Origin: an uncultured Muribaculaceae bacterium
GTDB lineage: Bacteria; Bacillota_I; Bacilli_A; RF39; UBA660
Direction: 5' to 3'
Length of the DNA: 36,676 nucleotides
NCBI GenBank assembly: GCA_964652065.1
Contig: CAZYZU010000002.1
Span: forward strand, 1 to 36,676
Shown here: one piece after another, positions 1 through 36,676 of the stretch
How positions within the stretch are numbered: the first letter of the stretch is position 1
Layout of the letters: each line of letters begins with the position of its first letter
Position numbers and translations under genes: made by a program
The notes under the pieces: model-generated
Database searches by the model: none
Told to the model about the DNA's origin: nothing
Seen by the model: the letters and a program-made list of their open reading frames with translations, nothing else

Positions 1-110
1 ATGGTTGTTTGTAAATTGACTAAATGATAAAAATATGGTACTATGTTTATACATCAATTTAGAAATTACATTAAGAAATTGTATTTATACAATGAATGAG
101 GTGAATTAAT

Positions 111-803
111 TTGATAAAAGCAAAGATTGTTAGTGCAACAACTGCAGTACTTGGTACTATTATGATTGTTATGACACTAGTATTACAAGATAATGCTTCT
201 AGTACAAAATTAATAAATAATGAAACTAATAAAATAAATGTTATAAATATGTCTTCTTCTAATCGTGTTGTAGAGACAAAGATTGAAGATAATTCGCAAA
301 CTACAGTATCTAATAATGATATAGCTGTACAAGAATTATCTATGGAACAAGCTCCTCAAGCTGAATACATTCCTCCTCGTATTGAAGTATATGAAGGAAT
401 GACAATTGAGGAATTGGCTGAAAAGCTTAATAGAAGTTTAGGTTCTGGATATATTGCTGGTAAGGGTAGTGTAATTGCTACTAAGTGTATTGAACTTGGT
501 GTTGATCCTTATGTTGCTACTGCTATTATGTTACATGAAACTGGATGTAAATATAATTGTAGTAAATTAGCAAGAACTTGTAACAATGTAGGTGGGCAAA
601 AAGGTGCACCTGGTTGTAATGGTGGAAGTTATAAAGCTTATGCTACTATTGATGATGGAATAGTTGGTCATATAGAAAATTTATATAATAGATATTATTC
701 TAGGGGATATAATACAGTTGAGTCTATTGGTCCAAGATATGCTGAAAGTAATACTTGGGTATCAAAGATTAATTGGTATGTCAATTTAATAAGAGCTAGT
801 TAG
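111..803 (+). CDS. membrane-anchored cell-wall hydrolase with C-terminal glucosaminidase (LytD/FlgJ-type) domain
   Basis: 230-aa ORF with a TTG start just after GAGGTG. N-terminal TM helix. C-terminal block AIMLHETGCKYNCSKLARTCNNVGGQKG resembles the glucosaminidase active-site region. Hairpin plus T-run (794..819) follows the stop. Confidence 0.6.
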   Translation: MIKAKIVSATTAVLGTIMIVMTLVLQDNASSTKLINNETNKINVINMSSSNRVVETKIEDNSQTTVSNNDIAVQELSMEQAPQAEYIPPRIEVYEGMTIEELAEKLNRSLGSGYIAGKGSVIATKCIELGVDPYVATAIMLHETGCKYNCSKLARTCNNVGGQKGAPGCNGGSYKAYATIDDGIVGHIENLYNRYYSRGYNTVESIGPRYAESNTWVSKINWYVNLIRAS

Positions 804-896
804 TTACTAGCTTTTTTTGTTAACTTTACATTTATATTTTAATTAAATATTTATTATTAACATTTTTTATGATAAAGTTTAGTTAGGTGAGAAAAG

Positions 897-2000
897 ATGA
901 AAAAAATTATAAGTATTTTAATGTTAACAATTTTTAATTTAGTACTTATTGTTTCTACATGTTTCTTTATTATTAAACCAGGTTATAATATAATTAATGA
1001 TAGTACAAAAATGAAAGTATTAAGTACAGAAGAAGTTCAAAATGAAAAGGATAAAATTAATAATAAATATATTTCATTAAGTGATAAATTAGATGCTAAG
1101 TACATTAATTTAGGAAATGAAATAAGTAATAAATATATACAAAAGAAGCAGGAATTGGAAGAAAAATACAGTAAGTTAGAAAATGAAATAAATGCTAAAT
1201 ATACTAAAAAAATGAGTGATGATGGCTGGTATGAAGAACAACAGCAAAAAAACTCTGATATTAAAAAAAATGTTACTGATCCTAAATATGCAGAAGAAAG
1301 TAAATTGGTTTTTAATGAATTTGATGAAAAAAATAATTTAGATGATAAAAAAGATAAAGAAAAAAACAATTTAATGATTAAGAAAAATTCTGAACTATCT
1401 AATATTAGTACGGAAAGTTCTAAAAAAACTCTGAAATTAATTAAGGGAATAGTAATATGTTTTATAGGATTTTTTATCATAATGGGATTGCTTTCTAAAA
1501 TTGTTTCTATATTTAATAAGCTTATTTCTAGTAAAAATAAAGTTGGAGAAAGTTGGGCTCAGGTAGAAGTCCAATTAAAGAAAAGATATGATTTAATACC
1601 AAATATAGTTGAAGTTGTTAAAGGGTATACAAAACATGAAAATAAAACTTTAACTTCAGTTGTTGAAATGAGAAATAAAGCTAATGATACTAATGATATT
1701 AATAAAGAAATAGAATTAAATACTGATATTAATAATTCATTACAAAAAATTGTTGCTTTACAAGAAGATTATCCTGATTTAAAAGCAGATAAGAGTTATT
1801 TATCATTACAAAATGATTTGAATGAAATAGAAGATGAAATTGCTACTGCAAGAAGTATTTATAATAATTCTGTTCTTAATTATAAAAATATAAAAGAAAC
1901 TTTTCCAAATAATTTATTTACAAATATATTCAATTTTAATGATTCTTCTTATTTTGAAATAAATGACGAAGATAAGAAAAATGTTAAGGTTGAATTATAA
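897..2000 (+). CDS. LemA family protein with long N-terminal K/E/N-rich coiled-coil extension
   Basis: 367-aa ORF. After an internal TM helix, the C-terminal ~170 aa (GESWAQVEVQLKKRYDLIPNIVEVVKGY...YPDLKADKSYLSLQNDL..ARSIYNNSVLNYKN) matches the LemA signature. Confidence 0.8.
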   Translation: MKKIISILMLTIFNLVLIVSTCFFIIKPGYNIINDSTKMKVLSTEEVQNEKDKINNKYISLSDKLDAKYINLGNEISNKYIQKKQELEEKYSKLENEINAKYTKKMSDDGWYEEQQQKNSDIKKNVTDPKYAEESKLVFNEFDEKNNLDDKKDKEKNNLMIKKNSELSNISTESSKKTLKLIKGIVICFIGFFIIMGLLSKIVSIFNKLISSKNKVGESWAQVEVQLKKRYDLIPNIVEVVKGYTKHENKTLTSVVEMRNKANDTNDINKEIELNTDINNSLQKIVALQEDYPDLKADKSYLSLQNDLNEIEDEIATARSIYNNSVLNYKNIKETFPNNLFTNIFNFNDSSYFEINDEDKKNVKVEL

Positions 2001-2008
2001 AAATATTT

Positions 2009-2037
2009 AGAACTAATTTTTTAGTTCTTTTATTTTT
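2009..2037 (+). terminator. intrinsic terminator after LemA gene
   Basis: AGAACTAA-TTTT-TTAGTTCT hairpin followed by a T-rich run. Confidence 0.65.
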
Positions 2038-2063
2038 AATTAATCATAGAATATAGTGTAAAC

Positions 2064-2092
2064 TTGACACATTTTAATTTTTTTGGTATAAT
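2064..2092 (+). promoter_or_regulatory. consensus SigA-type promoter driving the 2.1-2.7 kb non-coding region
   Basis: TTGACA (2064-2069), 17-nt spacer, TGgTATAAT extended -10 (2084-2092). Confidence 0.7.
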
Positions 2093-2099
2093 TAACTTG

Positions 2100-2690
2100 T
2101 AATTGATGGCACACTATTCTAGTCAATTACTTTATTATGAAGACGGGATTAAACAACCGTTAAAGAGCATATCTGTGAAACTTTTGGTGTTTGCTTCTTA
2201 CGCCCAGTTTGGGGTGGATGCTGAGAGGATAAGGATTTTGGGCGCTCGTAATGGCATACGACAAACGACCCAACTTCCGTGGAGACCCATACTTGTGGTA
2301 AGCCTATACGTAATTTACTGACGGACTTATTACGATGTGGATTAGAACCTATATTGTGGCGAAAGCTATGTATAGTGTAGCTTGTCTTGCGTGAGAATAT
2401 TGGGATTAATGATCTTTGCAGTTATATTGGCCAATATAATTGGAATTGCATTATGAAATTATTTTTGCAAAAAAGAACTAATAATAAAGATGGGTGGGGA
2501 AATCTCCTAGAGTGTACCGGATATAGGATTGCAGTGGACACTAAGTGGTAATCAAGTCATACGCCTCGGAAACGACGTATTAGTTTCTTTAAAGGGGAAC
2601 CACATATTTGGTAACGAATATGTAGAAACTAGGGAAATCCTACTTGACCTAAGGTTCAAAGTTTACTATATCTAAAGCCATTAATTTTTT
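2100..2690 (+). ncRNA. large structured ncRNA candidate (~590 nt), OLE-RNA-like by size and context
   Basis: Clearly more GC-rich than its flanks. The only ORF (2103..2321) has no RBS. The 5' AATTGATGGC (2101-2110) can pair with the 3' GCCATTAATT (2676-2685), which is followed by a T-run. Many local hairpins, including two GAAA-tetraloop hairpins (GGC-GAAA-GCT near 2358; TCG-GAAA-CGA near 2567). Followed by a small 4-TM protein gene. Confidence 0.5.
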
Positions 2691-2762
2691 TTTGTAATAA
2701 TTTATCTATTTTATGATAAAATTGTAGTAATAGATTTATATATATTAAAAGTGAGGATTATA

Positions 2763-3368
2763 ATGAAAATAAATAAAAAAGAAGTGGAAGATGAATTAAA
2801 AAATCTAAAGGTTCAAACTAGAAGAAAAGAAAAAATTAAAAAAGAGTTAGTAGATAAAAAATGGATTATTACTATTTTAGTAATTTCTTTTGCAATAAGT
2901 TTTTCATTATCGTTTATATCTGAAATGACTGTTCCTAAGTTTAGTTTAGTTATTGGATTAATTGTAACTTTACTATTTATATTTTTAGGTATTTTATTCG
3001 ATATAATTGGTGTTAGTGTTACTGCTGCTGATGAGAAAGTATTTCATTCAATGAATTCTAGAAAAGTACGTGGAGCAGATGTTGCAGTATTATTTAAAAA
3101 AAATTGTGATAAGGTATCAAGTTTTTGTTGTGATGTTATAGGTGATATTTGTGGAGTTATATCAGGATCTACTGCGGTTACTATTTCACTGTTAATATCA
3201 AAAAGTTTAAATTCAAATCTTTTATTAACAACTCTTATTGTAACGGGATTTATTTCTTCCTTAACAATTGGAGGTAAAGCAATAGGAAAAAGTTTTGCGA
3301 TAAATAAAAGTGATATTATTCTTTATGAGTTTTCAAAAACAATTTCTCATTTTTATAAATGTAAGTAG
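2763..3368 (+). CDS. small 4-TM membrane protein with basic N-terminus and DxxxD motif (OapA-like candidate)
   Basis: ATG at 2763 lies 5 nt after GTGAGGA. K/R-rich N-terminal ~35 aa, four predicted TM helices, motif CCDVIGDICGVISG. Terminator hairpin at 3367..3385. Confidence 0.45.
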   Translation: MKINKKEVEDELKNLKVQTRRKEKIKKELVDKKWIITILVISFAISFSLSFISEMTVPKFSLVIGLIVTLLFIFLGILFDIIGVSVTAADEKVFHSMNSRKVRGADVAVLFKKNCDKVSSFCCDVIGDICGVISGSTAVTISLLISKSLNSNLLLTTLIVTGFISSLTIGGKAIGKSFAINKSDIILYEFSKTISHFYKCK

Positions 3369-3485
3369 AGCTAAGGCTCTTTTTCTTTACTTTTTCCTTA
3401 TTTTGTGGTATAATTTACGAACAAAAGGAGGGGTAATATTGTATTTTATATTGATGGTAAAAAAGTTAGATATAATCCTTACAAT

Positions 3486-4829
3486 ATGAAAAAAGATATT
3501 AAAATAGGTGAAGGTAATGAAACTGAAGCTTATAAAATAGATAATGATGTTGTTAAATTTTATAAAGCATATTGTCAAAAGCTTAGACTTACTAAAAAAG
3601 TGTGTGATGCTTTATCTAAAATAGATACTAAAAGAATATTACTTCCTTGTAATACATTACTAGATAAGAAACATAAAATTAAAGGTTATACTATGAAATA
3701 TATTGATAATTTAGGAGAAGATAGTTTTTATAAGTTATCTAGAAAAGATTTATCTAAAGAAATGTCTTTAGTTGAGAATGATTTAATTAAATTAAGTGAT
3801 AATGGTGTTTTAATTAATGATTTACATCAAGGTAATACAATTTATAATAATGGTATTTATTTAATTGATCCTGGTAGTTATAAAATGAGTGAAGAAGATA
3901 AAAAAGAGTCTATTAAAACATATGGTATAAATTTAGATATGATTAATGAGTATTTAATTAATGAAGTAATAAAAAATTGTGCATTAAAAATTTGTAAAAA
4001 GAATGTTCAAGCGTTCGCTGTTACAAAAAAATTACAAAATGATATATATTCAAAAAGTGAAAATCCATTATATTATTTTATGGAAGATATGCAATATAAA
4101 GATATTGATGAATTAGTTATTGATTTAAGTGAAAGTCTTAAATTTAGTGTTTCAATAAATAGAAAAAAAATTAATCTTAATAAAAAGGAAATTAGTAAGT
4201 TATATAAAACAGATGATAAGGAAATATATAGTTATAAGGATAATGATGAAGATAAACTTTTATATGTATATAAAACTTCAAGAACACCTTTAAAACTAAA
4301 ACAAAAAGATTTAGATAAATTAAAAGATATTGATACTAAGAGATTTTTACTTCCAATTGATAATGTTAATGTTTCAAAAGAAGAATATTTAGGATTTACT
4401 ATCCTACAAAAAAAAGATTATGAGTATTTATTTAATGAAATAGATGGTAAAACTTTAAATAAGGAATTATCTTTGTTAAAAGAGGATGTTTTACTTTTAT
4501 CTGAAAATGGTTTTTATATTGGTGATATTGATAGAGATAGTATGATTTATGATGGGGCTATATATATTAAAAATGTTGAAGAGATTGAAAATAGTAGTGA
4601 TGAAAATTTAATTGATAAAAATATGGATAAATTAAATCAATTTATTATAAATGATATTATAAAAGAAGAATTATATGAATTTGCTAGTTCTAAAGATATA
4701 AGTAAGGTACTTTCATTTTTAAATAGTAGTAATGATTATTTTATAGGAGATACTATAAAGAATGAAATAGAAGAAAGTGAAAATTTAAAGGGTTGTGTTA
4801 AGAAGTTAATTATTAATAGAGGCAAGTAA
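3486..4829 (+). CDS. tandem protein-kinase-like (APH/CotS-type fold) protein; second copy degenerate
   Basis: Internal duplication: DTKRILLPCN...VLINDLHQGNTIYNNGIYLIDPGSY versus DTKRFLLPID...FYIGDIDRDSMIYDGAIYIKNVEEI. The true start is uncertain (see findings). Confidence 0.5.
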   Translation: MKKDIKIGEGNETEAYKIDNDVVKFYKAYCQKLRLTKKVCDALSKIDTKRILLPCNTLLDKKHKIKGYTMKYIDNLGEDSFYKLSRKDLSKEMSLVENDLIKLSDNGVLINDLHQGNTIYNNGIYLIDPGSYKMSEEDKKESIKTYGINLDMINEYLINEVIKNCALKICKKNVQAFAVTKKLQNDIYSKSENPLYYFMEDMQYKDIDELVIDLSESLKFSVSINRKKINLNKKEISKLYKTDDKEIYSYKDNDEDKLLYVYKTSRTPLKLKQKDLDKLKDIDTKRFLLPIDNVNVSKEEYLGFTILQKKDYEYLFNEIDGKTLNKELSLLKEDVLLLSENGFYIGDIDRDSMIYDGAIYIKNVEEIENSSDENLIDKNMDKLNQFIINDIIKEELYEFASSKDISKVLSFLNSSNDYFIGDTIKNEIEESENLKGCVKKLIINRGK

Positions 4830-4885
4830 AACTTGTCTTTTTTAGTGTTTTATAGTAAAATCTAATATAGTTTTGAGGTGGAAAT

Positions 4886-6475
4886 ATGTTACAAGTAAAT
4901 AATGTTAGTTTAAAGTTTGGAAAAAGAACTTTATTTGAAGATGTTAATATTAAATTTAGTAATGGTAATTGTTATGGATTAATTGGAGCTAATGGTTCTG
5001 GTAAATCAACTTTTTTAAAAATTTTATCTGGAGAAATTGAAACAACTACAGGTGAGGTTACTATGTCTAAGGGAGAACGTCTTTCAATATTAAAGCAAGA
5101 TCATTATCAATATGATGATATGAAAGTAATAGATGTTGTTATTATGGGTAATGAACGTCTTTATAAAATAATGGAAGAAAAAAATGAATTATATTCTCAT
5201 ACAGAGTTTAGTGAAGCGGATGGAATGCGTCTTGCTAATTTAGAAGCTGAATTTATGGATTTAGATGGTTGGAATGCTGAAGCTGATGCAGCAACTCTTT
5301 TAAATAATTTAGGAGTTAATAGTGATATTCATTATTCTTTAATGAAGGATATTCCTGTAAAGGATAGAGTAAAAGTATTATTAGCAGGGGCTTTATTTGG
5401 GGATCCTGATGTCTTACTTTTAGATGAGCCTACAAACAGTTTAGATATAGAAGCTATTAAATGGTTAGAAGAATTTTTAATTAATTTTAATAATACAGTT
5501 ATTGTAGTTTCTCATGATAGACATTTTTTAAATGATGTTTGTACTCATATTGCTGATATTGATTATAGTAAAATTAAACTTTATGTTGGTAATTATGATT
5601 TCTGGTATGAATCAAGTGAACTTTTACAAAGACAAATGAAGGAATCTAATAAGAAAAAAGAAGATAAGATAAAAGAATTACAATCGTTTATCGCAAGATT
5701 CTCAGCAAATGCATCTAAATCTAAACAAGCTACTTCTCGTAAAAAAATGTTAGAAAAAATTGAACTTGATGATATTGTTCCTTCTTCTAGGAAATATCCA
5801 TATATAGATTTTAAAATAGAAAAACCTGCTGGAAAAGAAATATTAAAAGTTACTAGTTTAACTAAAGAGATTGATGGTAAAAAAATATTTAATAAGATAT
5901 CGTTTAGTATTTTAAAAGGTGATAAGATTGCTGTTATTGCACATGATGATTATGTTAAAACTGCACTTTTCAACATATTAAGTGGAAAAGATAAAGACTA
6001 TAAAGGTATGATTGAATGGGGTAAAACAATTAACTATGGTTATTTACCACAGGATAATACAGATTATTTTAATACTAGTAAAAATATTATGGAATGGATT
6101 GGACAATTTTATAATATTAAAGATGAAACTATTCTTAGGGGATTTTTAGGTAGAATGTTATTTTCTGGAGAAGATGTTTTCAAAAAAGTAAATGTATTAT
6201 CTGGAGGAGAAAAAGCTCGTTGTATGCTATCTAAAATGATGTTAGAAGAGCCTAATTTCTTAATGTTAGATGAACCTACAAACCATTTAGATCTTGAAAG
6301 TATTACATCTTTAAATAAGGGATTAGAAAAATTTAGTGGAGAAGTTATTTTTACTACACGTGATTATGAACTAAATTCAACTGTCGCTAATAGAGTTATT
6401 GAAATATTAGAAGATGGTTCTATTATAGATAGAAGTATTCCATATGAAGAGTTTTTAGAAAAGGAAAAAAAATGA
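4886..6475 (+). CDS. ABC-F family ATPase (YbiT-like), two NBDs and no TM domain
   Basis: NBD1 Walker A GANGSGKST. K/E-rich linker QRQMKESNKKKEDKIKEL. NBD2 signature LSGGEKARC and Walker B LMLDEPTNHLD. Confidence 0.9.
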   Translation: MLQVNNVSLKFGKRTLFEDVNIKFSNGNCYGLIGANGSGKSTFLKILSGEIETTTGEVTMSKGERLSILKQDHYQYDDMKVIDVVIMGNERLYKIMEEKNELYSHTEFSEADGMRLANLEAEFMDLDGWNAEADAATLLNNLGVNSDIHYSLMKDIPVKDRVKVLLAGALFGDPDVLLLDEPTNSLDIEAIKWLEEFLINFNNTVIVVSHDRHFLNDVCTHIADIDYSKIKLYVGNYDFWYESSELLQRQMKESNKKKEDKIKELQSFIARFSANASKSKQATSRKKMLEKIELDDIVPSSRKYPYIDFKIEKPAGKEILKVTSLTKEIDGKKIFNKISFSILKGDKIAVIAHDDYVKTALFNILSGKDKDYKGMIEWGKTINYGYLPQDNTDYFNTSKNIMEWIGQFYNIKDETILRGFLGRMLFSGEDVFKKVNVLSGGEKARCMLSKMMLEEPNFLMLDEPTNHLDLESITSLNKGLEKFSGEVIFTTRDYELNSTVANRVIEILEDGSIIDRSIPYEEFLEKEKK

Positions 6476-6560
6476 ATTAAAAAGTTATAATATAAATAAA
6501 AGAGATTTTTGTTTAAAAATAATCTCTTTTATGTTATCTTTATAATAGGTGGTGTTTAAT

Positions 6561-7526
6561 ATGTATTGTCCTAGATGTAATAAAGAGGTAGATAGTAATA
6601 GTGGTGTATTTTGTAATATATGTGGGTCTAGACTTGTAAGTGATATTCCAAAAGTACAAGATATAAAAAATAATAATGTAATTAATAAACAGGAATTAGA
6701 GAAATGTTTTATTGGTTATAATTATGATAAATTGAAATCTAGAAAATTTTCGATTCCATATTTCTTTTTTGGTGGTTATTATGCTTTATATCGTAAGATG
6801 TATTTATTAGGAATCGCTGTTTTTGCATTAAATATTTTATTGTTATTTTTAATTCCTAATATTTCATCAATAATTATGTTTATTTTAAATATAGTAATTT
6901 GTTTTGCATTTAATAAATTGTATTTTAAACATGTTGATCAATTAATAGATAATATAATTGATAAAAATAAAGATAATTTTGAATCATCTCTTTCAAAAGT
7001 TTGTACAGCTGAGGGTGGAACTAATATGATTGTTGTTATTATAGCAGTTCTTTTAATGGGAATTCTTTCATATGTTAAAATGGCTCCACAATTAGAAAAT
7101 ATTGGCTTGGAAGCAGTTGCTGTTGAAGATTATAAAAACTTATCTATTAGTCATCCAGCTGAGTTTAAAAAGAATGTAAACGAATCTACTTTAAAAGTTT
7201 CTTATGTTTATGAAACAAATAAGGATTTATGTAATTACAGTATAGAAACTATTAGTTCAACGACTACAGCATATAAATATTTAACTACAAAAGAAGATTA
7301 TACTGCTAAAGATACTAAAAATCCTGTAAGCAAAGTTAATATAAATAAAAATGAATGGGATTTATTAACTGTTAATACTAGTAGTGGTTCATTAATTTAT
7401 GATTATGCTATTATTTATAATCATGATTTATATGATGTTTCTTTTAGAATTTATAGGGATACAGGAGTTTGTACTGATTTAAAAGATAAATTAATTAAGT
7501 CAATGACATTAAAAAAGACTAAGTAA
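6561..7526 (+). CDS. zinc-ribbon membrane protein (CxxC...CxxC N-terminus, 3-4 TM, extracellular C-terminal domain)
   Basis: ATG at 6561 lies 6 nt after TAGGTGGTG. MYCPRCNKE..FCNICGS zinc ribbon, followed by hydrophobic helices. Confidence 0.6.
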   Translation: MYCPRCNKEVDSNSGVFCNICGSRLVSDIPKVQDIKNNNVINKQELEKCFIGYNYDKLKSRKFSIPYFFFGGYYALYRKMYLLGIAVFALNILLLFLIPNISSIIMFILNIVICFAFNKLYFKHVDQLIDNIIDKNKDNFESSLSKVCTAEGGTNMIVVIIAVLLMGILSYVKMAPQLENIGLEAVAVEDYKNLSISHPAEFKKNVNESTLKVSYVYETNKDLCNYSIETISSTTTAYKYLTTKEDYTAKDTKNPVSKVNINKNEWDLLTVNTSSGSLIYDYAIIYNHDLYDVSFRIYRDTGVCTDLKDKLIKSMTLKKTK

Positions 7527-7538
7527 TATTAGTCTTTT
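7513..7538. terminator. bidirectional hairpin between convergent genes
   Basis: AAAAGACTA / TAGTCTTTT 9-bp stem with an 8-nt loop. Confidence 0.55.
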
Positions 7539-8475
7539 AATTTGGTTGTCCATTTGGACATCTATTTCCCCAACTATCAATTGTTTCATTATCTTTTTTG
7601 ACGAGTATTATTTCACAATTATTAGGACATTTATTACAAAAATTAGAAGTTGTTTTATAATTATAATCTATTATATTGAAATCAAAATCAATTTCTTTTT
7701 CTTTTTTTGATAATATGGCTACACCTAAAGCACCCATTAAATGCCCATTTTCATCTGTTATTATATTGGTATTAAGTATTTCTTCAAAAGCTTTTTTTAC
7801 ACCGATATTTTTTGATACTCCTCCTTGAAATATGATTGGTTCTTTAATTTTTTTTCCTTTAGCAACATTATTTAAATAGTTTAGTGCAACACTTTTACAA
7901 AGACCGGCAACAATATCATTTTTATTATATCCCATTTGTGCTTTATGAACTAAATCACTTTCGGCAAAAACTGTGCATCTTGCTGCAATAGGAGTTGGAT
8001 TTTTACTTGTTAAGGCAATATTGCCAAAATCTTCTACATTAATACCAAGTCGTTTTGCTTGACTTGATAAAAAAGCTCCTGTTCCAGCGGCACAAAGACT
8101 GTTCATTGCATAATCTGTGACGATTTTATCTTCAATTAATATTATTTTAGAATCTTGTCCTCCAATTTCAATGATAGTTTTAATATCTTTATAAATTGAT
8201 AATGTACCAATAGCATGAGCTGTTATTTCATTTTTTATGATATTTGCATTTAATATAGAACCGATTAATTTTCTGGCTGAACCAGTTGTACCAACTCCTT
8301 TAATTTTAATAGTACTATCTAAATTATTTCTAAAATATTCAATAATTTTTTCTACTGCATTAATTGGATTACCTTCTGTCCAAATATATTTACTAAGTAA
8401 GATATTATTATCTTTATCGATTATTACCCCTTTAGTAGAAATTGATCCAATATCTATTCCTAAATATGCTTTCAT
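7537..8475 (-). CDS. BadF/BadG/BcrA/BcrD-type ATPase (CoA-substrate-specific enzyme activase) with Cys-rich C-terminal tail
   Basis: MKAYLGIDIGSISTKGVIID, GTTGSARK, EIGGQDSKII, CAAGTGAF: ASKHA-fold activase motifs. C-terminal CNKCPNNC...CPNG. Confidence 0.85.
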   Translation of the reverse strand: MKAYLGIDIGSISTKGVIIDKDNNILLSKYIWTEGNPINAVEKIIEYFRNNLDSTIKIKGVGTTGSARKLIGSILNANIIKNEITAHAIGTLSIYKDIKTIIEIGGQDSKIILIEDKIVTDYAMNSLCAAGTGAFLSSQAKRLGINVEDFGNIALTSKNPTPIAARCTVFAESDLVHKAQMGYNKNDIVAGLCKSVALNYLNNVAKGKKIKEPIIFQGGVSKNIGVKKAFEEILNTNIITDENGHLMGALGVAILSKKEKEIDFDFNIIDYNYKTTSNFCNKCPNNCEIILVKKDNETIDSWGNRCPNGQPN

Positions 8476-9536
8476 TTATTCTCCTTTCTATATTTTATTA
8501 AATCGTAAAATGCTTCTAGTATTGTCATTATTCCTTCATTAGATGTTTCACAGTCATATGAAAAAAATATAATGGGAATTTTCTTTTCAATTGCAACTTT
8601 TTTTATAATAGGTATAGCACCAACTTCTGGGGTACAACCAAAAGGTTTTGTATGAATAATTCCATCATATTTCTTAGATAATTTAATAGTTCTATAAACA
8701 TTATCTAATCCATCTGCTCCTAATGTGTATTTACAGTATTTTTTAGTATTTTTTAACATATGTTTTGTAATTAATCTTTTTTTCCATAAAAGGTATGATA
8801 GGTCTGTATATCTTTTTATTTCTATATTCATTTTAGCAAGTTCTTCTTCTAAAAAATATGAAGAAAATGGTTCCATTGAGGTATATAATTCTCCGATTAT
8901 TCCTACTTTTATGGGATGCTTTGGTTTATTAATTTTAATTTTTTTGAATTTTATTTTATATTTAAAGTAGGTAAAAGTTAATGTAGTTAGATGATTACAA
9001 TTAGAAAACGCTTTTAACATTTTATTTTGAAGAGATTTAAAACTATTTTTCTTTTCTTCAAAACCAATTCTTTTTCTGATTATAATATCTATTTTATCCA
9101 TATAATAAATAAAGAAAAAGGTAATTATAAAAGTATGGATAAATTTATAAAATGACAGGTGTTTATTTAAATCTTTAAAAATTTTATATATTTCAAAAAC
9201 ATGTAATCTATCTTTTGAAATGAGCTTTATAAATTTAAAATTATATCCTAAATCTTTTAAAATTTGCTCTTGTACTTCTGCGTAATATCTATATCTACAT
9301 CCACCTCCAGCTTGTACTAATATAGTTGTACCTTTATTAAGTGATTCTATAAAATTACCTAAGTTATATTTAAACGGAATACAGACGTCATTAGGTGAAT
9401 ATTTAGAACCTAATTCTAAGGTTTTTTTTGTAATAGGAGGGGCTTCAATTACTTCTAAATTTGTTAATTTCTTTAAAAGATATTTTACTGGTATAAAATA
9501 GTTACCAATATGAGGAAAACTAATTATTTCTTTCAT
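8472..9536 (-). CDS. 2-hydroxyacyl-CoA dehydratase-like / activase-associated subunit
   Basis: Overlaps both neighbours by a few nt (operon). Resembles the uncharacterised C-terminal halves of fused activase proteins. Assignment rests mainly on context. Confidence 0.5.
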   Translation of the reverse strand: MKEIISFPHIGNYFIPVKYLLKKLTNLEVIEAPPITKKTLELGSKYSPNDVCIPFKYNLGNFIESLNKGTTILVQAGGGCRYRYYAEVQEQILKDLGYNFKFIKLISKDRLHVFEIYKIFKDLNKHLSFYKFIHTFIITFFFIYYMDKIDIIIRKRIGFEEKKNSFKSLQNKMLKAFSNCNHLTTLTFTYFKYKIKFKKIKINKPKHPIKVGIIGELYTSMEPFSSYFLEEELAKMNIEIKRYTDLSYLLWKKRLITKHMLKNTKKYCKYTLGADGLDNVYRTIKLSKKYDGIIHTKPFGCTPEVGAIPIIKKVAIEKKIPIIFFSYDCETSNEGIMTILEAFYDLIKYRKENK

Positions 9537-10446
9537 TATATTCCTCCTTTTGTTTTAAAATATCAAAGAAACTTTCTAATCTTGTAATTATTCCAATATC
9601 ACTATTTATATCTTCCATAATAAGTTTTAATATTGGAATGTTTTTTATTTTTCTTATTGCTAATTCATTTGAAAGAGAATCAGGTCCACATGGAAATGAT
9701 GAAATCATAATAATACCATCTACTTTATCTTTATAATAATTAATACTTGCCATTACTTCTTTGCTGTGAGTCCAGTGGATATCTGTTGATATTTTTTCAC
9801 ATTCATCATCAATTAATTTGTGATTTATTGCATCACTATAGATGATAGTAATATTTTCATTTTTTAAGTAATCTATTATTGGTTTTCCAATTAAATTATC
9901 ATAGGTAATATAGGGATGAGCTGCGATAAGTATTTTTAAATTATCTTTTTTTAAATTATTTTCTTGAATATCTTCTTTTTCTAATCTTTGTTCTAAGTAT
10001 TTCTTTTTAGCAAATTTATAAGCATTATAACTATTAATATAAGAAAAACCTAAATCTTTTCCTAAATTTAGAAATCCTAATAATTCACTGTCTTTTGTTG
10101 TTAAATCAACATTGTAATTAAGAATGTTAATATCGTTAAATGTGTTATTTACTAAATCATATAAACAATTAAAATTTGTACAAACTTGTTCATTCTTTTT
10201 TACTGAAAATAATCTTGGTACTAAAATATAGTCACATTTATTTATTAAGTTATTTACATGACCTAAATATAATTTTAGAGAAAGACATGCTTCATCATTG
10301 GAAAGTGTATTTCCTTTTTCTAATATTTCTTTGTTACTTATATCACTTAATATTATGTCAATTTTTAAATATTTAAAAAAATTTATCCATAAATTTTTAT
10401 AGTAGTAATATAGTAAAGATTTAGGTATTCCTATTTTTATTTTCAT
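9520..10446 (-). CDS. 2-hydroxyacyl-CoA dehydratase-like / activase-associated subunit
   Basis: First gene of the three-gene minus-strand operon. Overlaps the next gene by 17 nt. Confidence 0.5.
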   Translation of the reverse strand: MKIKIGIPKSLLYYYYKNLWINFFKYLKIDIILSDISNKEILEKGNTLSNDEACLSLKLYLGHVNNLINKCDYILVPRLFSVKKNEQVCTNFNCLYDLVNNTFNDINILNYNVDLTTKDSELLGFLNLGKDLGFSYINSYNAYKFAKKKYLEQRLEKEDIQENNLKKDNLKILIAAHPYITYDNLIGKPIIDYLKNENITIIYSDAINHKLIDDECEKISTDIHWTHSKEVMASINYYKDKVDGIIMISSFPCGPDSLSNELAIRKIKNIPILKLIMEDINSDIGIITRLESFFDILKQKEEYNERNN

Positions 10447-10542
10447 GTTGACCTCCTATAAAATAGTATGTAAGTAAGATTCTTTTATTAATTTTTATTT
10501 CGACATATGTTTTATTTGTAGTATAATTAAATAGGTGATAAT

Positions 10543-11118
10543 ATGAAAGATAAAATAATAATGATAATATTAGTAGTTGGAATTATAATAATTCCTAAAA
10601 ATGTTTTTGCAGAAAGTGATACTGTTAAATTAGCTAAATGTGTTGATGGTGATACAGCAAGATTTATAATTAATGGAGTAGAATACTCTACAAGATTTTT
10701 AGCAATAGATACTCCAGAGACAGTAAAACCTAATACTAAAGTACAACCATATGGAAAAGAGGCTACTAATTATACCTGTAATAGTTTGAAAAAAGCTACT
10801 GAAATAGTTTTAGAATATGATGATAATTCTACTAAAGAAGATAAATATGGGAGAAGACTTGCTTGGATTTTTGTAGATGGAGAATTATTACAAAAAAAAC
10901 TTATTTCTAAAGGATACGCAAAAGTCGCTTATTTATATGATGATTATAAATATACTGATATTTTAAAAAATGCAGAGAAAAAAACTAAAAAAAATAAAAT
11001 TGGTATTTGGTCTGATAGTAATCAAGAATCACTTACTGATGAATCAAGTATTTCATTAAGTGAAATTTTAGAGAAATTATATCGTTATGTTAGTAAAGAA
11101 ATTAAAAGTATGTTATAA
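10543..11118 (+). CDS. nuc: secreted thermonuclease (staphylococcal nuclease/SNase family)
   Basis: Signal peptide, then DGDTARF...RFLAIDTPET...PYGKEA...GRRLAWIF, the canonical SNase blocks. Confidence 0.85.
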   Translation: MKDKIIMIILVVGIIIIPKNVFAESDTVKLAKCVDGDTARFIINGVEYSTRFLAIDTPETVKPNTKVQPYGKEATNYTCNSLKKATEIVLEYDDNSTKEDKYGRRLAWIFVDGELLQKKLISKGYAKVAYLYDDYKYTDILKNAEKKTKKNKIGIWSDSNQESLTDESSISLSEILEKLYRYVSKEIKSML

Positions 11119-11144
11119 TAACTTCAAAAGAAAGGAAGTTATTT

Positions 11145-11825
11145 ATGGCAGAAGAAAAAAAGAAAAAAACAACTTCAAAAAAAGGTAATACAACAAATAA
11201 AAAGAATACTAAGTCTAGAAATGTTGAAAAAAAAGAACAAATAGAAAAATCAAATACAATTAAAGTTGAAATAAATAAAGATAAATTAATCAAAACTGTT
11301 TTGGTTACTTTGGGAATTATAATTTTATGTTTAATATGTTTTTTTGCATCAACAATAAATTCTAAGGAATATTCTAAAACTAGCACTGCTTCTTCAACAG
11401 AAGACGTTAGTGAAGAAGATACAAGTGGTTTAGAACAGGCTACAAGTGATGCTGGAAGTGTTTCTGACGATGAGCGTGTTGAACCTGATGAAATAGGCGT
11501 ATCAGATTATTTAGAATTATATAAAGCTGATAGTGATTCATTAGTTTTATTTTCAAGACCAACATGTGAGTATTGTAAGTTAGCAACACCAATACTTGAA
11601 AATATTATTTATGAAACAGGGGTTAAGATAAATTACATTAATGTAGATAATTTATCTGATGATGATAAAAGTGAATTGATAGCTTCAGATTCATACTTTG
11701 AACAAGGTTTTGGAACACCATTAATAATGGTTGTTGGAAATAATTCTATTGTTGATAAAATAGAGGGATTAACTATAATGGATGGTTATAAGTCATTTTT
11801 TAAACAATATGGATTTATAGATTAG
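11145..11825 (+). CDS. membrane-anchored thioredoxin-fold protein (CxxC = CEYC)
   Basis: K-rich N-terminus, one TM, acidic linker, then LVLFSRPTCEYCKLATP thioredoxin-like motif. Confidence 0.6.
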   Translation: MAEEKKKKTTSKKGNTTNKKNTKSRNVEKKEQIEKSNTIKVEINKDKLIKTVLVTLGIIILCLICFFASTINSKEYSKTSTASSTEDVSEEDTSGLEQATSDAGSVSDDERVEPDEIGVSDYLELYKADSDSLVLFSRPTCEYCKLATPILENIIYETGVKINYINVDNLSDDDKSELIASDSYFEQGFGTPLIMVVGNNSIVDKIEGLTIMDGYKSFFKQYGFID

Positions 11826-11834
11826 GAGATTAAT

Positions 11835-12290
11835 ATGGGAATTGTATATAATAAAGCTTTAGAATTTAAAAATAAACATCCTATGACTATAGCTTGGAGA
11901 CTTAAACAAAATTCTGAAATAGTAGAAAGACATTTGAATCCAGGAGAAAAAGTTTTGTATGCTTTTGCGGCACAAAAAAATGATAATCCATTGAACTTTA
12001 TTTCAACTGCAGTAGTTGCACTTACTAGTGAAAGAATTTTAATCGGTAGAAAACGTGTTGTTTTTGGATACTTTTTAGATTCAATTACACCGGATATGTT
12101 TAATGATTTAAAAATACTTAGTGGTATTATTTGGGGAAAAGTATATATTGATTATGTAAAAGAATTTGTAACTCTTTCTAATGTAAGTAAAGATGCTTTA
12201 AGTGAAATTGAAACATCTATATCATCGTTTATGATGAATGAAAAGAAAAAATACGGATATAATAAACCTCATATGAATGGAGAAAATTAG
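11835..12290 (+). CDS. bacterial PH-domain (YokE-like) protein
   Basis: 151-aa ORF with an RBS. Weak resemblance to bPH/YokE proteins. Terminator at 12289..12313. Confidence 0.35.
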   Translation: MGIVYNKALEFKNKHPMTIAWRLKQNSEIVERHLNPGEKVLYAFAAQKNDNPLNFISTAVVALTSERILIGRKRVVFGYFLDSITPDMFNDLKILSGIIWGKVYIDYVKEFVTLSNVSKDALSEIETSISSFMMNEKKKYGYNKPHMNGEN

Positions 12291-12337
12291 ACTTTTAATA
12301 AGTCTTTTTTTTTGCTATAATCATAATAGGTGATAAT

Positions 12338-13567
12338 ATGAAAAAAATGTTTAATATCGTAATTATTTTAGGTGTATTGGCATTGCTATATCAATTTTTT
12401 ATAATGCTATTTGTTAATAAAAGAAATTCTAATTATTCTGTATTAACTGATGATGATAGTTATTTAATAAAAGAGGATTATAAAAGGGAAAAAGATATTA
12501 ATATGTATACTTTTTTAATAACTGATAAAGAAAAAAATAATTTTGTTTATAGTTATCAAGGAGATTTAAATAAACAGAGTAAAGTAATAAAAGATGTTAT
12601 TAACTATAAAAAGGATAATTTGAACTGTATTGCTCCTGTATTTAAAAATAATAAAATTGAAAATATAGTATGTAAATATAATGGAGAACTTGTTAGTTAT
12701 ACATATTTAGATCAAATTGGTAATGTTGATGTAGATAATTTTATAGAAGTGTTATCTAATAGTAAATATGATTTTGATGATAGCTTTAGAAAAATTAATA
12801 ATTCTAAAACTGATTATCAAAATATTTCTTATTATAATGATATTGATCCTAATTTATATTTTACTATTTGGAATTATAATAGTTTATATGTAATAAATCA
12901 AAAAAATACAGAATTAAAAGATTTATTAAATAAAGATTCATATGAAAATACATATGCAATTTTAGATAATAAATTTTATGTTGTAGTTGATACAGATTCA
13001 TCATTTAATAGTTTTTATGTTGTTAATATAAAAGATGGTGGTAAAACAAAAGTTTCTGCAGATGGTTCCGTTTCAAATAATATCTATTATAATGGTATTT
13101 ATAAAAATGAAATATATTTTACTGATATAGAGAATAAAAAACAGTATATTATTAATCCTGCAAAAGAAGAAATAAATTTACTTGATACTCCAAAATATTA
13201 TGATGGTTCTAAGTTAAAAGATGTTGATATATCAGAATTAACTACAGAAAAGAAATATTTTGTTAAACACATTATTCCTGATACTTTAAAAAATAAATAT
13301 GGAGATAGTATTATATATTCTAATCAAAATTATTATTATTCAAAAGATGGAGCTGTATATAGCATTATTGGTAATAATTATGATTATAAAGTATTATTAT
13401 TTAAATTTGATGCTTTTAATGAGGTTAAAGTATTAAATGGTAATGTTTATGGAATTAACAAAGATACTGTTTATATGTATAATAATAAAATTGGATTAAA
13501 GAAAGTATTAACAAATAGAGAATTAATTTATAATTATAAAAATATTTTTGATGTTTATGAAAAATAG
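12338..13567 (+). CDS. hypothetical membrane-anchored protein
   Basis: 409-aa ORF, RBS AGGTGA, N-terminal TM. No family recognised. Confidence 0.5.
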   Translation: MKKMFNIVIILGVLALLYQFFIMLFVNKRNSNYSVLTDDDSYLIKEDYKREKDINMYTFLITDKEKNNFVYSYQGDLNKQSKVIKDVINYKKDNLNCIAPVFKNNKIENIVCKYNGELVSYTYLDQIGNVDVDNFIEVLSNSKYDFDDSFRKINNSKTDYQNISYYNDIDPNLYFTIWNYNSLYVINQKNTELKDLLNKDSYENTYAILDNKFYVVVDTDSSFNSFYVVNIKDGGKTKVSADGSVSNNIYYNGIYKNEIYFTDIENKKQYIINPAKEEINLLDTPKYYDGSKLKDVDISELTTEKKYFVKHIIPDTLKNKYGDSIIYSNQNYYYSKDGAVYSIIGNNYDYKVLLFKFDAFNEVKVLNGNVYGINKDTVYMYNNKIGLKKVLTNRELIYNYKNIFDVYEK

Positions 13568-13604
13568 AATTATTTTTAATTAATTTCATATATTAAAATA
13601 GGTA

Positions 13605-13633
13605 TTGCTAAAAAAGTGATATTTTGTTATAAT
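13605..13633 (+). promoter_or_regulatory. promoter for tRNA-Cys/tRNA-Gly pair
   Basis: TTGCTA, 17-nt spacer, TGtTATAAT. Confidence 0.6.
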
Positions 13634-13645
13634 CTTATGTGTGAT

Positions 13646-13719
13646 GGGGCTTTAGCCAAGTGGTAAGGCGTGGGTCTGCAACACCCTGAGCACCGGTTCA
13701 AATCCGGTAGGCCCCTCCA
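13646..13719 (+). tRNA. tRNA-Cys (GCA)
   Basis: Cloverleaf folded by hand. Acceptor GGGGCTT/AGGCCCC, anticodon loop CTGCAAC, T-arm ACCGG-TTCAAAT-CCGGT, encoded CCA. Confidence 0.9.
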
Positions 13720-13762
13720 TAATAAGTAATAAATATAATTTAATTATTATATTTTTTTATAC

Positions 13763-13837
13763 GCAGATGTAGTTTAGTGGTTAGAATACGGCCTTGCCAA
13801 GGCTGTGACGGGGATTCGATTTCCCTCATCTGCTCCA
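13763..13837 (+). tRNA. tRNA-Gly (GCC)
   Basis: Acceptor GCAGATG/CATCTGC, anticodon loop TTGCCAA, T-loop TTCGATT, discriminator T, encoded CCA. Confidence 0.9.
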
Positions 13838-13844
13838 ATATGAC

Positions 13845-13871
13845 AAAACTCTTGAAAATCAAGAGTTTTTT
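13845..13871 (+). terminator. intrinsic terminator after tRNA pair
   Basis: AAAACTCTTGA-AAA-TCAAGAGTTTT followed by a T-run. Confidence 0.75.
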
Positions 13872-13908
13872 ATTTATAAAAAAAGTTTAGTAACATAATA
13901 CTAAACTT

Positions 13909-14661
13909 TTATATTAATTTTTTTAATTTTTCAATGGAAAGTAAATTTTCTTCTTTTTTATTATTTAAATATTCTATTATTTTTAAAATGTATTCATCAT
14001 AATTAAAATTATTATCATTTGTATTTATAAATTCATTATTTAAGGAGTTATACAGGGGAGTTACTATTTCTCCATTTAGATTAATATAACAAGATATTAT
14101 TGCTGTTTCTCTTCCTATATTTATTTCTTTAGTTGCTAAAGCAACTTTTTCATTACAATTTTCAAGTAATTCAAAATCTTTAATAGCTGTAAACTTATTT
14201 GATATTATTTTTCCTTTAGAAGTATCATATATTGCTTGATATTGTTCTTTTTGATTATTACAGTTTATTAATAATTTGTCATTATCTAATTTTATATAGT
14301 ATCTTCCAGGTAATTTATTTACTTCTTTTAATTCTTCATCTTCATATTTGTAATGAATTGATTTTGTTCCAATTGAATCAATGTTATTTATATCATTTTT
14401 TAAAGTGACTATGAAATTATAATTTGGTAATATATCAATATTTTCATATATTTCTTTAAAGGGGATAATTGTTTTTAATTTTTTATCAAGTACTCCTAAT
14501 AAAGTTAATTTTTCGTTATTTAAAAAAGAAATAGTTTTTGTTTCTGTTTCTGATAATTCTCTTTTTACTAGTGCACAATTATATATGAATTCTAATTGTT
14601 CTTCATTAATACTTAATTTTGTAATTTTATCAATCTTATTTGTATATTCAATTTTAATCAT
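13909..14661 (-). CDS. hypothetical protein
   Basis: 250-aa ORF with RBS GGGGTGA upstream. No family recognised. Confidence 0.5.
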   Translation of the reverse strand: MIKIEYTNKIDKITKLSINEEQLEFIYNCALVKRELSETETKTISFLNNEKLTLLGVLDKKLKTIIPFKEIYENIDILPNYNFIVTLKNDINNIDSIGTKSIHYKYEDEELKEVNKLPGRYYIKLDNDKLLINCNNQKEQYQAIYDTSKGKIISNKFTAIKDFELLENCNEKVALATKEINIGRETAIISCYINLNGEIVTPLYNSLNNEFINTNDNNFNYDEYILKIIEYLNNKKEENLLSIEKLKKLI

Positions 14662-14760
14662 AGTTTCACCCCTTAAAGTTTTTCATATTATAACATATTT
14701 TGATTATTTTTACTAGAAAAAAATTTATTATATGGTATTATTATATAGATAGGAGGTTAT

Positions 14761-15441
14761 ATGAAAAAGATAGTAAACGTTTTTATTGGAATTATATTAG
14801 TATTTATTTGTTGTAGTTGTTCTAATAATAAGATAGATGAATCTAAGTTGTTAGGTATTAATTTTGATGTTAAGAAAAATGAGGTGAAACTTGATTCTTA
14901 TGACACAGAAAATCCTGTTGTTTGTATGTATATAGAAAACTATGGGGCTATTGTTATGGAACTTTATCCAAAAAAAGCAGAAAATACTGTTAATAATTTT
15001 ATTTCATTAGTTAAAAGTGGTTTCTATGATAATAATACATTTCATAGATTAGATCCTGGATTTGTATTACAAGGAGGAGATCCAACAGGAACTGGAACTG
15101 GTAATCCTGGTTATTCAATAAAAGGAGAATTTACAAATAATGGATATTCTAATAATGATTTAAAACATGAAGAAAAAATTGTTTCTATGGCAAGAAGTTC
15201 CTCAATGGATTCTGGAGGAAGTCAATTTTTTATTATGTTAGGTGAATCATCTTCTTTAGATGGAGATTATGCTGCCTTTGGTAAAGTTATTGATGGATGG
15301 GATATAATTAAAGAAATAGAAAACAATGAAATTGTTGAAAATGAGACTACTGGAAAATTACAAACTAATTTAACAATAAAAAAATCTTTAGTTGACACTA
15401 AAGGTAAAACTTATAAAGAAGTAGAAAAAATAGAAGAGTAA
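14761..15441 (+). CDS. ppiB: cyclophilin-type peptidyl-prolyl isomerase, lipoprotein
   Basis: Lipobox-like FICCSCS. FHRLDPGFVLQGGDPTGTGTGNPGYSIKGEF and SGGSQFFI motifs. Confidence 0.85.
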   Translation: MKKIVNVFIGIILVFICCSCSNNKIDESKLLGINFDVKKNEVKLDSYDTENPVVCMYIENYGAIVMELYPKKAENTVNNFISLVKSGFYDNNTFHRLDPGFVLQGGDPTGTGTGNPGYSIKGEFTNNGYSNNDLKHEEKIVSMARSSSMDSGGSQFFIMLGESSSLDGDYAAFGKVIDGWDIIKEIENNEIVENETTGKLQTNLTIKKSLVDTKGKTYKEVEKIEE

Positions 15442-15454
15442 ATCTCTTCTATTT
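15428..15454. terminator. bidirectional hairpin between convergent ppiB and dCMP deaminase genes
   Basis: 11-bp stem AAATAGAAGAG/CTCTTCTATTT with a 5-nt loop that contains the ppiB stop codon. Confidence 0.6.
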
Positions 15455-16009
15455 TAGTCTTTTAATTTTTTTGTCTGGTTTTAAGGATAATTCATATTCT
15501 TTTTGATGATTTTCTTTTAATTGTCTATATGTTATTCCACAAGTATCAAGTATCATTTTAGATGCATCATTTTCTTCTGTTCCTTTATATTTGTCAGATA
15601 AAAAAACTATTTCTTTTATTCCTGATTGAACTATAGCTTTTGCGCATTCATTGCATGGAAATAGGTCAACATAGATTCTTGAATTTAATAAATCCTTTCT
15701 ACTACCACGATAATTTAAAATTGCGTTAAGTTCAGCATGGCAAACATAAGGATATTTGGTTTCATTTTTTGTTGTTCCTGTTCTTTCCCATGGAAATATA
15801 TTATCATCAAATCCATTAGGAGTACCATTATATCCAATTGATAAAATTCTATTATCTTGGTCAACAATACATGCACCAACTTGGGTAGATGGATCTTTGC
15901 TTCTTCCAGCTGCTAATTTAGCAATTCCCATAAAAAATTCATCCCAACTTAGATAATCTTCTCTTTTTTTTCCTAGTATCTTTTCATTTAATTTTTCTTC
16001 AACATTCAT
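15449..16009 (-). CDS. comEB: dCMP deaminase (ComEB-type)
   Basis: VCHAELNAI and PCNECAK zinc-binding motifs. Confidence 0.85.
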   Translation of the reverse strand: MNVEEKLNEKILGKKREDYLSWDEFFMGIAKLAAGRSKDPSTQVGACIVDQDNRILSIGYNGTPNGFDDNIFPWERTGTTKNETKYPYVCHAELNAILNYRGSRKDLLNSRIYVDLFPCNECAKAIVQSGIKEIVFLSDKYKGTEENDASKMILDTCGITYRQLKENHQKEYELSLKPDKKIKRLK

Positions 16010-16101
16010 GATTATTCCTCCATATATATTTTAACACATATAAAACACTTTTCAAATATTTAAAAATATGTTATAATATGCGCATAAAAAGGGAGGTTAT
16101 T

Positions 16102-16995
16102 ATGAAAACAATAACTTTAACCAAAAAACAATTAGAAAAATTAACAAGAATAGAATTACCTAAAGAGGTTGCTAACACAGAAAGTGAAATATATTTATTA
16201 GATAAAGGTAATTGGCGATACAGTGATGGTTCTTTATTATTAAAAAAATTACATTTAATTAGTGGTGATTCTATAGCTAATAAATTATATAATATTAGTT
16301 TGTTAGGAGATAATGAAGAAAGAATTGGATTAGATGAGCTAGTTATACCTAAACAATTGGTATCTGTTGATAATAATGTTATTGGATTTACAGTTCCAAG
16401 GATAGATGGTGAAAATTTAGGAGTTATTTTACATGATTATAAAGTTTCTAACGAAGATAAAATTAAATATTTATATAAAGTTGGTAAATTATTAAAAAAA
16501 ACAAAGAAAATGACTAATATAGGATTAAAATTTAATTTTGGTGATTTACATGAATATAATTTTTTAATTAATGAGAATAATGAACTAAGAGCAATTGATT
16601 TAGATAGTTGTTATTTAAATACTTTAAATCCTTCACCATCTTATTATCTAAATACTAATAAAAATTTGGATATTTTTAAAGATAAATATAAAAAGAATGA
16701 TATGGGAATTGTATATCCTGATGATAACAGTGATTTATTATGTTATATTATGATGATTTTAAATACAATTGGTAGAGAAAAGATTTCAAGATTAGGTGTT
16801 TCAGATTATTTTGAGTATGTTAACTATTTAGATAATTTAGGATTTGGTAAGGATATTATTCGTTCCTTTCAAAATATTTATTCAAAAACTAATAATATTA
16901 ATCCATCTAATTATTTAGAACAGATACCTGATGATAAAATTGGTGAGGCTTCTTTTAAAGTTTTCAATTTAAAGAAAAAAAGAGGTATACTATAA
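16102..16995 (+). CDS. protein-kinase-like fold protein, distant paralogue of 3486..4829
   Basis: ATG at 16102 lies 5 nt after GGGAGG. FGDLHEYNFLINENNELRAIDLDSCY (HxDLHxxN...D-type motif). Confidence 0.5.
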   Translation: MKTITLTKKQLEKLTRIELPKEVANTESEIYLLDKGNWRYSDGSLLLKKLHLISGDSIANKLYNISLLGDNEERIGLDELVIPKQLVSVDNNVIGFTVPRIDGENLGVILHDYKVSNEDKIKYLYKVGKLLKKTKKMTNIGLKFNFGDLHEYNFLINENNELRAIDLDSCYLNTLNPSPSYYLNTNKNLDIFKDKYKKNDMGIVYPDDNSDLLCYIMMILNTIGREKISRLGVSDYFEYVNYLDNLGFGKDIIRSFQNIYSKTNNINPSNYLEQIPDDKIGEASFKVFNLKKKRGIL

Positions 16996-17000
16996 AACAA

Positions 17001-17029
17001 TTGTAAAAATATAAAAAATAGTCTATAAT
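17001..17029 (+). promoter_or_regulatory. promoter of T-box/HD/valS operon
   Basis: TTGTAA, 17-nt spacer, TATAAT. Confidence 0.55.
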
Positions 17030-17035
17030 ATATGT

Positions 17036-17257
17036 AGATGCATTGATATCGAGGAGTATATAATAAAAATTTTTAGAGAGGTTATGGTTGCTGAAAATAA
17101 CTAATTGATATTATAGAAGGTAGCGATGGAGCATAGTTATTGAAAATAAGTAAATAATTCCGGATAATTCCGTTAAAAATATTGAGATTATTATTTAATA
17201 ATAAATTAAGGTGGTACCACGAACTATTCGTCCTTATAGGATGGGTAGTTTTTTTTT
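17036..17257 (+). promoter_or_regulatory. T-box leader, probable Val specificity
   Basis: Stem I AGAGA bulge (about 17075). Candidate specifier GUA at 17120-17122 in GAAGGUAGC. T-box sequence AATTAAGGTGGTACCACG (17204-17221). Terminator CTATTCGTCC/AGGATGGGTAG plus T9 (17224-17257). Confidence 0.8.
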
Positions 17258-17271
17258 GGAGGGATATAGTT

Positions 17272-18027
17272 ATGGATAGAGCTATTGAAGAGTTTAAAAT
17301 TTATACTGATTCTTATATTGAAATAAGTGATAAATGTGTATTAAAAATAGATCATACTTTTCGAGTCATGGAATTATGTAAAAAGATTGCTTTGAGTTTA
17401 AATTTAAATAAAGAAGACATATCTTTAGCAATGTTATGTGGACTATTACATGATATTGGTAGATTTGAACAATGGAAGAGATATAATACTTTTGTAGATG
17501 GTAAAAGTATTGATCATGGCGATTTAGGAGTAGAAATTTTAACAACAAATAAATTTTTAAGAAAATTTATTGATTCTGAAGAATTTGATTCAATTATATT
17601 AAATAGTGTTTTATTTCATAATAAATATAATATTTCAAATGAATTGAGTGAGCGTGAAAAACTTTTTTGTAAAATAGTTAGAGATGCTGATAAAATTGAT
17701 ATTTTATATTTATATACAATTGGGCATTTAAGTGTTGATACAAATAATGAAATTTTTAGTGATGATGTATTAAATTCTTTAAGAAATAATAAGTTAATAG
17801 AAAGAAAAATGAAAAAGACTAAGGCAGATACTCTATCTGTATCACTGGGATTTGTTTTTGATATTAATTTTAAAAAAAGTATTGAAATATTAAAGAAAAA
17901 TAATTATATAAATAAGGAAATTGATATTTATAAAGAAAAAACTAATAATTTAGATTTTATTAATGAATTAGAAGAAGTTAGATTAATAATAAATAAATAT
18001 ATAGAAAGTAGGTTAGAATTATGTTAG
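17272..18027 (+). CDS. HD-domain phosphohydrolase
   Basis: ATG at 17272 after [18 protein letters not shown] motif. Stop overlaps the valS start (ATGTTAG). Confidence 0.7.
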
Positions 18028-18932
18028 ATAAAAAATATAATCATATAGAAGTAGAAGAGGGTAAATATAATGAATGGATAGAAAAAGGATATTTTTCATC
18101 GGGAGATATGTCAAAGAAACCTTTTTGCGTAGTTATTCCTCCACCAAATGTTACAGGTAAACTTCACTTAGGTCATGCTTGGGATGTAACACTTCAAGAT
18201 ATTATAATTCGTTATAAAAGAATGCAAGGATATGACTGTTTATGGCTTCCAGGAATGGATCATGCAGGTATTGCTACTCAAGCTAAAGTTGATAAAAAGT
18301 TACGTGATGAAGGAGTTAATCCTAGATCATTATCAAGAGAAGAATGGACTAAAAAAGCTTGGGAATGGAAAGATGAATTTGCACAAACTATTCATTCTCA
18401 ATGGGCTAAGATGGGTATTAGTGTTGATTATAATAAAGAAAGATTTACATTAGATGATGGTCTTAATCAAGCAGTTAACAAAGTGTTTATTGACTTATAT
18501 AATAAGGGTTTAATATATAGAGGAGAAAGAATTATTAACTGGGATCCTGTTCAAATGACAGCTTTATCTAATGAAGAAGTTATTTATCAAGATGATCCAG
18601 GGGCATTTTATCATTTGAAATATTTTATTGAAGATAGTGATAAATATTTAGAAGTTGCGACAACTCGTCCTGAAACATTATTTGGCGATACTGCAGTAGC
18701 AGTTAATCCAGAAGATGATAGATATAAAGATTTAATAGGAAAGAATGTTGTTTTACCAATAGTTAATAAGCTAATTCCAATTGTAGGAGATTCTCATGCT
18801 GATCCTGAGTTTGGTACTGGTGTTGTTAAAACGACACCCCTTGGTACAAACTCAATATTTACAAGGGTTAGCGAAGGGATAATGAACATAATTAATCAAT
18901 TATTTATACAAAGAAAAGAGGTAAATGCATAA
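18021..18932 (+). pseudogene. valS: 5' fragment of bacterial-type valS (native codons 1-270, then a 33-codon element-derived tail)
   Basis: [19 protein letters not shown] block ... [11 protein letters not shown]. The frame then diverges into TTPLGTNS... at 18831. The continuation is found at 30840. Confidence 0.9.
18832..18848 (+). repeat. left terminal arm (attL, element side)
   Basis: CGACACCCCTTGGTACA is an inverted partner of 30818..30836. Confidence 0.7.
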
Positions 18933-21349
18933 TGTTAGATAAAAAATATAACGCACAAGAAAAAGAAGAAAAATGGTTAAATTATTGGAAAGAAAATGGA
19001 GTTTATGATTTTAAACCAGATCAAAGAGAAGTTTTCTCAATAGATACTCCACCACCAACAGTTAATGGAAAAATACATATTGGACATATTTTTTCATATT
19101 CACAAACTGAAATGATTGCAAGATATAAAAGACTAAGAGGGTATAATATCTTTTATCCATTTGGATTTGATGATAATGGATTACCTAGTGAAAGATTAGT
19201 AGAAAAAGAACAAGGCAAAAAAGCACATGAAATTGGAAGAGAAGAATTTTCAAAATTATGTTATGAAACTACTGATAAATATGAGGCTGATTTTCAAAAC
19301 TTATTTAGTAAAATGGGAGTTAGTACAGATTGGAATATTCATTACAAAACGGTAAGCCCATCAACAATTAAAATTAGTCAAACATCATTTTTAGATTTAA
19401 TTGATAAAGGACATTGTTATCATAAAGAAAGTCCTGCATTATGGTGCAATGAATGTTTAACATCAATCGCACAAGCAGAACTTGAAACAAAAACAATTAA
19501 AACAACATTTAATTATGTTAATTTTAAAACAGTTGAAGATGGTGAAGAATTTACAATAGCAACTACTAGACCTGAATTATTACCAGCCATTGTATGCGTA
19601 TTTGTAAATCCTAAAGATGAAGAACATAATCATTTAATTGGAAAAACTGCTCATATTCCAGTTATAGATGTTGAAGTACCAATTATGGGTGATGAAAAAG
19701 TAGCAATTGATAAAGGTACAGGAGTTGTTATGTGCTGTACATTCGGTGATCAAACTGATATTGAATGGTGGAAGAAATATAATTTACCACTTAAGTATAT
19801 TTTTACTGCAGATGGTAAAATTATTGATTCTGTACCAAATTATGGTGGAATGAAAATAAAAGCAGCTAGAAAACAAATTGTTGAAGATTTACAGGCAGGT
19901 GGCTTTATTGTAAAAATAGAAGAATTAGAACACGAAGTACAAACACATGAAAGATGTGGAAGAGAAGTAGAATATTCAGTAATGAAACAATGGTTTATTG
20001 ATATTATGAACCATAAAAAAGATTTCTTGAAAATTGGTAATGAAATAAAATGGCATCCTGAACATATGCATAATAGATATAATGAATGGGTTGAAAATAT
20101 TTTATGGGATTGGTGTATTTCAAGACAAAGATATTTTGGTGTACCATTTCCAGTATGGTATTGTAAGGATTGTGGAGAACCTATCTTTGCTAAAAAAGAA
20201 GATTTACCAATTAATCCACTAACAACTAAACCACATATTGATAAATGTCCTAAATGTAATTGCAGTGAATTTGTTGCTGAAACTGATGTAATGGATACTT
20301 GGGCAACTTCATCTGTTACACCACTTATTAATATGAGATACGGTGAAAAAGAAAATTATGAAGACATATTAAAACCAATGAGTATAAGAACAAATGCATC
20401 TGAGATTATTAGGACATGGGATTTTTATACAATTGTAAAAAGTTTTTATCATTTTGGTATGCGTCCATGGAATAATGTTATGATTTCAGGATTTGTTATG
20501 GCAAGTAAAGGTGAAAAGATTAGTAAAAGTAAAGGAAATGCTAAAGTTGAACCAATAGATGTTATTAATCAATATTCTGCCGATGTAGTTAGATATTGGG
20601 CTGGATCAGGAAGACTTGGAACTGATATTGTATTTAGTGATGAAACTTTATTAAGAGGAAGAAAATTAGTTAATAAAATATGGAATGTCTCAAAATTTAT
20701 TGAAATGCATTTACAAGATTATGAAGATAAAGAGTTTAATAATTTTGAATATGTAGATAAATGGATATTGGGAAAATTTCAAGAAATGGAAGAAGGATTT
20801 GTTAAATATTTAGATGATTATGAAGTTGGATTAGCACTTAATCATTTAGAAAAATTCTTTTGGAATTTCTGTGATAATTATATAGAAATAGTTAAGCATA
20901 GACTATATAGACCTGAAGAATTTGGAGATGAACCAAGATATTCAGGACAAAAAACTGTATTTACAATATTATATAAATTATTACAAGACTTTAGTATATT
21001 CTTCCCATTTATTACTGAAGAAATATATCAAGAACTATATCATGGTAATAAATCAGTTCATTTAACTGAAATTAAACCATTAAATTTTGATTTTAGTAAA
21101 GAAATTATTAATGGTGATAAAATGATTGATATTATAAGTCAAGCAAGAGGAGAAAAATCAAATAATAATTTATCTTTAAAAACTCCTATAAAAATATTAG
21201 AATTAGGTGTTAATGAAGAACTTAAAAATGCTATAGAATCTTCTATTAAAGATTTTAAAGCAACATTATTTATAAAAGATTTAAAAATAGATATTTCTAA
21301 TGATGATAAAATAAATAAAATTGAATTAGAAATTGAAACAACAGAGTAA
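18932..21349 (+). CDS. valS: valine--tRNA ligase, divergent type-2 (archaeal/actinobacterial-like), element-encoded
   Basis: 805 aa. HIGH NGKIHIGHIFSY. KMSKS-like GEKISKSKGN. FPFGFDDNGLPSE, GTGVVMCCTFGDQTD, WCISRQRYFGVPFPVWYC. No C-terminal coiled coil. ATG overlaps the upstream TAA. Confidence 0.85.
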   Translation: MLDKKYNAQEKEEKWLNYWKENGVYDFKPDQREVFSIDTPPPTVNGKIHIGHIFSYSQTEMIARYKRLRGYNIFYPFGFDDNGLPSERLVEKEQGKKAHEIGREEFSKLCYETTDKYEADFQNLFSKMGVSTDWNIHYKTVSPSTIKISQTSFLDLIDKGHCYHKESPALWCNECLTSIAQAELETKTIKTTFNYVNFKTVEDGEEFTIATTRPELLPAIVCVFVNPKDEEHNHLIGKTAHIPVIDVEVPIMGDEKVAIDKGTGVVMCCTFGDQTDIEWWKKYNLPLKYIFTADGKIIDSVPNYGGMKIKAARKQIVEDLQAGGFIVKIEELEHEVQTHERCGREVEYSVMKQWFIDIMNHKKDFLKIGNEIKWHPEHMHNRYNEWVENILWDWCISRQRYFGVPFPVWYCKDCGEPIFAKKEDLPINPLTTKPHIDKCPKCNCSEFVAETDVMDTWATSSVTPLINMRYGEKENYEDILKPMSIRTNASEIIRTWDFYTIVKSFYHFGMRPWNNVMISGFVMASKGEKISKSKGNAKVEPIDVINQYSADVVRYWAGSGRLGTDIVFSDETLLRGRKLVNKIWNVSKFIEMHLQDYEDKEFNNFEYVDKWILGKFQEMEEGFVKYLDDYEVGLALNHLEKFFWNFCDNYIEIVKHRLYRPEEFGDEPRYSGQKTVFTILYKLLQDFSIFFPFITEEIYQELYHGNKSVHLTEIKPLNFDFSKEIINGDKMIDIISQARGEKSNNNLSLKTPIKILELGVNEELKNAIESSIKDFKATLFIKDLKIDISNDDKINKIELEIETTE

Positions 21350-21354
21350 TTTTA

Positions 21355-21382
21355 AAACATAGATAATTTCTATGTTTTTTTT
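21355..21382 (+). terminator. intrinsic terminator after element valS
   Basis: AAACATAG-ATAATTT-CTATGTTT followed by a T-run. Confidence 0.7.
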
Positions 21383-21407
21383 GAACAAAATTGGAGGTGA
21401 TAAATAA

Positions 21408-22165
21408 ATGACAGTTTTTAAAATTGAAAAACAAAGGATTTTACTGTAATGAGTAATCATCATTTAAGAGATAGAAACTTAACATATAAGGCTAAAGGAT
21501 TGTTATCATTCATGATATCTTTACCAGAAGATTGGGATTATTCTTTAGCAGGTTTGACAGCGATAAGTAGAGAAAGTAAGGATGGAATAAGATCAATTTT
21601 AAAAGAATTGCAGGATAATCATTACTTGGAAATAGAAAAAGTAAGAGGAGAAAAAGGATATTTTGAATATAATTATTTAATATATGAAAAACCACATTTT
21701 TTGTCATATGAAATTGACAATCAAAATCCATGTATGGAAAATCCACATCTGGATGAACCAGATATGGAAATATCAATACAAATAAATACTAATATATTAA
21801 ATACTAAGGAACAAATAGATAAAGGTGATAAAACAAAATCATCTTTTTTTATTGCTGAAGAACATAATGGCTTAACATTAAATTTGATTAATCGTGGTTA
21901 TATTAATGAATCTGATTTACAAGTTTTTTACTATGATAAAATGTATGATGATTTATTAGATGATGATAATTCATATAGAGATTTGTTAATTATATCTGAT
22001 TATGTTGTAAGTAGAGTAATAAAAAGAGATTTCAAAGATGATGATGGTAATGTAATAAAAAATAAATTTGGTTATTTAAAAGAGGGGATATATGTAAATA
22101 TCAGAAGAAGTCATTTGGATTTAGATGATTTATGGGGATTAAATGATGATGATATTGAAAGATAA
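21408..22165 (+). pseudogene. wHTH replication-initiator-like protein (plasmid/ICE Rep type), N-terminus frameshifted
   Basis: Strong RBS GGAGGTGA before ATG 21408 gives MTVFKIEKQRILL*. The main ORF (21449..22165, MSNHHLRDRNLTYKAKGLLSFMISLPEDWDYS) lies in another frame, and its upstream extension reads KDFTV. Confidence 0.55.
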
Positions 22166-22293
22166 TTTTTGTTTATCCAATTTTATATGATAAAAGAAAA
22201 TTATATTATAATACTAAAAACAGAATTATCCTTTATTGTGATAACTTTTTAATATAGAAAAATTGATATAGTAAAAAAATAAACTAAAATGTA

Positions 22294-22322
22294 TTGACTT
22301 AATTCAATAATAGTAGTATTAT
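22294..22322 (+). promoter_or_regulatory. promoter of leader ORF/RSH/YcaO/precursor unit
   Basis: TTGACT, 17-nt spacer, TATTAT. Confidence 0.5.
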
Positions 22323-22356
22323 TTAACTTAAATTATTTGAAAGGGGATTCTAAACT

Positions 22357-22482
22357 ATGAATAAACTCTTATTAGAAAAACAATTTAATAAAAATAGTTT
22401 TTATTACAAAATCATTTGCAACAATGACTGTTTATGCCTTTCCCTTGATAATATTACTATGTGTAAAAGAGTTCGACTTTAA
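22357..22482 (+). CDS. 41-codon Cys-rich small ORF (leader peptide or second RiPP substrate)
   Basis: MNKLLLEKQFNKNSFYYKIICNNDCLCLSLDNITMCKRVRL. RBS AAAGGGGA. The stop codon lies inside the 5' arm of the downstream terminator. Absent from the ORF track. Confidence 0.4.
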   Translation: MNKLLLEKQFNKNSFYYKIICNNDCLCLSLDNITMCKRVRL

Positions 22483-22511
22483 AATTATTATGTTTTAAAG
22501 TCGTCTTTTTT
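22473..22511 (+). terminator. intrinsic terminator/attenuator immediately upstream of the RSH gene
   Basis: CGACTTTAAA ... TTTAAAGTCG stem followed by TCTTTTTT. Ends 18 nt before ATG 22529. Confidence 0.65.
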
Positions 22512-22528
22512 ATAAGAAGGAGTATTTT

Positions 22529-23968
22529 ATGAGTGAAATTACTGTTGAATATTTATTAAAAAAGATAAAAGAATATAATCCAGAAGAAGAAAAGTCGATA
22601 ATGAAAGCTTATGAATTTGCCAATAATCTACATAGTGGTCAAATTAGACAGAGTGGTGAACCTTATATATCTCATCCATTGAATGTTGCTTATATTCTTG
22701 CTGAAATGAATGCAGATAAAGATACAATTTGTGCAGGATTATTACATGATACTTTGGAAGACACCAATACCACAAAAGAAGATATTTCACATGAATTTAA
22801 TGCTACTGTTGCTAACTTGGTTGATGGAGTAACAAAAATGAGCAAAATGAATTTTTCTTCTAAGCAAGCACAAAATATGGCAAACACAAGAAAAATAATT
22901 ACAGGAATTACTGAAGATGTTAGAATAATAATTATAAAGTTAGCAGATAGATTACATAATATGAGAACATTAGAATTTAAAAGTGAGTTTAAACAAAAAG
23001 AAAATGCACTAGAAACTATGGAAATATTTGTTCCACTTGCTTACTACATTGGTGCATATAGAATAAAATCTGAGTTAGAGGATTTATCTCTACAATATTT
23101 AAAACCAGATATGTATAAGACAATAAAGGAAAAACAACAAAAAATAGAATATGAAAGCAGAGATTGCTTACAAGAAATGTTAGGAAAAATTAAATCAATG
23201 TTAGAAGATAAGGATATTCCTAATGAAATTAAAGTTAGAACTAAAAATATTTATGGAATATACAAAAGATTAAATGATGGACATAAATTATCTGATATTC
23301 ATGATTTACTAGCATTGAAAATAATGGTAGATGAGATTGATAATTGTTATAGAACTTTAGGTATGATTCATCAAGAATATCATCCAATCAATGATAAGTT
23401 TAAAGATTATATTTGTAATCCAAAAACAAATATGTATAGATCATTACATACTACTGTTTTTGGACCTGATGATAGATTAGTACAAACACAAGTAAGAACA
23501 TTTGATATGGATAAGATTGCATCTTTTGGATTAACAGCATATTGGGCAGTACAAAAAGGGAAAGCAAGAGATGTTATGCAAAAAGATTTAAAAGAAAAAT
23601 ATCAGTTTTTTAAATCTTTAACTGAAATCAATACAATGTTTGGGGATAATCAACAATTTGTAAGTCAAGTTAAATGCGAATTATTTGCCGACAAAGTTTA
23701 TGCATACACCACCAAAGGTGATATAATTGAACTTCCTAAAGGTTCAACACCAATTGACTTTGCTTATAAAATTCATACTGATATTGGAAACACAATGGTT
23801 GGGGCTTTTGTAAATGATGAATATGTTCCTGTTGATTATATGTTAAGGAACAAAGATAGGGTAAAAATAATTACTGATGATTTATCATTTGGTCCAAGAA
23901 ACGATTGGGAAGAAAAGGCGCAAACCACATATGCAAAGAGAAAAATAAAAGAATTTAGTAAAAAATGA
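22529..23968 (+). CDS. truncated RelA/SpoT homologue (HD hydrolase + synthetase-like + TGS; no C-terminal regulatory domains)
   Basis: HPLNVA...LLHDTLEDT, DRLHNMRTL (hydrolase). VRTKNIYGIYKRL, DLLALKIMV, YRSLHTTV, QTQVRT (synthetase-like). TGS VYAYTTKGDIIELPKGSTPIDFAYKIH. Ends at the position where the helical/ZFD/ACT region normally begins. Confidence 0.85.
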   Translation: MSEITVEYLLKKIKEYNPEEEKSIMKAYEFANNLHSGQIRQSGEPYISHPLNVAYILAEMNADKDTICAGLLHDTLEDTNTTKEDISHEFNATVANLVDGVTKMSKMNFSSKQAQNMANTRKIITGITEDVRIIIIKLADRLHNMRTLEFKSEFKQKENALETMEIFVPLAYYIGAYRIKSELEDLSLQYLKPDMYKTIKEKQQKIEYESRDCLQEMLGKIKSMLEDKDIPNEIKVRTKNIYGIYKRLNDGHKLSDIHDLLALKIMVDEIDNCYRTLGMIHQEYHPINDKFKDYICNPKTNMYRSLHTTVFGPDDRLVQTQVRTFDMDKIASFGLTAYWAVQKGKARDVMQKDLKEKYQFFKSLTEINTMFGDNQQFVSQVKCELFADKVYAYTTKGDIIELPKGSTPIDFAYKIHTDIGNTMVGAFVNDEYVPVDYMLRNKDRVKIITDDLSFGPRNDWEEKAQTTYAKRKIKEFSKK

Positions 23969-23984
23969 AGTTTGAGGTGATGAT

Positions 23985-26111
23985 ATGATAAATTGGAAAA
24001 AATTCAAACCTATACTTGTTGTTCCTTCGATACCTACTGAAGATGGAATTAGATTTTTATGTCAAGATCAGCAATTGGATATTAATGGAGAAATAGTACC
24101 AATTTTGTGGAAAATTCTTTCTTTATGTAATGGATATAGAACATTAGATGAAATATTTGATGAATCTAAGATAGAATATGATCTTATAAAAGATATTTTA
24201 TCTGAGTTAAATGAACAGAACCTGATTTTTGATGCGTGCGAACAATATAAATATTTTCATTCTATCAGCAGTTATCCTGCAAAATATTTGCAATTATTAA
24301 GTGAAGAAGAAGTAATAAATCATAAAAAAAGTCAGAGAAAAGAAGTTAAAAAAGGAAAAAGTTTATCTTTTAATAATGATCAGGAATCATGTTTATATAA
24401 ATTGCAACTTAATAGAAAGTCCTGTAGAAATTTTTCAAAAGATAGAAAGTTATCATTAAATCAGCTTGGAAATATATGTAATTATGCGTATTCTTTAAAA
24501 AGACATGCAACCCCAAGTGGTGGAGCTCTTTATCCTTTAAAAATCTTTTGTATCGTAACACAAAATCAAAAAGATTTTGATTCTGGTTATTATGAATATG
24601 ATAATGAAAATGATAAGTTGGTACTATATAATTGTAATCCTGATAATGAGCAATTAAAATATTGCTATAATGATGAAAAATTAGCTTTCAATTCTTCTAT
24701 ACAAATAGTTATATGTGCAGACTTTGAAAGACAAGCATATAAATATTCAAATAGAGGTTATAGATTATCTCTAATAGAAGCAGGACAAGTAGCACAAAAT
24801 ATATCTTTATATTGTGAAGAAAAAGGACTATCAACCTGTGAACTTGGTGGTCTGCTTGATATTCCACTTGCTAAGGAATTAGATATATATGATAGTAATA
24901 TTTATCCTGTTTTAGGAATAGCAATTGGATACTCCGATTCTAAAGAAAATTTTAGTTATTCACAATTTTTGTCTAAGTTAACCAATGAATTTGTTGGCGA
25001 AAATAAACCAATAAAAAGTTTTGGAATTAATTACTTGAATATTTTTGATTCATCATTTTATGGTGCTTGGGCAAAATATGGAAATGATTCAAAAAGAATT
25101 GCTGGTGCAACAGCTCTATCTTATAATGAGTCAATTTGCAAAGCAATTATTGAAGGATATGAAAGATATCGTTCTGAAAAAGTAAGAATAGATTACGTTG
25201 GAGAATGTCAAAATTCAAAAAGATATTTTAATCCTGATGATATTGCACCTTTATCAAGCAAACAAAGAATATTGTGGGGATTAAAAAATTATACATTTGG
25301 GGATAAAATAGAATGGACAAAAGATATAACTGGCAAGTATTACATTCCAACGGATTTTGTTTTTTATGGACATAATAAAAAAGAAAAATTATTTTTAAGT
25401 GATTCTTCTGGTATAGCAGCATATTCGGATTATGAAACAGCAAAAAAAAGAGCTCTATTAGAACTTATTGAAAGAGATGCAATAATAAGAAATTGGTATA
25501 ATCAAATATCTGCACCAAAAGTTAATCCAGATATAGTATCTCAACATATAAAAAATAGAATTGAATATTGGAAAAATAAAGGAAGAACAATTCATATAAT
25601 GGATTTAGATTCAATATCTGCATCGGTTTTTCTTGTAGTTATAGTAAGTGATGAATATCCTTGCTTTGTAAGTGGATCATCTGCAGTTATTGATACGGCC
25701 GATAGTGCAATGCTAAAAGCATTGCAAGAAGCAGAATACAATTTGCTGTTAGCAATAGAAAATCCTTTTGAAAATGCACCTGAAATTGACAAAATAAAAA
25801 CCCCTCAAGATCATGGAAGGTATTATCATTTTTTAGAGAATGCAGATAAGATATCTTGGCTATGGAAAAGTAAACTTATTTCTGATAAACAAATTAAAAA
25901 AATTACAGATTTATCTAAGGCAATTGATGAATTAGATACTGTATTTGTTGATTTATCAGATAAGGACTCATCTATAAAAGTAGTTAGAGCTGTTTCTAGA
26001 AAACTTGTTCCTATAAGTTTTGGATACCATAGGGATTATTATTTGCATCATATATTACAAGAAAATGGATTTGATGAAAAAATAAGAAATCTTCCACATT
26101 ATTTTGCTTAA
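23985..26111 (+). CDS. fusion protein: PqqD-like RRE + SagB-type (nitroreductase-fold) dehydrogenase + YcaO cyclodehydratase
   Basis: N-terminus ILWKILSLCNGYRTLDEIFDES...LNEQNLIF (RRE-like). RKSCRNFS...TPSGGALYPLKIF...YKYSNRGYRLSLIEAGQVAQN...CELGG (SagB). AIIEGYERYRS...SSGIAAYSDYETAKKRALLELIERDAI...PQDHGRYY (YcaO). Confidence 0.85.
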   Translation: MINWKKFKPILVVPSIPTEDGIRFLCQDQQLDINGEIVPILWKILSLCNGYRTLDEIFDESKIEYDLIKDILSELNEQNLIFDACEQYKYFHSISSYPAKYLQLLSEEEVINHKKSQRKEVKKGKSLSFNNDQESCLYKLQLNRKSCRNFSKDRKLSLNQLGNICNYAYSLKRHATPSGGALYPLKIFCIVTQNQKDFDSGYYEYDNENDKLVLYNCNPDNEQLKYCYNDEKLAFNSSIQIVICADFERQAYKYSNRGYRLSLIEAGQVAQNISLYCEEKGLSTCELGGLLDIPLAKELDIYDSNIYPVLGIAIGYSDSKENFSYSQFLSKLTNEFVGENKPIKSFGINYLNIFDSSFYGAWAKYGNDSKRIAGATALSYNESICKAIIEGYERYRSEKVRIDYVGECQNSKRYFNPDDIAPLSSKQRILWGLKNYTFGDKIEWTKDITGKYYIPTDFVFYGHNKKEKLFLSDSSGIAAYSDYETAKKRALLELIERDAIIRNWYNQISAPKVNPDIVSQHIKNRIEYWKNKGRTIHIMDLDSISASVFLVVIVSDEYPCFVSGSSAVIDTADSAMLKALQEAEYNLLLAIENPFENAPEIDKIKTPQDHGRYYHFLENADKISWLWKSKLISDKQIKKITDLSKAIDELDTVFVDLSDKDSSIKVVRAVSRKLVPISFGYHRDYYLHHILQENGFDEKIRNLPHYFA

Positions 26112-26157
26112 CATTTAAAATGTTAATATATATTTATATATGAAAGGAGGTGATATT

Positions 26158-26271
26158 ATGGATAAGAAAGTTTTAAATTTCAAAAGTGTTAAATATACAA
26201 AATCAAACTCATTAGCAGCATGCGTAACTGGTGGTGGTGGTTGTGCTTGTGATGATGGTACAGGCGAATAA
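26158..26271 (+). CDS. 37-aa RiPP precursor peptide candidate (azol(in)e-type core)
   Basis: MDKKVLNFKSVKYTKSNSLAACVTGGGGCACDDGTGE. Near-consensus RBS GAAAGGAGGTGA 5 nt upstream. Terminator follows. Absent from the ORF track. Confidence 0.75.
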   Translation: MDKKVLNFKSVKYTKSNSLAACVTGGGGCACDDGTGE

Positions 26272-26288
26272 TCATTATTTGAGTTATA

Positions 26289-26317
26289 ACATCAGATTTT
26301 AATCTGGTGTTTTTTTA
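26289..26317 (+). terminator. intrinsic terminator after precursor gene
   Basis: ACATCAGAT / ATCTGGTGT stem followed by T7. Confidence 0.7.
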
Positions 26318-26371
26318 TAATTAATTATAATTATCATCTGATATTAATTGGGTAAGTAAAAAATGTAGCTA

Positions 26372-26815
26372 CTAACTACATTTTTTTGTCTTTCCTAGGA
26401 TATCATCTATTGAAATTTTATAATATTTTGCAAAATCTACTAATAAAGAAGTAAGTATTAATGTTTTTCCTAATTCATACTTAGAATAATTTGACTGATC
26501 TGTTTGTATGATTTTAGCAATTTTTTCTTGGGTATCATTATGCTTTTTTCTAATGTTTTTTAGATTGTTAGCAATGATATTTATATTTAATTCCTGATTT
26601 ATTATTTCTATATTTTTATTATTAGATAATCCACAAATATAATCTATACTTATATTAAAATAATTGACAAAATCATTTAGTTTTAATAATGGTATTGTGT
26701 CAATTCCATTTTCCCAACCTGCATAGGTAGATCTACTAACACCTAAAATTTGTGCCATTTCATTTTGTGTTTTATCAAAGTTTTCCCTAATATCTTTCAT
26801 TCTATTATAATCCAT
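26372..26815 (-). CDS. XRE-family regulator with two tandem HTH domains
   Basis: TQNEMAQILGVSRSTYAGWENG and TQEKIAKIIQTDQSNYSKYELG repeats. Confidence 0.85.
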   Translation of the reverse strand: MDYNRMKDIRENFDKTQNEMAQILGVSRSTYAGWENGIDTIPLLKLNDFVNYFNISIDYICGLSNNKNIEIINQELNINIIANNLKNIRKKHNDTQEKIAKIIQTDQSNYSKYELGKTLILTSLLVDFAKYYKISIDDILGKTKKCS

Positions 26816-26920
26816 GTAAACACCTCTTTAATAATTTTCTCATTTATAAATAAATAATTTAAAAAGTGTCGGGTATAGTCCTAAAATGTGATATAATATT
26901 TAAATGAAAGAGGTGATTTT

Positions 26921-27214
26921 ATGTACTTATCATTTAGAAATTTTTTTGGTATTGCAGTCAAAAGTTTATTAATTACTTTATGTATTGCTTTGTGTTTTGG
27001 GTTAGTGATTATTAATTGTAATTTTGCAGAATATATATGTAAAATTACAAGTATTCCAAATAATCTTGCATTAACTGTTATGAGTCCTGGTTTTTATAAT
27101 GAAGTAGTTATTATTACTAGTGTATTTGAAATAGGATTTTTAGTTTATATTTGTAATAAACTTCTTAAGTATCCTAAAATAAATGAATTGTACGAAAGAA
27201 TCTATTATTTATAA
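26921..27214 (+). CDS. small polytopic membrane protein (unknown; immunity candidate)
   Basis: 97 aa with 2-3 hydrophobic helices. RBS AGAGGTGA. Confidence 0.5.
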   Translation: MYLSFRNFFGIAVKSLLITLCIALCFGLVIINCNFAEYICKITSIPNNLALTVMSPGFYNEVVIITSVFEIGFLVYICNKLLKYPKINELYERIYYL

Positions 27215-27299
27215 ATATTATTAGTTAATATTGTTTACATATCGTAGTTTTAAATATATAATAGAAAACTACTAGCGAAAAGTATTGGAAGGTTATAAT

Positions 27300-27659
27300 A
27301 TGAATAATGAAGAATATGAAATGTTTTTTAATTTAATTGCAGTATTAGAAAAAGAAAAGAGAATAAATAAAAAATTTTACAATTCACCAGATACCAAATT
27401 TATTAAAAAAAATGAATTTGTTCTTTCTAATGATGTAAAAAAGGGATTAATATTATTTGAGTATAAAAGATATTTTTTATTAGATATTTATATAAGTGAT
27501 AGTAACAATATCTTAAATGGTCTATTAAACCTTAAAATAGAATCAAAAGAAGATGCAGAAATAGAATATAATAATTACATAGAATATGTAGAAAAAACAA
27601 GTGTCTTGCAGATAATGAAAAATAAAATAGAAAAAAATAATCAACCCCTTATAAAATAA
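27300..27659 (+). CDS. hypothetical protein
   Basis: About 119 aa from ATG 27300. No family recognised. Confidence 0.45.
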   Translation: MNNEEYEMFFNLIAVLEKEKRINKKFYNSPDTKFIKKNEFVLSNDVKKGLILFEYKRYFLLDIYISDSNNILNGLLNLKIESKEDAEIEYNNYIEYVEKTSVLQIMKNKIEKNNQPLIK

Positions 27660-27944
27660 GGACAAAACAAATAAAAAATCGAAAAAGTGCTTGAATTGGT
27701 ACTATAAGGTGTTTTTATTGTTCCAATATTATGCCTTAATTGGTACGAAAAAAGTGTTGATTTATCCTTGTCAAGTAGTATAATAATGTAAAATGAAATA
27801 AATGTGAGAAGAAAAAACACTTCTTGCATTTTTTTTGTTTAAAAAGTGTTGACAAGATAATCAAAAGAATATAAAATAAAAAATAATTTTATATGTAACT
27901 TTGATGGCAGTATTTTTCAAAGAACAATGTTGGGAGGAAACTCA

Positions 27945-28049
27945 ATGATATATGGGGATATTACTGCTTTTTTATTTAAAAATCTTAATGAACGATTAAT
28001 TGATTATCATGGATTTTCAACACCGATATTGAAAGAGAGATTGTTTTAG
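27945..28049 (+). CDS. 34-codon small ORF ending in the terminator stem
   Basis: MIYGDITAFLFKNLNERLIDYHGFSTPILKERLF. RBS GGGAGGA 6 nt upstream. Absent from the ORF track. Confidence 0.3.
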   Translation: MIYGDITAFLFKNLNERLIDYHGFSTPILKERLF

Positions 28050-28084
28050 GGACTTCTAGCCCCCAAAATTGTCTCTCTTTTTTC
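28032..28084 (+). terminator. long-stem intrinsic terminator/attenuator before the ArpU-like gene
   Basis: 16-bp stem AAAGAGAGATTGTTTT/AAAATTGTCTCTCTTT with one mismatch, 17-nt loop, then TTTT. The RBS and ATG 28101 follow immediately. Confidence 0.65.
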
Positions 28085-28100
28085 GTAGGAGGGTAAGGTT

Positions 28101-28556
28101 ATGGAAATATTATTACGAAAAGAAACAATAAGAGAGTTTGATGTAACATCATGTAAGGAGAATTTAGAAAAAATAATAACAGAGTATATTAAAGCAAAAT
28201 ACAGTTATATAAATATTAAAAAGCAGGGAGAAGAATATTACAATTCATCATCTGGTGTTAATTATGATTATAGACCTGAATGTTTTACTATTAAATATAG
28301 TGATAGAGTTGCTAATAAGATTGGTTTTAAAATAGATAATGAAAGAGAAGCAATAGAAGTAGGATATAAAATCAATGAATTATATAAAAAGTTTACTGAC
28401 GGAGAAAGAGATTTCTTTGATATTATTTTGCTTAATGGTAATGCTCAAAAATTTGTAGAAGATAAATACAGATTATCCAAACATGGTCTTGAGCCAATAA
28501 AACAAAGTTGTATAGTAAAATCAGCACTTCATTTTGGAGTTGCAGTTTATAGATAA
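28101..28556 (+). CDS. possible ArpU-family / sigma region-4-like transcriptional regulator
   Basis: 151 aa. Size, position and the C-terminal helix-rich segment (ERDFFDIILLNG...YRLSKHGLEPIKQSCIVKSALHFG) resemble phage ArpU regulators. Weak call. Confidence 0.3.
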   Translation: MEILLRKETIREFDVTSCKENLEKIITEYIKAKYSYINIKKQGEEYYNSSSGVNYDYRPECFTIKYSDRVANKIGFKIDNEREAIEVGYKINELYKKFTDGERDFFDIILLNGNAQKFVEDKYRLSKHGLEPIKQSCIVKSALHFGVAVYR

Positions 28557-28810
28557 TATTTCCATAGGGGCTTTATGCTCCTTTTATTTTGGAACAATTT
28601 ATGAGTTTATAGGGATCTCATTGTCAAAAAACTATGAAAGGAATGATTAAAAATGATGCAATTTATTTTAAAAATACCATAAATTAGTTTTTTTATTAAA
28701 AAACGCTTGCAAAAATCATGTTTTTAAGTGATTAATATATTAGAAGAAATATCTTATATAAAGCCATTTAAACGGCATATTTCAAATGTTAAGTTGGAGG
28801 TTGATAAGTT

Positions 28811-30802
28811 ATGAGCAAAAAAAGAAAGCGATTGTTATATTTGATTATTTTAGTTCTATTTTTTTTAATTATAATAGTATCTTTTATTTTTATTAATAAT
28901 ATAAAAAATAATAATAAAGATGTTAATGAATTAAATTCAGAACAAGAAGTTGAAAATGTTAAAGAAAGCAAAGAAGATGATGATGAACAAATAATAGAAG
29001 ATAAGGAAGATAAAATAGATGATGTTAATGAAACATCTGATGGCACTTCAAAGAACAATAGTAATAATGGTTCATCAAGTAATTATAATGTTACTACTGA
29101 TTCAACAAACAATACTTCTTCAAATAATAATAAAGTAACTCCACAATCTCCGCCTAATAATGATGAAACAATAAAAAAAGAAGAACCAGTACAACAAGCA
29201 CCACAAGAAGATTTAAGTAAGGTTGCAAATCCAAATGATTTCTTCTATTCAATAACTGGTGGTAAAGTAGAGTTTAACTCTAATACTGGTTGTATGTCAG
29301 CAGGAGATGAAATAGCACTTATAGATGTTGTTGATGTACAGTATTATAGATGCTATGAAGTATCATCAAAAGCAAATACTATTATGGGTTATTTCCTAAA
29401 TGTATTTTGTGCAAGTGGAAAAATAAAAGTTGTAATTGTAAAAAACTTATCTCGTTTAGGTAGAAGTAATTTTGAATGTGGTTATTATATGGATTATTAT
29501 TTTCCATCAGCCAATGTTAGATTTATGACTGTTCAAGAAGAAGTTGATACAAATGATGCATATAGTAGTAACAATGAATATGCACCTTTAAACAATTTTA
29601 TGAATGAAAAATATTCACGAGATTTATCAAAGAATATAAAAAATTCTAAAAGAGTAAAACAAAAAGCAGGGGAATATATTGGTAGCAATAATTCTCCATA
29701 TGGTTATAAAAAGGATCCTGCTGATAAACACCATCTAATAATAGATGAATATTCATCAACTATAGTTAAAAAGATATATGAATGGTATTTAGAAACAGGT
29801 TCTCAGGGAGAAGTTAGAAAAAGATTGTTTGAAAATAAAATTCCAACACCTGCTATATATCGCAATTATAAAACTATGACAGAAAAATTAAATAATCCAT
29901 ATCAATGGTCTGGAAGAACTATTAGATATATTTTAACAAGTCAAATGTATATTGGTAATATGGAACAACACAAGTATGAGAAAAAAAGTTTTAGAAGTAA
30001 AAAACTTTCTAGAGTTCCTAAGGAAAAATGGATTATAGTAGAAAATAAACATGAACCTATTATTGATAAAGATACATGGGATAAAGTTCAAAATATGATT
30101 AAAAACAATTATAAGCGGGCATCTACAAGACCACCAGAGTTATTTACAGGTATGCTTATATGTCATGAATGTAAACATAGAATGAGTATATCTACTAGAG
30201 ATAAAATTGGAAAAGATGGTACTTTTTATCATCATCAATACACCCAGTGCAATTATTATAGAAAAAATAGGAATTTAGGGGTTTGTTCTCTTCACTCAAC
30301 AAATTATTTAGAACTTGAAAAAGATGTTTTAAAGAAAATTGATGAGATTTGCAATAAATTTATAAAACTAATTAGTTATCAAAAAGTTACTAATGGAACA
30401 AAAATGGAAATGAGTTCTTATGAAAGAATATTAAATGAAAAAATTATTAAATTAGAATTTAATTTATCAAAAATTGATTGTCAAATTGAAAAATTATATA
30501 TGGATAGGTTGAATGATGTTATTTCAGTAGACACATATCAAAAAATATCTGCTAAATTTGAAACTGAAAAGGAACAATTAAAAACAACTCTAGAAGAAAT
30601 GAAAAATACATATATTCAATATCAACAAGATAATAATCAACAAACAATTTTATCAGCAAAAGAATTATCGGAAATGTATATAAAGCATAGAAAGAAACTT
30701 GATAGAGAATTGATAATGAAAATAGTAGATAGAATAGAAATACATGAAGATAAAAGTATAGATTTATTTCTAAAAATTAAGCCATTAGAACAGTTAATGT
30801 GA
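28811..30802 (+). CDS. chimeric ORF: TM/low-complexity exported-protein N-terminus fused to a large serine recombinase lacking the catalytic-Ser segment
   Basis: From about aa 203: GKIKVVIVKNLSRLGRSNFE, FMNEKYSRDLSKNIKNSKRVK, PYGYKKDPADKHHLIIDE, zinc ribbon CHECKHRM...CNYY..C, coiled coil. The first ~200 aa are unrelated (TM helix, D/E- and N/S-rich tracts). Confidence 0.8.
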   Translation: MSKKRKRLLYLIILVLFFLIIIVSFIFINNIKNNNKDVNELNSEQEVENVKESKEDDDEQIIEDKEDKIDDVNETSDGTSKNNSNNGSSSNYNVTTDSTNNTSSNNNKVTPQSPPNNDETIKKEEPVQQAPQEDLSKVANPNDFFYSITGGKVEFNSNTGCMSAGDEIALIDVVDVQYYRCYEVSSKANTIMGYFLNVFCASGKIKVVIVKNLSRLGRSNFECGYYMDYYFPSANVRFMTVQEEVDTNDAYSSNNEYAPLNNFMNEKYSRDLSKNIKNSKRVKQKAGEYIGSNNSPYGYKKDPADKHHLIIDEYSSTIVKKIYEWYLETGSQGEVRKRLFENKIPTPAIYRNYKTMTEKLNNPYQWSGRTIRYILTSQMYIGNMEQHKYEKKSFRSKKLSRVPKEKWIIVENKHEPIIDKDTWDKVQNMIKNNYKRASTRPPELFTGMLICHECKHRMSISTRDKIGKDGTFYHHQYTQCNYYRKNRNLGVCSLHSTNYLELEKDVLKKIDEICNKFIKLISYQKVTNGTKMEMSSYERILNEKIIKLEFNLSKIDCQIEKLYMDRLNDVISVDTYQKISAKFETEKEQLKTTLEEMKNTYIQYQQDNNQQTILSAKELSEMYIKHRKKLDRELIMKIVDRIEIHEDKSIDLFLKIKPLEQLM

Positions 30803-30817
30803 TGTATGATTATGATG

Positions 30818-30836
30818 TGTACCAAATGGTTTCGTG
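30818..30836 (+). repeat. right terminal arm (attR, element side)
   Basis: TGTACCAAATGGTTTCGTG. Its reverse complement CACGAAACCATTTGGTACA matches the left arm (outer 8/8, then 6/9). Confidence 0.7.
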
Positions 30837-32558
30837 AAAATTACTCCTGCACATGATCCTAATGACTTTGAAGTTGGTAATAGACATAATTTAGAACGTG
30901 TAGTTGTTATGAATAAAGATGCTACTATGAATGAAGCTGCAGGTAAATATTGTGGAATGAGTCGTGAAGAATGTCGCAAGGCTTTACTTAAAGATTTAAG
31001 TGATGCTGATTTACTTATAAAAGAAGAAAAAATGGTTCATAGTGTAGGTCACTCTGAAAGAAGTAATGCTGTTGTTGAACCATATCTTTCTAAGCAATGG
31101 TTTGTTAAGATGAGACCTTTAGCAGATAGAGTATTAGAAAATCAAAAAAACAAGGATACTAAAGTTAATTTTGTACCTCCTAGATATGAAAAAACTATGA
31201 ATCACTGGATGACTATTACTTATGATTGGTGTATTTCTCGTCAGCTTTGGTGGGGACATAGAATTCCTGCTTGGTATAAGGATGATGAAGTTAAGGTTCA
31301 AGTTGAAAATCCTGGGGAAGGTTGGGTACAAGATACTGATGTATTAGACACTTGGTTTAGTAGTGCTTTATGGCCATTCTCATCACTTGGTTGGCCAAAT
31401 GATATGAGTTTAGTTAATAGATATTATCCTACTAATGTTTTAGTAACTGGATATGATATTATTCCATTTTGGGTTAATCGTATGACTTTCCAAGGCTTAG
31501 AATTTACAAATACTATACCTTTTAAGGATTGCTTAATTCATGGACTTATCAGGGATAAAATAGGCCGTAAAATGAGTAAGAGTTTAGGTAATGGAGTAGA
31601 TCCAATGGATGTTATTGATAAATATGGATGTGATTCCTTAAGATACTTTTTAACTACTAACTCGGCACCTGGAGCTGATCTTCGTTATGATGAAGAAAAG
31701 ATAAAATCTAGTTGGAATTTTATCAATAAATTATGGAATGCATCTCGTTTTGTACTTATGAATATAGAAGATTTAAATGATGGTTCTATAGATAAAAATT
31801 TATTAACTATTTCTGATAAATGGATATTAACTCGTAAAAATCTACTTATAAAAAGTATAATTAAAAGTATGGATAAATATAATTTCCATAATGTTGGTAA
31901 TGAATTATATAAGTTTATTTGGGAAGATTTCTGTGATTCATATATCGAACTTTCTAAATCTAATATGAGTCTTAATACAAAAAAAGTTTTACTTAATGTA
32001 TTAACTGATATTTTAAAACTTCTTCATCCATTTATGCCTTATGTTACAGAAGAAATTTATAAAATGTTACCTATAAAAGAAAAAGAATCTATTATGATTA
32101 CAACATATCCAGAATATAATAGGGAATATGTATTTATGAGTGATGAAGATATGCTTTCTAAAGTATTAGAAGATATCGTTGCGATAAGAAATGTTAAAGC
32201 AGTTAATAAAATTGGAAAAGATGCTTTAGTTAACTTTACTTGTAGTGAAGAATTGATTCCTATTTATGCGTCTCAATTAAAAATAAAAGAAGAAAATTTA
32301 TGTAGTGATGATCCAGATAATAAAGTTACTACAAATTATAAATCTAAATATATTGATATTACTTATTTCTTTGATGAAGAAATAGTTGATCAAGATGCTT
32401 TATTAGAAGAGATTAAAAAATTAGAACAATCAATTGAAAGACGTAAGAAATTACTTTCAAATGAAAATTATGTTAATAAAGCTCCTAGTAATGTAGTAGA
32501 AGCTGATCGTAAAAAGTTAGCTGAAGAAGAAGAAAAGTTAGAATTATTAAAAAAATAG
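30834..32558 (+). pseudogene. valS: 3' fragment of bacterial-type valS (native codons 271-842)
   Basis: [44 protein letters not shown]-terminal coiled coil. No RBS before the GTG. Confidence 0.9.
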
Positions 32559-32622
32559 TTCTAATCTTTTTTTTTCGACAATTTATTTTCTTTTAGTTTG
32601 TTAATCTATTAGTGGTGATAAT

Positions 32623-33072
32623 ATGAGAAAGACATTAATTTTTATGACAATAGCTATAATATTAGGAAGTATATGTGGAAAAGTTTTATTTACAAAATAT
32701 AAGGATACTAGTTTAGTTTTTAATGAATCAAAAAAATTGTTTTTTTTACAAGAGGGTGTTTATTCATCGAATGAATCTCTTGATTCAAATACTAAGAATA
32801 TTAATCCAAAATTAATAATTCCAAATAAAGGTAAGTATTATGTTTATGTTGGTATAACAGGTAACATTAATAACGCTAATAAAATTAAAAATATTTATAA
32901 AGACAAGGGATATTCTATATATGAGAAATCGATTGAGGTTGATGATATTGAATTTATTAATAATATAGAACAGTTTGATCTCTTAATTGATAGTGCAAGT
33001 AGTAATGATGATATTTCAACAATTGAAGAAGTTGTTTTAGCAAGTTACGAAGATGTATTAAAAAATATTTAA
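32623..33072 (+). CDS. membrane-anchored protein with SPOR-like domain
   Basis: N-terminal TM. KYYVYVGITGNINNANKIKNIYKDKGYSIYEK resembles a SPOR repeat. Confidence 0.4.
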   Translation: MRKTLIFMTIAIILGSICGKVLFTKYKDTSLVFNESKKLFFLQEGVYSSNESLDSNTKNINPKLIIPNKGKYYVYVGITGNINNANKIKNIYKDKGYSIYEKSIEVDDIEFINNIEQFDLLIDSASSNDDISTIEEVVLASYEDVLKNI

Positions 33073-33110
33073 AAATTATATAAACCTCAAATAATATATT
33101 GAGGTGAATT

Positions 33111-33797
33111 ATGAAATTAAAAGAAATACCAAAAAACGAAAGACCTAGAGAAAGATTAATTAATGATGGTGCAGATAAATTAAGTAATGAGGAATTAATA
33201 GCTATCATTTTAAAAAATGGTACTAAAAATAAATCTGTAAAAGAATTATCTTTAGAAATATTAAGAGAATACAAAAATATAAATAATTTAAAAAATATTA
33301 GTATAGAAAAATTACAAAGTATTAAAGGTATTGGAATGGTAAAAGCAATTGAATTAGTAGCGGTAATAGAGTTAGGTAAAAGAATATTTTTATCAAATAA
33401 TATATCTAATAATAAAAGATTGCTTTCTTCAAAAGAAATATGGGAAGATACAAAATATTTATTTAATGGAAAAAAGCAAGAATATTTCTATTGTTTATAT
33501 TTTAATAATAAACAGGAATTAATTGAAAGGAAATTACTATTTATGGGAACAATTAATAGAAGTGTTGTACATCCTAGAGAAGTGTTTAAAGAAGCATATT
33601 TACAAAGCGCATCAAATATTATATGTATGCATAATCATCCGTCTGGAGATGTTACTCCAAGTAGGGAAGATATTAATTTTACAAGGAATTTAGTTGAAAT
33701 AGGTAGAATGCAGGGAATACCTGTTATTGATCACATAATTGTTAGTGATAATAGTTATTATAGTTTTTATGAAAATAAAAATAATTTTATGATTTAA
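33111..33797 (+). CDS. radC: RadC-family JAB/MPN domain protein
   Basis: HhH region IKGIGMVKAIEL and HNHPSGDVTPSREDI JAMM motif. Confidence 0.9.
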   Translation: MKLKEIPKNERPRERLINDGADKLSNEELIAIILKNGTKNKSVKELSLEILREYKNINNLKNISIEKLQSIKGIGMVKAIELVAVIELGKRIFLSNNISNNKRLLSSKEIWEDTKYLFNGKKQEYFYCLYFNNKQELIERKLLFMGTINRSVVHPREVFKEAYLQSASNIICMHNHPSGDVTPSREDINFTRNLVEIGRMQGIPVIDHIIVSDNSYYSFYENKNNFMI

Positions 33798-33858
33798 ACA
33801 TTGTATCTAATATAGTTTTATATTATAATAATTAGGAAATGAAAGATGGTGGATAATA

Positions 33859-34650
33859 ATGTATAAAAAGAAAAAGCAAAGAAAAAAAATAATTATTTTT
33901 ATTAGTTGTATATTAGTTTTTTTACTTTTATTTGCATCAGTTTCATTAAATAGAAATTATGGTTTTATAGAATCTGGTTTAAAAAGTGTTTCTATGTTTT
34001 TTAATAAAGTTGTTATGTATCCATTTACTGTTTTAAATCCAGATAAGAACCAAGATTTATCTCAAAGTTATGTAATTCAAAAAAATGTAAATAGTTCTTT
34101 GGAACAAGAAATAAAAGAATTAAAAGAAGCATTAAAATTAAATGAAACATTAACTGAATATGATACAGTTGTTGCGACTGTTTTATCTAGAAATAAAAGT
34201 TATTGGTTTAATACTGTAACAATAGATAAAGGAAAATCTGCTGGAATTAGTAAAGATATGGTTGTTGTTACTAAAAATGGTTTAGTGGGTAAAATTGATA
34301 AAGTAAGTAGAAATTCAAGTGAGGTTAAACTTATAACAAGTGATGATATTAACTATAAGGTTTCTGTATCTATTTCTACAGCAAGTGGTGATACTTACGC
34401 AATATTAAATGGTTATGATAATAAAACTGGTTTATTAAAGGTAACTGGTGTTGATAAAATGTATGATCTATCAGAAAATGATACTGTTGTTACTAGTGGT
34501 CTTGGAGGTAAGGAACCACGAGGTATTTATATTGGTACTGTAAAGAAAATAACTTCTGATAAATATAATCTTAGTAAAACATTGTATTTACAAACAGGAC
34601 AAGATTTTGAAAAAATTCATTATTTAACTGTTTTAAAGGAGAAAGTGTAA
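33859..34650 (+). CDS. mreC: rod shape-determining protein MreC
   Basis: TM anchor, coiled coil, beta-rich core (VVTKNGLVGKIDKV...VVTSGLGG..PRGIYIGTV). Followed by mreD. Confidence 0.85.
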   Translation: MYKKKKQRKKIIIFISCILVFLLLFASVSLNRNYGFIESGLKSVSMFFNKVVMYPFTVLNPDKNQDLSQSYVIQKNVNSSLEQEIKELKEALKLNETLTEYDTVVATVLSRNKSYWFNTVTIDKGKSAGISKDMVVVTKNGLVGKIDKVSRNSSEVKLITSDDINYKVSVSISTASGDTYAILNGYDNKTGLLKVTGVDKMYDLSENDTVVTSGLGGKEPRGIYIGTVKKITSDKYNLSKTLYLQTGQDFEKIHYLTVLKEKV

Positions 34651-35159
34651 TGTTTATAAGTATTGTTATTTTGATTATATCCTTTCTTTTAGATGGAATT
34701 CTTACTAACTTTTTACCTTATGGAGTAGGTAATTTATCTTTGTTTACTCCACTTACAACTATAGTTGCTATTGTATTGATTTATAATTTTTTCTATCATA
34801 ATGAAAAAAAATATTTAATTATTTCATTTGTTACGGGAATTATTTATGATTTATTTTACACAGATTTATTATTTTTAGATGGAATATTATTTTTTATAAT
34901 TGCTTTTATGGTTATAAAACTATATAAAGTTATTGGATTTAATTATGTAAGAATTTTACTTCATGTTTTTGTAGCGATTGTTGTTTATGAAATTAGTTTT
35001 TCTTTAATAATTATTATATTTAATTTAGTTCCTATGACAATTGATCGTTTATTATATAAGATTAGTCATAGTTTAATATTAAATTTAATATATGCTGAGA
35101 TTGTTATGTTTATTATTAATAGGTTACCTAAAAAGTATAAAAGAATTAGACTTAATTAA
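34650..35159 (+). CDS. mreD: rod shape-determining protein MreD
   Basis: 169-aa polytopic membrane protein. Start overlaps the mreC stop (TAATG). Confidence 0.7.
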   Translation: MFISIVILIISFLLDGILTNFLPYGVGNLSLFTPLTTIVAIVLIYNFFYHNEKKYLIISFVTGIIYDLFYTDLLFLDGILFFIIAFMVIKLYKVIGFNYVRILLHVFVAIVVYEISFSLIIIIFNLVPMTIDRLLYKISHSLILNLIYAEIVMFIINRLPKKYKRIRLN

Positions 35160-35207
35160 GCATAATTCTTTTTTTTTGACATATTATTAGTTGAGGAGAA
35201 CAATAAT

Positions 35208-35798
35208 ATGAATGTAGAAGATTATAGAAAAAATAAAAAAGTAGTAAAGAAATTAACGTTGAAGAAGAGTGTAAAAAAATTTATAAGTAAGTGTTTAATA
35301 GTTGTGATTTTATTTTTAGCGGTTTTAATTGCTATGAAAAATAATCCATCATTTAAAAATAATATAATAAAGTATGTATATGAAGATAGTTTTAAATTTA
35401 CAAAATTAAAATCAATTTATGAAAAATATTTTGGTAAACTATTATCAATTGATAAGGTTGCTCCAAAAGAAGAGGCTGTTTTTAGTGAAAAAATATCTTA
35501 TAAAAAATCTAATACATATAAAGACGGTACAATGTTAACAGTTGCTAATAATTATATGGTTCCAACATTAGAAAGTGGAATAGTTGTTTTTATAGGTGAA
35601 AAAGAAGGTTATGGGAATACGGTTATTATAGAGCAAGTAGATGGAGTAGATGTTTGGTATTCAAATATAAAAATAGCTAATATAAAAATGTATGATTATA
35701 TTGAAAAAGGAAGCTTATTAGGAGAAGTTAATGGAGAAAAACTTTATATGGTATTTCAAAAAGATGGGAATTTTTTAAATTATAAAGAACATATCTAA
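35208..35798 (+). CDS. membrane-anchored degenerate M23/LytM-domain protein (SpoIVFA-like)
   Basis: GIVVFIGEKEGYGNTVIIEQVDGVDVWYSNI..GSLLGEV: LytM fold with the metal-binding His residues replaced. Confidence 0.6.
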   Translation: MNVEDYRKNKKVVKKLTLKKSVKKFISKCLIVVILFLAVLIAMKNNPSFKNNIIKYVYEDSFKFTKLKSIYEKYFGKLLSIDKVAPKEEAVFSEKISYKKSNTYKDGTMLTVANNYMVPTLESGIVVFIGEKEGYGNTVIIEQVDGVDVWYSNIKIANIKMYDYIEKGSLLGEVNGEKLYMVFQKDGNFLNYKEHI

Positions 35799-35826
35799 AT
35801 ATTTTTATATAAGTCCTTTATTTATA

Positions 35827-36537
35827 TTGTTTTCATTTTTAGCAGTTGTGATTGGTTCTTTTATGCCTTTTTTAATACTTGTTTTATTAATTGTTGTACA
35901 TGAATTAGGGCATTTTTTTTCAGCAATATTTTTTAAAATAGATGTAGATAAAATATATATATATCCTTTTGGAGGTATTTCTAAATTTAATATTTCTTTA
36001 AATGAAAGTTTATTAAAGGAATTTATTATTTTAATAATGGGGCCACTTTTTCAAATGATTTTTTTTCTTATAATTATTAATATAGATTATTTTAATAATT
36101 ATATTTCTTTAATTAGTGTTTATAATTATACAATTTTATTTTTTAATTTACTTCCTATATATCCTCTTGATGGAGGGAAATTATTAAATATTATTATGTC
36201 ACTATATTTTTCATTTAAGCAAAGTTTTATTTTTTCTATATATATATCTTATTTTATTATTATTTTAATATCTATCTTTTTTGTTTGTACAAATTTATCT
36301 ATTAATATAATTGTTATTGTAAGTTTTTTAATTTATAAAGTAAGAAGTGAATCTAGACGAGAAAAATATTTATTTGATAAATTCTTATTAGAAAGATATT
36401 TAAATGATTATAAATATTTAAAGAGAAAAAAAGTAGAAAATATTGATGAATTTATGAGAGGTAGATATCATTTTATGAAAATGAATGATAAATATTATAC
36501 TGAAAAGGCTATACTGGATAAAAAATTTAATAAATAG
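35827..36537 (+). CDS. M50 site-2 metalloprotease (SpoIVFB-like)
   Basis: HELGHF and NLLPIYPLDGG motifs. Polytopic. The start codon is uncertain. Confidence 0.75.
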   Translation: MFSFLAVVIGSFMPFLILVLLIVVHELGHFFSAIFFKIDVDKIYIYPFGGISKFNISLNESLLKEFIILIMGPLFQMIFFLIIINIDYFNNYISLISVYNYTILFFNLLPIYPLDGGKLLNIIMSLYFSFKQSFIFSIYISYFIIILISIFFVCTNLSINIIVIVSFLIYKVRSESRREKYLFDKFLLERYLNDYKYLKRKKVENIDEFMRGRYHFMKMNDKYYTEKAILDKKFNK

Positions 36538-36600
36538 TATTGACTTTTATTTTTTTTATATGCTATAATTTGATTACTGACTTAAATGAAGTTAGTGATT

Positions 36601-36676
36601 GGGGCATTAGCTCAGCTGGGAGAGCGTCACGTTTGCACCGTGAAGGTCAGCGGTTCGATCCCGCTATGCTCCACCA
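36601..36676 (+). tRNA. tRNA-Ala (TGC)
   Basis: GGGGCAT acceptor with the G3:U70 pair (GGGGCAT/ATGCTCC), anticodon loop TTTGCAC, GGTTCGATCC T-arm, encoded CCA. Ends at the window edge. Confidence 0.9.

What the first reader, a model, noticed from the sequence alone, without database searches (positions are those of the whole stretch)
2064..3368. ~0.6-kb GC-enriched non-coding transcript under a consensus promoter, followed by a 4-TM DxxxD protein: OLE RNA/oapA-like pair
A perfect TTGACA-17-TGnTATAAT promoter precedes ~590 nt with no credible ORF. This stretch is markedly more GC-rich than the surrounding DNA. Its ends are complementary (2101-2110 with 2676-2685). It contains many hairpins, including two GAAA tetraloops. 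It lacks the RNase P (GAGGAAAGTCC) and tmRNA signatures. The next gene encodes a ~200-aa protein with a basic N-terminus, four TM helices and a DVIGD (DxxxD) motif. From memory, that matches the description of OapA, the membrane partner encoded immediately downstream of OLE RNA in anaerobic or extremophilic Bacillota. If it is not OLE, it would be an unclassified large ornate RNA.
Basis: partly seen in the sequence, partly recalled or inferred. Interest (0 to 1): 0.65.

Follow-up and report, generated by a model that had tools for sequence, protein, structure and literature searches.

The report
OLE RNA gene with oapA partner
This is an ordinary, full-length copy of the already described OLE RNA, a large structured bacterial non-coding RNA, followed by the gene for its membrane-protein partner OapA, in an uncultured low-GC Bacilli bacterium from anaerobic digesters.

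Summary
Window 2090-2697 (+) matches Rfam OLE (RF01071) over the whole model at 376 bits (threshold 50, E 4e-107). No other large-RNA family matches there.

72 related genomes carry the same ~600-nt RNA just upstream of the same protein gene. Across them an independently predicted fold has 168 pairs. Of the sequence-by-pair cells, 97.6% are paired (38-44% when partners are slid), and 87 pairs show compensatory changes.

The perfect TTGACA-17-TGnTATAAT promoter is real and keeps its position in 65 of 71 relatives. Three metatranscriptomes hold near-identical contigs covering essentially only the RNA.

The next gene (2763-3368, 201 aa) has the published OapA hallmarks: position next to ole, four long helices, an invariant DVIGD (DxxxD) motif, a basic N-terminus and a CNNM/CorB-like predicted fold. 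It matches no curated protein family, and I could not compare it directly with the validated H. halodurans OapA.

The RNA keeps P7 and P8, so it is the "full-length" type, not the reduced variants reported for genome-reduced gut lineages. This is an already known kind, and interest is low.

Two side leads:
- A cassette of RIO/Bud32-like mini-kinase genes follows oapA.
- valS is split by a 12-kb recombinase element that carries its own valS.

The parts
2064..2092 (+). Sigma-70-type promoter of ole: -35 TTGACA (2064-2069), 17-nt spacer, extended -10 TGgTATAAT (2084-2092). The inferred transcription start is about 2099-2100.
   Evidence: 12/12 match with TG. Conserved in sequence and position in 65 of 71 relatives, 47 of them perfect. 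The start site is inferred from spacing, not measured.
2099..2694 (+). OLE RNA gene (ole), full-length type, about 595 nt. The Rfam match itself spans 2090-2697.
   Evidence: RF01071 at 376 bits, E 3.8e-107, model 1-616. 168 pairs, 87 with compensatory changes, 97.6% of cells paired against 38-44% when slid. MFE z-score -3.04. RNA contigs cover 2116-2674 in three metatranscriptomes.
2101..2110 (+). P1 5' arm. It pairs with 2677-2686 (10 bp, one G-U) and closes the whole RNA.
   Evidence: Sequence. MFE. The core 2107-2110/2677-2680 is recovered by RNAalifold with one compensatory pair.
2112..2122 (+). P2 5' arm (CACUAUUCUAG). It pairs with 2507-2514 (CUAGAGUG).
   Evidence: 8 pairs; A-U to G-C change in 6 sequences.
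2130..2138 (+). P3 5' arm (CUUUAUUAU). It pairs with 2481-2489 and encloses domain 1 (P4-P9). The published model has this stem crossing the membrane.
   Evidence: 5 of 8 pairs with compensatory changes. The Rfam model does not annotate this stem. Role taken from PMC12265935.
2142..2161 (+). P4 hairpin with the A-rich loop GAUUAAACAA (2147-2156), a reported dimer contact.
   Evidence: UAAA in the loop is invariant in 73 sequences. Role from PMC12265935.
2165..2168 (+). 5' arm of a long-range helix (GAGC). It pairs with 2380-2383 (GCUU) and encloses P5-P8. It is probably the published P4a.
   Evidence: pair 79/329: G-C in 39 sequences, A-U in 32. The name is my inference from the text of PMC9723947 and PMC12265935.
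2182..2228 (+). P5/P5.1 long hairpin with the invariant loop GCCCA (2202-2206), a kissing-loop partner of P6.1. The flanking joining regions can form the OapC k-turn.
   Evidence: Roles from PMC12265935 and PMC9723947.
2234..2277 (+). P6/P6.1 hairpin with the invariant loop AAUGGCAU (loop core 2251-2256).
2286..2341 (+). P7 hairpin. It is present here and truncated or absent in some relatives.
   Evidence: 12 of 13 pairs with compensatory changes.
2347..2378 (+). P8 hairpin closed by a GAAA tetraloop (2361-2364).
2385..2476 (+). P9 long arm with the palindromic loop UGGCCA (2428-2433), a reported self-kissing dimer contact.
   Evidence: GGCC is conserved in at least 90% of sequences. Role from PMC12265935.
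2496..2506 (+). Small conserved hairpin GGG-GAAAU-CUC (P10 by order).
2518..2674 (+). 3' part of domain 2. Outer stems are 2518-2526/2666-2674 and 2531-2542/2652-2662. P12.2 is 2547-2557/2642-2649. P13 is 2559-2580, with a GAAA loop at 2569-2572 and a two-base bulge at C2564-C2565. P14 is 2582-2588/2624-2630. P14.1 is 2602-2623, with a GUAA loop at 2611-2614. P15 is 2631-2641.
   Evidence: Stem names were matched to the four-way junction described in PMC7936274.
2685..2693 (+). U9 tract directly after the P1 3' arm, a possible 3' end or partial terminator of OLE.
   Evidence: Sequence. A run of at least 5 T occurs here in only 22 of 78 relatives, so it is not a conserved feature. RNA contigs end at 2660-2674.
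2753..3368 (+). oapA: Shine-Dalgarno GAGGA (2753-2757) and CDS 2763-3368 (201 aa). The DVIGD (DxxxD) motif is encoded at 3132-3146.
   Evidence: (D124 and D128 invariant in 50 homologs). It lies directly downstream of OLE in the window and in 72 relatives.
3367..3390 (+). Intrinsic-terminator-like hairpin AGAGC-UAAG-GCUCU followed by a T-rich tail. This is the likely end of the ole-oapA unit.

Best explanation
The region is a compact ole-oapA unit.

Shown here:
- A strong, conserved extended -10 sigma-70 promoter (2064-2092) sits about 7 nt upstream of a ~595-nt RNA.
- That RNA is a full-length member of the OLE (ornate, large, extremophilic) class, with P1-P15 including P7 and P8.
- The next gene encodes a 201-aa, four-helix membrane protein with the OapA hallmarks.
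- RNA matching only the OLE segment is present in metatranscriptomes.

Inferred from work on Halalkalibacterium halodurans and on the Clostridium OLE cryo-EM structures:
- The RNA folds into two domains and dimerises through its conserved P4 A-rich loop, P5.1/P6.1 kissing loops and palindromic P9 loop. All four motifs are conserved here.
- It is bound by an OapA dimer and held at, or possibly spans, the cell membrane.
- The ribonucleoprotein helps the cell cope with stresses such as short-chain alcohols, cold, excess Mg2+ and poor carbon sources.
- The chemical activity of the RNA is unknown for the whole class.

How oapA is expressed was not resolved. It may be read through from the ole promoter, since the U tract after P1 is not conserved, or it may use a weak promoter of its own.
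For: - Rfam: RF01071 hit at 376 bits, E 3.8e-107, covering model 1-616. No other large-RNA family matches.
- Relatives: 72 of the 80 loci found through the protein alone carry a full-length OLE homolog on the same strand just upstream.
- Fold: RNAalifold without any Rfam input recovers P1-P9 and the 3' domain, with 87 of 168 pairs showing compensatory changes.
- Controls: 97.6% of cells are paired against 38-44% when partners are slid. 0 of 500 shuffles reach the observed values.
- Single-sequence fold: z-score -3.04.
- Promoter: perfect in the window and conserved in position in 65 of 71 relatives.
- RNA contigs: in three metatranscriptomes the near-identical contigs lie only at 2116-2674. 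Examples are X12 2194-2660 (1 difference) and X17 2194-2573 (0 differences). The flanking genes have depth 0, apart from partly matching X12 contigs at low depth over the start of oapA and further downstream.
- Protein: adjacency to ole, four long helices (pLDDT 86.9), invariant DVIGD and a basic N-terminus. 24 of 50 close homologs hit Pfam CNNM below threshold. The only Foldseek matches with high probability (0.97-1.00; best E 0.005, none at or below 0.001) are the CNNM proteins MtCorB 7m1t and CorC 7cff. This mirrors what Fernando and Breaker report for H. halodurans OapA (PMC11332333).
Against: - Nothing here measures function, membrane localisation or RNA-protein binding.
- The protein matches no curated Pfam or NCBIfam family and no PDB sequence. 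I could not align it directly with the experimentally validated OapA.
- The RNA evidence comes from unstranded assembled contigs of mixed communities. Depth is a poor measure of abundance, and the very high depth at 2160-2290 comes from segments shared with other species' OLE RNAs.
- No oapB or oapC (ybxF) gene lies in the 36.7-kb window.
- The P13 bulge is two bases rather than the single base needed for OapB binding in H. halodurans.
- One relative (L025) has the oapA homolog but no OLE on its 4.3-kb contig.
Confidence: 0.96

Rival explanations
1. The structured RNA acts mainly in cis as a long 5' leader of the oapA mRNA, like a riboswitch or attenuator, and not as a free-standing non-coding RNA.
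For: It has the same strand and promoter as oapA. Only about 70 nt separate it from the start codon. No scanner-detected promoter can serve ATG 2763. The U tract after P1 is absent in most relatives, so read-through is likely. X12 shows low coverage running into oapA.
Against: The OLE class has been shown experimentally to be an abundant processed RNA that forms an RNP (PMC12265935). In two metatranscriptomes (X11, X17) contigs stop within the RNA and oapA has depth 0. One relative has 3.2 kb and two ORFs inserted between ole and oapA (L072). About 600 nt with about 25 helices and intermolecular contact loops is far beyond any known leader.
Confidence: 0.05
2. It is a decaying or functionally reduced OLE relic in a genome-reduced bacterium, like the shortened variant 1 and variant 2 OLE RNAs of TANB77 and RF39 lineages.
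For: The relatives are uncultured, very low-GC Bacilli labelled Mollicutes, Tenericutes or Mycoplasma-like. Some relatives have lost most of P7 (L070, L048, L050, L033, L060, L078, L017, L019) or the tip of P9 (L061). A small variable hairpin of the Rfam model (positions 424-435) is missing.
Against: The window copy covers the full model and keeps P7 and P8. 97.6% of pair cells are maintained, with many compensatory changes. All four dimer-contact loops are conserved (invariant, or GGCC in at least 90% of sequences). The promoter is perfect and conserved. RNA is detected.
Confidence: 0.02
3. It is a different element: another large ornate RNA (ROOL, GOLLD, raiA), a group I or II intron, or a degraded protein-coding gene.
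For: Three mechanical ORFs of 48-72 aa exist in the region.
Against: A scan of all 4227 Rfam families at their gathering scores returns only OLE here. The region shows base-pair covariation and non-triplet indels rather than codon-like conservation.
Confidence: 0.01

Closest known systems
OLE RNA (Rfam RF01071), as studied in Halalkalibacterium halodurans and solved by cryo-EM for Clostridium acetobutylicum and C. botulinum
   Same: Same length class (~600 nt), with a full-model match at 376 bits. Same helices P1-P15. Same conserved blocks, including the P4 A-rich loop, the P5.1 and P6.1 loops, the palindromic P9 loop, and GNRA loops on P13 and P14.1. oapA lies immediately downstream.
   Different: Here the gene has its own perfect promoter placed right at P1. 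It is flanked by a glucosaminidase-like gene or LemA upstream and by kinase-like and ABC-F genes downstream. In H. halodurans it sits inside a long polycistronic cluster with the gene classes reported as its typical neighbours (PMC12265935). Other differences are very low GC, a missing small hairpin (Rfam positions 424-435) and a two-base P13 bulge.
Variant 1 (TANB77) and variant 2 (RF39) OLE RNAs (Fernando and Breaker 2024, PMC11332333)
   Same: The hosts are uncultured, genome-reduced, low-GC Bacillota. Some close relatives of the window show partial loss of P7 or P9.
   Different: The window RNA keeps full P7, P8 and P9 and the P13 GNRA loop, so it belongs to the full-length type.
OapA (OLE-associated protein A)
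   Same: It is the immediate downstream neighbour of ole, about 200 aa, with four long hydrophobic helices, an invariant DxxxD motif, clusters of basic residues and a CNNM/CorB-like predicted fold.
   Different: Direct alignment with the validated H. halodurans protein was not possible with the tools. RNA binding is untested.
CNNM/CorB/CorC/MpfA Mg2+ transporters (Pfam PF01595)
   Same: The transmembrane fold resembles MtCorB (7m1t, Foldseek probability 1.00) and CorC (7cff, 0.97). Half of the close homologs give sub-threshold PF01595 hits.
   Different: It has no CBS-pair or CorC_HlyC domains. It has four helices where CorB has three, as the literature reports for OapA. It has a DxxxD motif that CNNM domains lack, and it scores below the Pfam threshold. 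It is not a member of that family.

Membership tests
OLE RNA (RF01071) | Covariance-model score above the curated gathering score, over the whole model | tested here: met
   376 bits against 50, E 3.8e-107, model 1-616, not truncated.
OLE RNA (RF01071) | About 600 nt with an ornate, conserved secondary structure supported by covariation | tested here: met
   About 595 nt. 168 pairs in 27 helices. 87 pairs with compensatory changes across 73 sequences. 97.6% of cells paired against 38-44% when slid. 0 of 500 shuffles reach the observed values.
OLE RNA (RF01071) | Highly conserved loop and junction sequences, including the four dimer contacts (P4 A-rich loop, P5.1 loop, P6.1 loop, palindromic P9 loop) | tested here: met
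   UAAA (P4), GCCCA (P5.1) and AAUGGCAU (P6.1) are invariant. GGCC (P9) is conserved in at least 90% of 73 sequences. Dimerisation itself was not tested.
OLE RNA (RF01071) | oapA gene immediately downstream | tested here: met
   CDS 2763-3368, starting 69 nt after the U tract. The same arrangement occurs in 72 relatives.
OLE RNA (RF01071) | Host is an anaerobic or extremophilic member of Bacillota | tested here: met
   Relatives are labelled Bacilli, Erysipelotrichaceae or Mollicutes-like MAGs. The sequence itself occurs in bioreactor, biogas, manure, compost and wastewater metagenomes. That the host is an anaerobe is inferred from these habitats.
OLE RNA (RF01071) | Produced as a discrete, stable transcript | tested here: met
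   Near-identical contigs confined to 2116-2674 occur in three metatranscriptomes. The flanks have depth 0, apart from low-depth, partly matching X12 contigs. The contigs are unstranded, ends are imprecise and abundance rank was not measurable.
OLE RNA (RF01071) | OapB site: P13 GNRA tetraloop plus a single-nucleotide bulge | tested here: inconclusive
   The GAAA loop (2569-2572) is present and the four-way junction is conserved. The bulge is two bases (C2564-C2565), while many relatives have one. No oapB lies in the window.
OLE RNA (RF01071) | Membrane localisation and RNP formation; stress phenotypes on deletion | not testable with these tools
   This needs experiments and the organism is uncultured.
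OLE variant 2 (RF39 type) | Complete absence of P7 and P8 | tested here: not met
   P7 (2286-2341) and P8 (2347-2378) are present and covary.
OapA | Four predicted transmembrane helices in a ~200-aa protein | tested here: met
   The AF2 model (pLDDT 86.9) has long helices at 32-56, 62-88, 115-149 and 153-181. Hydropathy peaks appear for three of them. The fourth carries the two Asp residues.
OapA | Conserved DxxxD motif | tested here: met
   DVIGD at residues 124-128. D124, V125, G127 and D128 are invariant in 50 homologs.
OapA | Distant similarity to the CNNM domain (sub-threshold PF01595; CorB as top structural match) | tested here: met
   24 of 50 close homologs hit PF01595, best E 9.4e-6, though the window protein itself does not. 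Foldseek gives MtCorB 7m1t at probability 1.00 and CorC 7cff at 0.97, with nothing else above 0.10.
OapA | Cluster of positively charged residues on the cytoplasmic face | tested here: inconclusive
   13 K/R in residues 1-33 and 6 K/R in loop 89-116. Which side of the membrane they face was not determined.
OapA | Sequence homology to the validated H. halodurans OapA; cooperative 2:1 binding to OLE RNA | not tested
The family search gave 1315 unnamed clusters. Binding needs experiments.
CNNM/MpfA Mg2+ transporter | PF01595 above threshold, together with CBS-pair and CorC_HlyC domains | tested here: not met
   The window protein has no PF01595 hit, even at E 10. At 201 aa it has no room for the cytosolic domains.

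The most novel reading that the evidence does not exclude
In this clade of uncultured Bacilli, ole-oapA is a self-contained module driven by a perfectly conserved strong promoter. In about half of the relatives it is followed by one to three tandem genes for ~220-aa RIO/Bud32-like atypical kinases (fused into one 447-aa protein in the window), and then by a conserved ABC-F ATPase. The most novel reading not excluded is that these mini-kinases are lineage-specific partners or outputs of the OLE ribonucleoprotein. That would give the proposed 'bTOR' stress-signalling idea a physical kinase link.
Probability: 0.1. Interest if true: 0.65.

Novelty: already known. Interest (0 to 1): 0.2.

Why it matters
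OLE is one of the largest and best conserved bacterial non-coding RNAs whose chemistry is still unknown. This copy adds no new kind of element, and any Rfam-based annotation would label it.

Its modest value is comparative. It shows a full-length OLE with all dimer-contact motifs in a very AT-rich, apparently genome-reduced digester and gut lineage, organised as a minimal promoter-ole-oapA unit. Close relatives show natural deletions of P7 and of the P9 tip. Such compact natural variants can help define the minimal functional RNA.

The conserved neighbours (a glucosaminidase-like gene, kinase-like genes and an ABC-F ATPase) offer candidates for functional partners.

Tried and rejected
- Pfam and NCBIfam scans of the 201-aa protein gave no family. 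The only hit was a sub-threshold, spurious OPT match.
- A PDB sequence search with it found nothing.
- I tried to tie the protein to the validated OapA by name. The homolog list and cluster look-ups of ten diverse representatives carry no informative names or organisms, so that link stays indirect.
- Classification as a variant 2 OLE, suggested by the Mollicutes-like relatives, was rejected because P7 and P8 are present.
- I looked for oapB and oapC in the window with Pfam scans of all ORFs of at least 90 aa. No KOW-type or L7Ae-type protein was found, which says nothing about the rest of the genome.
- The promoter-like site at 2735-2764 was rejected as the oapA promoter, because its -10 element overlaps the start codon.
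- Single-sequence Pfam and PDB searches of the 447-aa downstream protein gave nothing. Only a profile of 38 modules gave weak kinase hits.
- Phage and plasmid searches with the element-borne ValRS gave matches of 36% identity or less and no informative context.
Full report
**What is there.** A scan of the whole window against all 4227 Rfam families at their gathering scores gives one match in the flagged region. It is OLE (RF01071) at 2090-2697 on the plus strand, 376 bits against a threshold of 50, E 3.8e-107, covering model positions 1-616 without truncation. The remaining Rfam hits in the window are a T-box leader (17034-17238) and three tRNAs.

**The observation.**
- The promoter is exactly as described: TTGACA at 2064-2069, a 17-nt spacer, TG at 2084-2085 and TATAAT at 2087-2092, a 12/12 match. 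In DNA this AT-rich the total count of promoter-like sites equals the shuffle expectation, so the match alone proves little.
- GC rises to 0.41 at 2101-2400, against 0.18-0.25 in the flanks.
The helix is 2101-2110 with 2677-2686, 10 bp including one G-U.
- The two GAAA tetraloops are at 2361-2364 and 2569-2572.
- Three mechanical ORFs of 48-72 aa lie in the stretch, but the region evolves as RNA (see below).

**Independent comparative evidence.**
- I searched one genome per species for relatives of the downstream protein only. This returned 80 loci, all uncultured Bacilli labelled variously as Bacilli, Erysipelotrichaceae, Mollicutes, Tenericutes or Mycoplasma sp..
- nhmmer with the window RNA found a full-length homolog (about 550-615 nt) on the same strand just upstream of the protein gene in 72 of them. 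Most of the rest are cut by contig ends.
- A MAFFT alignment of the 73 RNAs has 78% mean column identity.
- RNAalifold, run with no Rfam input, predicts 168 pairs, 87 of them with compensatory double changes. It recovers the long-range helices that the Rfam model does not annotate:
  - P1 core, 2107-2110 with 2677-2680.
  - P2, 2112-2122 with 2507-2514.
  - P3, 2130-2137 with 2482-2489.
  - A four-pair helix, 2165-2168 with 2380-2383, which encloses P5-P8 and is probably the published P4a.
- On that structure 97.6% of sequence-by-pair cells form standard pairs. This falls to 38-44% when the 3' partners are slid by 1-3 columns. Pairs with double changes number 87, against 27-41 when slid. No shuffle out of 500 reaches the observed values.
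- The single sequence folds with z = -3.04.

**Which kind of OLE.** Fernando and Breaker (2024, PMC11332333) distinguish three types. These are full-length OLE, variant 1 (short P7-P9 and no OapB site, mostly TANB77) and variant 2 (no P7 or P8, mostly RF39). Both variants occur in genome-reduced gut lineages.
- I matched stems to the published numbering from the text of PMC12265935, PMC7936274 and PMC9723947. The figures were not available, so names beyond P1-P9 and P12.2-P15 are inferred by order.
- The window RNA has P7 (2286-2341), P8 (2347-2378, GAAA loop) and a full P9 (2385-2476). It is therefore the full-length type.
- All four dimerisation contacts seen by cryo-EM are conserved. These are the A-rich P4 loop, the P5.1 loop GCCCA, the P6.1 loop AAUGGCAU and the palindromic P9 loop GGCC.
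- The four-way junction P12.2/P13/P14/P15 is present, with GNRA loops on P13 (GAAA) and P14.1 (GUAA). The P13 bulge is two bases here (C2564-C2565), where H. halodurans OapB needs a single base.
- A small variable hairpin of the Rfam model (positions 424-435) is missing in the whole clade.
- Some relatives have natural deletions of most of P7 (L070, L048, L050, L033, L060, L078, L017, L019) or of the P9 tip (L061). They still score 349-381 bits.

**Transcription.**
- What lifts the promoter above chance is conservation. 65 of 71 relatives have a match of at least 10/12 (47 perfect, 62 with the TG extension) ending 11-17 nt, mostly 13-15 nt, before the P1 core. This places the inferred start at about 2099-2100, right at the 5' arm of P1.
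- A U9 tract (2685-2693) follows P1 in the window, but only 22 of 78 relatives have such a run. Termination after OLE is therefore not a conserved feature, and read-through into oapA is plausible.
- A terminator-like hairpin follows oapA at 3367-3380.
- The exact sequence occurs in bioreactor, biogas-fermenter, manure, compost and wastewater metagenomes, and in four RNA libraries.
- In three metatranscriptomes the near-identical contigs lie only at 2116-2674, for example 2194-2660 with one difference and 2194-2573 with none. The upstream LemA gene has depth 0. So do oapA and the downstream gene in two of the three runs. The third run (X12) has only low-depth, partly matching contigs there.
- The very high depths at 2160-2290 belong to contigs that continue into unlike sequence. 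They come from conserved segments of other species' OLE RNAs.
- These contigs are unstranded assemblies, so ends and abundance remain approximate. The fourth library (X6) behaves like DNA.

**The protein.**
- The CDS runs from ATG 2763 to 3368 and encodes 201 aa. It has a GAGGA Shine-Dalgarno sequence at 2753-2757 and matches the database entry exactly.
- It matches no Pfam, NCBIfam or PDB sequence.
- It has 5634 homologs at 90% clustering and 1315 clusters at 50%, nearly all small single-domain proteins.
- It carries the features the literature gives for OapA:
  - It is the immediate downstream neighbour of ole.
  - It has four long helices at 32-56, 62-88, 115-149 and 153-181 in an AF2 model with pLDDT 86.9 and pTM 0.76.
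  - It has a DVIGD motif whose D124 and D128 are invariant in 50 homologs.
  - 13 of its first 33 residues are K/R.
  - It has a distant CNNM relationship. 24 of 50 close homologs hit PF01595 below threshold. The only high-probability structural matches (0.97-1.00; best E 0.005) are the CNNM proteins MtCorB 7m1t and CorC 7cff. This mirrors the published CorB match for H. halodurans OapA.
- It lacks the cytosolic domains of CNNM/MpfA transporters, so it is not one of them.
- I could not align it directly with the validated OapA, because no names or organisms were retrievable.

**How it most likely works.** The anatomy above is shown. The rest is inferred from the family. The RNA folds into domain 1 (P3-P9) and domain 2 (P1, P2, P10-P15). 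It dimerises through the conserved loops and is bound by an OapA dimer at the membrane. In the recent model the P3 stems cross the bilayer (PMC12265935). The particle supports growth under alcohol, cold, Mg2+ and carbon-source stress in H. halodurans. The chemistry of the RNA is unknown for the whole class. Rival readings are a cis-acting leader, a decaying relic, or another RNA or a coding gene. They are disfavoured for the reasons given in the rivals section.

**Context.** In this clade the local gene order is: a glucosaminidase-like gene, then ole, then oapA, then zero to three ~220-235-aa genes, then an ABC-F ATPase. Among the relatives, a LemA homolog lies between the glucosaminidase-like gene and ole in none. 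The window and its same-species contig L081 have one there. This is not the neighbourhood described for H. halodurans.

**Verdict.** The finding is a correct rediscovery of a known RNA class and its partner gene. The kind is already known and the interest is low.

**Seen in passing.**
- The 447-aa ORF after oapA (3486-4829) is a fusion of two copies of the ~220-aa module. A profile of 38 modules weakly matches RIO1 and Bud32 kinases over the P-loop/lysine and the catalytic-loop/metal-binding motifs (E 0.002-0.009).
- valS is split at 18021-18932 and 30834-32558 by a ~12-kb element that ends in a large serine recombinase. The element carries a complete valS of another type (983 bits to NCBIfam PRK13208). 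That gene's start codon overlaps the stop of the truncated host gene, so it sits under the host T-box.

Noticed in passing
window 18021-32558: valS appears split. ORF 18021-18932 matches bacterial ValRS profile positions 2-269, and ORF 30834-32558 matches positions 265-857. The ~12-kb insert between them ends in a large serine recombinase (28811-30802, CcrB/XisF-like). It begins with a complete valS of a different type (18932-21349, 983 bits to PRK13208). That gene's ATG overlaps the stop codon of the truncated host gene, so it sits under the host promoter and T-box. The junctions share the core GTAC(A/C)AA, and joining them restores ...[14 protein letters not shown]. The insert also carries a RelA/SpoT homolog, a SagB-YcaO fusion (RiPP-like) and an XRE regulator.
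   Followed up: partly
window 3486-4829; L058:6660-8724 and other loci: The gene after oapA is a fusion of two ~220-aa modules that are 24% identical to each other. Relatives carry one to three separate tandem copies between oapA and an ABC-F gene (38 loci). No single-sequence family hit was found. A profile of 38 modules weakly matches RIO1 (E 0.0017) and Bud32 (E 0.006-0.009) kinases over the P-loop/Lys and catalytic-loop motifs. In some strains of the same species the ORF is split into 277 + 118 aa (L081, L085).
   Followed up: partly
window 17034-17238: A T-box leader (134.7 bits) lies upstream of an HD-domain ORF (about 17260-18027) and the truncated valS. Its specifier codon was not read.
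   Followed up: no
L070, L048, L050, L033, L060, L078, L017, L019 (P7); L061:5246-5820 (P9): Close relatives of the window OLE have natural deletions of most of P7 or of the distal half of P9. The two rescanned with Rfam (L061, L078) still score 349-381 bits. They are natural minimised variants within one clade.
   Followed up: partly
L025:1-760 and L072:1-3303: One relative has the oapA homolog preceded by an unrelated coding gene, a terminator and a promoter, with no OLE on its 4.3-kb contig. Another has a 913-aa ORF and a 104-aa ORF inserted between the OLE 3' end and oapA.
   Followed up: partly
window 897-2000: A LemA-family gene with a long, low-complexity, K/N/E-rich N-terminal extension sits between the glucosaminidase-like gene and ole. 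It is there in the window and its same-species contig L081, but in none of the 80 relatives. In most relatives the glucosaminidase-like gene lies directly upstream of ole.
   Followed up: partly
window 7537-10446 (minus strand): A three-gene set: a BcrAD/BadFG-type activase ATPase, an HGD-D-like protein and DUF2229 (a CoA-enzyme activase domain). This resembles a 2-hydroxyacyl-CoA-dehydratase-type system, which fits an anaerobic lifestyle.
   Followed up: no

Follow-up and report, generated by a model that had tools for sequence, protein, structure and literature searches.

A valS gene cleanly split by a large-serine-recombinase element that carries a second valyl-tRNA synthetase gene

Serine-recombinase IMEs and ICEs of Firmicutes, inserted in conserved genes such as rumA or genes of Tn5252-type ICEs, feature a single large serine recombinase (LSR) gene near one end, very short att identity, a site inside conserved coding sequence, and exact restoration of the target on excision. 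These traits recur in the locus reported here, a valS gene split by an insert, and a sister element also encodes a VirD4/TraG coupling protein. Here, however, the target is an essential housekeeping gene, and a substitute, carried by the element, appears to plug into the regulatory leader of the target. Skin in sigK and SPbeta in spsM are intervening elements in sporulation genes. There too, a large serine recombinase cuts the gene cleanly in two and can rebuild it, and the likeness extends to a split cotE gene, adjoined by recombinases about 50% identical to that of the valS element; their targets, in contrast, serve the terminally differentiated mother cell alone, and these elements bring no substitute for the gene they interrupt.

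In Clostridioides difficile, thyX is interrupted by an insert carrying thyA: as at valS, a gene of essential function is broken by an insert with a non-orthologous gene of the same function (PMC13508786). The thyX insert differs in being a fixed set of four genes, found in some lineages. No report known to us describes, for this insert, a recombinase, att sites, a wide horizontal spread or the capture of the target's riboswitch-type leader. Xenologous displacement of aminoacyl-tRNA synthetases, and in situ gene displacement, were reportedly the subject of Woese et al. 2000 and Omelchenko et al. 2003. The end state seen in relatives of the present locus, a foreign-type ValRS at the original valS position behind the leader, is of this kind; such displacement, however, is known from phylogeny and mosaic operons, while here vehicle and intermediates are visible. 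Finally, extra synthetases provide antibiotic self-resistance, as for mupA/ileS2, borrelidin and agrocin 84. These cases share with the present one a divergent second synthetase on mobile DNA, beside biosynthetic genes in some copies; their resident synthetase, however, is intact, whereas here it is destroyed, and the cargo beside the second gene is inconstant. The full-text literature searched holds no report of an element targeting valS or replacing a synthetase gene in this way, an absence of evidence which applies to that library only.

The two parts of valS were located in the whole stretch of DNA analysed, 36,676 nt long and indicated below as the window; L numbers designate related loci.

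18021..18831, plus strand: 5' part of valS, codons 1-270 (profile matches, ORF translation)
30841..32558, plus strand: 3' part of valS, codons 271-842, with the rest of the editing domain, KMSKS, the anticodon-binding domain and the coiled-coil arm

The sequence reads as a valS gene interrupted between codons 270 and 271 by 12,009 bp, which bears out the earlier note, where a clean split by an insertion of about 12 kb had been described. The ORF at 18021..18932 encodes ValRS residues 1-270, including the HIGH block, followed by 33 unrelated, element-encoded codons (TTPLGTNS...), up to a TAA at 18930-18932; both this reading and the continuation of the gene on the same strand, from 30841, had been proposed and agree with the translations. 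When 18021..18831 and 30841..32558 are joined in silico, a frame of 2529 nt is obtained, corresponding to 842 codons plus stop, with no internal stops and, as claimed, no residue lost. Comparison of the joined ORF with the ValRS family, suggested as a check, yields a single colinear alignment with NCBIfam NF004349 (valine--tRNA ligase), where residues 4-841 match profile positions 2-857 of 860, with a score of 1083 bits against an equivalog cut-off of 704. It is only as joined ORF that the gene represents a full-length bacterial-type valine--tRNA ligase (NF004349 / TIGR00422).

The tetranucleotide AAAA is common to both junctions (18828-18831, 30837-30840), and any cut inside it gives an identical join. 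The cut site falls within the conserved editing-site motif GTGVVK/ITPAHD, at the AA of the Lys270 codon; the predicted empty site in valS (attB) is GGTGTTGTTAAAATTACTCCTGC. A second suggested check, the search for uninterrupted genes in relatives, was also positive: uninterrupted valS, 68-83% identical, is present in 80 related genomes, where the site sequence is variable at third codon positions and otherwise conserved. The 23-mer indicated in the earlier note as attB is found exactly in one uninterrupted valS, and with four or fewer mismatches in most. The break after GTGxxK is also seen in 14 other left-junction loci, which stem from separate assemblies, and among the 120 best database matches to the valS N-terminal fragment it is present in 70 (70 protein clusters). 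Recurring as it does across separate assemblies, the junction is real, and not an assembly chimera. The split valS is not accelerated when compared to the intact gene of the sister L005 (34-48 unique changes versus 46-50): because the two halves show no excess change, the split is judged to be recent.

The insert is a large-serine-recombinase integrative element, as indicated by the features found at its ends.

28811..30802, plus strand: large serine recombinase gene, N-terminally truncated (Pfam, alignment with intact homologues)
18809..18850, no strand: attL, composed of the host B arm, the predicted crossover AA at 18828-18829 and the element P' arm AACGACACCCCTTGGTACA
30818..30858, no strand: attR, composed of the element P arm TGTACCAAATGGTTTCGTG, the predicted crossover AA at 30837-30838 and the host B' arm

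The recombinase gene abuts the att site, its stop at 30802 being 36 bp from the junction at 30837, and is similarly placed in L165-L174. Intact homologues are 62-79% identical and 548-553 aa long; all those examined in context, at 69-77% identity, sit directly upstream of a valS 3' fragment, and an identical recombinase protein occurs beside valS genes of different hosts. The reconstructed attP, TGTACCAAATGGTTTCGTG-AA-AACGACACCCCTTGGTACA, has the form 19-AA-19 and is an imperfect palindrome: around the AA, 15 of 19 positions are symmetric (P = 2.5e-5, for a position chosen beforehand). Its core in common with attB is AAAA or less, as in LSR attP sites, whose central dinucleotide is non-palindromic and which share only 2-4 bp with attB; conservation of the P' arm (..ACACC..TGGTACA..) extends to 14 loci. 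As for other LSR elements, excision in silico restores valS exactly, and empty sites exist in relatives. The abutting recombinase gene, the palindromic attP, the exact restoration and the reuse of the site across hosts support a site-specific insertion, rather than gene decay, as previously proposed.

The window copy, judged from its sequence, is a defective member of the LSR elements. Residues 1 to about 200 of its recombinase form an unrelated transmembrane, low-complexity segment, while residues about 203-663 align to residues about 87-548 of the intact 548-553-aa homologues. Only profile positions 58-144 of 145 of the Pfam Resolvase domain are matched: the catalytic Ser region is absent, about 200 unrelated residues having replaced the Y-RLS-LED serine motif and the DDGRSGTNFDRPGW motif of intact homologues, and the recombinase and zinc-ribbon domains are retained. 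An LSR catalytic domain is therefore missing from the window copy, while sister elements have the full 548-553-aa protein. Because the catalytic N-terminus is lost, the element would be unable to excise itself. The N-terminal piece was found neither upstream, in all frames, nor across the whole window; a second insertion inside the gene was therefore rejected in favor of a deletion, which appears to have joined what is left of the recombinase gene to the beginning of another gene, one with weak similarity to a gene of L001. As a whole, the window copy seems to have been derived by deletion. Relaxase, coupling protein and type IV secretion genes, which would indicate an ICE, were not found in the window's insert by profile searches and PHROGs; a VirD4/TraG-type coupling protein is encoded in the sister element L165, and a pilin and sortase module in L001. 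Capsid, tail, terminase and lysis genes are also absent from the insert, where PHROGs gives only repressor, replication-initiator and integrase matches. Scans of IMG/VR with the recombinase alignment and with ValRS2 gave no relatives, and only distant matches (36% identity or less; best GenBank phage match 33%) were found among GenBank phages and PLSDB plasmids; on these results, a prophage or a plasmid was no longer considered.

On the left side, the host genes upstream of the break are followed by the first gene of the insert.

17034..17238, plus strand: T-box leader, valine specifier GUA (Rfam RF00230, 134.7 bits against a gathering score of 93)
17272..18027, plus strand: HD-domain protein gene (Pfam PF01966); its stop overlaps the valS start (ATGTTAG), as read from the sequence
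18932..21349, plus strand: ValRS2, a complete 805-aa ValRS of PRK13208 (archaeal-like) type (NF009687)

The T-box, which heads a layout of HD-domain gene, valS N-fragment and ValRS2, is of the valine class, with an Rfam score above gathering and a Val codon in the specifier loop. Among relatives, the base after GAA varies (G/T/A) and GTA/GTT is kept. A GGU (Gly) specifier, suggested by the Rfam alignment register, was ruled out by this variation (GAA-G/T/A-GTA/GTT), which indicates GUA/GUU. The leader's own terminator is located at 17221-17251; no terminator-like sites were found between it and 22474, so none precedes the end of ValRS2. A promoter scan returned as many sites as expected by chance, and was not used as evidence. 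The layout suggests that T-box, HD gene, valS N-fragment and ValRS2 are co-transcribed. ValRS2 comes first among the genes of the insert, about 100 bp in from attL, with an RBS (Shine-Dalgarno AAAGAGG) and without a T-box of its own. It is placed behind the host valine T-box because its ATG and the stop of the truncated valS ORF share bases (TAATG), and its translation may be coupled to that of the valS fragment.

The match of ValRS2 to NF009687 is full-length, with 982.9 bits against an equivalog cut-off of 738 and residues 2-792 corresponding to profile positions 6-794 of 801; HIGH (KIHIGH) and KISKS, expected for the PRK13208 type, are present, as are the editing motifs. The protein is probably active, and probably no other ValRS gene is present elsewhere in the genome, of which 36.7 kb are in view. 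An exact database look-up gave no record of the same protein; relatives at 77-91% identity are very numerous. In 12 other left-junction loci, valS codons 1-270 are followed by ValRS2 within about 100 nt, and the overlap between ORF stop and ValRS2 start is found in 7 of 13 loci, window counted. Intact valS is found beside ValRS2 in L027, L066, L104 and L112, showing that ValRS2 can also be a plain second copy; many ValRS2 genes stand alone behind their own T-box. The 5' ends of valS and ValRS2 share 20 identical nt. The element-encoded tail of the valS ORF loosely resembles the C-terminus of the HD protein. Capture of ValRS2 from an HD-ValRS2 operon was considered on these two grounds, and discarded: the likeness is too weak in AT-rich, codon-biased DNA.

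The remainder of the insert contains cargo genes.

21449..22165, plus strand: HTH_36 protein, resembling replication initiators and DnaD (Pfam PF13730; PHROGs replication initiation families)
22529..23968, plus strand: short RelA/SpoT homologue, 479 aa, with HD, synthetase and TGS domains and without the C-terminal regulatory part (TIGR00691, Pfam)
23985..26111, plus strand: fused winged-helix, SagB-type dehydrogenase and YcaO cyclodehydratase, 708 aa (profile matches)
26158..26271, plus strand: 37-aa putative RiPP precursor, MDKKVLNFKSVKYTKSNSLAACVTGGGGCACDDGTGE, with a strong Shine-Dalgarno and a 3' terminator hairpin
26372..26815, minus strand: double-HTH XRE-type repressor (profile matches, PHROGs)
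26921..27214, 27285..27659 and 28101..28556, plus strand: three small ORFs, without family matches

The HTH_36 gene is a conserved neighbor of ValRS2 in sister elements. The RelA/SpoT homologue scores 532.8 bits against TIGR00691 (profile positions 1-451 of 687), and copies of it, 76-85% identical, adjoin ValRS2 in L002-4, L090, L094, L101 and L133. The putative precursor is conserved, in the same place, in L095, and the three small ORFs have weak counterparts in L001. Cargo is different elsewhere, with pilin and sortase in L001, and a two-component system, VanW and a CAP-domain protein in L086; biosynthetic sets beside ValRS2 are of three different kinds in some loci, and absent in others. 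A PADLOC scan of the cargo gave nothing convincing, leaving the reading as a defence island without support.

Related loci document both the spread of the element and its fate. Between L086 and L088, ValRS2 is 98.3% identical at the nucleotide level (dS 0.07), as against 67% for the host valS fragments (dS 1.31): the element has been transferred horizontally between hosts. Intact valS, clean split, valS remnants with attL, and ValRS2 alone at the old valS position are all found among relatives. In L002 and L101, valS residues 100-142, 186-210 and 242-270 and the attL P' arm are kept directly before ValRS2; deletions of valS are bigger in L113 and L089. In L099, L129, L156 and others, the HD gene is directly followed by ValRS2, and in L148 and L158 ValRS2 is directly followed by the genes that follow valS in the window. 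These remnants, or the loss of valS, are consistent with a decay of the element which leaves ValRS2 in the place of valS. In L178-L182, valS is split at the identical site, and a replication-initiator gene comes directly after the junction; no ValRS2 was found in the first 10 kb after it, indicating that members of the family need not carry ValRS2 beside attL. A whole ValRS2-less element could not be stitched together from L178/L180 and L165-L174, which have no overlap.

Three points go beyond the earlier note: the second ValRS gene behind the host leader, the truncated recombinase, and a large family with loci at every stage of the replacement. Starting from the observed anatomy, att sites, family, horizontal transfer and decay series, the explanation we favor, and consider very probable, is that an LSR element split valS, that its ValRS2 takes over under the host leader, and that locked copies decay to in-place displacement. 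The element would have recombined at the AA of the Lys270 codon, and ValRS2 would thereby have joined a host unit made of Val T-box, HD gene, valS N-fragment and ValRS2. Most likely, ValRS2 then takes over valyl-tRNA charging under host valine-sensing control, whereby the host would survive the break in an essential gene and come to depend on the element. Deletion of the catalytic N-terminus of the recombinase would have locked in the window element; locked copies may keep decaying, until ValRS2 alone is left at the former valS position.

Among the alternatives, an unlikely but not negligible one is that the split is reversible, with a recombinase acting in trans and two ValRS types alternating, or that the valS fragments assemble into an active enzyme, ValRS2 being an extra. 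When cut within CP1, class I synthetases are able to reassemble in trans. Both valS halves are fully open, with no excess of substitutions, and the 70 split N-fragments deviate, each, at about 1.2 of 119 near-invariant columns; such conservation tests, however, are biased to intact, high-scoring ORFs. In three pairs, where valS fragment and ValRS2 co-diverge with equal dS, the dN/dS of the fragment is 0.05-0.13. Such values would be surprising in a dead fragment, except if the insertions are young or if the block is transferred whole. Also in agreement with this alternative, the valS 3' ORF of L126 is open despite a recombinase in three pieces, and elements without an adjacent ValRS2 exist. 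Yet no start codon or RBS is conserved before the valS 3' fragment: in the window only a GTG without Shine-Dalgarno is available, and no start is present at the junction in L105, L165 and L167. Moreover, the cut falls within the editing-site motif, the window recombinase has no catalytic serine, and, as the remnants in decayed relatives show, the host can do without the fragments once it has ValRS2.

It is equally doubtful that the valS-targeting elements represent a dedicated target-swap package, which would destroy the resident, sensitive ValRS and put an insensitive ValRS2 under the resident T-box, with some copies, the window's among them, making a compound against bacterial-type ValRS, or else a reversible ValRS switch, which would explain the selective constraint that some split fragments seem to show. 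Candidates for the compound would be the 37-aa peptide, modified by YcaO, or the products of the small-molecule clusters of L105 and L116, and the victims would be neighbors without the element. A little less likely still, ValRS2 may mainly serve self-resistance: a cargo compound would hit the bacterial-type ValRS, ValRS2 would be insensitive, and the sensitive valS would be destroyed as part of the package. An extra synthetase gene in a biosynthetic cluster is a known mark of self-resistance, as for mupirocin, borrelidin and agrocin 84, and biosynthetic gene sets repeatedly adjoin ValRS2: the winged-helix/SagB/YcaO enzyme with the Cys/Gly-rich 37-aa putative precursor in the window and L095; a DXP-synthase-like gene, three radical-SAM genes, a nitroreductase, an RraA-like gene and an HMGL/AMP-binding fusion in L105; C26 peptidase/GATase, class V aminotransferase, radical-SAM and ATP-grasp genes in L116 and L002-4. 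ValRS2, however, is constant while the cargo varies (L001, L086), the YcaO cluster is present in only 2 of about 85 ValRS2 loci, and the many stand-alone genes behind their own T-box also speak against this role. To our knowledge, moreover, Gly/Cys-rich azole peptides act on gyrase or the ribosome and not on synthetases.

A developmentally excised intervening element, of the skin/SPbeta kind, removed in the mother cell at sporulation, is very improbable: recombinases about 50% identical adjoin a cotE fragment in spore-formers (L175-177), and several valS-targeting sister elements reside in spore-forming hosts, but valS is needed by growing cells, and not by the mother cell alone, no sporulation genes are found in the window, and the recombinase is truncated here. 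Finally, as the source organism is uncultured and the exact ValRS2 protein has no record elsewhere, one might suspect an error of assembly or binning, or else the ordinary decay of a pseudogene that also received an unrelated insertion. This reading is effectively refuted by a junction identical to the base in many independent assemblies, among them contigs 0.8 and 1.1 Mb long, by the exactly in-frame join, and by the recombinase gene and palindromic attP at the element ends.

Loci of the type described are labeled by annotation pipelines as 'class I tRNA ligase family protein' fragments. Their recombinases are candidates for integrating into a site present in most Firmicutes, while candidate natural-product leads are offered by the cargo clusters, the small YcaO cluster included. 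Synthetase genes are among the essential genes most often horizontally replaced; as far as we know, the passage to a foreign synthetase without a lethal gap has so far been deduced only from gene trees. Here, a vehicle for such a swap is visible: a near-universal coding motif of valS is the landing site, the substitute lies at the end that would come to stand behind the valine-sensing leader, and all states, from the clean split to full in-place replacement, can be seen in related genomes. The arrangement would work as an addiction device without a toxin, since any loss other than exact excision would be lethal once the element is inserted; when the recombinase is lost, the foreign gene would be fixed. 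This may be one way for an essential gene to be swapped, in place, for a foreign one.

The earlier note had claimed that valS is split by an insertion of about 12 kb, its two parts lying on the same strand and rejoining into a single frame, and each of these points holds. The ORF at 18021 encodes residues 1-270 of ValRS, followed by 33 unrelated codons, and the remainder resumes at 30841. When 18021..18831 is joined to 30841..32558, the frame runs for 842 codons with a lone terminal stop; in a profile search the product scores 1083 bits (cut-off 704) against the NCBIfam valine--tRNA ligase profile NF004349, aligning colinearly in one stretch (residues 4-841 on profile positions 2-857 of 860). 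The insert measures 12,009 bp, AAAA is present at both junctions (18828-18831 and 30837-30840), and the insert G+C content (0.258) is no different from that of the flanks (0.244 and 0.239). Uninterrupted valS genes, 68-83% identical, are present in 80 genomes, recorded as uncultured gut Bacilli, 'Tenericutes', Mycoplasma sp. CAG:877 and Candidatus Onthousia, which we take to be the RF39-like group; over the insertion site, departures of their DNA from consensus are nearly all at third codon positions. The 149-aa ORF, radC and mreC found downstream of the window valS are also found in the nearest intact-valS genomes.

Host leader, and genes of the insert, in order along the window.
17034-17238: T-box leader (Rfam, 134.7 bits)
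18932..21349: ValRS2, a complete, 805-aa, PRK13208-type (archaeal-like) ValRS (NF009687, 983 bits; cut-off 738)
second in the insert, after ValRS2: HTH_36 protein, replication-initiator-like
22529..23968, plus strand: RelA/SpoT homologue, 479 aa, ending after the TGS domain, without the C-terminal regulatory part
23985..26111: winged helix, SagB dehydrogenase and YcaO fused in a single 708-aa protein
26158..26271, plus strand: 37-aa Cys/Gly-rich ORF (MDKKVLNFKSVKYTKSNSLAACVTGGGGCACDDGTGE), preceded by a strong ribosome-binding site and followed by a terminator
after the 37-aa ORF, minus strand: double-HTH repressor
between repressor and recombinase genes: three small ORFs, function unassigned
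last in the insert: large serine recombinase gene, ending 36 bp short of the right junction

Capsid, tail, relaxase and secretion genes are absent from the insert. Elsewhere in the window, a full-length OLE (ornate large extremophilic) RNA (2090..2697, plus strand; 376 bits), worth noting for a gut Bacilli lineage with a small genome, is followed by a 205-aa ORF with a faint transporter-like match.

The insert is a serine-recombinase integrative element, of which this copy is a defective member. The element site (attP), rebuilt from the element sides of the right and left junctions (attR and attL), reads TGTACCAAATGGTTTCGTG-AA-AACGACACCCCTTGGTACA: the two arms flank a non-palindromic AA, which corresponds to bases 1-2 of the Lys270 codon, and agree at 15 of 19 positions (P = 2.5e-5, position fixed in advance). 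Other loci supply 14 attL and 7 attR sequences in which these arms are kept. Recombinase homologues measure 548-553 aa; by alignment, the window ORF is without their first ~86 residues, a stretch that includes the serine motif Y-RLS-LED and the motif DDGRSGTNFDRPGW, and no trace of this part was found elsewhere in the window. The missing part is replaced by ~200 unrelated residues that include a membrane anchor and low-complexity sequence; this foreign N-terminus weakly resembles a gene which, in the related locus L001, precedes a pilin and sortase module. A deletion probably took out a transfer or surface module and the recombinase gene's 5' end together.

Downstream of the T-box leader come, in order, an HD-domain gene, the ORF of the valS N-fragment, and ValRS2. 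Across ~60 related leaders, GAA is followed by a variable base and then by a constant GTA or GTT, and the specifier is therefore read as valine. The stop of the HD-domain gene overlaps the valS start, and the ValRS2 ATG, preceded by its own AAAGAGG, overlaps the TAA of the N-fragment ORF (TAATG). The ~100 nt from attL to the ValRS2 start leave too little room for a separate leader; a terminator scan found the T-box terminator at 17221-17251 and no terminator-like site from there to 22474. Judging from this layout, N-fragment and ValRS2 would be co-transcribed and translationally coupled. valS (18021-18040) and ValRS2 (18932-18951) begin with the same 20 nt (ATGTTAGATAAAAAATATAA; MLDKKYN); all ValRS2 relatives examined have this N-terminus, and the identity may stem from conservation within the family combined with codon bias, or from an old recombination.

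The element belongs to a large family with one and the same insertion site. A ValRS2 search returned relatives in the thousands, of which the top 120 proteins are 84-91% identical; 80 metagenome loci, at 77-89% identity, were kept. ValRS2 begins within ~100 nt after valS codons 1-270 in 12 other loci, whose host fragments are only 54-76% identical to that of the window. When the 303-aa fragment was the query, 70 of the best 120 matches were truncated proteins of 288-314 aa, all breaking after GTGxxK. Intact recombinases, 69-77% identical, lie directly upstream of the valS 3' fragment in every context examined, and one valS-targeting sister element encodes a VirD4/TraG coupling protein and a 2122-aa SNF2-type protein. 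At ~50% identity the split neighbour is cotE, not valS: in three spore-former loci (L175-L177, ~10001..12089) the gene for such a recombinase immediately precedes that for a 132-aa CotE fragment. Probably these are intervening elements in sporulation genes, sharing a recombinase clade with the valS-targeting ones.

The element is transferred horizontally. ValRS2 of loci L086 and L088 shows 98.3% nucleotide identity (dS 0.07), against 67% identity for the host valS fragments (dS 1.31); L086/L087, L087/L088 and L001/L098 behave similarly. One and the same recombinase protein (P0142; P0130 is a second case) adjoins valS of different hosts, with differing downstream genes, and the split-valS loci L178 and L180 have the element in common, but not the host flank.

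Related loci may be arranged by the state of valS. In the window the split is clean and both halves are open; compared with the intact sister L005, its fragments carry 34-48 unique changes versus 46-50, with no rate acceleration. The recombinase is lost or broken, the 3' part of valS still being open, in L095, L105 and L126. In L002-4 and L101 the N-fragment is cut to pieces still ending at residue 270, with a readable attL arm, and deletions are larger in L113, L089 and L090. ValRS2 immediately follows the HD gene in six loci (L099, L100, L129, L155, L156, L164), and is immediately followed by the 149-aa ORF, radC and mreC in L148 and L158. The loci that bear remnants show that at least part of the replaced class derives from the split state; loci free of remnants may have changed in either direction. 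L090 also carries, 6 kb downstream of the first, a second ValRS2-like gene (18354..20732), just 51% identical to ValRS2, and then what is left of the C-terminal arm of bacterial valS (residues 528-570, at 20851..20979).

Some observations do not fit. In L178-L182 valS is split at the same codon, a replication-initiator gene lies directly past the junction, and ValRS2 is absent from the first 10 kb of the elements; these (from 10001) include genes for a PemK toxin, a cold-shock protein, a CAP-domain protein and an acetyltransferase. ValRS2 is found beside intact valS in L027, L066, L104 and L112, and also stands alone with its own T-box. Stand-alone genes feature, between T-box terminator and start codon, a conserved ORF of 12-19 codons (L027 12790-12850; ~60-100 nt upstream of ValRS2 in L102, L112 and L148), whose conserved part ends in ..DYVRV (MKFILKSDYVRV, MRFIFKGDYVRV, MKKIFWGDHVRV; longer in L027, MKYIFKSDYVRVIIPLTIK) and which may be a leader peptide. 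In three pairs (L105/L116, L085/L086, L092/L105) fragment dS equals ValRS2 dS, with fragment dN/dS of 0.05-0.13, versus 0.01-0.06 for intact valS; L105 and L116 have only T-box, fragment and ValRS2 in common. Young insertions may account for these observations; alternatively, the block may move as a unit, or the fragments may have retained function. Changes at invariant sites of the split fragments are few, in a sample biased by how fragments were found.

The 708-aa fusion and the 37-aa ORF look like a two-gene azole-peptide (microcin B17-like) cluster; YcaO enzyme and precursor recur in L095, as sole cargo. Directly after ValRS2, L105 (13423..22610) carries DXP-synthase-like, three radical-SAM/SPASM, nitroreductase, RraA-like and HMGL/AMP-binding fusion genes, and L116 (8037..14238) C26 peptidase/GATase, class V aminotransferase, radical-SAM and ATP-grasp genes; both sets are biosynthetic-looking, and L002-4 carry a GATase, aminotransferase, radical-SAM and ATP-grasp cluster as in L116. 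Such cargo beside ValRS2, as in the window and these loci, would suit a self-resistance role, which is possible but not favoured, as the ValRS2 elements of L001 and L086 have non-biosynthetic cargo. The 479-aa RelA/SpoT homologue travels with ValRS2 in L002-4, L090, L094, L101 and L133, still adjoining it where valS is reduced to remnants or undetected, and could link tRNA-Val charging to alarmone metabolism.

Serine-recombinase elements disrupt host-dispensable genes, according to a review of integrative and mobilizable elements (IME; PMC5704250). A full-text literature search found, within the library covered, no report of a valS-targeting element; the nearest documented functional analogue is the thyA-carrying insert within thyX of C. 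difficile (PMC13508786). The reading preferred here, which we regard as likely, is that of a defective serine-recombinase element, inserted in valS and bringing a substitute for it. It is set apart from known serine-recombinase integrative elements because its target is an essential gene, and because the substitute it supplies is placed behind the target's own leader.

Follow-up and report, generated by a model that had tools for sequence, protein, structure and literature searches.

A 12,009-bp insertion lies between codons 270 and 271 of a bacterial-type valine--tRNA ligase gene (valS), at positions 18832-30840 of the 36,676-nt contig analyzed here (the window). The inserted element splits valS and carries a second, complete valyl-tRNA synthetase gene (ValRS2), which is probably coupled to the host T-box operon, and it probably belongs to a family that spreads and replaces valS. 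As part of this explanation, and held with the same confidence, the insertion would be what deletion has left of an integrative conjugative element with a specific insertion site. We also lean, less firmly, toward the wider view that a conjugative family lands in a conserved stretch of valS and that ValRS replacement is in progress across hundreds of species of gut Bacilli. Features and coordinates are given in Table 1.

Table 1. Features of the valS locus and of the inserted element (window coordinates)
Feature	Position	Strand	Evidence and remarks
Val-specific T-box leader and terminator	17034..17257	+	Rfam RF00230; terminator stem 17221-17251 plus U run
HD-domain gene, first of the T-box operon	17272..18027	+	Pfam PF01966, E 2.4e-15; stop overlaps valS start (ATGTTAG)
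Host valS 5' fragment, codons 1-270	18021..18831	+	NF004349 positions 2-269; 100% nucleotide identity to the L089 allele
attL crossover core AAAA	18828..18831	.	attL, attR, and empty site compared; exact crossover within the four bases ambiguous
Element leader, 100 nt	18832..18931	+	attP arm ACACC-N4-GGTACAAA; host frame open; Shine-Dalgarno AAGAGG 18916-18921
Element valS (ValRS2), 805 aa, PRK13208-type valine--tRNA ligase without C-terminal coiled coil	18932..21349	+	
A/U-rich hairpin then eight U, probable weak intrinsic terminator	21355..21382	+	-9.4 kcal/mol, z -2.5
HTH_36 protein	21449..22165	+	Pfam PF13730; same position next to ValRS2 in L001, L005, L008, L009, L039
Cargo: short RelA/SpoT homologue	22529..23968	+	Profile matches
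Cargo: SagB-dehydrogenase/YcaO fusion	23985..26111	+	Profile matches
XRE-type double-HTH regulator	26372..26815	-	Pfam HTH_3, HTH_19; homologues in L001, L005
Fusion ORF: membrane-protein-like part and truncated large serine recombinase	28811..30802	+	Pfam; relative alignment
attR crossover core AAAA	30837..30840	.	attP arm TGTACCAAATGGTTTCGTG precedes core
Host valS 3' fragment, codons 271-842	30841..32558	+	NF004349 positions 265-857 and PF10458; KMSKS, anticodon-binding domain, coiled-coil arm

Insertion site

The window flanks were compared at the nucleotide level with a public contig (L089) that carries the empty-site allele, with valS uninterrupted, and this allele proves the insertion. 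Positions 1-2799 of L089 match window positions 16033-18831 with 100% nucleotide identity (2,799 nt), and L089 resumes at position 2800 with window position 30841, free of mismatches over the first 2.2 kb (to 33068). The comparison sets the host/element junction between 18831 and 18832. The rejoined host ValRS scored 1,083 bits against NF004349 and was 100% identical to a protein encoded on L089 (P0395). An initial annotation, made from the window alone, had stated that integration destroys the host ValRS; valS is indeed left in two pieces (residues 1-270 and 271-842). With an empty target, exact boundaries, and a short common core (AAAA), the insertion qualifies as an integrative element. The attP arms, on the GGTACAAA side and the TGTACCAAATGGTTTCGTG side, form an imperfect inverted repeat, with matching att half-sites at both ends, and attB is the DNA encoding a conserved editing-domain motif of bacterial-type ValRS (GTGVVK/ITPAHD).

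The host 5' open reading frame runs on through element DNA to a TAA at 18930-18932, giving a 303-aa product; the open frame of the 3' fragment begins at a GTG (30834) without an obvious ribosome-binding site. We rejected the idea that the host fragments are an old pseudogene kept intact by selection or as a split enzyme, as they are nucleotide-identical to the empty allele. The insertions are recent, because the fragments match the empty allele here, and elsewhere fragments are diverged (dS above 1, dN/dS about 0.1) whereas the elements that they flank are identical.

Element synthetase

ValRS2 scored 982.9 bits against NCBIfam NF009687 (PRK13208; cutoff, 738), aligning over profile positions 6-794 of 801, against 405.7 bits for ileS and 170-201 bits for the leuS models. 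The HIGH signature (in NGKIHIGH) is kept, KISKS aligns to the host KMSKS, and the CP1 editing motif GTGVVMCCTFGDQTD aligns to a 15-residue host segment, with both conserved Asp residues present. The gene had been described as a complete 805-aa class-I synthetase of the ValRS type, and that description is borne out: the IleRS and LeuRS models match less well, and the catalytic motifs are kept. The coiled-coil tail said to be missing from the element enzyme is missing, as a Pfam search with Val_tRNA-synt_C (PF10458) gave no match in ValRS2 and did match the host 3' fragment. The proposal of a separate lineage, which the initial annotation took to be archaeal/actinobacterial-like, holds to the extent that the enzyme is of the PRK13208 type and shares 29% identity with the host enzyme.

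The nearest solved structure is that of Thermus thermophilus ValRS (1GAX). ValRS2 is under purifying selection across species (dN/dS, 0.05-0.25 over the compared pairs and 0.05-0.14 between diverged lineages) and many relatives have no other valS at this locus; it presumably charges tRNA-Val with valine. Outside the ValRS2 clade, the closest relatives in an exhaustive search of representatives were metagenome proteins with at most about 50% identity, and the best valS genes in the plasmid collection were 34-36% identical to ValRS2.

Coupling to the host operon

The T-box leader noted upstream of valS in the initial annotation was recovered with 134.7 bits (Rfam gathering score, 93; match, 17034-17238). 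A specifier-loop column, GAA-G-GU(A/U)-G, was invariant in 12 aligned leaders, one of them upstream of a split valS, with the specifier GU(A/U) followed by a purine; since GU(A/U) is a Val codon, the T-box is assigned as Val specific. The order T-box-HD-valS is also found in the empty-site contig and in many relatives, and Val-specific T-boxes lie upstream in relatives as well.

A consensus scan found no plus-strand terminator between the T-box terminator and position 22474, and a laxer scan for a hairpin plus U run gave nothing convincing before 21355, in keeping with the earlier view that none separates the T-box leader from position 21349. The same annotation had placed the first terminator at 21355-21382. 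The hairpin and its eight U are there, the first such structure downstream of the T-box in the laxer scan, but the strength is low, and a role as the intrinsic terminator that ends the operon is plausible but weak. Promoter-like matches numbered 45, with 46.7 expected by chance in 25% G+C DNA; being at chance level in such A+T-rich DNA, they make the promoter scan uninformative. We infer that ValRS2 is promoterless and cotranscribed from the T-box operon, and the conserved open host frame, together with the lack of a terminator before 21355, supports the proposed T-box control.

The ValRS2 ATG lies 100 nt inside the element. Three features reported earlier at this junction are all present: the host frame stays open across it, the TAA at 18930-18932 overlaps the ATG at 18932-18934 (TAATG), and AAGAGG precedes them. 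The window leader (101 nt) has 0 stops in the host frame before the TAA, against 4 and 2 in the remaining frames, and stays open in about 5% of shuffles; the leaders of relatives also have no internal stop in the host frame, with 1-7 in the other two (2-5% of shuffles open). Wherever the host fragment is intact (the window and 12 related loci, covering at least four diverged leader variants), the host frame ends -2, 0, or +6 from the ValRS2 ATG in 13/13. The earlier idea that the new ValRS was placed behind the host T-box through stop/start coupling thereby gains comparative support, from the conserved frame and from the T-boxes of the relatives, and translational coupling of the host fragment to ValRS2 is the probable consequence.

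We propose that a large serine recombinase recombines the imperfectly palindromic attP with attB inside valS, which would cut the essential gene in two. The element would bring a complete ValRS of the short PRK13208 type, encoded by the gene nearest attL and in the orientation of valS, behind a 100-nt leader that is terminator free and open in the frame of the host gene. Because that frame is open, ribosomes on the truncated host gene would run on to a stop codon overlapping or adjoining the ValRS2 start, which has a Shine-Dalgarno sequence before it. Transcription of ValRS2 would come from the promoter of host valS under the gate of the host tRNA-Val-sensing T-box, and translation would rely on termination-reinitiation coupling. 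The window copy has lost the recombinase catalytic N terminus and would have lost the conjugation genes, leaving it incapable of self-excision, and after decay of the element ValRS2 would persist behind the T-box as the valS of the cell. In the window strain, the only working ValRS is most likely ValRS2; that the cell depends on the copy brought by the element is plausible, given a recombinase without its catalytic N terminus.

Recombinase and cargo

The first 200 or so residues of the fusion ORF are similar to a 208-aa membrane protein that related elements encode, and residues 203-663 make up a large serine recombinase without its first 87 residues. The recombinase matches the Pfam Resolvase profile only at positions 58-144, and its alignment to a full-length relative (P0123; 548 aa; 77% identity) begins at residue 88 of the latter. 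The missing residues 1-87 correspond to the region with the active-site serine in this recombinase family, and no significant match to them was found anywhere in the window. The intact catalytic N-terminal domain is thus present in the 548-aa relatives and absent from the window copy, which is therefore predicted to be unable to excise by itself. Resolvase, Recombinase, and zinc-ribbon domains all fall in this ORF, which ends 35 nt before attR, and the best NCBIfam matches of the recombinase were CcrB and XisF. A Pfam search of the window element found no conjugation genes (coupling protein, type IV secretion, or relaxase). The RelA/SpoT and SagB/YcaO cargo is still beside ValRS2 in decayed loci (L002, L007, L016, and L073).

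An extra step is implied, in that a recombinase-dead 12-kb remnant occupies a site with flanks identical to the empty allele. This step may have been a deletion soon after the element entered, assistance in trans, or acquisition of the remnant through homologous recombination.

Related loci

Related loci were examined over 10 kb on each side of the match. Intact recombinases of 548-552 aa immediately precede valS 3' fragments that begin at the same codon as in the window (recombinase-att adjacency in L085, L087, and L088). One of these loci (L085) has a TraG/VirD4 coupling protein and a 2,122-aa SNF2 helicase just upstream of the recombinase, and sortase and SpaA adhesin genes occur in the left parts of related elements (L039 and L001). 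Within these spans no relaxase was seen, and no single locus held a complete element.

Element DNA was 100.000% identical over 11.7 kb among three loci (L039, L040, and L041) and 99.8% identical over 9.7 kb between two others (L009 and L008), whereas the host flanks of these near-identical elements align only over valS, at about 75%; dS was 0-0.02 for ValRS2 against more than 1 for the host fragments. Such contrasts indicate that the element family is moving between gut species now. Decay intermediates comprise host fragments that are internally deleted yet end at residue about 270, and remnants of 3' fragments; the end state is a clean T-box-(HD)-ValRS2 locus from which the host gene is gone. 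Read together, these loci give a decay series across species that ends with ValRS2 as the apparent resident valS, and they indicate that in many gut species replacement of valS by this family is already complete.

Alternative explanations

ValRS2 might be mainly a beneficial cargo (e.g., insensitive to a ValRS inhibitor, or superior), with compensation for the broken gene secondary. This account overlaps the one that we prefer, and we judge it unlikely. It draws on four related species (L027, L056, L061, and L074) in which a single T-box operon holds both ValRS2 and an intact host-type valS, in tandem, so that ValRS2 is not always a forced replacement; on the at least 586 contigs of species-representative genomes that carry a close ValRS2 relative (82-91% identity); and on the SagB/YcaO peptide-modification enzyme also encoded by the element. 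However, neither an inhibitor nor a producer was identified, and a Cys-rich ORF of 41 aa beside the YcaO gene, considered as a peptide precursor, was set aside, having no homologue in related loci. The constant position of ValRS2 at attL, combined with the open host frame, points instead to a design for compensation, and a more distant element of the family, also inserted in valS, encodes another ValRS of this type, in line with the target site making such a gene necessary.

Expression of ValRS2 from its own promoter, in the host fragment or the leader, would remove it from T-box control and make the stop/start overlap incidental; we hold this to be improbable. The host fragment does contain a strong sigma-70-like match (TTAACA-17-TATAAT, 18475-18503; 11/12 positions), and the leader contains a single promoter-like match (18905-18933). 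Yet such matches occur at chance frequency, and the one in the leader puts its -10 element over the ValRS2 ATG and would start transcripts past it. Conservation of the open host frame and of the stop/start arrangement in diverged leaders, and the location of ValRS2 directly behind a Val T-box in species with decayed elements, also argue for control by the T-box. That the cell is independent of ValRS2, through reassembly of the host fragments as a split enzyme or through another valS elsewhere, is quite improbable. Both host fragments are intact open frames, the window covers just 36.7 kb of the genome, and split class-I synthetases exist in nature, e.g., Aquifex LeuRS. The intactness, however, is explained by a recent insertion, the fragments showing no difference from the empty allele; moreover, the break falls within a conserved editing motif, the 3' fragment has no recognizable ribosome-binding site, and in other species the fragments decay and vanish. 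As an entire assembled contig, apparently metagenomic, the window could in principle be chimeric, but this is very improbable when the same junction, at the same codon, recurs in assemblies made independently from different hosts (at least 12), when matching att half-sites stand at both ends, and when the empty site matches exactly.

Comparison with known systems

SXT/R391 elements (in prfC) and dusA elements are described as site specific, inserting in a conserved housekeeping gene and keeping its function expressed (PMC8409611, citing Hochhut and Waldor 1999); they are said there to use tyrosine recombinases and the 5' end of the target gene (PMC8409611). On that description, the window element resembles them in its insertion within a conserved housekeeping gene and in carrying a function-preserving sequence. 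It differs in having a serine recombinase and in striking the middle of an essential gene, and the host promoter, riboswitch, and upstream translation are used instead of its own. The original gene is not restored: valS stays split, and the element supplies a different, complete, xenologous gene without a recognizable promoter.

Like Tn5397-type, SPbeta, skin-type, and SCCmec (CcrAB) elements, the window element has a Resolvase/Recombinase/zinc-ribbon recombinase at its end, and with large-serine-recombinase elements it shares a short core, an imperfect-palindrome attP, and a target inside a coding sequence. To our knowledge, the genes interrupted by known large-serine-recombinase elements are either dispensable or made whole again through programmed excision. 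Here, in contrast, an essential synthetase gene is hit and a substitute is carried, and the catalytic part of the recombinase is lost in the window copy. The mupA/mupB (IleRS2) plasmids and the self-resistance synthetases of antibiotic gene clusters offer a parallel in placing on mobile DNA a divergent class-I synthetase that can take over charging. They are additions beside the chromosomal gene, selected by antibiotics, whereas here the resident gene is destroyed while its substitute is delivered, and its regulatory leader is taken over. Xenologous displacement of synthetase genes has been inferred from phylogenies, e.g., for transferred universal single-copy genes (PMC3151239). The outcome is alike, a lineage ending with a foreign-type synthetase in place of its own, but in the present case the vehicle, insertion site, empty allele, and decay intermediates are all visible. 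Our literature search turned up no account of an element with valS as its target or with a replacement synthetase among its genes.

Native aminoacyl-tRNA synthetases have given way to foreign-type ones in many lineages, but how essential single-copy synthetase genes are swapped has until now been inferred only from trees; here one recombination event would both disrupt the resident gene and put its successor under the existing regulation. By striking a near-invariant motif of an essential gene, the element has a target in every potential host, which the element could afford to hit because it brings a substitute, and imprecise loss of the element would be lethal. If correct, this would be the first synthetase displacement whose mechanism can be followed through all its stages, from the empty site and the fresh insertion to the decaying remnants and the clean replacement, and the element would become indispensable through an essential-gene swap rather than a toxin-antitoxin pair. 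The sites define serine-integrase attP/attB pairs that would work in uncultured low-G+C gut Firmicutes, in which valS, as a horizontally replaced marker, calls for caution in use. The arrangement also provides a natural test of a T-box serving a noncognate synthetase gene.

ValRS2 and host valS have a 20-nt identical start (MLDKKYN). Borrowing of the ValRS2 5' end from host valS was rejected; a distant PRK13208-type ValRS starts with MLDKKYD, so the common start is attributed to family similarity plus codon bias.

Joining the two host pieces of valS in silico and searching the protein collection returned an 842-aa protein (P0395) that was 100% identical over its full length and scored 1,083 bits on the bacterial valS model, passing the curated cutoff of 704. 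The public contig L089, which carries an uninterrupted valS (gene order T-box region, HD, valS, 149-aa gene, radC, mreC, mreD), matched window positions 16033 to 18831 at its positions 1 to 2799 (0 mismatches in 2,799 nt) and the window from 30841 onward at its position 2800 onward (first mismatch at 33068), so that the inserted DNA is 18832 to 30840 (12,009 bp). A four-base AAAA core is present at both junctions, and the element ends, when joined (TGTACCAAATGGTTTCGTG-AAAA-CGACACCCCTTGGTACA), form an imperfect inverted repeat such as serine integrases use. The two valS pieces (host features and the 805-aa element synthetase, ValRS2, are listed in the table) meet within the motif GTGVVK/ITPAHD. 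The insertion into valS is real and recent; the initial annotation had the element disrupting the host ValRS, as both the split pieces and the uninterrupted allele of L089 confirm. Separately, 17 of 24 mismatches between the right flank and L089 fall within ~200 nt (36319 to 36522), a cluster that resembles either a tract of local recombination or hypervariable DNA.

Features of the T-box/valS operon and the element synthetase gene in the window
Feature	Position	Strand	Evidence or remark
T-box leader	17034-17257	+	Rfam RF00230, 134.7 bits
T-box terminator	17221-17251	+	Terminator scan
HD-domain gene	17272-18027	+	Stop overlaps synthetase start (ATGTTAG)
Host valS 5' ORF	18021-18932	+	NF004349 profile positions 2-269 only, within first 270 codons
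805-aa ORF (ValRS2)	18932-21349	+	
Host valS 3' ORF	30834-32558	+	NF004349 positions 265-857; coiled-coil arm PF10458; ~10 kb beyond ValRS2

ValRS2 scored 982.9 bits on NF009687 (PRK13208 valine--tRNA ligase; cutoff, 738), 543.5 bits on the bacterial valS model (under its cutoff of 704), and only 405.7 bits on ileS. Its closest solved structure is Thermus thermophilus ValRS, and it shares 29% identity with the host enzyme, with which HIGH, KISKS/KMSKS, and two editing aspartates line up. A domain profile search found no coiled-coil tail in ValRS2, and its dN/dS across species was 0.05 to 0.25 (0.05 to 0.14 between diverged lineages). On the model scores, identity, missing tail, and dN/dS, ValRS2 is a ValRS of another type than the host's, in agreement with its earlier description as a complete, tailless synthetase of a different lineage. 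The closest relatives beyond its own clade are at most ~50% identical. Within ValRS2, the counterpart of the host attB (19715 to 19760; GGTACAGGAGTTGTTATGTGCTGTACATTC) keeps the left half-site and is without the AAAA core and right half-site, so that the gene is probably not itself a target of this element family.

The ValRS2 ATG lies 100 nt into the element (101 nt in the initial annotation), on the same strand as host valS. As had been proposed, the truncated host frame stays open across this 100-nt leader and ends at TAA (18930 to 18932), sharing one A with the ATG, and AAGAGG lies 10 nt 5' of the start. Stops interrupt the leader in both other frames (4 and 2, respectively), and ~5% of shuffled leaders remain open. 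The Val T-box upstream, previously placed at 17036..17257, was recovered by Rfam. From the T-box terminator to 21355, the + strand yielded no intrinsic terminator in either a consensus scan or a laxer scan for hairpins plus U-runs, which bears out the claim that none precedes the end of ValRS2. The supposed first terminator at 21355..21382 held in part: a hairpin with an eight-U run is present, but it is A/U-rich (−9.4 kcal/mol; z, −2.5). Promoter-like hexamers occurred at chance frequency (45 found versus 46.7 expected), so sequence alone cannot establish ValRS2 as promoterless. In the arrangement we propose, ValRS2 would depend for its expression on the host leader and on translation of the host frame that precedes it; we infer cotranscription with the host operon, translational coupling to the truncated host frame, enzyme activity of ValRS2, and a cell with no other valS.

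Relatives of ValRS2 were sought in one genome per species and found on at least 586 contigs, of which the best 80 (82 to 91% identical to ValRS2) were fetched. All carriers are uncultured gut Bacilli-like metagenome-assembled genomes, sampled from humans, chickens, rabbits, mice, and ruminants. The 80 fetched loci and four more obtained separately include 12 in which the host 5' fragment is intact (269 to 271 codons) and is followed by ~100 nt and then ValRS2. The host frame is open through the leader in all 12, and its stop lies at −2 (TAAtATG), 0 (TAATG), or +6 (ATGTTAG) relative to the ValRS2 ATG. At least four diverged versions of the leader sequence are represented, and in every version only the host frame is open. 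A Val T-box precedes the split valS in these loci (confirmed with Rfam in L014 and otherwise by motif search), and in an alignment of 12 T-box leaders the specifier column reads GU(A/U) then G, which identifies a Val codon and rules out the overlapping GGU. A conserved open frame and stop/start arrangement of this kind is what one would expect from selection for cotranslation with the host gene upstream, and the open host frame in diverged leaders is the main support for the original proposal that the replacement ValRS is wired into the host T-box/valS operon. Many species of the group (including L089, 1240 to 1995) also have an HD-domain gene (~250 aa) after the Val T-box and ahead of valS, with a stop that overlaps the synthetase start (ATGTTAG).

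The recombinase ORF of the window (28811 to 30802) has Recombinase and zinc-ribbon domains and only positions 58 to 144 of the Resolvase domain. Intact relatives are 548 to 553 aa; the alignment with one full-length relative (77% identity) begins at residue 88 of the latter, and the N-terminal piece was not found elsewhere in the window. Over its first ~200 residues, the ORF is similar to a 208-aa membrane protein that related elements encode on its own, which indicates that a deletion fused two genes and removed anything between them together with the N-terminal part of the catalytic domain, where this recombinase family has its active-site serine. In related loci, the recombinase gene is intact, and the host valS 3' fragment, broken at the same codon, begins within ~30 nt of its end. 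One of them (L085) has a TraG/VirD4 coupling protein and a 2,122-aa SNF2 helicase 5' of the recombinase, and an HTH_36 gene, a sortase, and large SpaA-type adhesins are encoded toward the left end of related elements. From this gene content, the family has the appearance of a Gram-positive integrative conjugative element, of which the window contains a 12-kb remnant. The remnant is recombinase-dead, yet the sequence on either side of it matches the empty allele exactly; candidate explanations are a deletion shortly after the element entered, recombinase provided in trans, and homologous recombination that imported the entire region.

A distant family member (recombinase 69% identical), likewise in valS, has a tRNA-Val(UAC) directly 5' of an 875-aa ValRS of the PRK13208 type that is 51% identical to ValRS2 (L087, 2665 to 5445). 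This element brings both the enzyme and a substrate tRNA. ValRS carriage thus goes with the target site, and the mode of expression can differ. A SagB-dehydrogenase/YcaO fusion and a short RelA/SpoT homologue (479 aa, without C-terminal regulatory domains) travel with ValRS2 (22529 to 26111) and still adjoin it at loci whose element is otherwise decayed (L007, L016, L002, and L073). Just 5' of them, a 41-aa ORF with four cysteines (MNKLLLEKQFNKNSFYYKIICNNDCLCLSLDNITMCKRVRL; 22357 to 22482, + strand), with a promoter-like site (22294 to 22322) and a strong downstream terminator (22474 to 22503), is a possible peptide precursor; no homologues were found in the related loci.

Element DNA in three loci (L039, L040, and L041) is 100.000% identical over 11.7 kb, whereas the host flanks align over the valS fragment only, at ~75%; L009 and L008 show the same flank contrast (99.8% over 9.7 kb of element). 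In these pairs, dS is 0 to 0.02 for ValRS2 and >1 for the host fragments (dN/dS, ~0.1); the fragments had therefore diverged as working genes before insertion, which explains why they are still intact. By these comparisons, the element family is moving between species now. That the host fragments are old pseudogenes held open by selection is ruled out by the dS contrast.

Other loci are more decayed. Some have internal deletions in a host 5' fragment that still ends at residue ~270 (L013, L016, L045, and L002), L059 retains only a leader remnant, and pieces of the 3' fragment persist after ValRS2, ahead of the next genes, in L015, L007, L016, and L078; in others, ValRS2 comes straight after the HD gene or the T-box, and no host valS remains. 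In a neighbour-joining tree of ValRS2, fresh insertions are dispersed among fixed copies. We read the decayed loci in other species as later stages after insertion. Host valS (18021 to 18040) and ValRS2 (18932 to 18951) share an identical 20-nt start (ATGTTAGATAAAAAATATAA, MLDKKYN), and if these direct repeats recombined, the host fragment would be lost and the exact HD-ValRS2 junction of L046 and L062 would result; distant ValRS genes have the same start peptide, so the identity may instead be a family trait plus codon bias. In four species (L027, L056, L061, and L074), ValRS2 stands in tandem with an intact host-type valS, an arrangement that cannot come from the insertion type in the window and suggests a second route of acquisition. 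The ribosome-binding region and first codons (e.g., AAAGGATGATATTATGTTAGAAAAAAAATATAA) are duplicated on either side of ValRS2 in two of these (L056, ~9960 to 12460; L061, ~1560 to 4070), suggesting insertion by recombination at the common 5' end and not by a serine recombinase.

Serine-recombinase elements that interrupt genes and extra synthetase genes on mobile DNA are both known. Elements that integrate into a housekeeping gene while keeping it expressed are described in passages of PMC8409611. Our literature search found no description of an element that splits a gene for an essential synthetase in its middle and brings a complete foreign-type substitute expressed via the host leader and upstream translation. 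The loci offer a stage-by-stage view of how an essential translation gene is replaced.

G+C content is ~25% across the whole window, with the element the same as its flanks. The window also encodes a full-length OLE (ornate large extremophilic) RNA (2090 to 2697, + strand; 376 bits versus a gathering score of 50), here in an apparent gut commensal of 25% G+C.

Follow-up and report, generated by a model that had tools for sequence, protein, structure and literature searches.

A predicted minimal azole-forming RiPP system of one tridomain enzyme and one precursor, carried by an integrative element in valS

Gene content of the locus

The window (the whole stretch of DNA analysed, 36,676 nucleotides) contains a host valS gene that is split by an integrative element, and a pair of RiPP genes is found among the element's cargo (Table 1). 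One gene of the pair encodes an enzyme with three domains, and the other is a small ORF that begins 46 nt downstream of it. An ORF check placed both genes where the original prediction for this DNA had put them. That prediction missed the setting of the pair, i.e. the valS-splitting element with its replacement valyl-tRNA synthetase (ValRS).

Table 1. Positions of the RiPP genes, their domains and signals, and the surrounding element within the window
Feature	Position	Strand	Basis
Host valS N-terminal fragment, bacterial PRK05729 type, frame intact to ...GTGVVKTTP	18021..18838	+	
Integrative element, ~12 kb, inserted in host valS, with the RiPP pair as cargo	18839..30833	+	Split valS fragments, junctions, repeat
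Element-borne complete ValRS, 805 aa, PRK13208 type	18932..21349	+	NF009687, 982.9 bits
Truncated RelA/SpoT homologue, 479 aa, HD + synthetase + TGS, without C-terminal regulatory domains	22529..23968	+	
Tridomain enzyme gene, 708 aa (RRE - SagB-type FMN dehydrogenase - YcaO cyclodehydratase)	23985..26111	+	ORF, Pfam/NCBIfam domains, AF2 model, homologues
RiPP recognition element (RRE), aa ~1-95, predicted three beta-strands then three helices	23985..24269	+	Domain model and fold matches
SagB-type FMN-dependent azoline dehydrogenase domain, aa ~130-320	24372..24944	+	PF00881, TIGR03605, invariant residues, profile matches
YcaO ATP-dependent cyclodehydratase domain, aa ~340-708, C-terminus LPHYFA	25002..26108	+	PF02624, invariant residues, profile matches
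Ribosome-binding site GGAGG of the precursor gene	26146..26150	+	Sequence
Precursor peptide gene, 37 aa, leader with K-V-L-N-F-K-x-V-x-Y, core CVTGGGGCACDDGTGE	26158..26271	+	ORF, conservation, codon differences
Intrinsic terminator-like hairpin and T-run, operon end	26288..26318	+	Hairpin/T-run scan
Large serine recombinase (integrase) of the element	28811..30802	+	Resolvase, Recombinase and Zn_ribbon_recom domains; phrog_95 integrase
Host valS C-terminal fragment	30834..32558	+	Domain matches, junction comparison

The tridomain enzyme

Domain searches, which had been set in advance as a test of the prediction that SagB and YcaO domains share one protein, found both. The enzyme has Pfam matches to Nitroreductase (PF00881, aa 143-316, 62 bits) and YcaO (PF02624, aa 378-670, 104.6 bits), and the NCBIfam SagB model TIGR03605 scores 89.8 bits, above its cutoff of 78.4. 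The best YcaO model in NCBIfam is the SagD-family model TIGR03604, with 92 bits, under its full-length cutoff. Profile matches of the dehydrogenase domain are BmdC, McbC and ThcOx/CyaGox; those of the YcaO domain are TruD, LynD, MusD and MJ1094. The AF2 model of the whole protein (pLDDT 86.8, pTM 0.83) has Foldseek matches to LynD/TruD, McbD, McbC, ThcOx and BmdC, and the best full-length structural match is to LynD/TruD (E 4e-19).

Residue conservation was scored over 30 homologues of 41-66% identity. Invariant positions are R144/S146/R148, S178-G179-G180 and K253-Y254 in the dehydrogenase domain, and E390/E393/R394, S474-S475-G476, E493/E496/R497/D498 and P704 in the YcaO domain. The conserved motifs R-x-S-x-R (FMN phosphate), PSGGxLYP, K253-Y254, ExxER and ELIERD are ones that we take to be catalytic. 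The YcaO domain ends in L-P-H-Y-F-A, where H705/Y706/F707 are kept in at least 90% of the homologues. A Pro-rich C-terminal PxPxP motif, said to have been described by Dunbar and colleagues in 2014, is reportedly typical of azoline-forming YcaOs. Because the YcaOs of split relatives in CPR bacteria end in PFPHPFS or HPFTHPFA, the LPHYFA end of the enzyme looks like a degenerate variant of this motif.

The YcaO domain could instead carry out other chemistry (thioamidation, amidine formation or ATP-dependent proteolysis), with the nitroreductase-fold domain serving as a structural or redox accessory. This would fit the non-canonical C-terminal motif and the fact that thioamide YcaOs of methanogens (MJ1094, M. 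kandleri) and the YcaO peptidase MusD score as well as LynD/TruD in both sequence and fold. We regard it as very unlikely, given that the scan of window ORFs revealed no TfuA gene, that the fused dehydrogenase domain is above the SagB-specific cutoff and retains the K-Y motif, that its nearest solved relatives are the azoline oxidases BmdC, McbC and ThcOx, and that every precursor core examined is Cys-rich.

The N-terminal part of the enzyme had been described as PqqD-like, and this holds by predicted fold but not by sequence. In 23 family members, no match of the domain to PF05402 (PqqD) appeared even at E<=10, and membership of the PqqD sequence family was rejected. Its sequence matches are to generic winged helix-turn-helix (wHTH) families alone (HTH_47 in 17 of the 23 members, TrmB in 16), and a profile search against PDB sequences gave weak wHTH matches only. 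The domain model (pLDDT 92.6) has strands at residues 15-18, 21-25 and 30-34 and helices at 38-45, 54-61 and 65-77. Its top PDB fold match is the RRE of PbtF (8t19, E 2.9e-4), followed by TruD, LynD, TigE, McbB, TbiB1, PqqD, ThcOx and MccB. On the evidence of this model, we assign the domain as an RRE by fold.

In the canonical layout, the partners of YcaO proteins are limited to E1-like, ThiF-like or TfuA proteins (PMC4603692, PMC7136475). As predicted, we identified no E1-like or Ocin-ThiF partner in the enzyme, the element or the window ORFs scanned, and no exporter or peptidase in the element or among those ORFs. Of the E1-like/ThiF-type partners only the RRE part is present, fused to the dehydrogenase. 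No immunity gene was found in the element either.

The precursor peptide gene

The small ORF reads MDKKVLNFKSVKYTKSNSLAACVTGGGGCACDDGTGE and has the near-perfect ribosome-binding site and the terminator that were originally noted for it. The GGAGG sits 7 nt ahead of the ATG, and an identical GGAGG lies upstream of all Bacilli-clade precursors. The terminator-like hairpin and T-run were located at 26288-26311 (26288-26318 in Table 1), and sites of this kind number 5 in the region, where 1.0 would be expected.

Whether a similar ORF adjoins homologous fusions in other genomes had been named as a decisive comparison, and conservation was found in many of them. A Cys/Gly-rich small ORF adjoins nearly all homologous fusions (43 GTDB loci plus metagenome loci), including those of the Bacilli clade, Saccharibacteria and Rothia; the loci that lack one are contig-edge cases and distant split-gene relatives. 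The leader motif K-(I/L/V)-L-(N/D)-(F/V/I)-K-x-(V/T)-x-Y, with an invariant Y13, is common to clades that differ in core and gene order and whose enzymes are just ~43% identical. All cores examined are Cys-rich. The core in the window has three isolated Cys, and those of Saccharibacteria contain GSC and SGC contexts. Pairwise comparison of the 17 core codons gave 112 synonymous versus 18 nonsynonymous differences, and because of this excess the core is judged to be under strong purifying selection. Among enzymes as diverged as 60-65% identity, the core is near-invariant.

The small ORF might be thought a chance frame, or a peptide that is not the enzyme's substrate, as gene finders seldom call it and it has never been named; a homologue search with a 43-aa extended form of the precursor returned just 4 unnamed clusters. 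This explanation is almost certainly wrong. Position, ribosome-binding site, leader motif and core are conserved over dozens of loci in at least three phyla, and these conserved adjoining ORFs together with the strong synonymous excess effectively refute it. Judged by these comparisons, the 37-codon ORF is a real gene.

Distribution and origin of the fusion

The fused enzyme belongs to a family of more than 100 clusters at 50% identity, with more than 120 clusters of full-length homologues. Most of the family is found in Saccharibacteria and in gut Bacilli of the Tenericutes-like type, and it is enriched in reduced-genome lineages. A plasmid of Rothia nasimurium E1706032 (NZ_CP056081.1) also bears a fused copy, with two precursor genes upstream of it. 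The distribution of the RiPP pair is patchy and tied to mobile elements and plasmids. In other, distant CPR lineages (L044-L047), the RRE-SagB and YcaO parts are encoded by a pair of split genes. As this split arrangement persists in other CPR bacteria, the fused architecture probably originated by fusion of an RRE-bearing B protein with a neighbouring D protein. A phage origin of the fusion was rejected, as there was no homologue in 50,697 phage records and no PHROG match.

The layout had been called non-canonical. The fused tridomain architecture is not described in the literature searched, which covered named dehydrogenase-YcaO fusions and YcaO proteins in connection with Saccharibacteria, Patescibacteria or Rothia, and a mention in the Chem Rev review of YcaO proteins (PMC5406272) is possible. 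The claim is to be qualified in that the layout is not rare and defines a large unnamed family. The fused layout is a real, widespread and undescribed arrangement of the known TOMM/LAP pathway, and not a new pathway. Fused enzymes are currently annotated merely as 'YcaO-like family protein'.

An integrative element that splits valS

The element carries an integrase, a repressor and a replication initiator. Its serine integrase is encoded at one end, the target valS is split into two in-frame halves, and comparison of the junctions with intact valS reveals an imperfect 15-bp direct repeat at both ends. The element ValRS is 28-32% identical to the host type, and its start codon and the stop codon of the host valS N-fragment overlap in TAATG. 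The truncated Rel homologue matches positions 1-451 of 687 in TIGR00691. Since its gene ends just 16 nt before the enzyme gene starts, the Rel gene and the RiPP pair are probably co-transcribed in one operon; the same 479-aa Rel gene precedes the fusion in a second locus (L001). An Rfam search of positions 22100-22600, upstream of relA, gave no riboswitch or leader match at E<=1. Membership in a defence system was also rejected: a PADLOC search found nothing for the enzyme, the ValRS or the hypothetical proteins, and for Rel it gave a weak PDC-S33 match only.

The linkage to valS could be read as self-resistance. The azole peptide would then inhibit bacterial-type ValRS, or valine-tRNA charging, in competitors, and the alternative ValRS (alt-ValRS) and truncated Rel would protect the producer. 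A further step in this reading is that disruption of the sensitive host valS completes immunity, with the element ValRS using the T-box-controlled promoter of host valS. Every locus of the closer subclade (at least 58% identity) has a valS gene adjoining the RiPP pair (the window, L001/L007, L008-L010, L054/55 and L059). Between hosts, the alt-ValRS shares 84-91% identity, against just 33-60% for the flanking genes. Such a difference suggests that it spread horizontally and recently under selection, and self-resistance would explain this apparent sweep of one ValRS allele through gut Bacilli. The element cargo also has a common theme of tRNA charging and stringent response, and the Val-Thr of the core could conceivably become a valyl-methyloxazole.

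Other comparisons of loci provide evidence against self-resistance. The alt-ValRS and Rel block is common without RiPP genes (L050-L053), and L056, L057 and Rothia, like all Saccharibacteria loci, have the RiPP pair without ValRS; for these reasons we downgraded a strict assignment of the ValRS as an immunity gene. In L059, an intact bacterial-type valS immediately follows a core identical to that of the window. A simpler view is that any element whose attachment site is part of an essential gene has to bring a substitute for it. We therefore find inhibition of ValRS with protection by alt-ValRS and Rel quite improbable, and we give equally little credence to the completion of immunity by disruption of valS.

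Predicted biosynthesis and role of the product

Taking the sequence comparisons and structural models together, we consider it likely that the enzyme and its precursor constitute a functional minimal azole-forming RiPP system of the TOMM/LAP type. In weighing this reading we counted against it the lack of a PF05402 match, the fold E value of 2.9e-4, the PHYFA end, the TIGR03604 score under cutoff and the lack of linked export, immunity and peptidase genes.

The steps of the proposed mechanism follow from the anatomy of the pair. The N-terminal RRE would bind the conserved leader motif, with the leader most likely an added beta-strand on the RRE by analogy with other RREs. Conservation of both the motif and the N-terminal domain across clades lends indirect support to this predicted binding. 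The tethered core would then reach the YcaO domain, where ATP-dependent backbone activation would lead to cyclodehydration, giving thiazolines at Cys22, Cys29 and Cys31 and perhaps methyloxazolines at Thr24 and Thr35. Oxidation of these azolines to azoles would fall to the fused SagB-type FMN domain, with a predicted mass change of -20 Da per azole, or about -60 Da for three thiazoles. Because the dehydrogenase domain occupies the position of the E1-like domain in LynD/TruD, a separate C or F partner would be unneeded.

Leader removal and export, if any, would have to proceed via unlinked host functions. The leader of microcin B17 is removed by TldD/E, which are unlinked host proteases. Saccharibacteria loci carry an extra conserved gene for a putative Zn-protease (DUF2268), suggesting that the leader is removed and the peptide matured there; neither the window nor the Bacilli-clade loci have an equivalent gene. 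The putative product is most likely an antibacterial or competition peptide. For a secreted toxin, it is unusual that no exporter, peptidase or immunity gene is linked; this would be accounted for if the modified peptide worked inside the producer cell, for example in metal binding or regulation. The close spacing of the gene after relA or valS, with co-transcription with housekeeping-type genes, would also fit an intracellular peptide, as would the near-invariance of the core despite divergence of the enzymes and the enrichment of the family in reduced genomes. We nonetheless think such a role unlikely: known products of YcaO plus SagB enzymes are secreted toxins or antibiotics (PMC7136475), the patchy distribution linked to mobile elements and plasmids fits accessory competition genes, and the DUF2268 protein of Saccharibacteria points to maturation.

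If the biochemistry of the azole-forming system holds, an RRE borne by the dehydrogenase can replace the E1-like/Ocin-ThiF partner, which is regarded as near-obligatory for azoline-forming YcaOs, and three activities fit in a single chain of ~80 kDa. The enzyme with a leader tag of ~20 residues would be a very compact, genetically encoded azole synthetase, attractive for peptide engineering. A conserved, microcin-B17-like chemical capability would then exist in ultra-small Saccharibacteria and in Tenericutes-like gut Bacilli. The strategy of the mobile element would be notable as well, in that it interrupts the gene of an essential tRNA synthetase, takes over the T-box-controlled promoter of that gene and supplies a divergent replacement.

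Comparison with known systems

The system resembles that of microcin B17 (McbBCD and McbA, E. coli) in its predicted YcaO and FMN dehydrogenase chemistry and in its Gly/Cys-rich linear precursor. McbD and McbC match the two catalytic domains, and the leader-binding domain of McbB matches the N-terminal domain. McbB, McbC and McbD are described as three separate proteins in an octamer (PMC6395948), whereas the window enzyme is a single polypeptide without the E1-like zinc-binding body of McbB. The window also lacks McbEFG-type export and immunity genes, and its core has no adjacent Ser-Cys or Cys-Ser. The original likening of this core to microcin B17 is therefore loose, but it applies much more closely to the Saccharibacteria relatives, whose cores do have Ser-Cys/Cys-Ser pairs.

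The cyanobactin heterocyclases LynD and TruD likewise combine an RRE, a middle domain and a C-terminal YcaO domain in one chain. Their middle domain is E1-like and non-catalytic, whereas that of the window enzyme is a catalytic SagB-type dehydrogenase, and they form azolines only, with oxidation by a separate enzyme. The cyanobactin oxidase ThcOx/CyaGox (RRE-RRE-FMN oxidase) shares the presence of N-terminal RRE-type domains on an azoline oxidase and matches both the N-terminal and the oxidase domains of the window enzyme. ThcOx differs in that its RRE-like domains number two and that it lacks a YcaO domain; the window enzyme has one RRE and a C-terminal YcaO.

LAP clusters of CPR bacteria have a YcaO beside a nitroreductase-type dehydrogenase with a small precursor nearby (Sharrar et al. 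2020, PMC7298704). The genes of those clusters were reported to be separate, frequently accompanied by a peptidase, and no fused tridomain enzyme, Saccharibacteria or Bacilli members, or RRE on the dehydrogenase were described in that study. The split RRE-SagB and YcaO pairs that we found in distant CPR lineages are of that type.

Domain composition of the fusion enzyme

The original prediction placed a SagB-type FMN dehydrogenase and a YcaO domain in one 708-aa chain, and family models, motifs and fold agree on this. Pfam assigns a Nitroreductase domain to residues 143–316 and a YcaO domain to residues 378–670. The SagB-specific NCBIfam model TIGR03605 reaches 89.8 bits (cutoff 78.4), and among the NCBIfam YcaO models the TOMM SagD family does best (92 bits, under its full-length cutoff). 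Invariant residues in an end-to-end alignment of 30 fusion homologs (41–66% identity; mean column identity 58%) include R144, S146 and R148 (R-x-S-x-R), which we take to be the FMN phosphate motif, S178-G179-G180 inside PSGGALYPL, the SagB signature, and K253-Y254, which we regard as the Lys-Tyr motif of TOMM dehydrogenases. E390/E393/R394 and E493/E496/R497/D498 are likewise invariant in the YcaO part, and we recognise in them the YcaO Mg/ATP motifs. An AlphaFold2 model of the full fusion built on the homolog alignment (pLDDT 86.8, pTM 0.83) aligns over its whole chain with the LynD/TruD heterocyclases, the top Foldseek matches in the PDB (E 4e-19), followed by further YcaOs, McbD among them, and by azoline oxidases (BmdC, McbC and ThcOx). 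A sequence profile of the fusion recovers the same set among PDB chains.

The N-terminal domain had been called a PqqD-like leader-recognition element, a description that holds for its predicted fold and fails for its sequence family. Its sequence shows no more than a generic winged helix: even at E ≤ 10, PF05402 (PqqD) matched 0 of 23 family members, which rules out the label of PqqD family member, and PDB sequences searched with a profile gave no significant match. Modelled in isolation (pLDDT 92.6), the domain has three strands followed by three helices. Because its nearest folds among 350,542 PDB chains are almost all RiPP recognition elements (RREs), that of PbtF being best (E 2.9e-4) and TruD, LynD, TigE, McbB, TbiB1, PqqD, ThcOx and MccB being other RRE-type neighbours, we accept it as an RRE on the modelled fold.

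Precursor peptides and proposed mechanism

The locus is real and its original interpretation correct; both ORFs, their spacing, the ribosome-binding site (RBS) and the hairpin with a T-run were found where predicted (see table), the region around the hairpin holding five times the expected number of terminator-like sites. The precursor is indeed unannotated, being called in only four clusters of a large protein collection and named in none. The longer version of 43 codons that begins at 26140 only translates the RBS as if it were coding sequence.

Features of the RiPP locus and the surrounding element (window coordinates)
Feature	Position	Strand	Length	Details
Fusion gene	23985–26111	+	708 codons	ORF
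Precursor gene	26158–26271	+	37 codons	ORF encoding MDKKVLNFKSVKYTKSNSLAACVTGGGGCACDDGTGE; starts 46 nt 3' of fusion gene
Precursor RBS	26146–26150	+		Sequence GGAGG
Hairpin and T-run 3' of precursor gene	26288–26311	+		Terminator-like site
Hydrophobic ORF	26921–27214	+	97 aa	Just past XRE repressor
Insertion (element)	about 18839–30833		~12 kb	Holds RiPP pair
Host valS N-fragment			303 aa	In frame; matches valS model positions 2–269
Host valS C-fragment			574 aa	In frame; matches valS model positions 265–857
T-box leader	17034–17238	+		134.7 bits
Hairpin before relA	22474–22503			25 nt before start codon
Rel gene	22529–23968	+	479 aa	HD, synthetase and TGS domains

A small ORF is conserved beside homologous fusions, downstream in the Bacilli/Tenericutes-like clade and upstream in Saccharibacteria. 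Each fusion gene in the former is followed by a 35–39-aa ORF with a GGAGG RBS and the core [C/S]-[V/T]-[T/S]-GGGG-C-x-C..., and the Saccharibacteria peptides have a long core, NCGGAGCGSGCGGGCGGGGGSCGGGSGCNGGGGGGCGGGGK. Because the 17 core codons of six Bacilli-clade loci show 112 synonymous versus 18 nonsynonymous codon-position differences (sums over locus pairs), the precursor ORF is, on this codon evidence, a translated gene under purifying selection. The leader motif (K/R)-(I/L/V)-L-(N/D/E)-(F/V/I)-(K/T)-x-(V/T)-x-Y, with its Tyr invariant and its Leu at least 90% conserved, is common to both clades despite enzymes about 43% identical and an inverted gene order, the pattern predicted for a conserved RRE–leader recognition pair. 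In a Lachnospiraceae-labelled MAG (L037, 8001–10295) the match to the fusion gene is broken into three parts by gaps or shifts of frame, pointing to a possible pseudogene or faulty assembly, yet the precursor downstream of it is intact.

Given the identity of the domains, their conserved motifs, the fold, and the fact that enzyme, leader and core are conserved together, we consider an azole-forming, RRE-guided mechanism likely, and infer each of its chemical steps. The RRE would dock the precursor leader, the YcaO domain would cyclodehydrate three Cys and perhaps Thr too, and the fused FMN domain would oxidise the azolines to azoles. An antibacterial role of the product is our default; action inside the producing cell appears unlikely.

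As predicted, neither an E1-like/Ocin-ThiF partner nor a leader peptidase or exporter was found in the element. Among the element and window ORFs scanned there was no E1-like, ThiF or TfuA protein, no peptidase and no recognisable immunity gene either, nor an ABC exporter, the sole ABC protein (4886–6475) being of the ABC-F type with an ABC_tran_Xtn linker. In 28 of 36 Saccharibacteria loci the fusion directly adjoins a gene of the predicted Zn-protease family DUF2268/DUF5700 (for example 10190–10843 in L004), the remaining neighbours varying. Its product is a candidate leader peptidase, giving a three-gene cluster in Saccharibacteria; no counterpart was found in the window. The 97-aa hydrophobic ORF, apparently with two or three membrane helices and without a family match, could conceivably serve the element as an immunity protein or as a small protein of the membrane.

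A valS-splitting element

The insertion that holds the RiPP pair splits a bacterial-type valS. It lies inside a conserved motif of this essential host gene (18021–32558), both halves being in frame. Host valS sequence runs up to the break at the left junction (...GTGVVKTTP), and an imperfect 15-bp repeat occurs at both ends (gttaaaacgacaccc and gtgaaaattactcct, versus gttaaaattacacca in the intact valS of locus L059). Besides a 663-aa serine integrase, the element carries a complete, divergent ValRS of the PRK13208 type (28–32% identical to the host type), a DnaD-like replication initiator, Rel, the RiPP pair, an XRE repressor and three ORFs without assignment. Because its ATG overlaps the N-fragment stop (TAATG), the element ValRS sits behind the T-box leader heading the broken HD-domain gene/valS operon and, under the host promoter, would inherit T-box control.

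Rel matches just positions 1–451 of the 687-position TIGR00691 model, without C-terminal regulatory domains. A constant 479-aa RelA/SpoT homolog accompanies the element-type ValRS in many genomes (L001, 6550–7989, 76% identical to that of the window; L050–L053, 10691–12130). The 364-nt gap before relA (22165–22529) gave no Rfam match at E ≤ 1. At its end stands a strong hairpin that resembles a terminator in both directions, and an attenuator or leader may be present.

Related genomes form a decay series at the insertion site. L008–L010 have the alternative ValRS, fusion and peptide between valS remnants; L050–L053 have a 54-aa valS remnant, the alternative ValRS, an HTH_36 remnant and Rel, and no RiPP genes; L001/L007 and L054/55 have no valS remnants. 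More divergent fusion and peptide pairs occur away from valS, near radical SAM genes (L056) or beside CRISPR-Cas (L057). That the product targets ValRS, with self-resistance borne by the element, is unlikely; both L059, where valS is intact, and the loci in which RiPP pair and ValRS are uncoupled count against it. In our reading the RiPP pair is carried as an accessory by an element that replaces valS, without obligatory coupling to ValRS. The element-type ValRS keeps 84–91% identity over more than 120 protein clusters and between hosts whose flanking HD, MreC and RadC proteins share only 33–60%, and the fusion in the ValRS-compared loci (L001, L008, L009, L054) is only 58–65% identical. The rates or histories of these genes thus differ strikingly.

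Distribution and relation to known systems

The fusion belongs to a large, unnamed and uncharacterised family. Searched exhaustively with an HMM, 1.84 billion representatives yielded 564 proteins at E ≤ 1e-30, and because the best 150 of these (E < 1e-100) are for the most part single-stretch matches of 700–740 aa, the tridomain layout covers over 100 clusters (50% identity). The hosts with a name comprise oral and gut Candidatus Saccharibacteria/Nanosyncoccus, gut MAGs from ruminants and humans labelled 'Bacilli' or 'Tenericutes', and a single MAG with a Lachnospiraceae label. The window, apparently from a low-GC gut Bacilli/Tenericutes-like genome, also encodes an ornate large extremophilic (OLE) RNA at full length (2090–2697, + strand; 376 bits, model positions 1–616 of 616); the adjoining ORFs 2751–3368 and 3486–4829 had no Pfam match. 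In relatives of about 28% identity from Saccharibacteria, Parcubacteria and Yanofskybacteria, the parts are two overlapping genes, for an RRE-SagB protein (~322 aa) and a YcaO protein (~505 aa) ending in PFPHPFS or HPFTHPFA, and a split pair of this kind is the most likely origin of the fusion.

YcaO partners are described as E1-like, ThiF-like or TfuA proteins, and the only fusions mentioned are C-D and B-PatG (Cox et al. 2015, PMC4603692; Travin et al. 2020, PMC7136475). CPR genomes are reported to have LAP clusters with a nitroreductase gene adjoining YcaO, plus a peptidase (Sharrar et al. 2020, PMC7298704). The literature searched, with the main YcaO review outside its scope, yielded no named or described dehydrogenase-YcaO fusion and no description of the family in Saccharibacteria. 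The finding is relevant to RiPP enzymology and CPR/Saccharibacteria biology, the valS-splitting element being a second point of interest.

A 708-aa fused homolog with the same Pfam pair (31% identity) is encoded on a plasmid of the cultured actinobacterium Rothia nasimurium (NZ_CP056081.1; locus at 4290–7061), downstream of two unannotated precursor-like ORFs with the common leader LTTLSV(K/S)VR, one having the Gly/Cys-rich core GKCGNGGSSCNGGGGGGCHALPPK. A Corynebacterium plasmid, in contrast, has the canonical layout, with ABC transporter genes, TOMM leader-binding protein, YcaO and SagB all as separate genes. Likeness to microcin B17 is seen in the long Saccharibacteria core, and the fusion gives a known pathway a new architecture without being a system of a new kind.

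Follow-up and report, generated by a model that had tools for sequence, protein, structure and literature searches.

An open reading frame on the forward strand of the 36.7-kb window (the whole stretch of DNA analysed) runs from 28811 to 30802, between the two halves of a split host valS, and joins a membrane-anchored N-terminus to the body of a large serine recombinase, which raises the question of how such a protein arose and whether the element carrying it is locked in valS. The ORF, 663 codons from ATG to TGA with GGAGG 8 nt 5′ of the start, is genuine. Its first 203 codons (28811–29416; TM anchor, linkers and a Cys-containing domain) derive from a separate gene, here called gene X, and are joined in frame, across a deletion junction at 29411–29419 located by DNA alignments, to a recombinase remnant (29417–30802) equivalent to aa 88–548 of intact homologues. 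The architecture is unique: other integrase matches span at most 70% of the query and gene X matches are all 147–244 aa long. We consider it very probable that this ORF marks the place where a valS-targeting integrative conjugative element (ICE) carrying its own ValRS lost a large internal segment in one deletion. The full-text literature that we searched contained no account of valS-targeting ICEs or of a gene X–integrase fusion.

In the recombinase part, Resolvase (PF00239, Pfam) was matched only over profile positions 58–144 of 145, at aa 199–288, followed by Recombinase (PF07508, aa 317–433, E 7e-23; about 29759–30109) and Zn_ribbon_recom (PF13408, aa 444–510, E 1.4e-8; about 30140–30340). 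The Recombinase domain and zinc β-ribbon required of a large serine recombinase are thus present, and the coiled coil is assigned by colinearity, the 3′ part of the remnant (the coiled-coil/C-terminal region) being colinear with intact homologues through the last residue. Of the catalytic domain only the C-terminal half is kept, from the LSRLGR block and the αE region. About 120 intact homologues (548–553 aa, identity up to 79%) cover query aa ~200–663 only; in alignments with seven and with 47 of them homology begins at G203 (GKIKVV, nt ~29417), and in blastn against the intact locus L001 the match begins abruptly at window position 29416, corresponding to L001 codon ~88. The missing 87 residues hold the Y-x-R-L-S-x-E-D ... 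E-S-x-S-I-x-N-Q block with the RLS nucleophile (S22 in the intact homologue P0003). Likewise, the structure of TnpX (PDB 2mhc) could be aligned with the chimera only from chain residue 72, as against residue 12 for P0003. When seven intact integrase N-termini were compared by tblastn with the six frames of the window no remnant of this segment was found, only the GKIKVV region, and a full Resolvase match was seen neither in the ORF (Pfam) nor in another frame. The N-terminal catalytic domain with its nucleophilic Ser, which a functional enzyme of this family requires, is missing, and the chimera is predicted to be unable to cleave DNA. These results agree with the original prediction, which had recombinase homology starting only at about residue 203, the nucleophile-bearing N-terminus absent, the Recombinase domain and zinc ribbon retained, an in-frame fusion to a membrane-anchored ORF and a breakpoint at 29395–29420 (an interval now narrowed); its further claim that the chimera itself cannot excise the element is supported by the loss of the Ser-bearing half and the lack of any remnant of it in the six frames. 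Against 47 aligned intact homologues the remnant has nine private substitutions and none at an invariant column, which suggests that the deletion is recent.

The element occupies about 12 kb (about 18.83–30.84 kb). On its left, the host valS N-terminal fragment (18021–18932, forward strand; 303 aa) is native until ...GTGVVK, and its TAA overlaps the ATG of the element-borne replacement, ValRS2 (18932–21349, forward strand; 805 aa, with HIGH at 49 and KISKS at 529), which sits about 100 nt inside attL. The T-box leader of the host HD-domain gene/valS operon (17034–17238, forward strand) now lies upstream of this fragment and of the element's ValRS. On the right, the host valS C-terminal fragment (30834–32558, forward strand) has its frame open from 30816, and 18 homologues (≥60% identity) each precede a valS C-fragment that starts at the same residue. 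The analysis thereby defines a family of serine integrases whose conserved attB lies within valS, in the GTG(V)VK-ITPAHD motif. At attR (30810–30850, forward strand) the P arm TGTACCAAATGGTTTCGTGAAAAT, conserved in 13 relatives, is followed by host TACTCCTGCACATGA; at attL (18820–18860, forward strand) host GGTACTGGTGTTGTTAAAAC is followed by the P′ arm GACACCCCTTGGTACAAAC, which is conserved in 12 relatives and repeats the attR P arm imperfectly in inverted orientation. With P and P′ arms (TGTACCAAATGG and CCCTTGGTACA) conserved in relatives, both att sites look intact, as judged from these alignments. The chimeric gene, with its stop at 30802, adjoins attR, and the arms form an imperfect inverted repeat about a short core, as is required of a large serine recombinase gene and its att site.

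Overall, the element resembles a cis-mobilizable (CIME-like) remnant of an ICE, since it has both att sites, a regulatory module syntenic with ICEs and a truncated integrase, and transfer genes are absent. With the recombinase deprived of its nucleophile-bearing N-terminal half and fused to a membrane-anchored ORF, there is no cis-encoded excision. This part of the earlier claim that the ValRS swap is permanent stands; the conserved arms at both att sites might allow excision in trans by a related integrase and directionality factor, so the permanence itself is something that we infer. That the element is not locked, and is a cis- or trans-mobilizable remnant excised by a paralogous or incoming related serine integrase together with its directionality factor, appears unlikely but deserves the most weight among the alternatives. 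It would fit the conservation of the att arms and the widespread occurrence of related valS-targeting ICEs in similar habitats. On the other hand, no further recombinase was seen in the 36.7-kb window, a related ICE could not settle in the cell because its attB is occupied, and relatives have subsequently lost their att sites and valS fragments. Contigs of four runs over 18000–31500 held no attB- or attP-like joint, which at their low depth is weak evidence; excision "joints" listed for those contigs were treated as spurious, their sides being only 20–21 nt in AT-rich DNA.

What was lost between the breakpoints was approached through the gene order of relatives. Residues 1–203 of the chimera are homologous (E 1e-43) to a stand-alone family of 235–240-aa membrane-anchored proteins with an N-terminal TM anchor, a low-complexity linker and a C-terminal domain of ~90 aa with four conserved Cys, for which Pfam has no family. 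Gene X opens the conjugation operon of Firmicute ICEs: in all 10 loci that carry the family, adhesin, sortase, SSB and DUF8208 genes lie downstream of it, followed by a VirB4-like gene if the sequence reaches that far. The closest integrase loci all have an ORF of ~167 aa upstream of the integrase (7 of 7) and, where the sequence extends, also a SNF2 gene (~2,100 aa) and a TraG/VirD4-like coupling protein. The best relative, MAG SRR5519181-bin.25, has one contig (L040) with valS_N, ValRS2 (91%), HTH_36, repressor, o97-like, o151-like, gene-X-like and adhesin genes, and another (L013) with coupling protein, SNF2, a 166-aa ORF, integrase and valS_C. On the assumption that these are the two ends of one ICE, they place the two breakpoints at least ~29 kb apart. 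The gene X–integrase link comes from these two contigs of a single MAG together with module synteny; among GTDB contigs, none carries both genes. In the window, tblastn gave no match for the L040 adhesin or for the L013 coupling protein and SNF2 protein, and Pfam scans of the element's ORFs gave no T4SS or relaxase family. The conjugation module of an autonomous ICE (T4SS ATPase, coupling protein, relaxase) is absent.

No intact sibling of the window's own element was found among GTDB species representatives or JGI metagenome contigs, and its gene X shares only 43–49% identity with the nearest relatives; the deletion size and its attribution to a single event are therefore extrapolated from relatives. 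These gaps leave some room, which we consider small, for an ancestor that was a compact integrative mobilizable element with gene X directly 5′ of the integrase, in which only ~400 bp would have been deleted and a conjugation module never existed. ICE modules are known to shuffle, and the element's cargo (RSH, YcaO-nitroreductase) differs from that of L040. Such an arrangement is not what relatives have, however: the integrase adjoins gene X in none of the 10 gene X loci and gene X lies upstream in none of the seven close integrase loci, all of which have instead the adhesin operon and the ~167-aa ORF, respectively; the SNF2 and coupling protein genes upstream of the close integrases and the gene-X-like ORF followed by an adhesin in L040, itself a valS-ICE, also argue against it.

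The DNA preceding gene X is an ICE regulatory module (26372–28556), syntenic with gene X-bearing loci and comprising a double-HTH repressor (26372–26815, minus strand), o97 (26921–27214), o124 (27285–27659) and o151 (28101–28556). Nearer to the left end, the Rep-like gene that had been taken as frameshifted found no corroboration, as the HTH_36 ORF at 21449–22165 is colinear over its full length with a 255-aa homologue in the intact-looking element L040. Between o151 and gene X lies a conserved, putatively regulatory intergenic region (28557–28810, forward strand) with a terminator-like hairpin (28566–28582), a near-invariant block (28598–28642), a micro-ORF (MMQFILKIP*, 28653–28682) and a promoter-like block (28684–28736; TTGCAA-17-TGATTAAT) that is also found upstream of the L001 integrase operon. 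A σ70 promoter scan returned 21 sites against 19.7 expected and is uninformative in DNA of 25% GC, and an Rfam search of the region gave nothing meaningful.

The chimera's gene X copy is near-complete. It has a single strong TM segment at aa 8–28, preceded by MSKKRKR, then acidic and N/S-rich tracts and a Cys-containing domain of ~75 aa. Anchor, linker and domain are present through FCASG, with ~75% identity in the domain. In the family the C-terminus reads ...FCENGNCNSRYKSMINISxYD; its final ~17 aa, and with them the fourth conserved Cys, are here replaced by integrase sequence. The stretch of about 60 aa before the recombinase, originally thought unrelated, is this conserved C-terminal domain. 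The gene X product is predicted to be a surface protein with an N-in/C-out signal-anchor; in an AlphaFold2 model of the family (pLDDT 41) the TM helix alone is confident. The open frame of the chimera across 663 codons, with a strong Shine-Dalgarno site and without decay, would also fit a retained function. We nevertheless regard it as very unlikely that the fusion is a selected neo-protein, such as a membrane-tethered dead att-binder that blocks excision or hinders incoming related elements. The intact invariant integrase positions and the occurrence of the lineage in several environments could be read in that way, yet recency accounts equally well for the lack of decay, the split native valS fragments being likewise undecayed. 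Moreover, the architecture has no second instance among integrase and gene X matches, an in-frame outcome is a one-in-three chance, the recombinase part would, judging from the positive-inside N-terminus, be exported or misfolded, and the gene X part itself is without its last conserved Cys.

At the junction both parent gene families read GAA-xxT-GGx-AA, with a microhomology core TGGAA in DNA alignments. Three Logan per-run contigs span it with no differences, namely X1 record 4 (29355–30000), X2 record 8 (29277–29444) and X3 record 11 (29222–29482), X3 being a manure sample from a study separate from that of the bioreactor samples X1 and X2. That the window is a single metagenomic contig and the protein cluster has one member on one contig might suggest an assembly chimera of two elements in one metagenome, a reading that has next to no probability given these contigs, from two studies, across 29416 and the sequence common to both sides at the junction, which at less than 12 nt is too short to mislead a k-mer assembler. 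The exact 37-nt junction pattern had no match in GTDB species representatives or in JGI metagenome contigs, and the fusion is so far known only from runs X1–X3 and their relatives. A programmed split gene or an inversion rebuilding the integrase was rejected because the window holds no 5′ exon-like piece and the partner is a complete foreign gene.

The deletion that we favour would have proceeded by illegitimate recombination at the short microhomology (GAAxxTGGxAA), fusing gene X, cut at codon ~203, to the large serine recombinase gene of the attR end from codon ~88 onwards. The deleted segment would have encoded the adhesin, sortase and SSB, the type IV secretion proteins, the coupling protein, the SNF2 protein (~2,100 aa) and, in small ORFs adjoining the integrase, candidate directionality factors; it would also have included the first 87 integrase codons, among them that of the nucleophilic Ser. 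The reading frame would have been maintained by chance. The promoter and Shine-Dalgarno site of gene X probably still drive expression of the fusion, which, if inserted as a signal-anchor protein, would place its DNA-binding part on the wrong side of the membrane. Because transfer genes and catalytic Ser are lost, the ~12-kb remnant would be unable to excise or transfer alone, and the host would remain dependent on the element's ValRS.

Taken by itself, the fusion is an ordinary decay scar, such as is found in many ICEs and prophages undergoing decay. It is of value as a dated intermediate, in which valS halves, att sites and integrase remnant are undecayed and yet the element has no means of its own of leaving. 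In a collection with one genome per species, at least 585 loci match ValRS2, and over the best 80 of them its identity is 82–91%; where the native valS N-fragment is still undecayed, its identity to the window's is 50–74%, as against 83–91% for ValRS2 at those loci. Other species have later stages of decay at the same locus, in the extreme with only ValRS2 left where valS once stood. The chances seem to us evenly balanced that the deletion is the "locking" step of a recurrent ratchet ending in permanent replacement of the ancestral enzyme by a mobile ValRS. In such a ratchet, the essential native valS would be split by valS-targeting ICEs, each bringing its own ValRS under the host T-box operon; integrase and transfer genes would then be removed by internal deletions, and further decay would erase the native valS fragments, giving same-locus replacement in many gut and bioreactor lineages of Bacilli and Clostridia. 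In a more exotic version, the dead fusion protein would itself be retained for a role in att binding or interference. To our knowledge, replacements of essential aminoacyl-tRNA synthetases have been inferred from phylogenies and rarely caught in progress; related loci in which both the element and the old valS are increasingly reduced offer a stepwise, testable route to such replacement by horizontal transfer.

Among known systems, the C-terminal 461 aa of the chimera share the architecture of the large serine recombinases of clostridial/Firmicute mobile elements, TnpX of Tn4451 (PDB 2mhc), SPβ SprA/YokA (PDB 9dxh), CcrB and XisF, and the gene adjoins an att site as theirs do. Unlike these enzymes, the chimera is without the first ~87 residues and the RLS nucleophile, TnpX residues 1–71 having no counterpart, and has a foreign membrane-anchored polypeptide in place of its N-terminus; NCBIfam scores of 113 and 73 bits, against equivalog cut-offs of 900 and 375, place it in a different subfamily. 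CIMEs and other deletion derivatives of ICEs have been described for the ICESt1/ICESt3 family of Streptococcus thermophilus, and the island in the window is similar to CIMEs in keeping both att sites and cargo after an internal deletion of conjugation and recombination functions. It differs from them in interrupting an essential gene and supplying the replacement, and in having a serine instead of a tyrosine integrase, so that an incoming ICE would not be expected to accrete at attL or attR. SXT/R391 integrates into prfC and supplies a new 5′ end; both elements lie inside a housekeeping gene of translation, with a functional substitute expressed from host signals, but the window's element brings a complete divergent paralogue rather than a short restored end, and has lost integrase function. 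Finally, skin/sigK, SPβ/spsM and gin in gerE are gene-intervening elements whose excision by serine recombinases rebuilds the gene (PMC5595907). As there, an element bearing a large serine recombinase splits a coding sequence, and its precise excision would rebuild valS; in those systems the recombinase is intact and excision is the function, whereas in the window the recombinase is dead and valS is bypassed by a replacement copy.

The 663-aa open reading frame (ORF) at positions 28811-30802 of the window carries the body of a serine recombinase without its catalytic N-terminus, a feature that is real and had been correctly read in the original prediction. Pfam searches placed the Resolvase catalytic domain at aa 199-288 only (profile positions 58-144 of 145), followed by the Recombinase domain (aa 317-433) and a zinc ribbon (aa 444-510). 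The best 120 homologues listed, nearly all of 533-566 aa (most 545-553) and with identities up to 79%, covered at most about 70% of the query (aa ~200-663). Alignment with intact homologues revealed similarity from G203 (GKIKVVIVKNLSRLGRS), the intact proteins being longer by 87 residues at the N-terminus, where they carry the motif Y-x-R-L-S-x-E-D ... E-S-x-S-I-x-N-Q, and the DNA match to the intact locus of a relative (L001) started abruptly at window position 29416, corresponding to L001 codon ~88, and extended into valS. The solved catalytic domain of TnpX (2mhc) aligned with the window protein from chain residue 72 and with an intact integrase homologue (P0003) from residue 12, and the R-R-S region of SPbeta SprA aligned with F-R-L-S of P0003. 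The R-x-S-type serine of the missing N-terminus is the nucleophile of this recombinase class, residue numbers being those read from the alignments. The window holds no remnant of this N-terminus in any frame; what the integrase has lost is its nucleophile and, counted from the N-terminal end, about three-fifths of the catalytic domain.

The remainder is undecayed, with nine private substitutions among 47 homologues, fewer than in comparably isolated intact proteins and none at invariant columns. Because both valS halves also remain open, insertion of the element into valS and its internal deletion would both be recent; that the remnant is still under constraint is less likely.

The N-terminal segment, ~60 aa of which had been called unrelated in the original prediction, is not filler and matched a stand-alone family of 220-244-aa membrane-anchored proteins over aa 1-203 (E 1e-43). 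The family, hereafter gene X, heads the conjugation operon of integrative conjugative elements (ICEs). The match extends from the transmembrane anchor through the acidic and N/S-rich linkers to a C-terminal domain that contains Cys (~75% identical), the window copy lacking only the last ~17 residues and with them the fourth conserved Cys (family C-terminus FCENGNCNSRYKSMINISxYD versus FCASG followed by KIKVV in the window). A single hydrophobic segment (aa 8-28) preceded by MSKKRKR predicts, by the positive-inside rule, a signal anchor with N-in/C-out topology. The in-frame fusion itself was confirmed: contigs of three sequencing runs, each run assembled on its own, cross position 29416 with no differences. 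Two of the runs are from bioreactors and one is a manure run of another study, which rules out an assembly chimera. The parents share <12 nt at the joint, so the assembler could not be misled there. The pattern GAA-xxT-GGx-AA is present in both parents, and the joint is in all probability a microhomology-type illegitimate deletion.

The intergenic region 5' of gene X (28598-28682) is more conserved than the flanking proteins, with 37-44 nt at 97-100% identity versus 28-46% aa identity, and has counterparts in L003 (7778-7872), L006 (7463-7543), L012 (5178-5272), L008 (5563-5601) and L040 (19628-19657). It includes a hairpin-like ATGAG...CTCAT block and a micro-ORF of 9-12 codons always ending in (L)KIP-stop (MMQFILKIP in the window), preceded by a Shine-Dalgarno sequence (SD) in relatives, and had no Rfam match; it could encode a stalling leader peptide or serve to regulate the conjugation operon. 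At 28684-28736, upstream of gene X, lies a promoter-like block (TTGCAA, 17 nt, TGAT(A/T)AAT), and a similar one (85% over 53 nt) precedes the small-ORF/integrase operon of L001 (8746-8798), which suggests that ICEs of this family regulate transfer and excision together.

In all ten gene X loci, gene X is followed by a 900-1000-aa SpaA/TED adhesin, a sortase, SSB and DUF8208 and, wherever the sequence reaches, by a VirB4/TraC-like ATPase further downstream. On its 5' side, relatives carry small ORFs and, in divergent orientation, a double-HTH repressor, and the window has the matching module (repressor 61-69% identical, o97 40-56%, o151 28%). The closest intact integrases (74-79%) are preceded in 7/7 loci by a ~167-aa ORF and, farther upstream where sequence reaches, by an SNF2 protein of 2,117-2,143 aa and a TraG/VirD4-like coupling protein. 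Downstream of the integrase, six of the seven have a valS C-terminal fragment; the contig of the seventh, L039, ends before that point. Behind each of eighteen integrase homologues (≥60% identity) lies a valS fragment starting at the identical residue, in hosts whose ValRS are just 40-64% identical; they form a family of valS-specific integrases. One metagenome-assembled genome apparently holds both ends: L040 carries valS_N (the N-terminal half of split valS), the element-borne valyl-tRNA synthetase ValRS2 (91%), HTH_36, repressor, o97-like and o151-like ORFs, a gene-X-like 208-aa ORF and the adhesin, and L013 carries the coupling protein, SNF2, ORFs of 104 and 166 aa, the integrase and valS_C, the C-terminal half. 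The breakpoints would be at least ~29 kb apart there (18.0 kb past gene X plus 11.1 kb before integrase codon 88), and the proteins between gene X and integrase had no match in the window. Most probably a single deletion, beginning at the 3' end of gene X and reaching integrase codon 87, removed the whole transfer module, the catalytic N-terminus and the neighbouring small ORFs, which are candidates for directionality factors (RDFs); it damaged both partners (gene X without its fourth Cys, the integrase without its nucleophile) and left the frame open by chance.

The window DNA (~25% GC, Firmicute, genetic code 11) holds the host valS halves ~12 kb apart, at 18021-18932 (303 aa) and 30834-32558 (frame open from 30816), the insert beginning with a second, complete ValRS gene (ValRS2, 18932-21349, 805 aa, HIGH and KISKS motifs) and ending with the fusion ORF. 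Within 18828-18935, ValRS2 starts ~100 nt inside attL, its ATG overlapping the TAA of truncated valS (TAATG); this spacer and an SD are kept in relatives, and ValRS2 looks built for expression from the host valS operon. A T-box leader (17034-17238; Rfam, 134.7 bits) lies 5' of an HD-domain gene (17272-18027) and valS, with GUA (Val) at the specifier position by alignment to the Rfam consensus, and after insertion would govern the valS N-fragment and ValRS2. The HTH_36 ORF (21449-22165), earlier called a frameshifted Rep-like gene, is colinear with residues 8-254 of its 255-aa L040 homologue, which leaves the frameshift uncorroborated; the 360 nt that follow (22166-22528) contain neither an ORF nor a match. 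Elsewhere, the window contains a full-length OLE (ornate large extremophilic) RNA (2090-2697, 376 bits) and three tRNA genes (Rfam), two adjoining (13646-13716, 13763-13834) and one at the window end (36601-36673). Downstream of the OLE RNA, where an OLE-associated protein would be expected, lies a membrane ORF of 205 aa (2751-3368).

The proposal that the element is locked in valS stands insofar as it would be unable to excise or transfer by itself, the window holding no other recombinase gene. Excision by a related integrase and RDF supplied in trans is a less likely alternative: attL (GTTGTTAAAAC joined to GACACCCCTTGGTACAAAC) and attR (TGTACCAAATGGTTTCGTGAAAAT joined to TACTCC) keep arms conserved in about a dozen relatives each, although no attB or attP joint was found in contigs of four runs, at low depth. 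The fusion as a selected neo-protein fares less well, since the 663-aa architecture is unique, the predicted topology speaks against it, and the open frame is accounted for by one-in-three frame odds and recency. A small deletion in an ancestor resembling an integrative mobilizable element was supported by none of the ten gene X and none of the seven integrase contexts.

ValRS2 homologues were compared in the best 80 of at least 585 matching loci (82-91% identity), in a collection of one genome per species. Their common chromosomal locus has an HD-domain gene upstream and o149 and radC downstream, and L040-L119 show every stage from intact-looking valS-ICE to ValRS2 among host genes only: full valS_N and ValRS2 with ICE genes (L040, L043, L044, L049, L074-L077, L099); eroded valS_N pieces (L048, L051, L080); ValRS2 with cargo only and a valS_C stub (L042); ValRS2, then valS_C within ~0.8 kb, and no integrase (L062, L091, L096); and ValRS2 directly between host genes, nothing of the old valS being left (L059, L065, L070, L082). 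These stages are best read as a decay series of essential-gene replacement, of which the window is an early-to-middle stage, and lend comparative support to the swap becoming permanent. Because undecayed native valS N-fragments are 50-74% identical to that of the window whereas ValRS2 in those loci reaches 83-91%, the pairwise identities favour a horizontal spread of ValRS2 over shared descent.

The cargo (22529-26111) encodes a RelA/SpoT homologue of 479 aa, which has HD, synthetase and TGS domains, and a nitroreductase-YcaO fusion of 708 aa that looks like an azoline/azole-forming enzyme; both also follow ValRS2 in L042 (76% and 65% identity, respectively). In L006, a gene-X-type ICE locus, a TyrRS-like gene and a class II synthetase gene (tRNA-synt_2b and HGTP_anticodon) lie just outside the repressor module (1602-4943), which hints that ICEs of this family carry or target synthetase genes more widely.

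A literature search found no description of valS-targeting ICEs. The fusion is mechanistically an ordinary deletion scar, of moderate interest in that it captures the locking step of ICE-mediated ValRS replacement. Over its C-terminal 461 aa the protein has the genuine body of a large serine recombinase of the TnpX/SprA kind, but the defining catalytic feature is missing and annotation of the ORF as a functional integrase should therefore be avoided. With no other recombinase in the window and the att arms kept, the element is best described as a non-autonomous remnant resembling cis-mobilizable elements (CIMEs), the name given to ICE deletion derivatives. Like CIMEs it derives from an ICE by deletion, but it differs in having a serine integrase and an essential-gene site replaced by the element itself.
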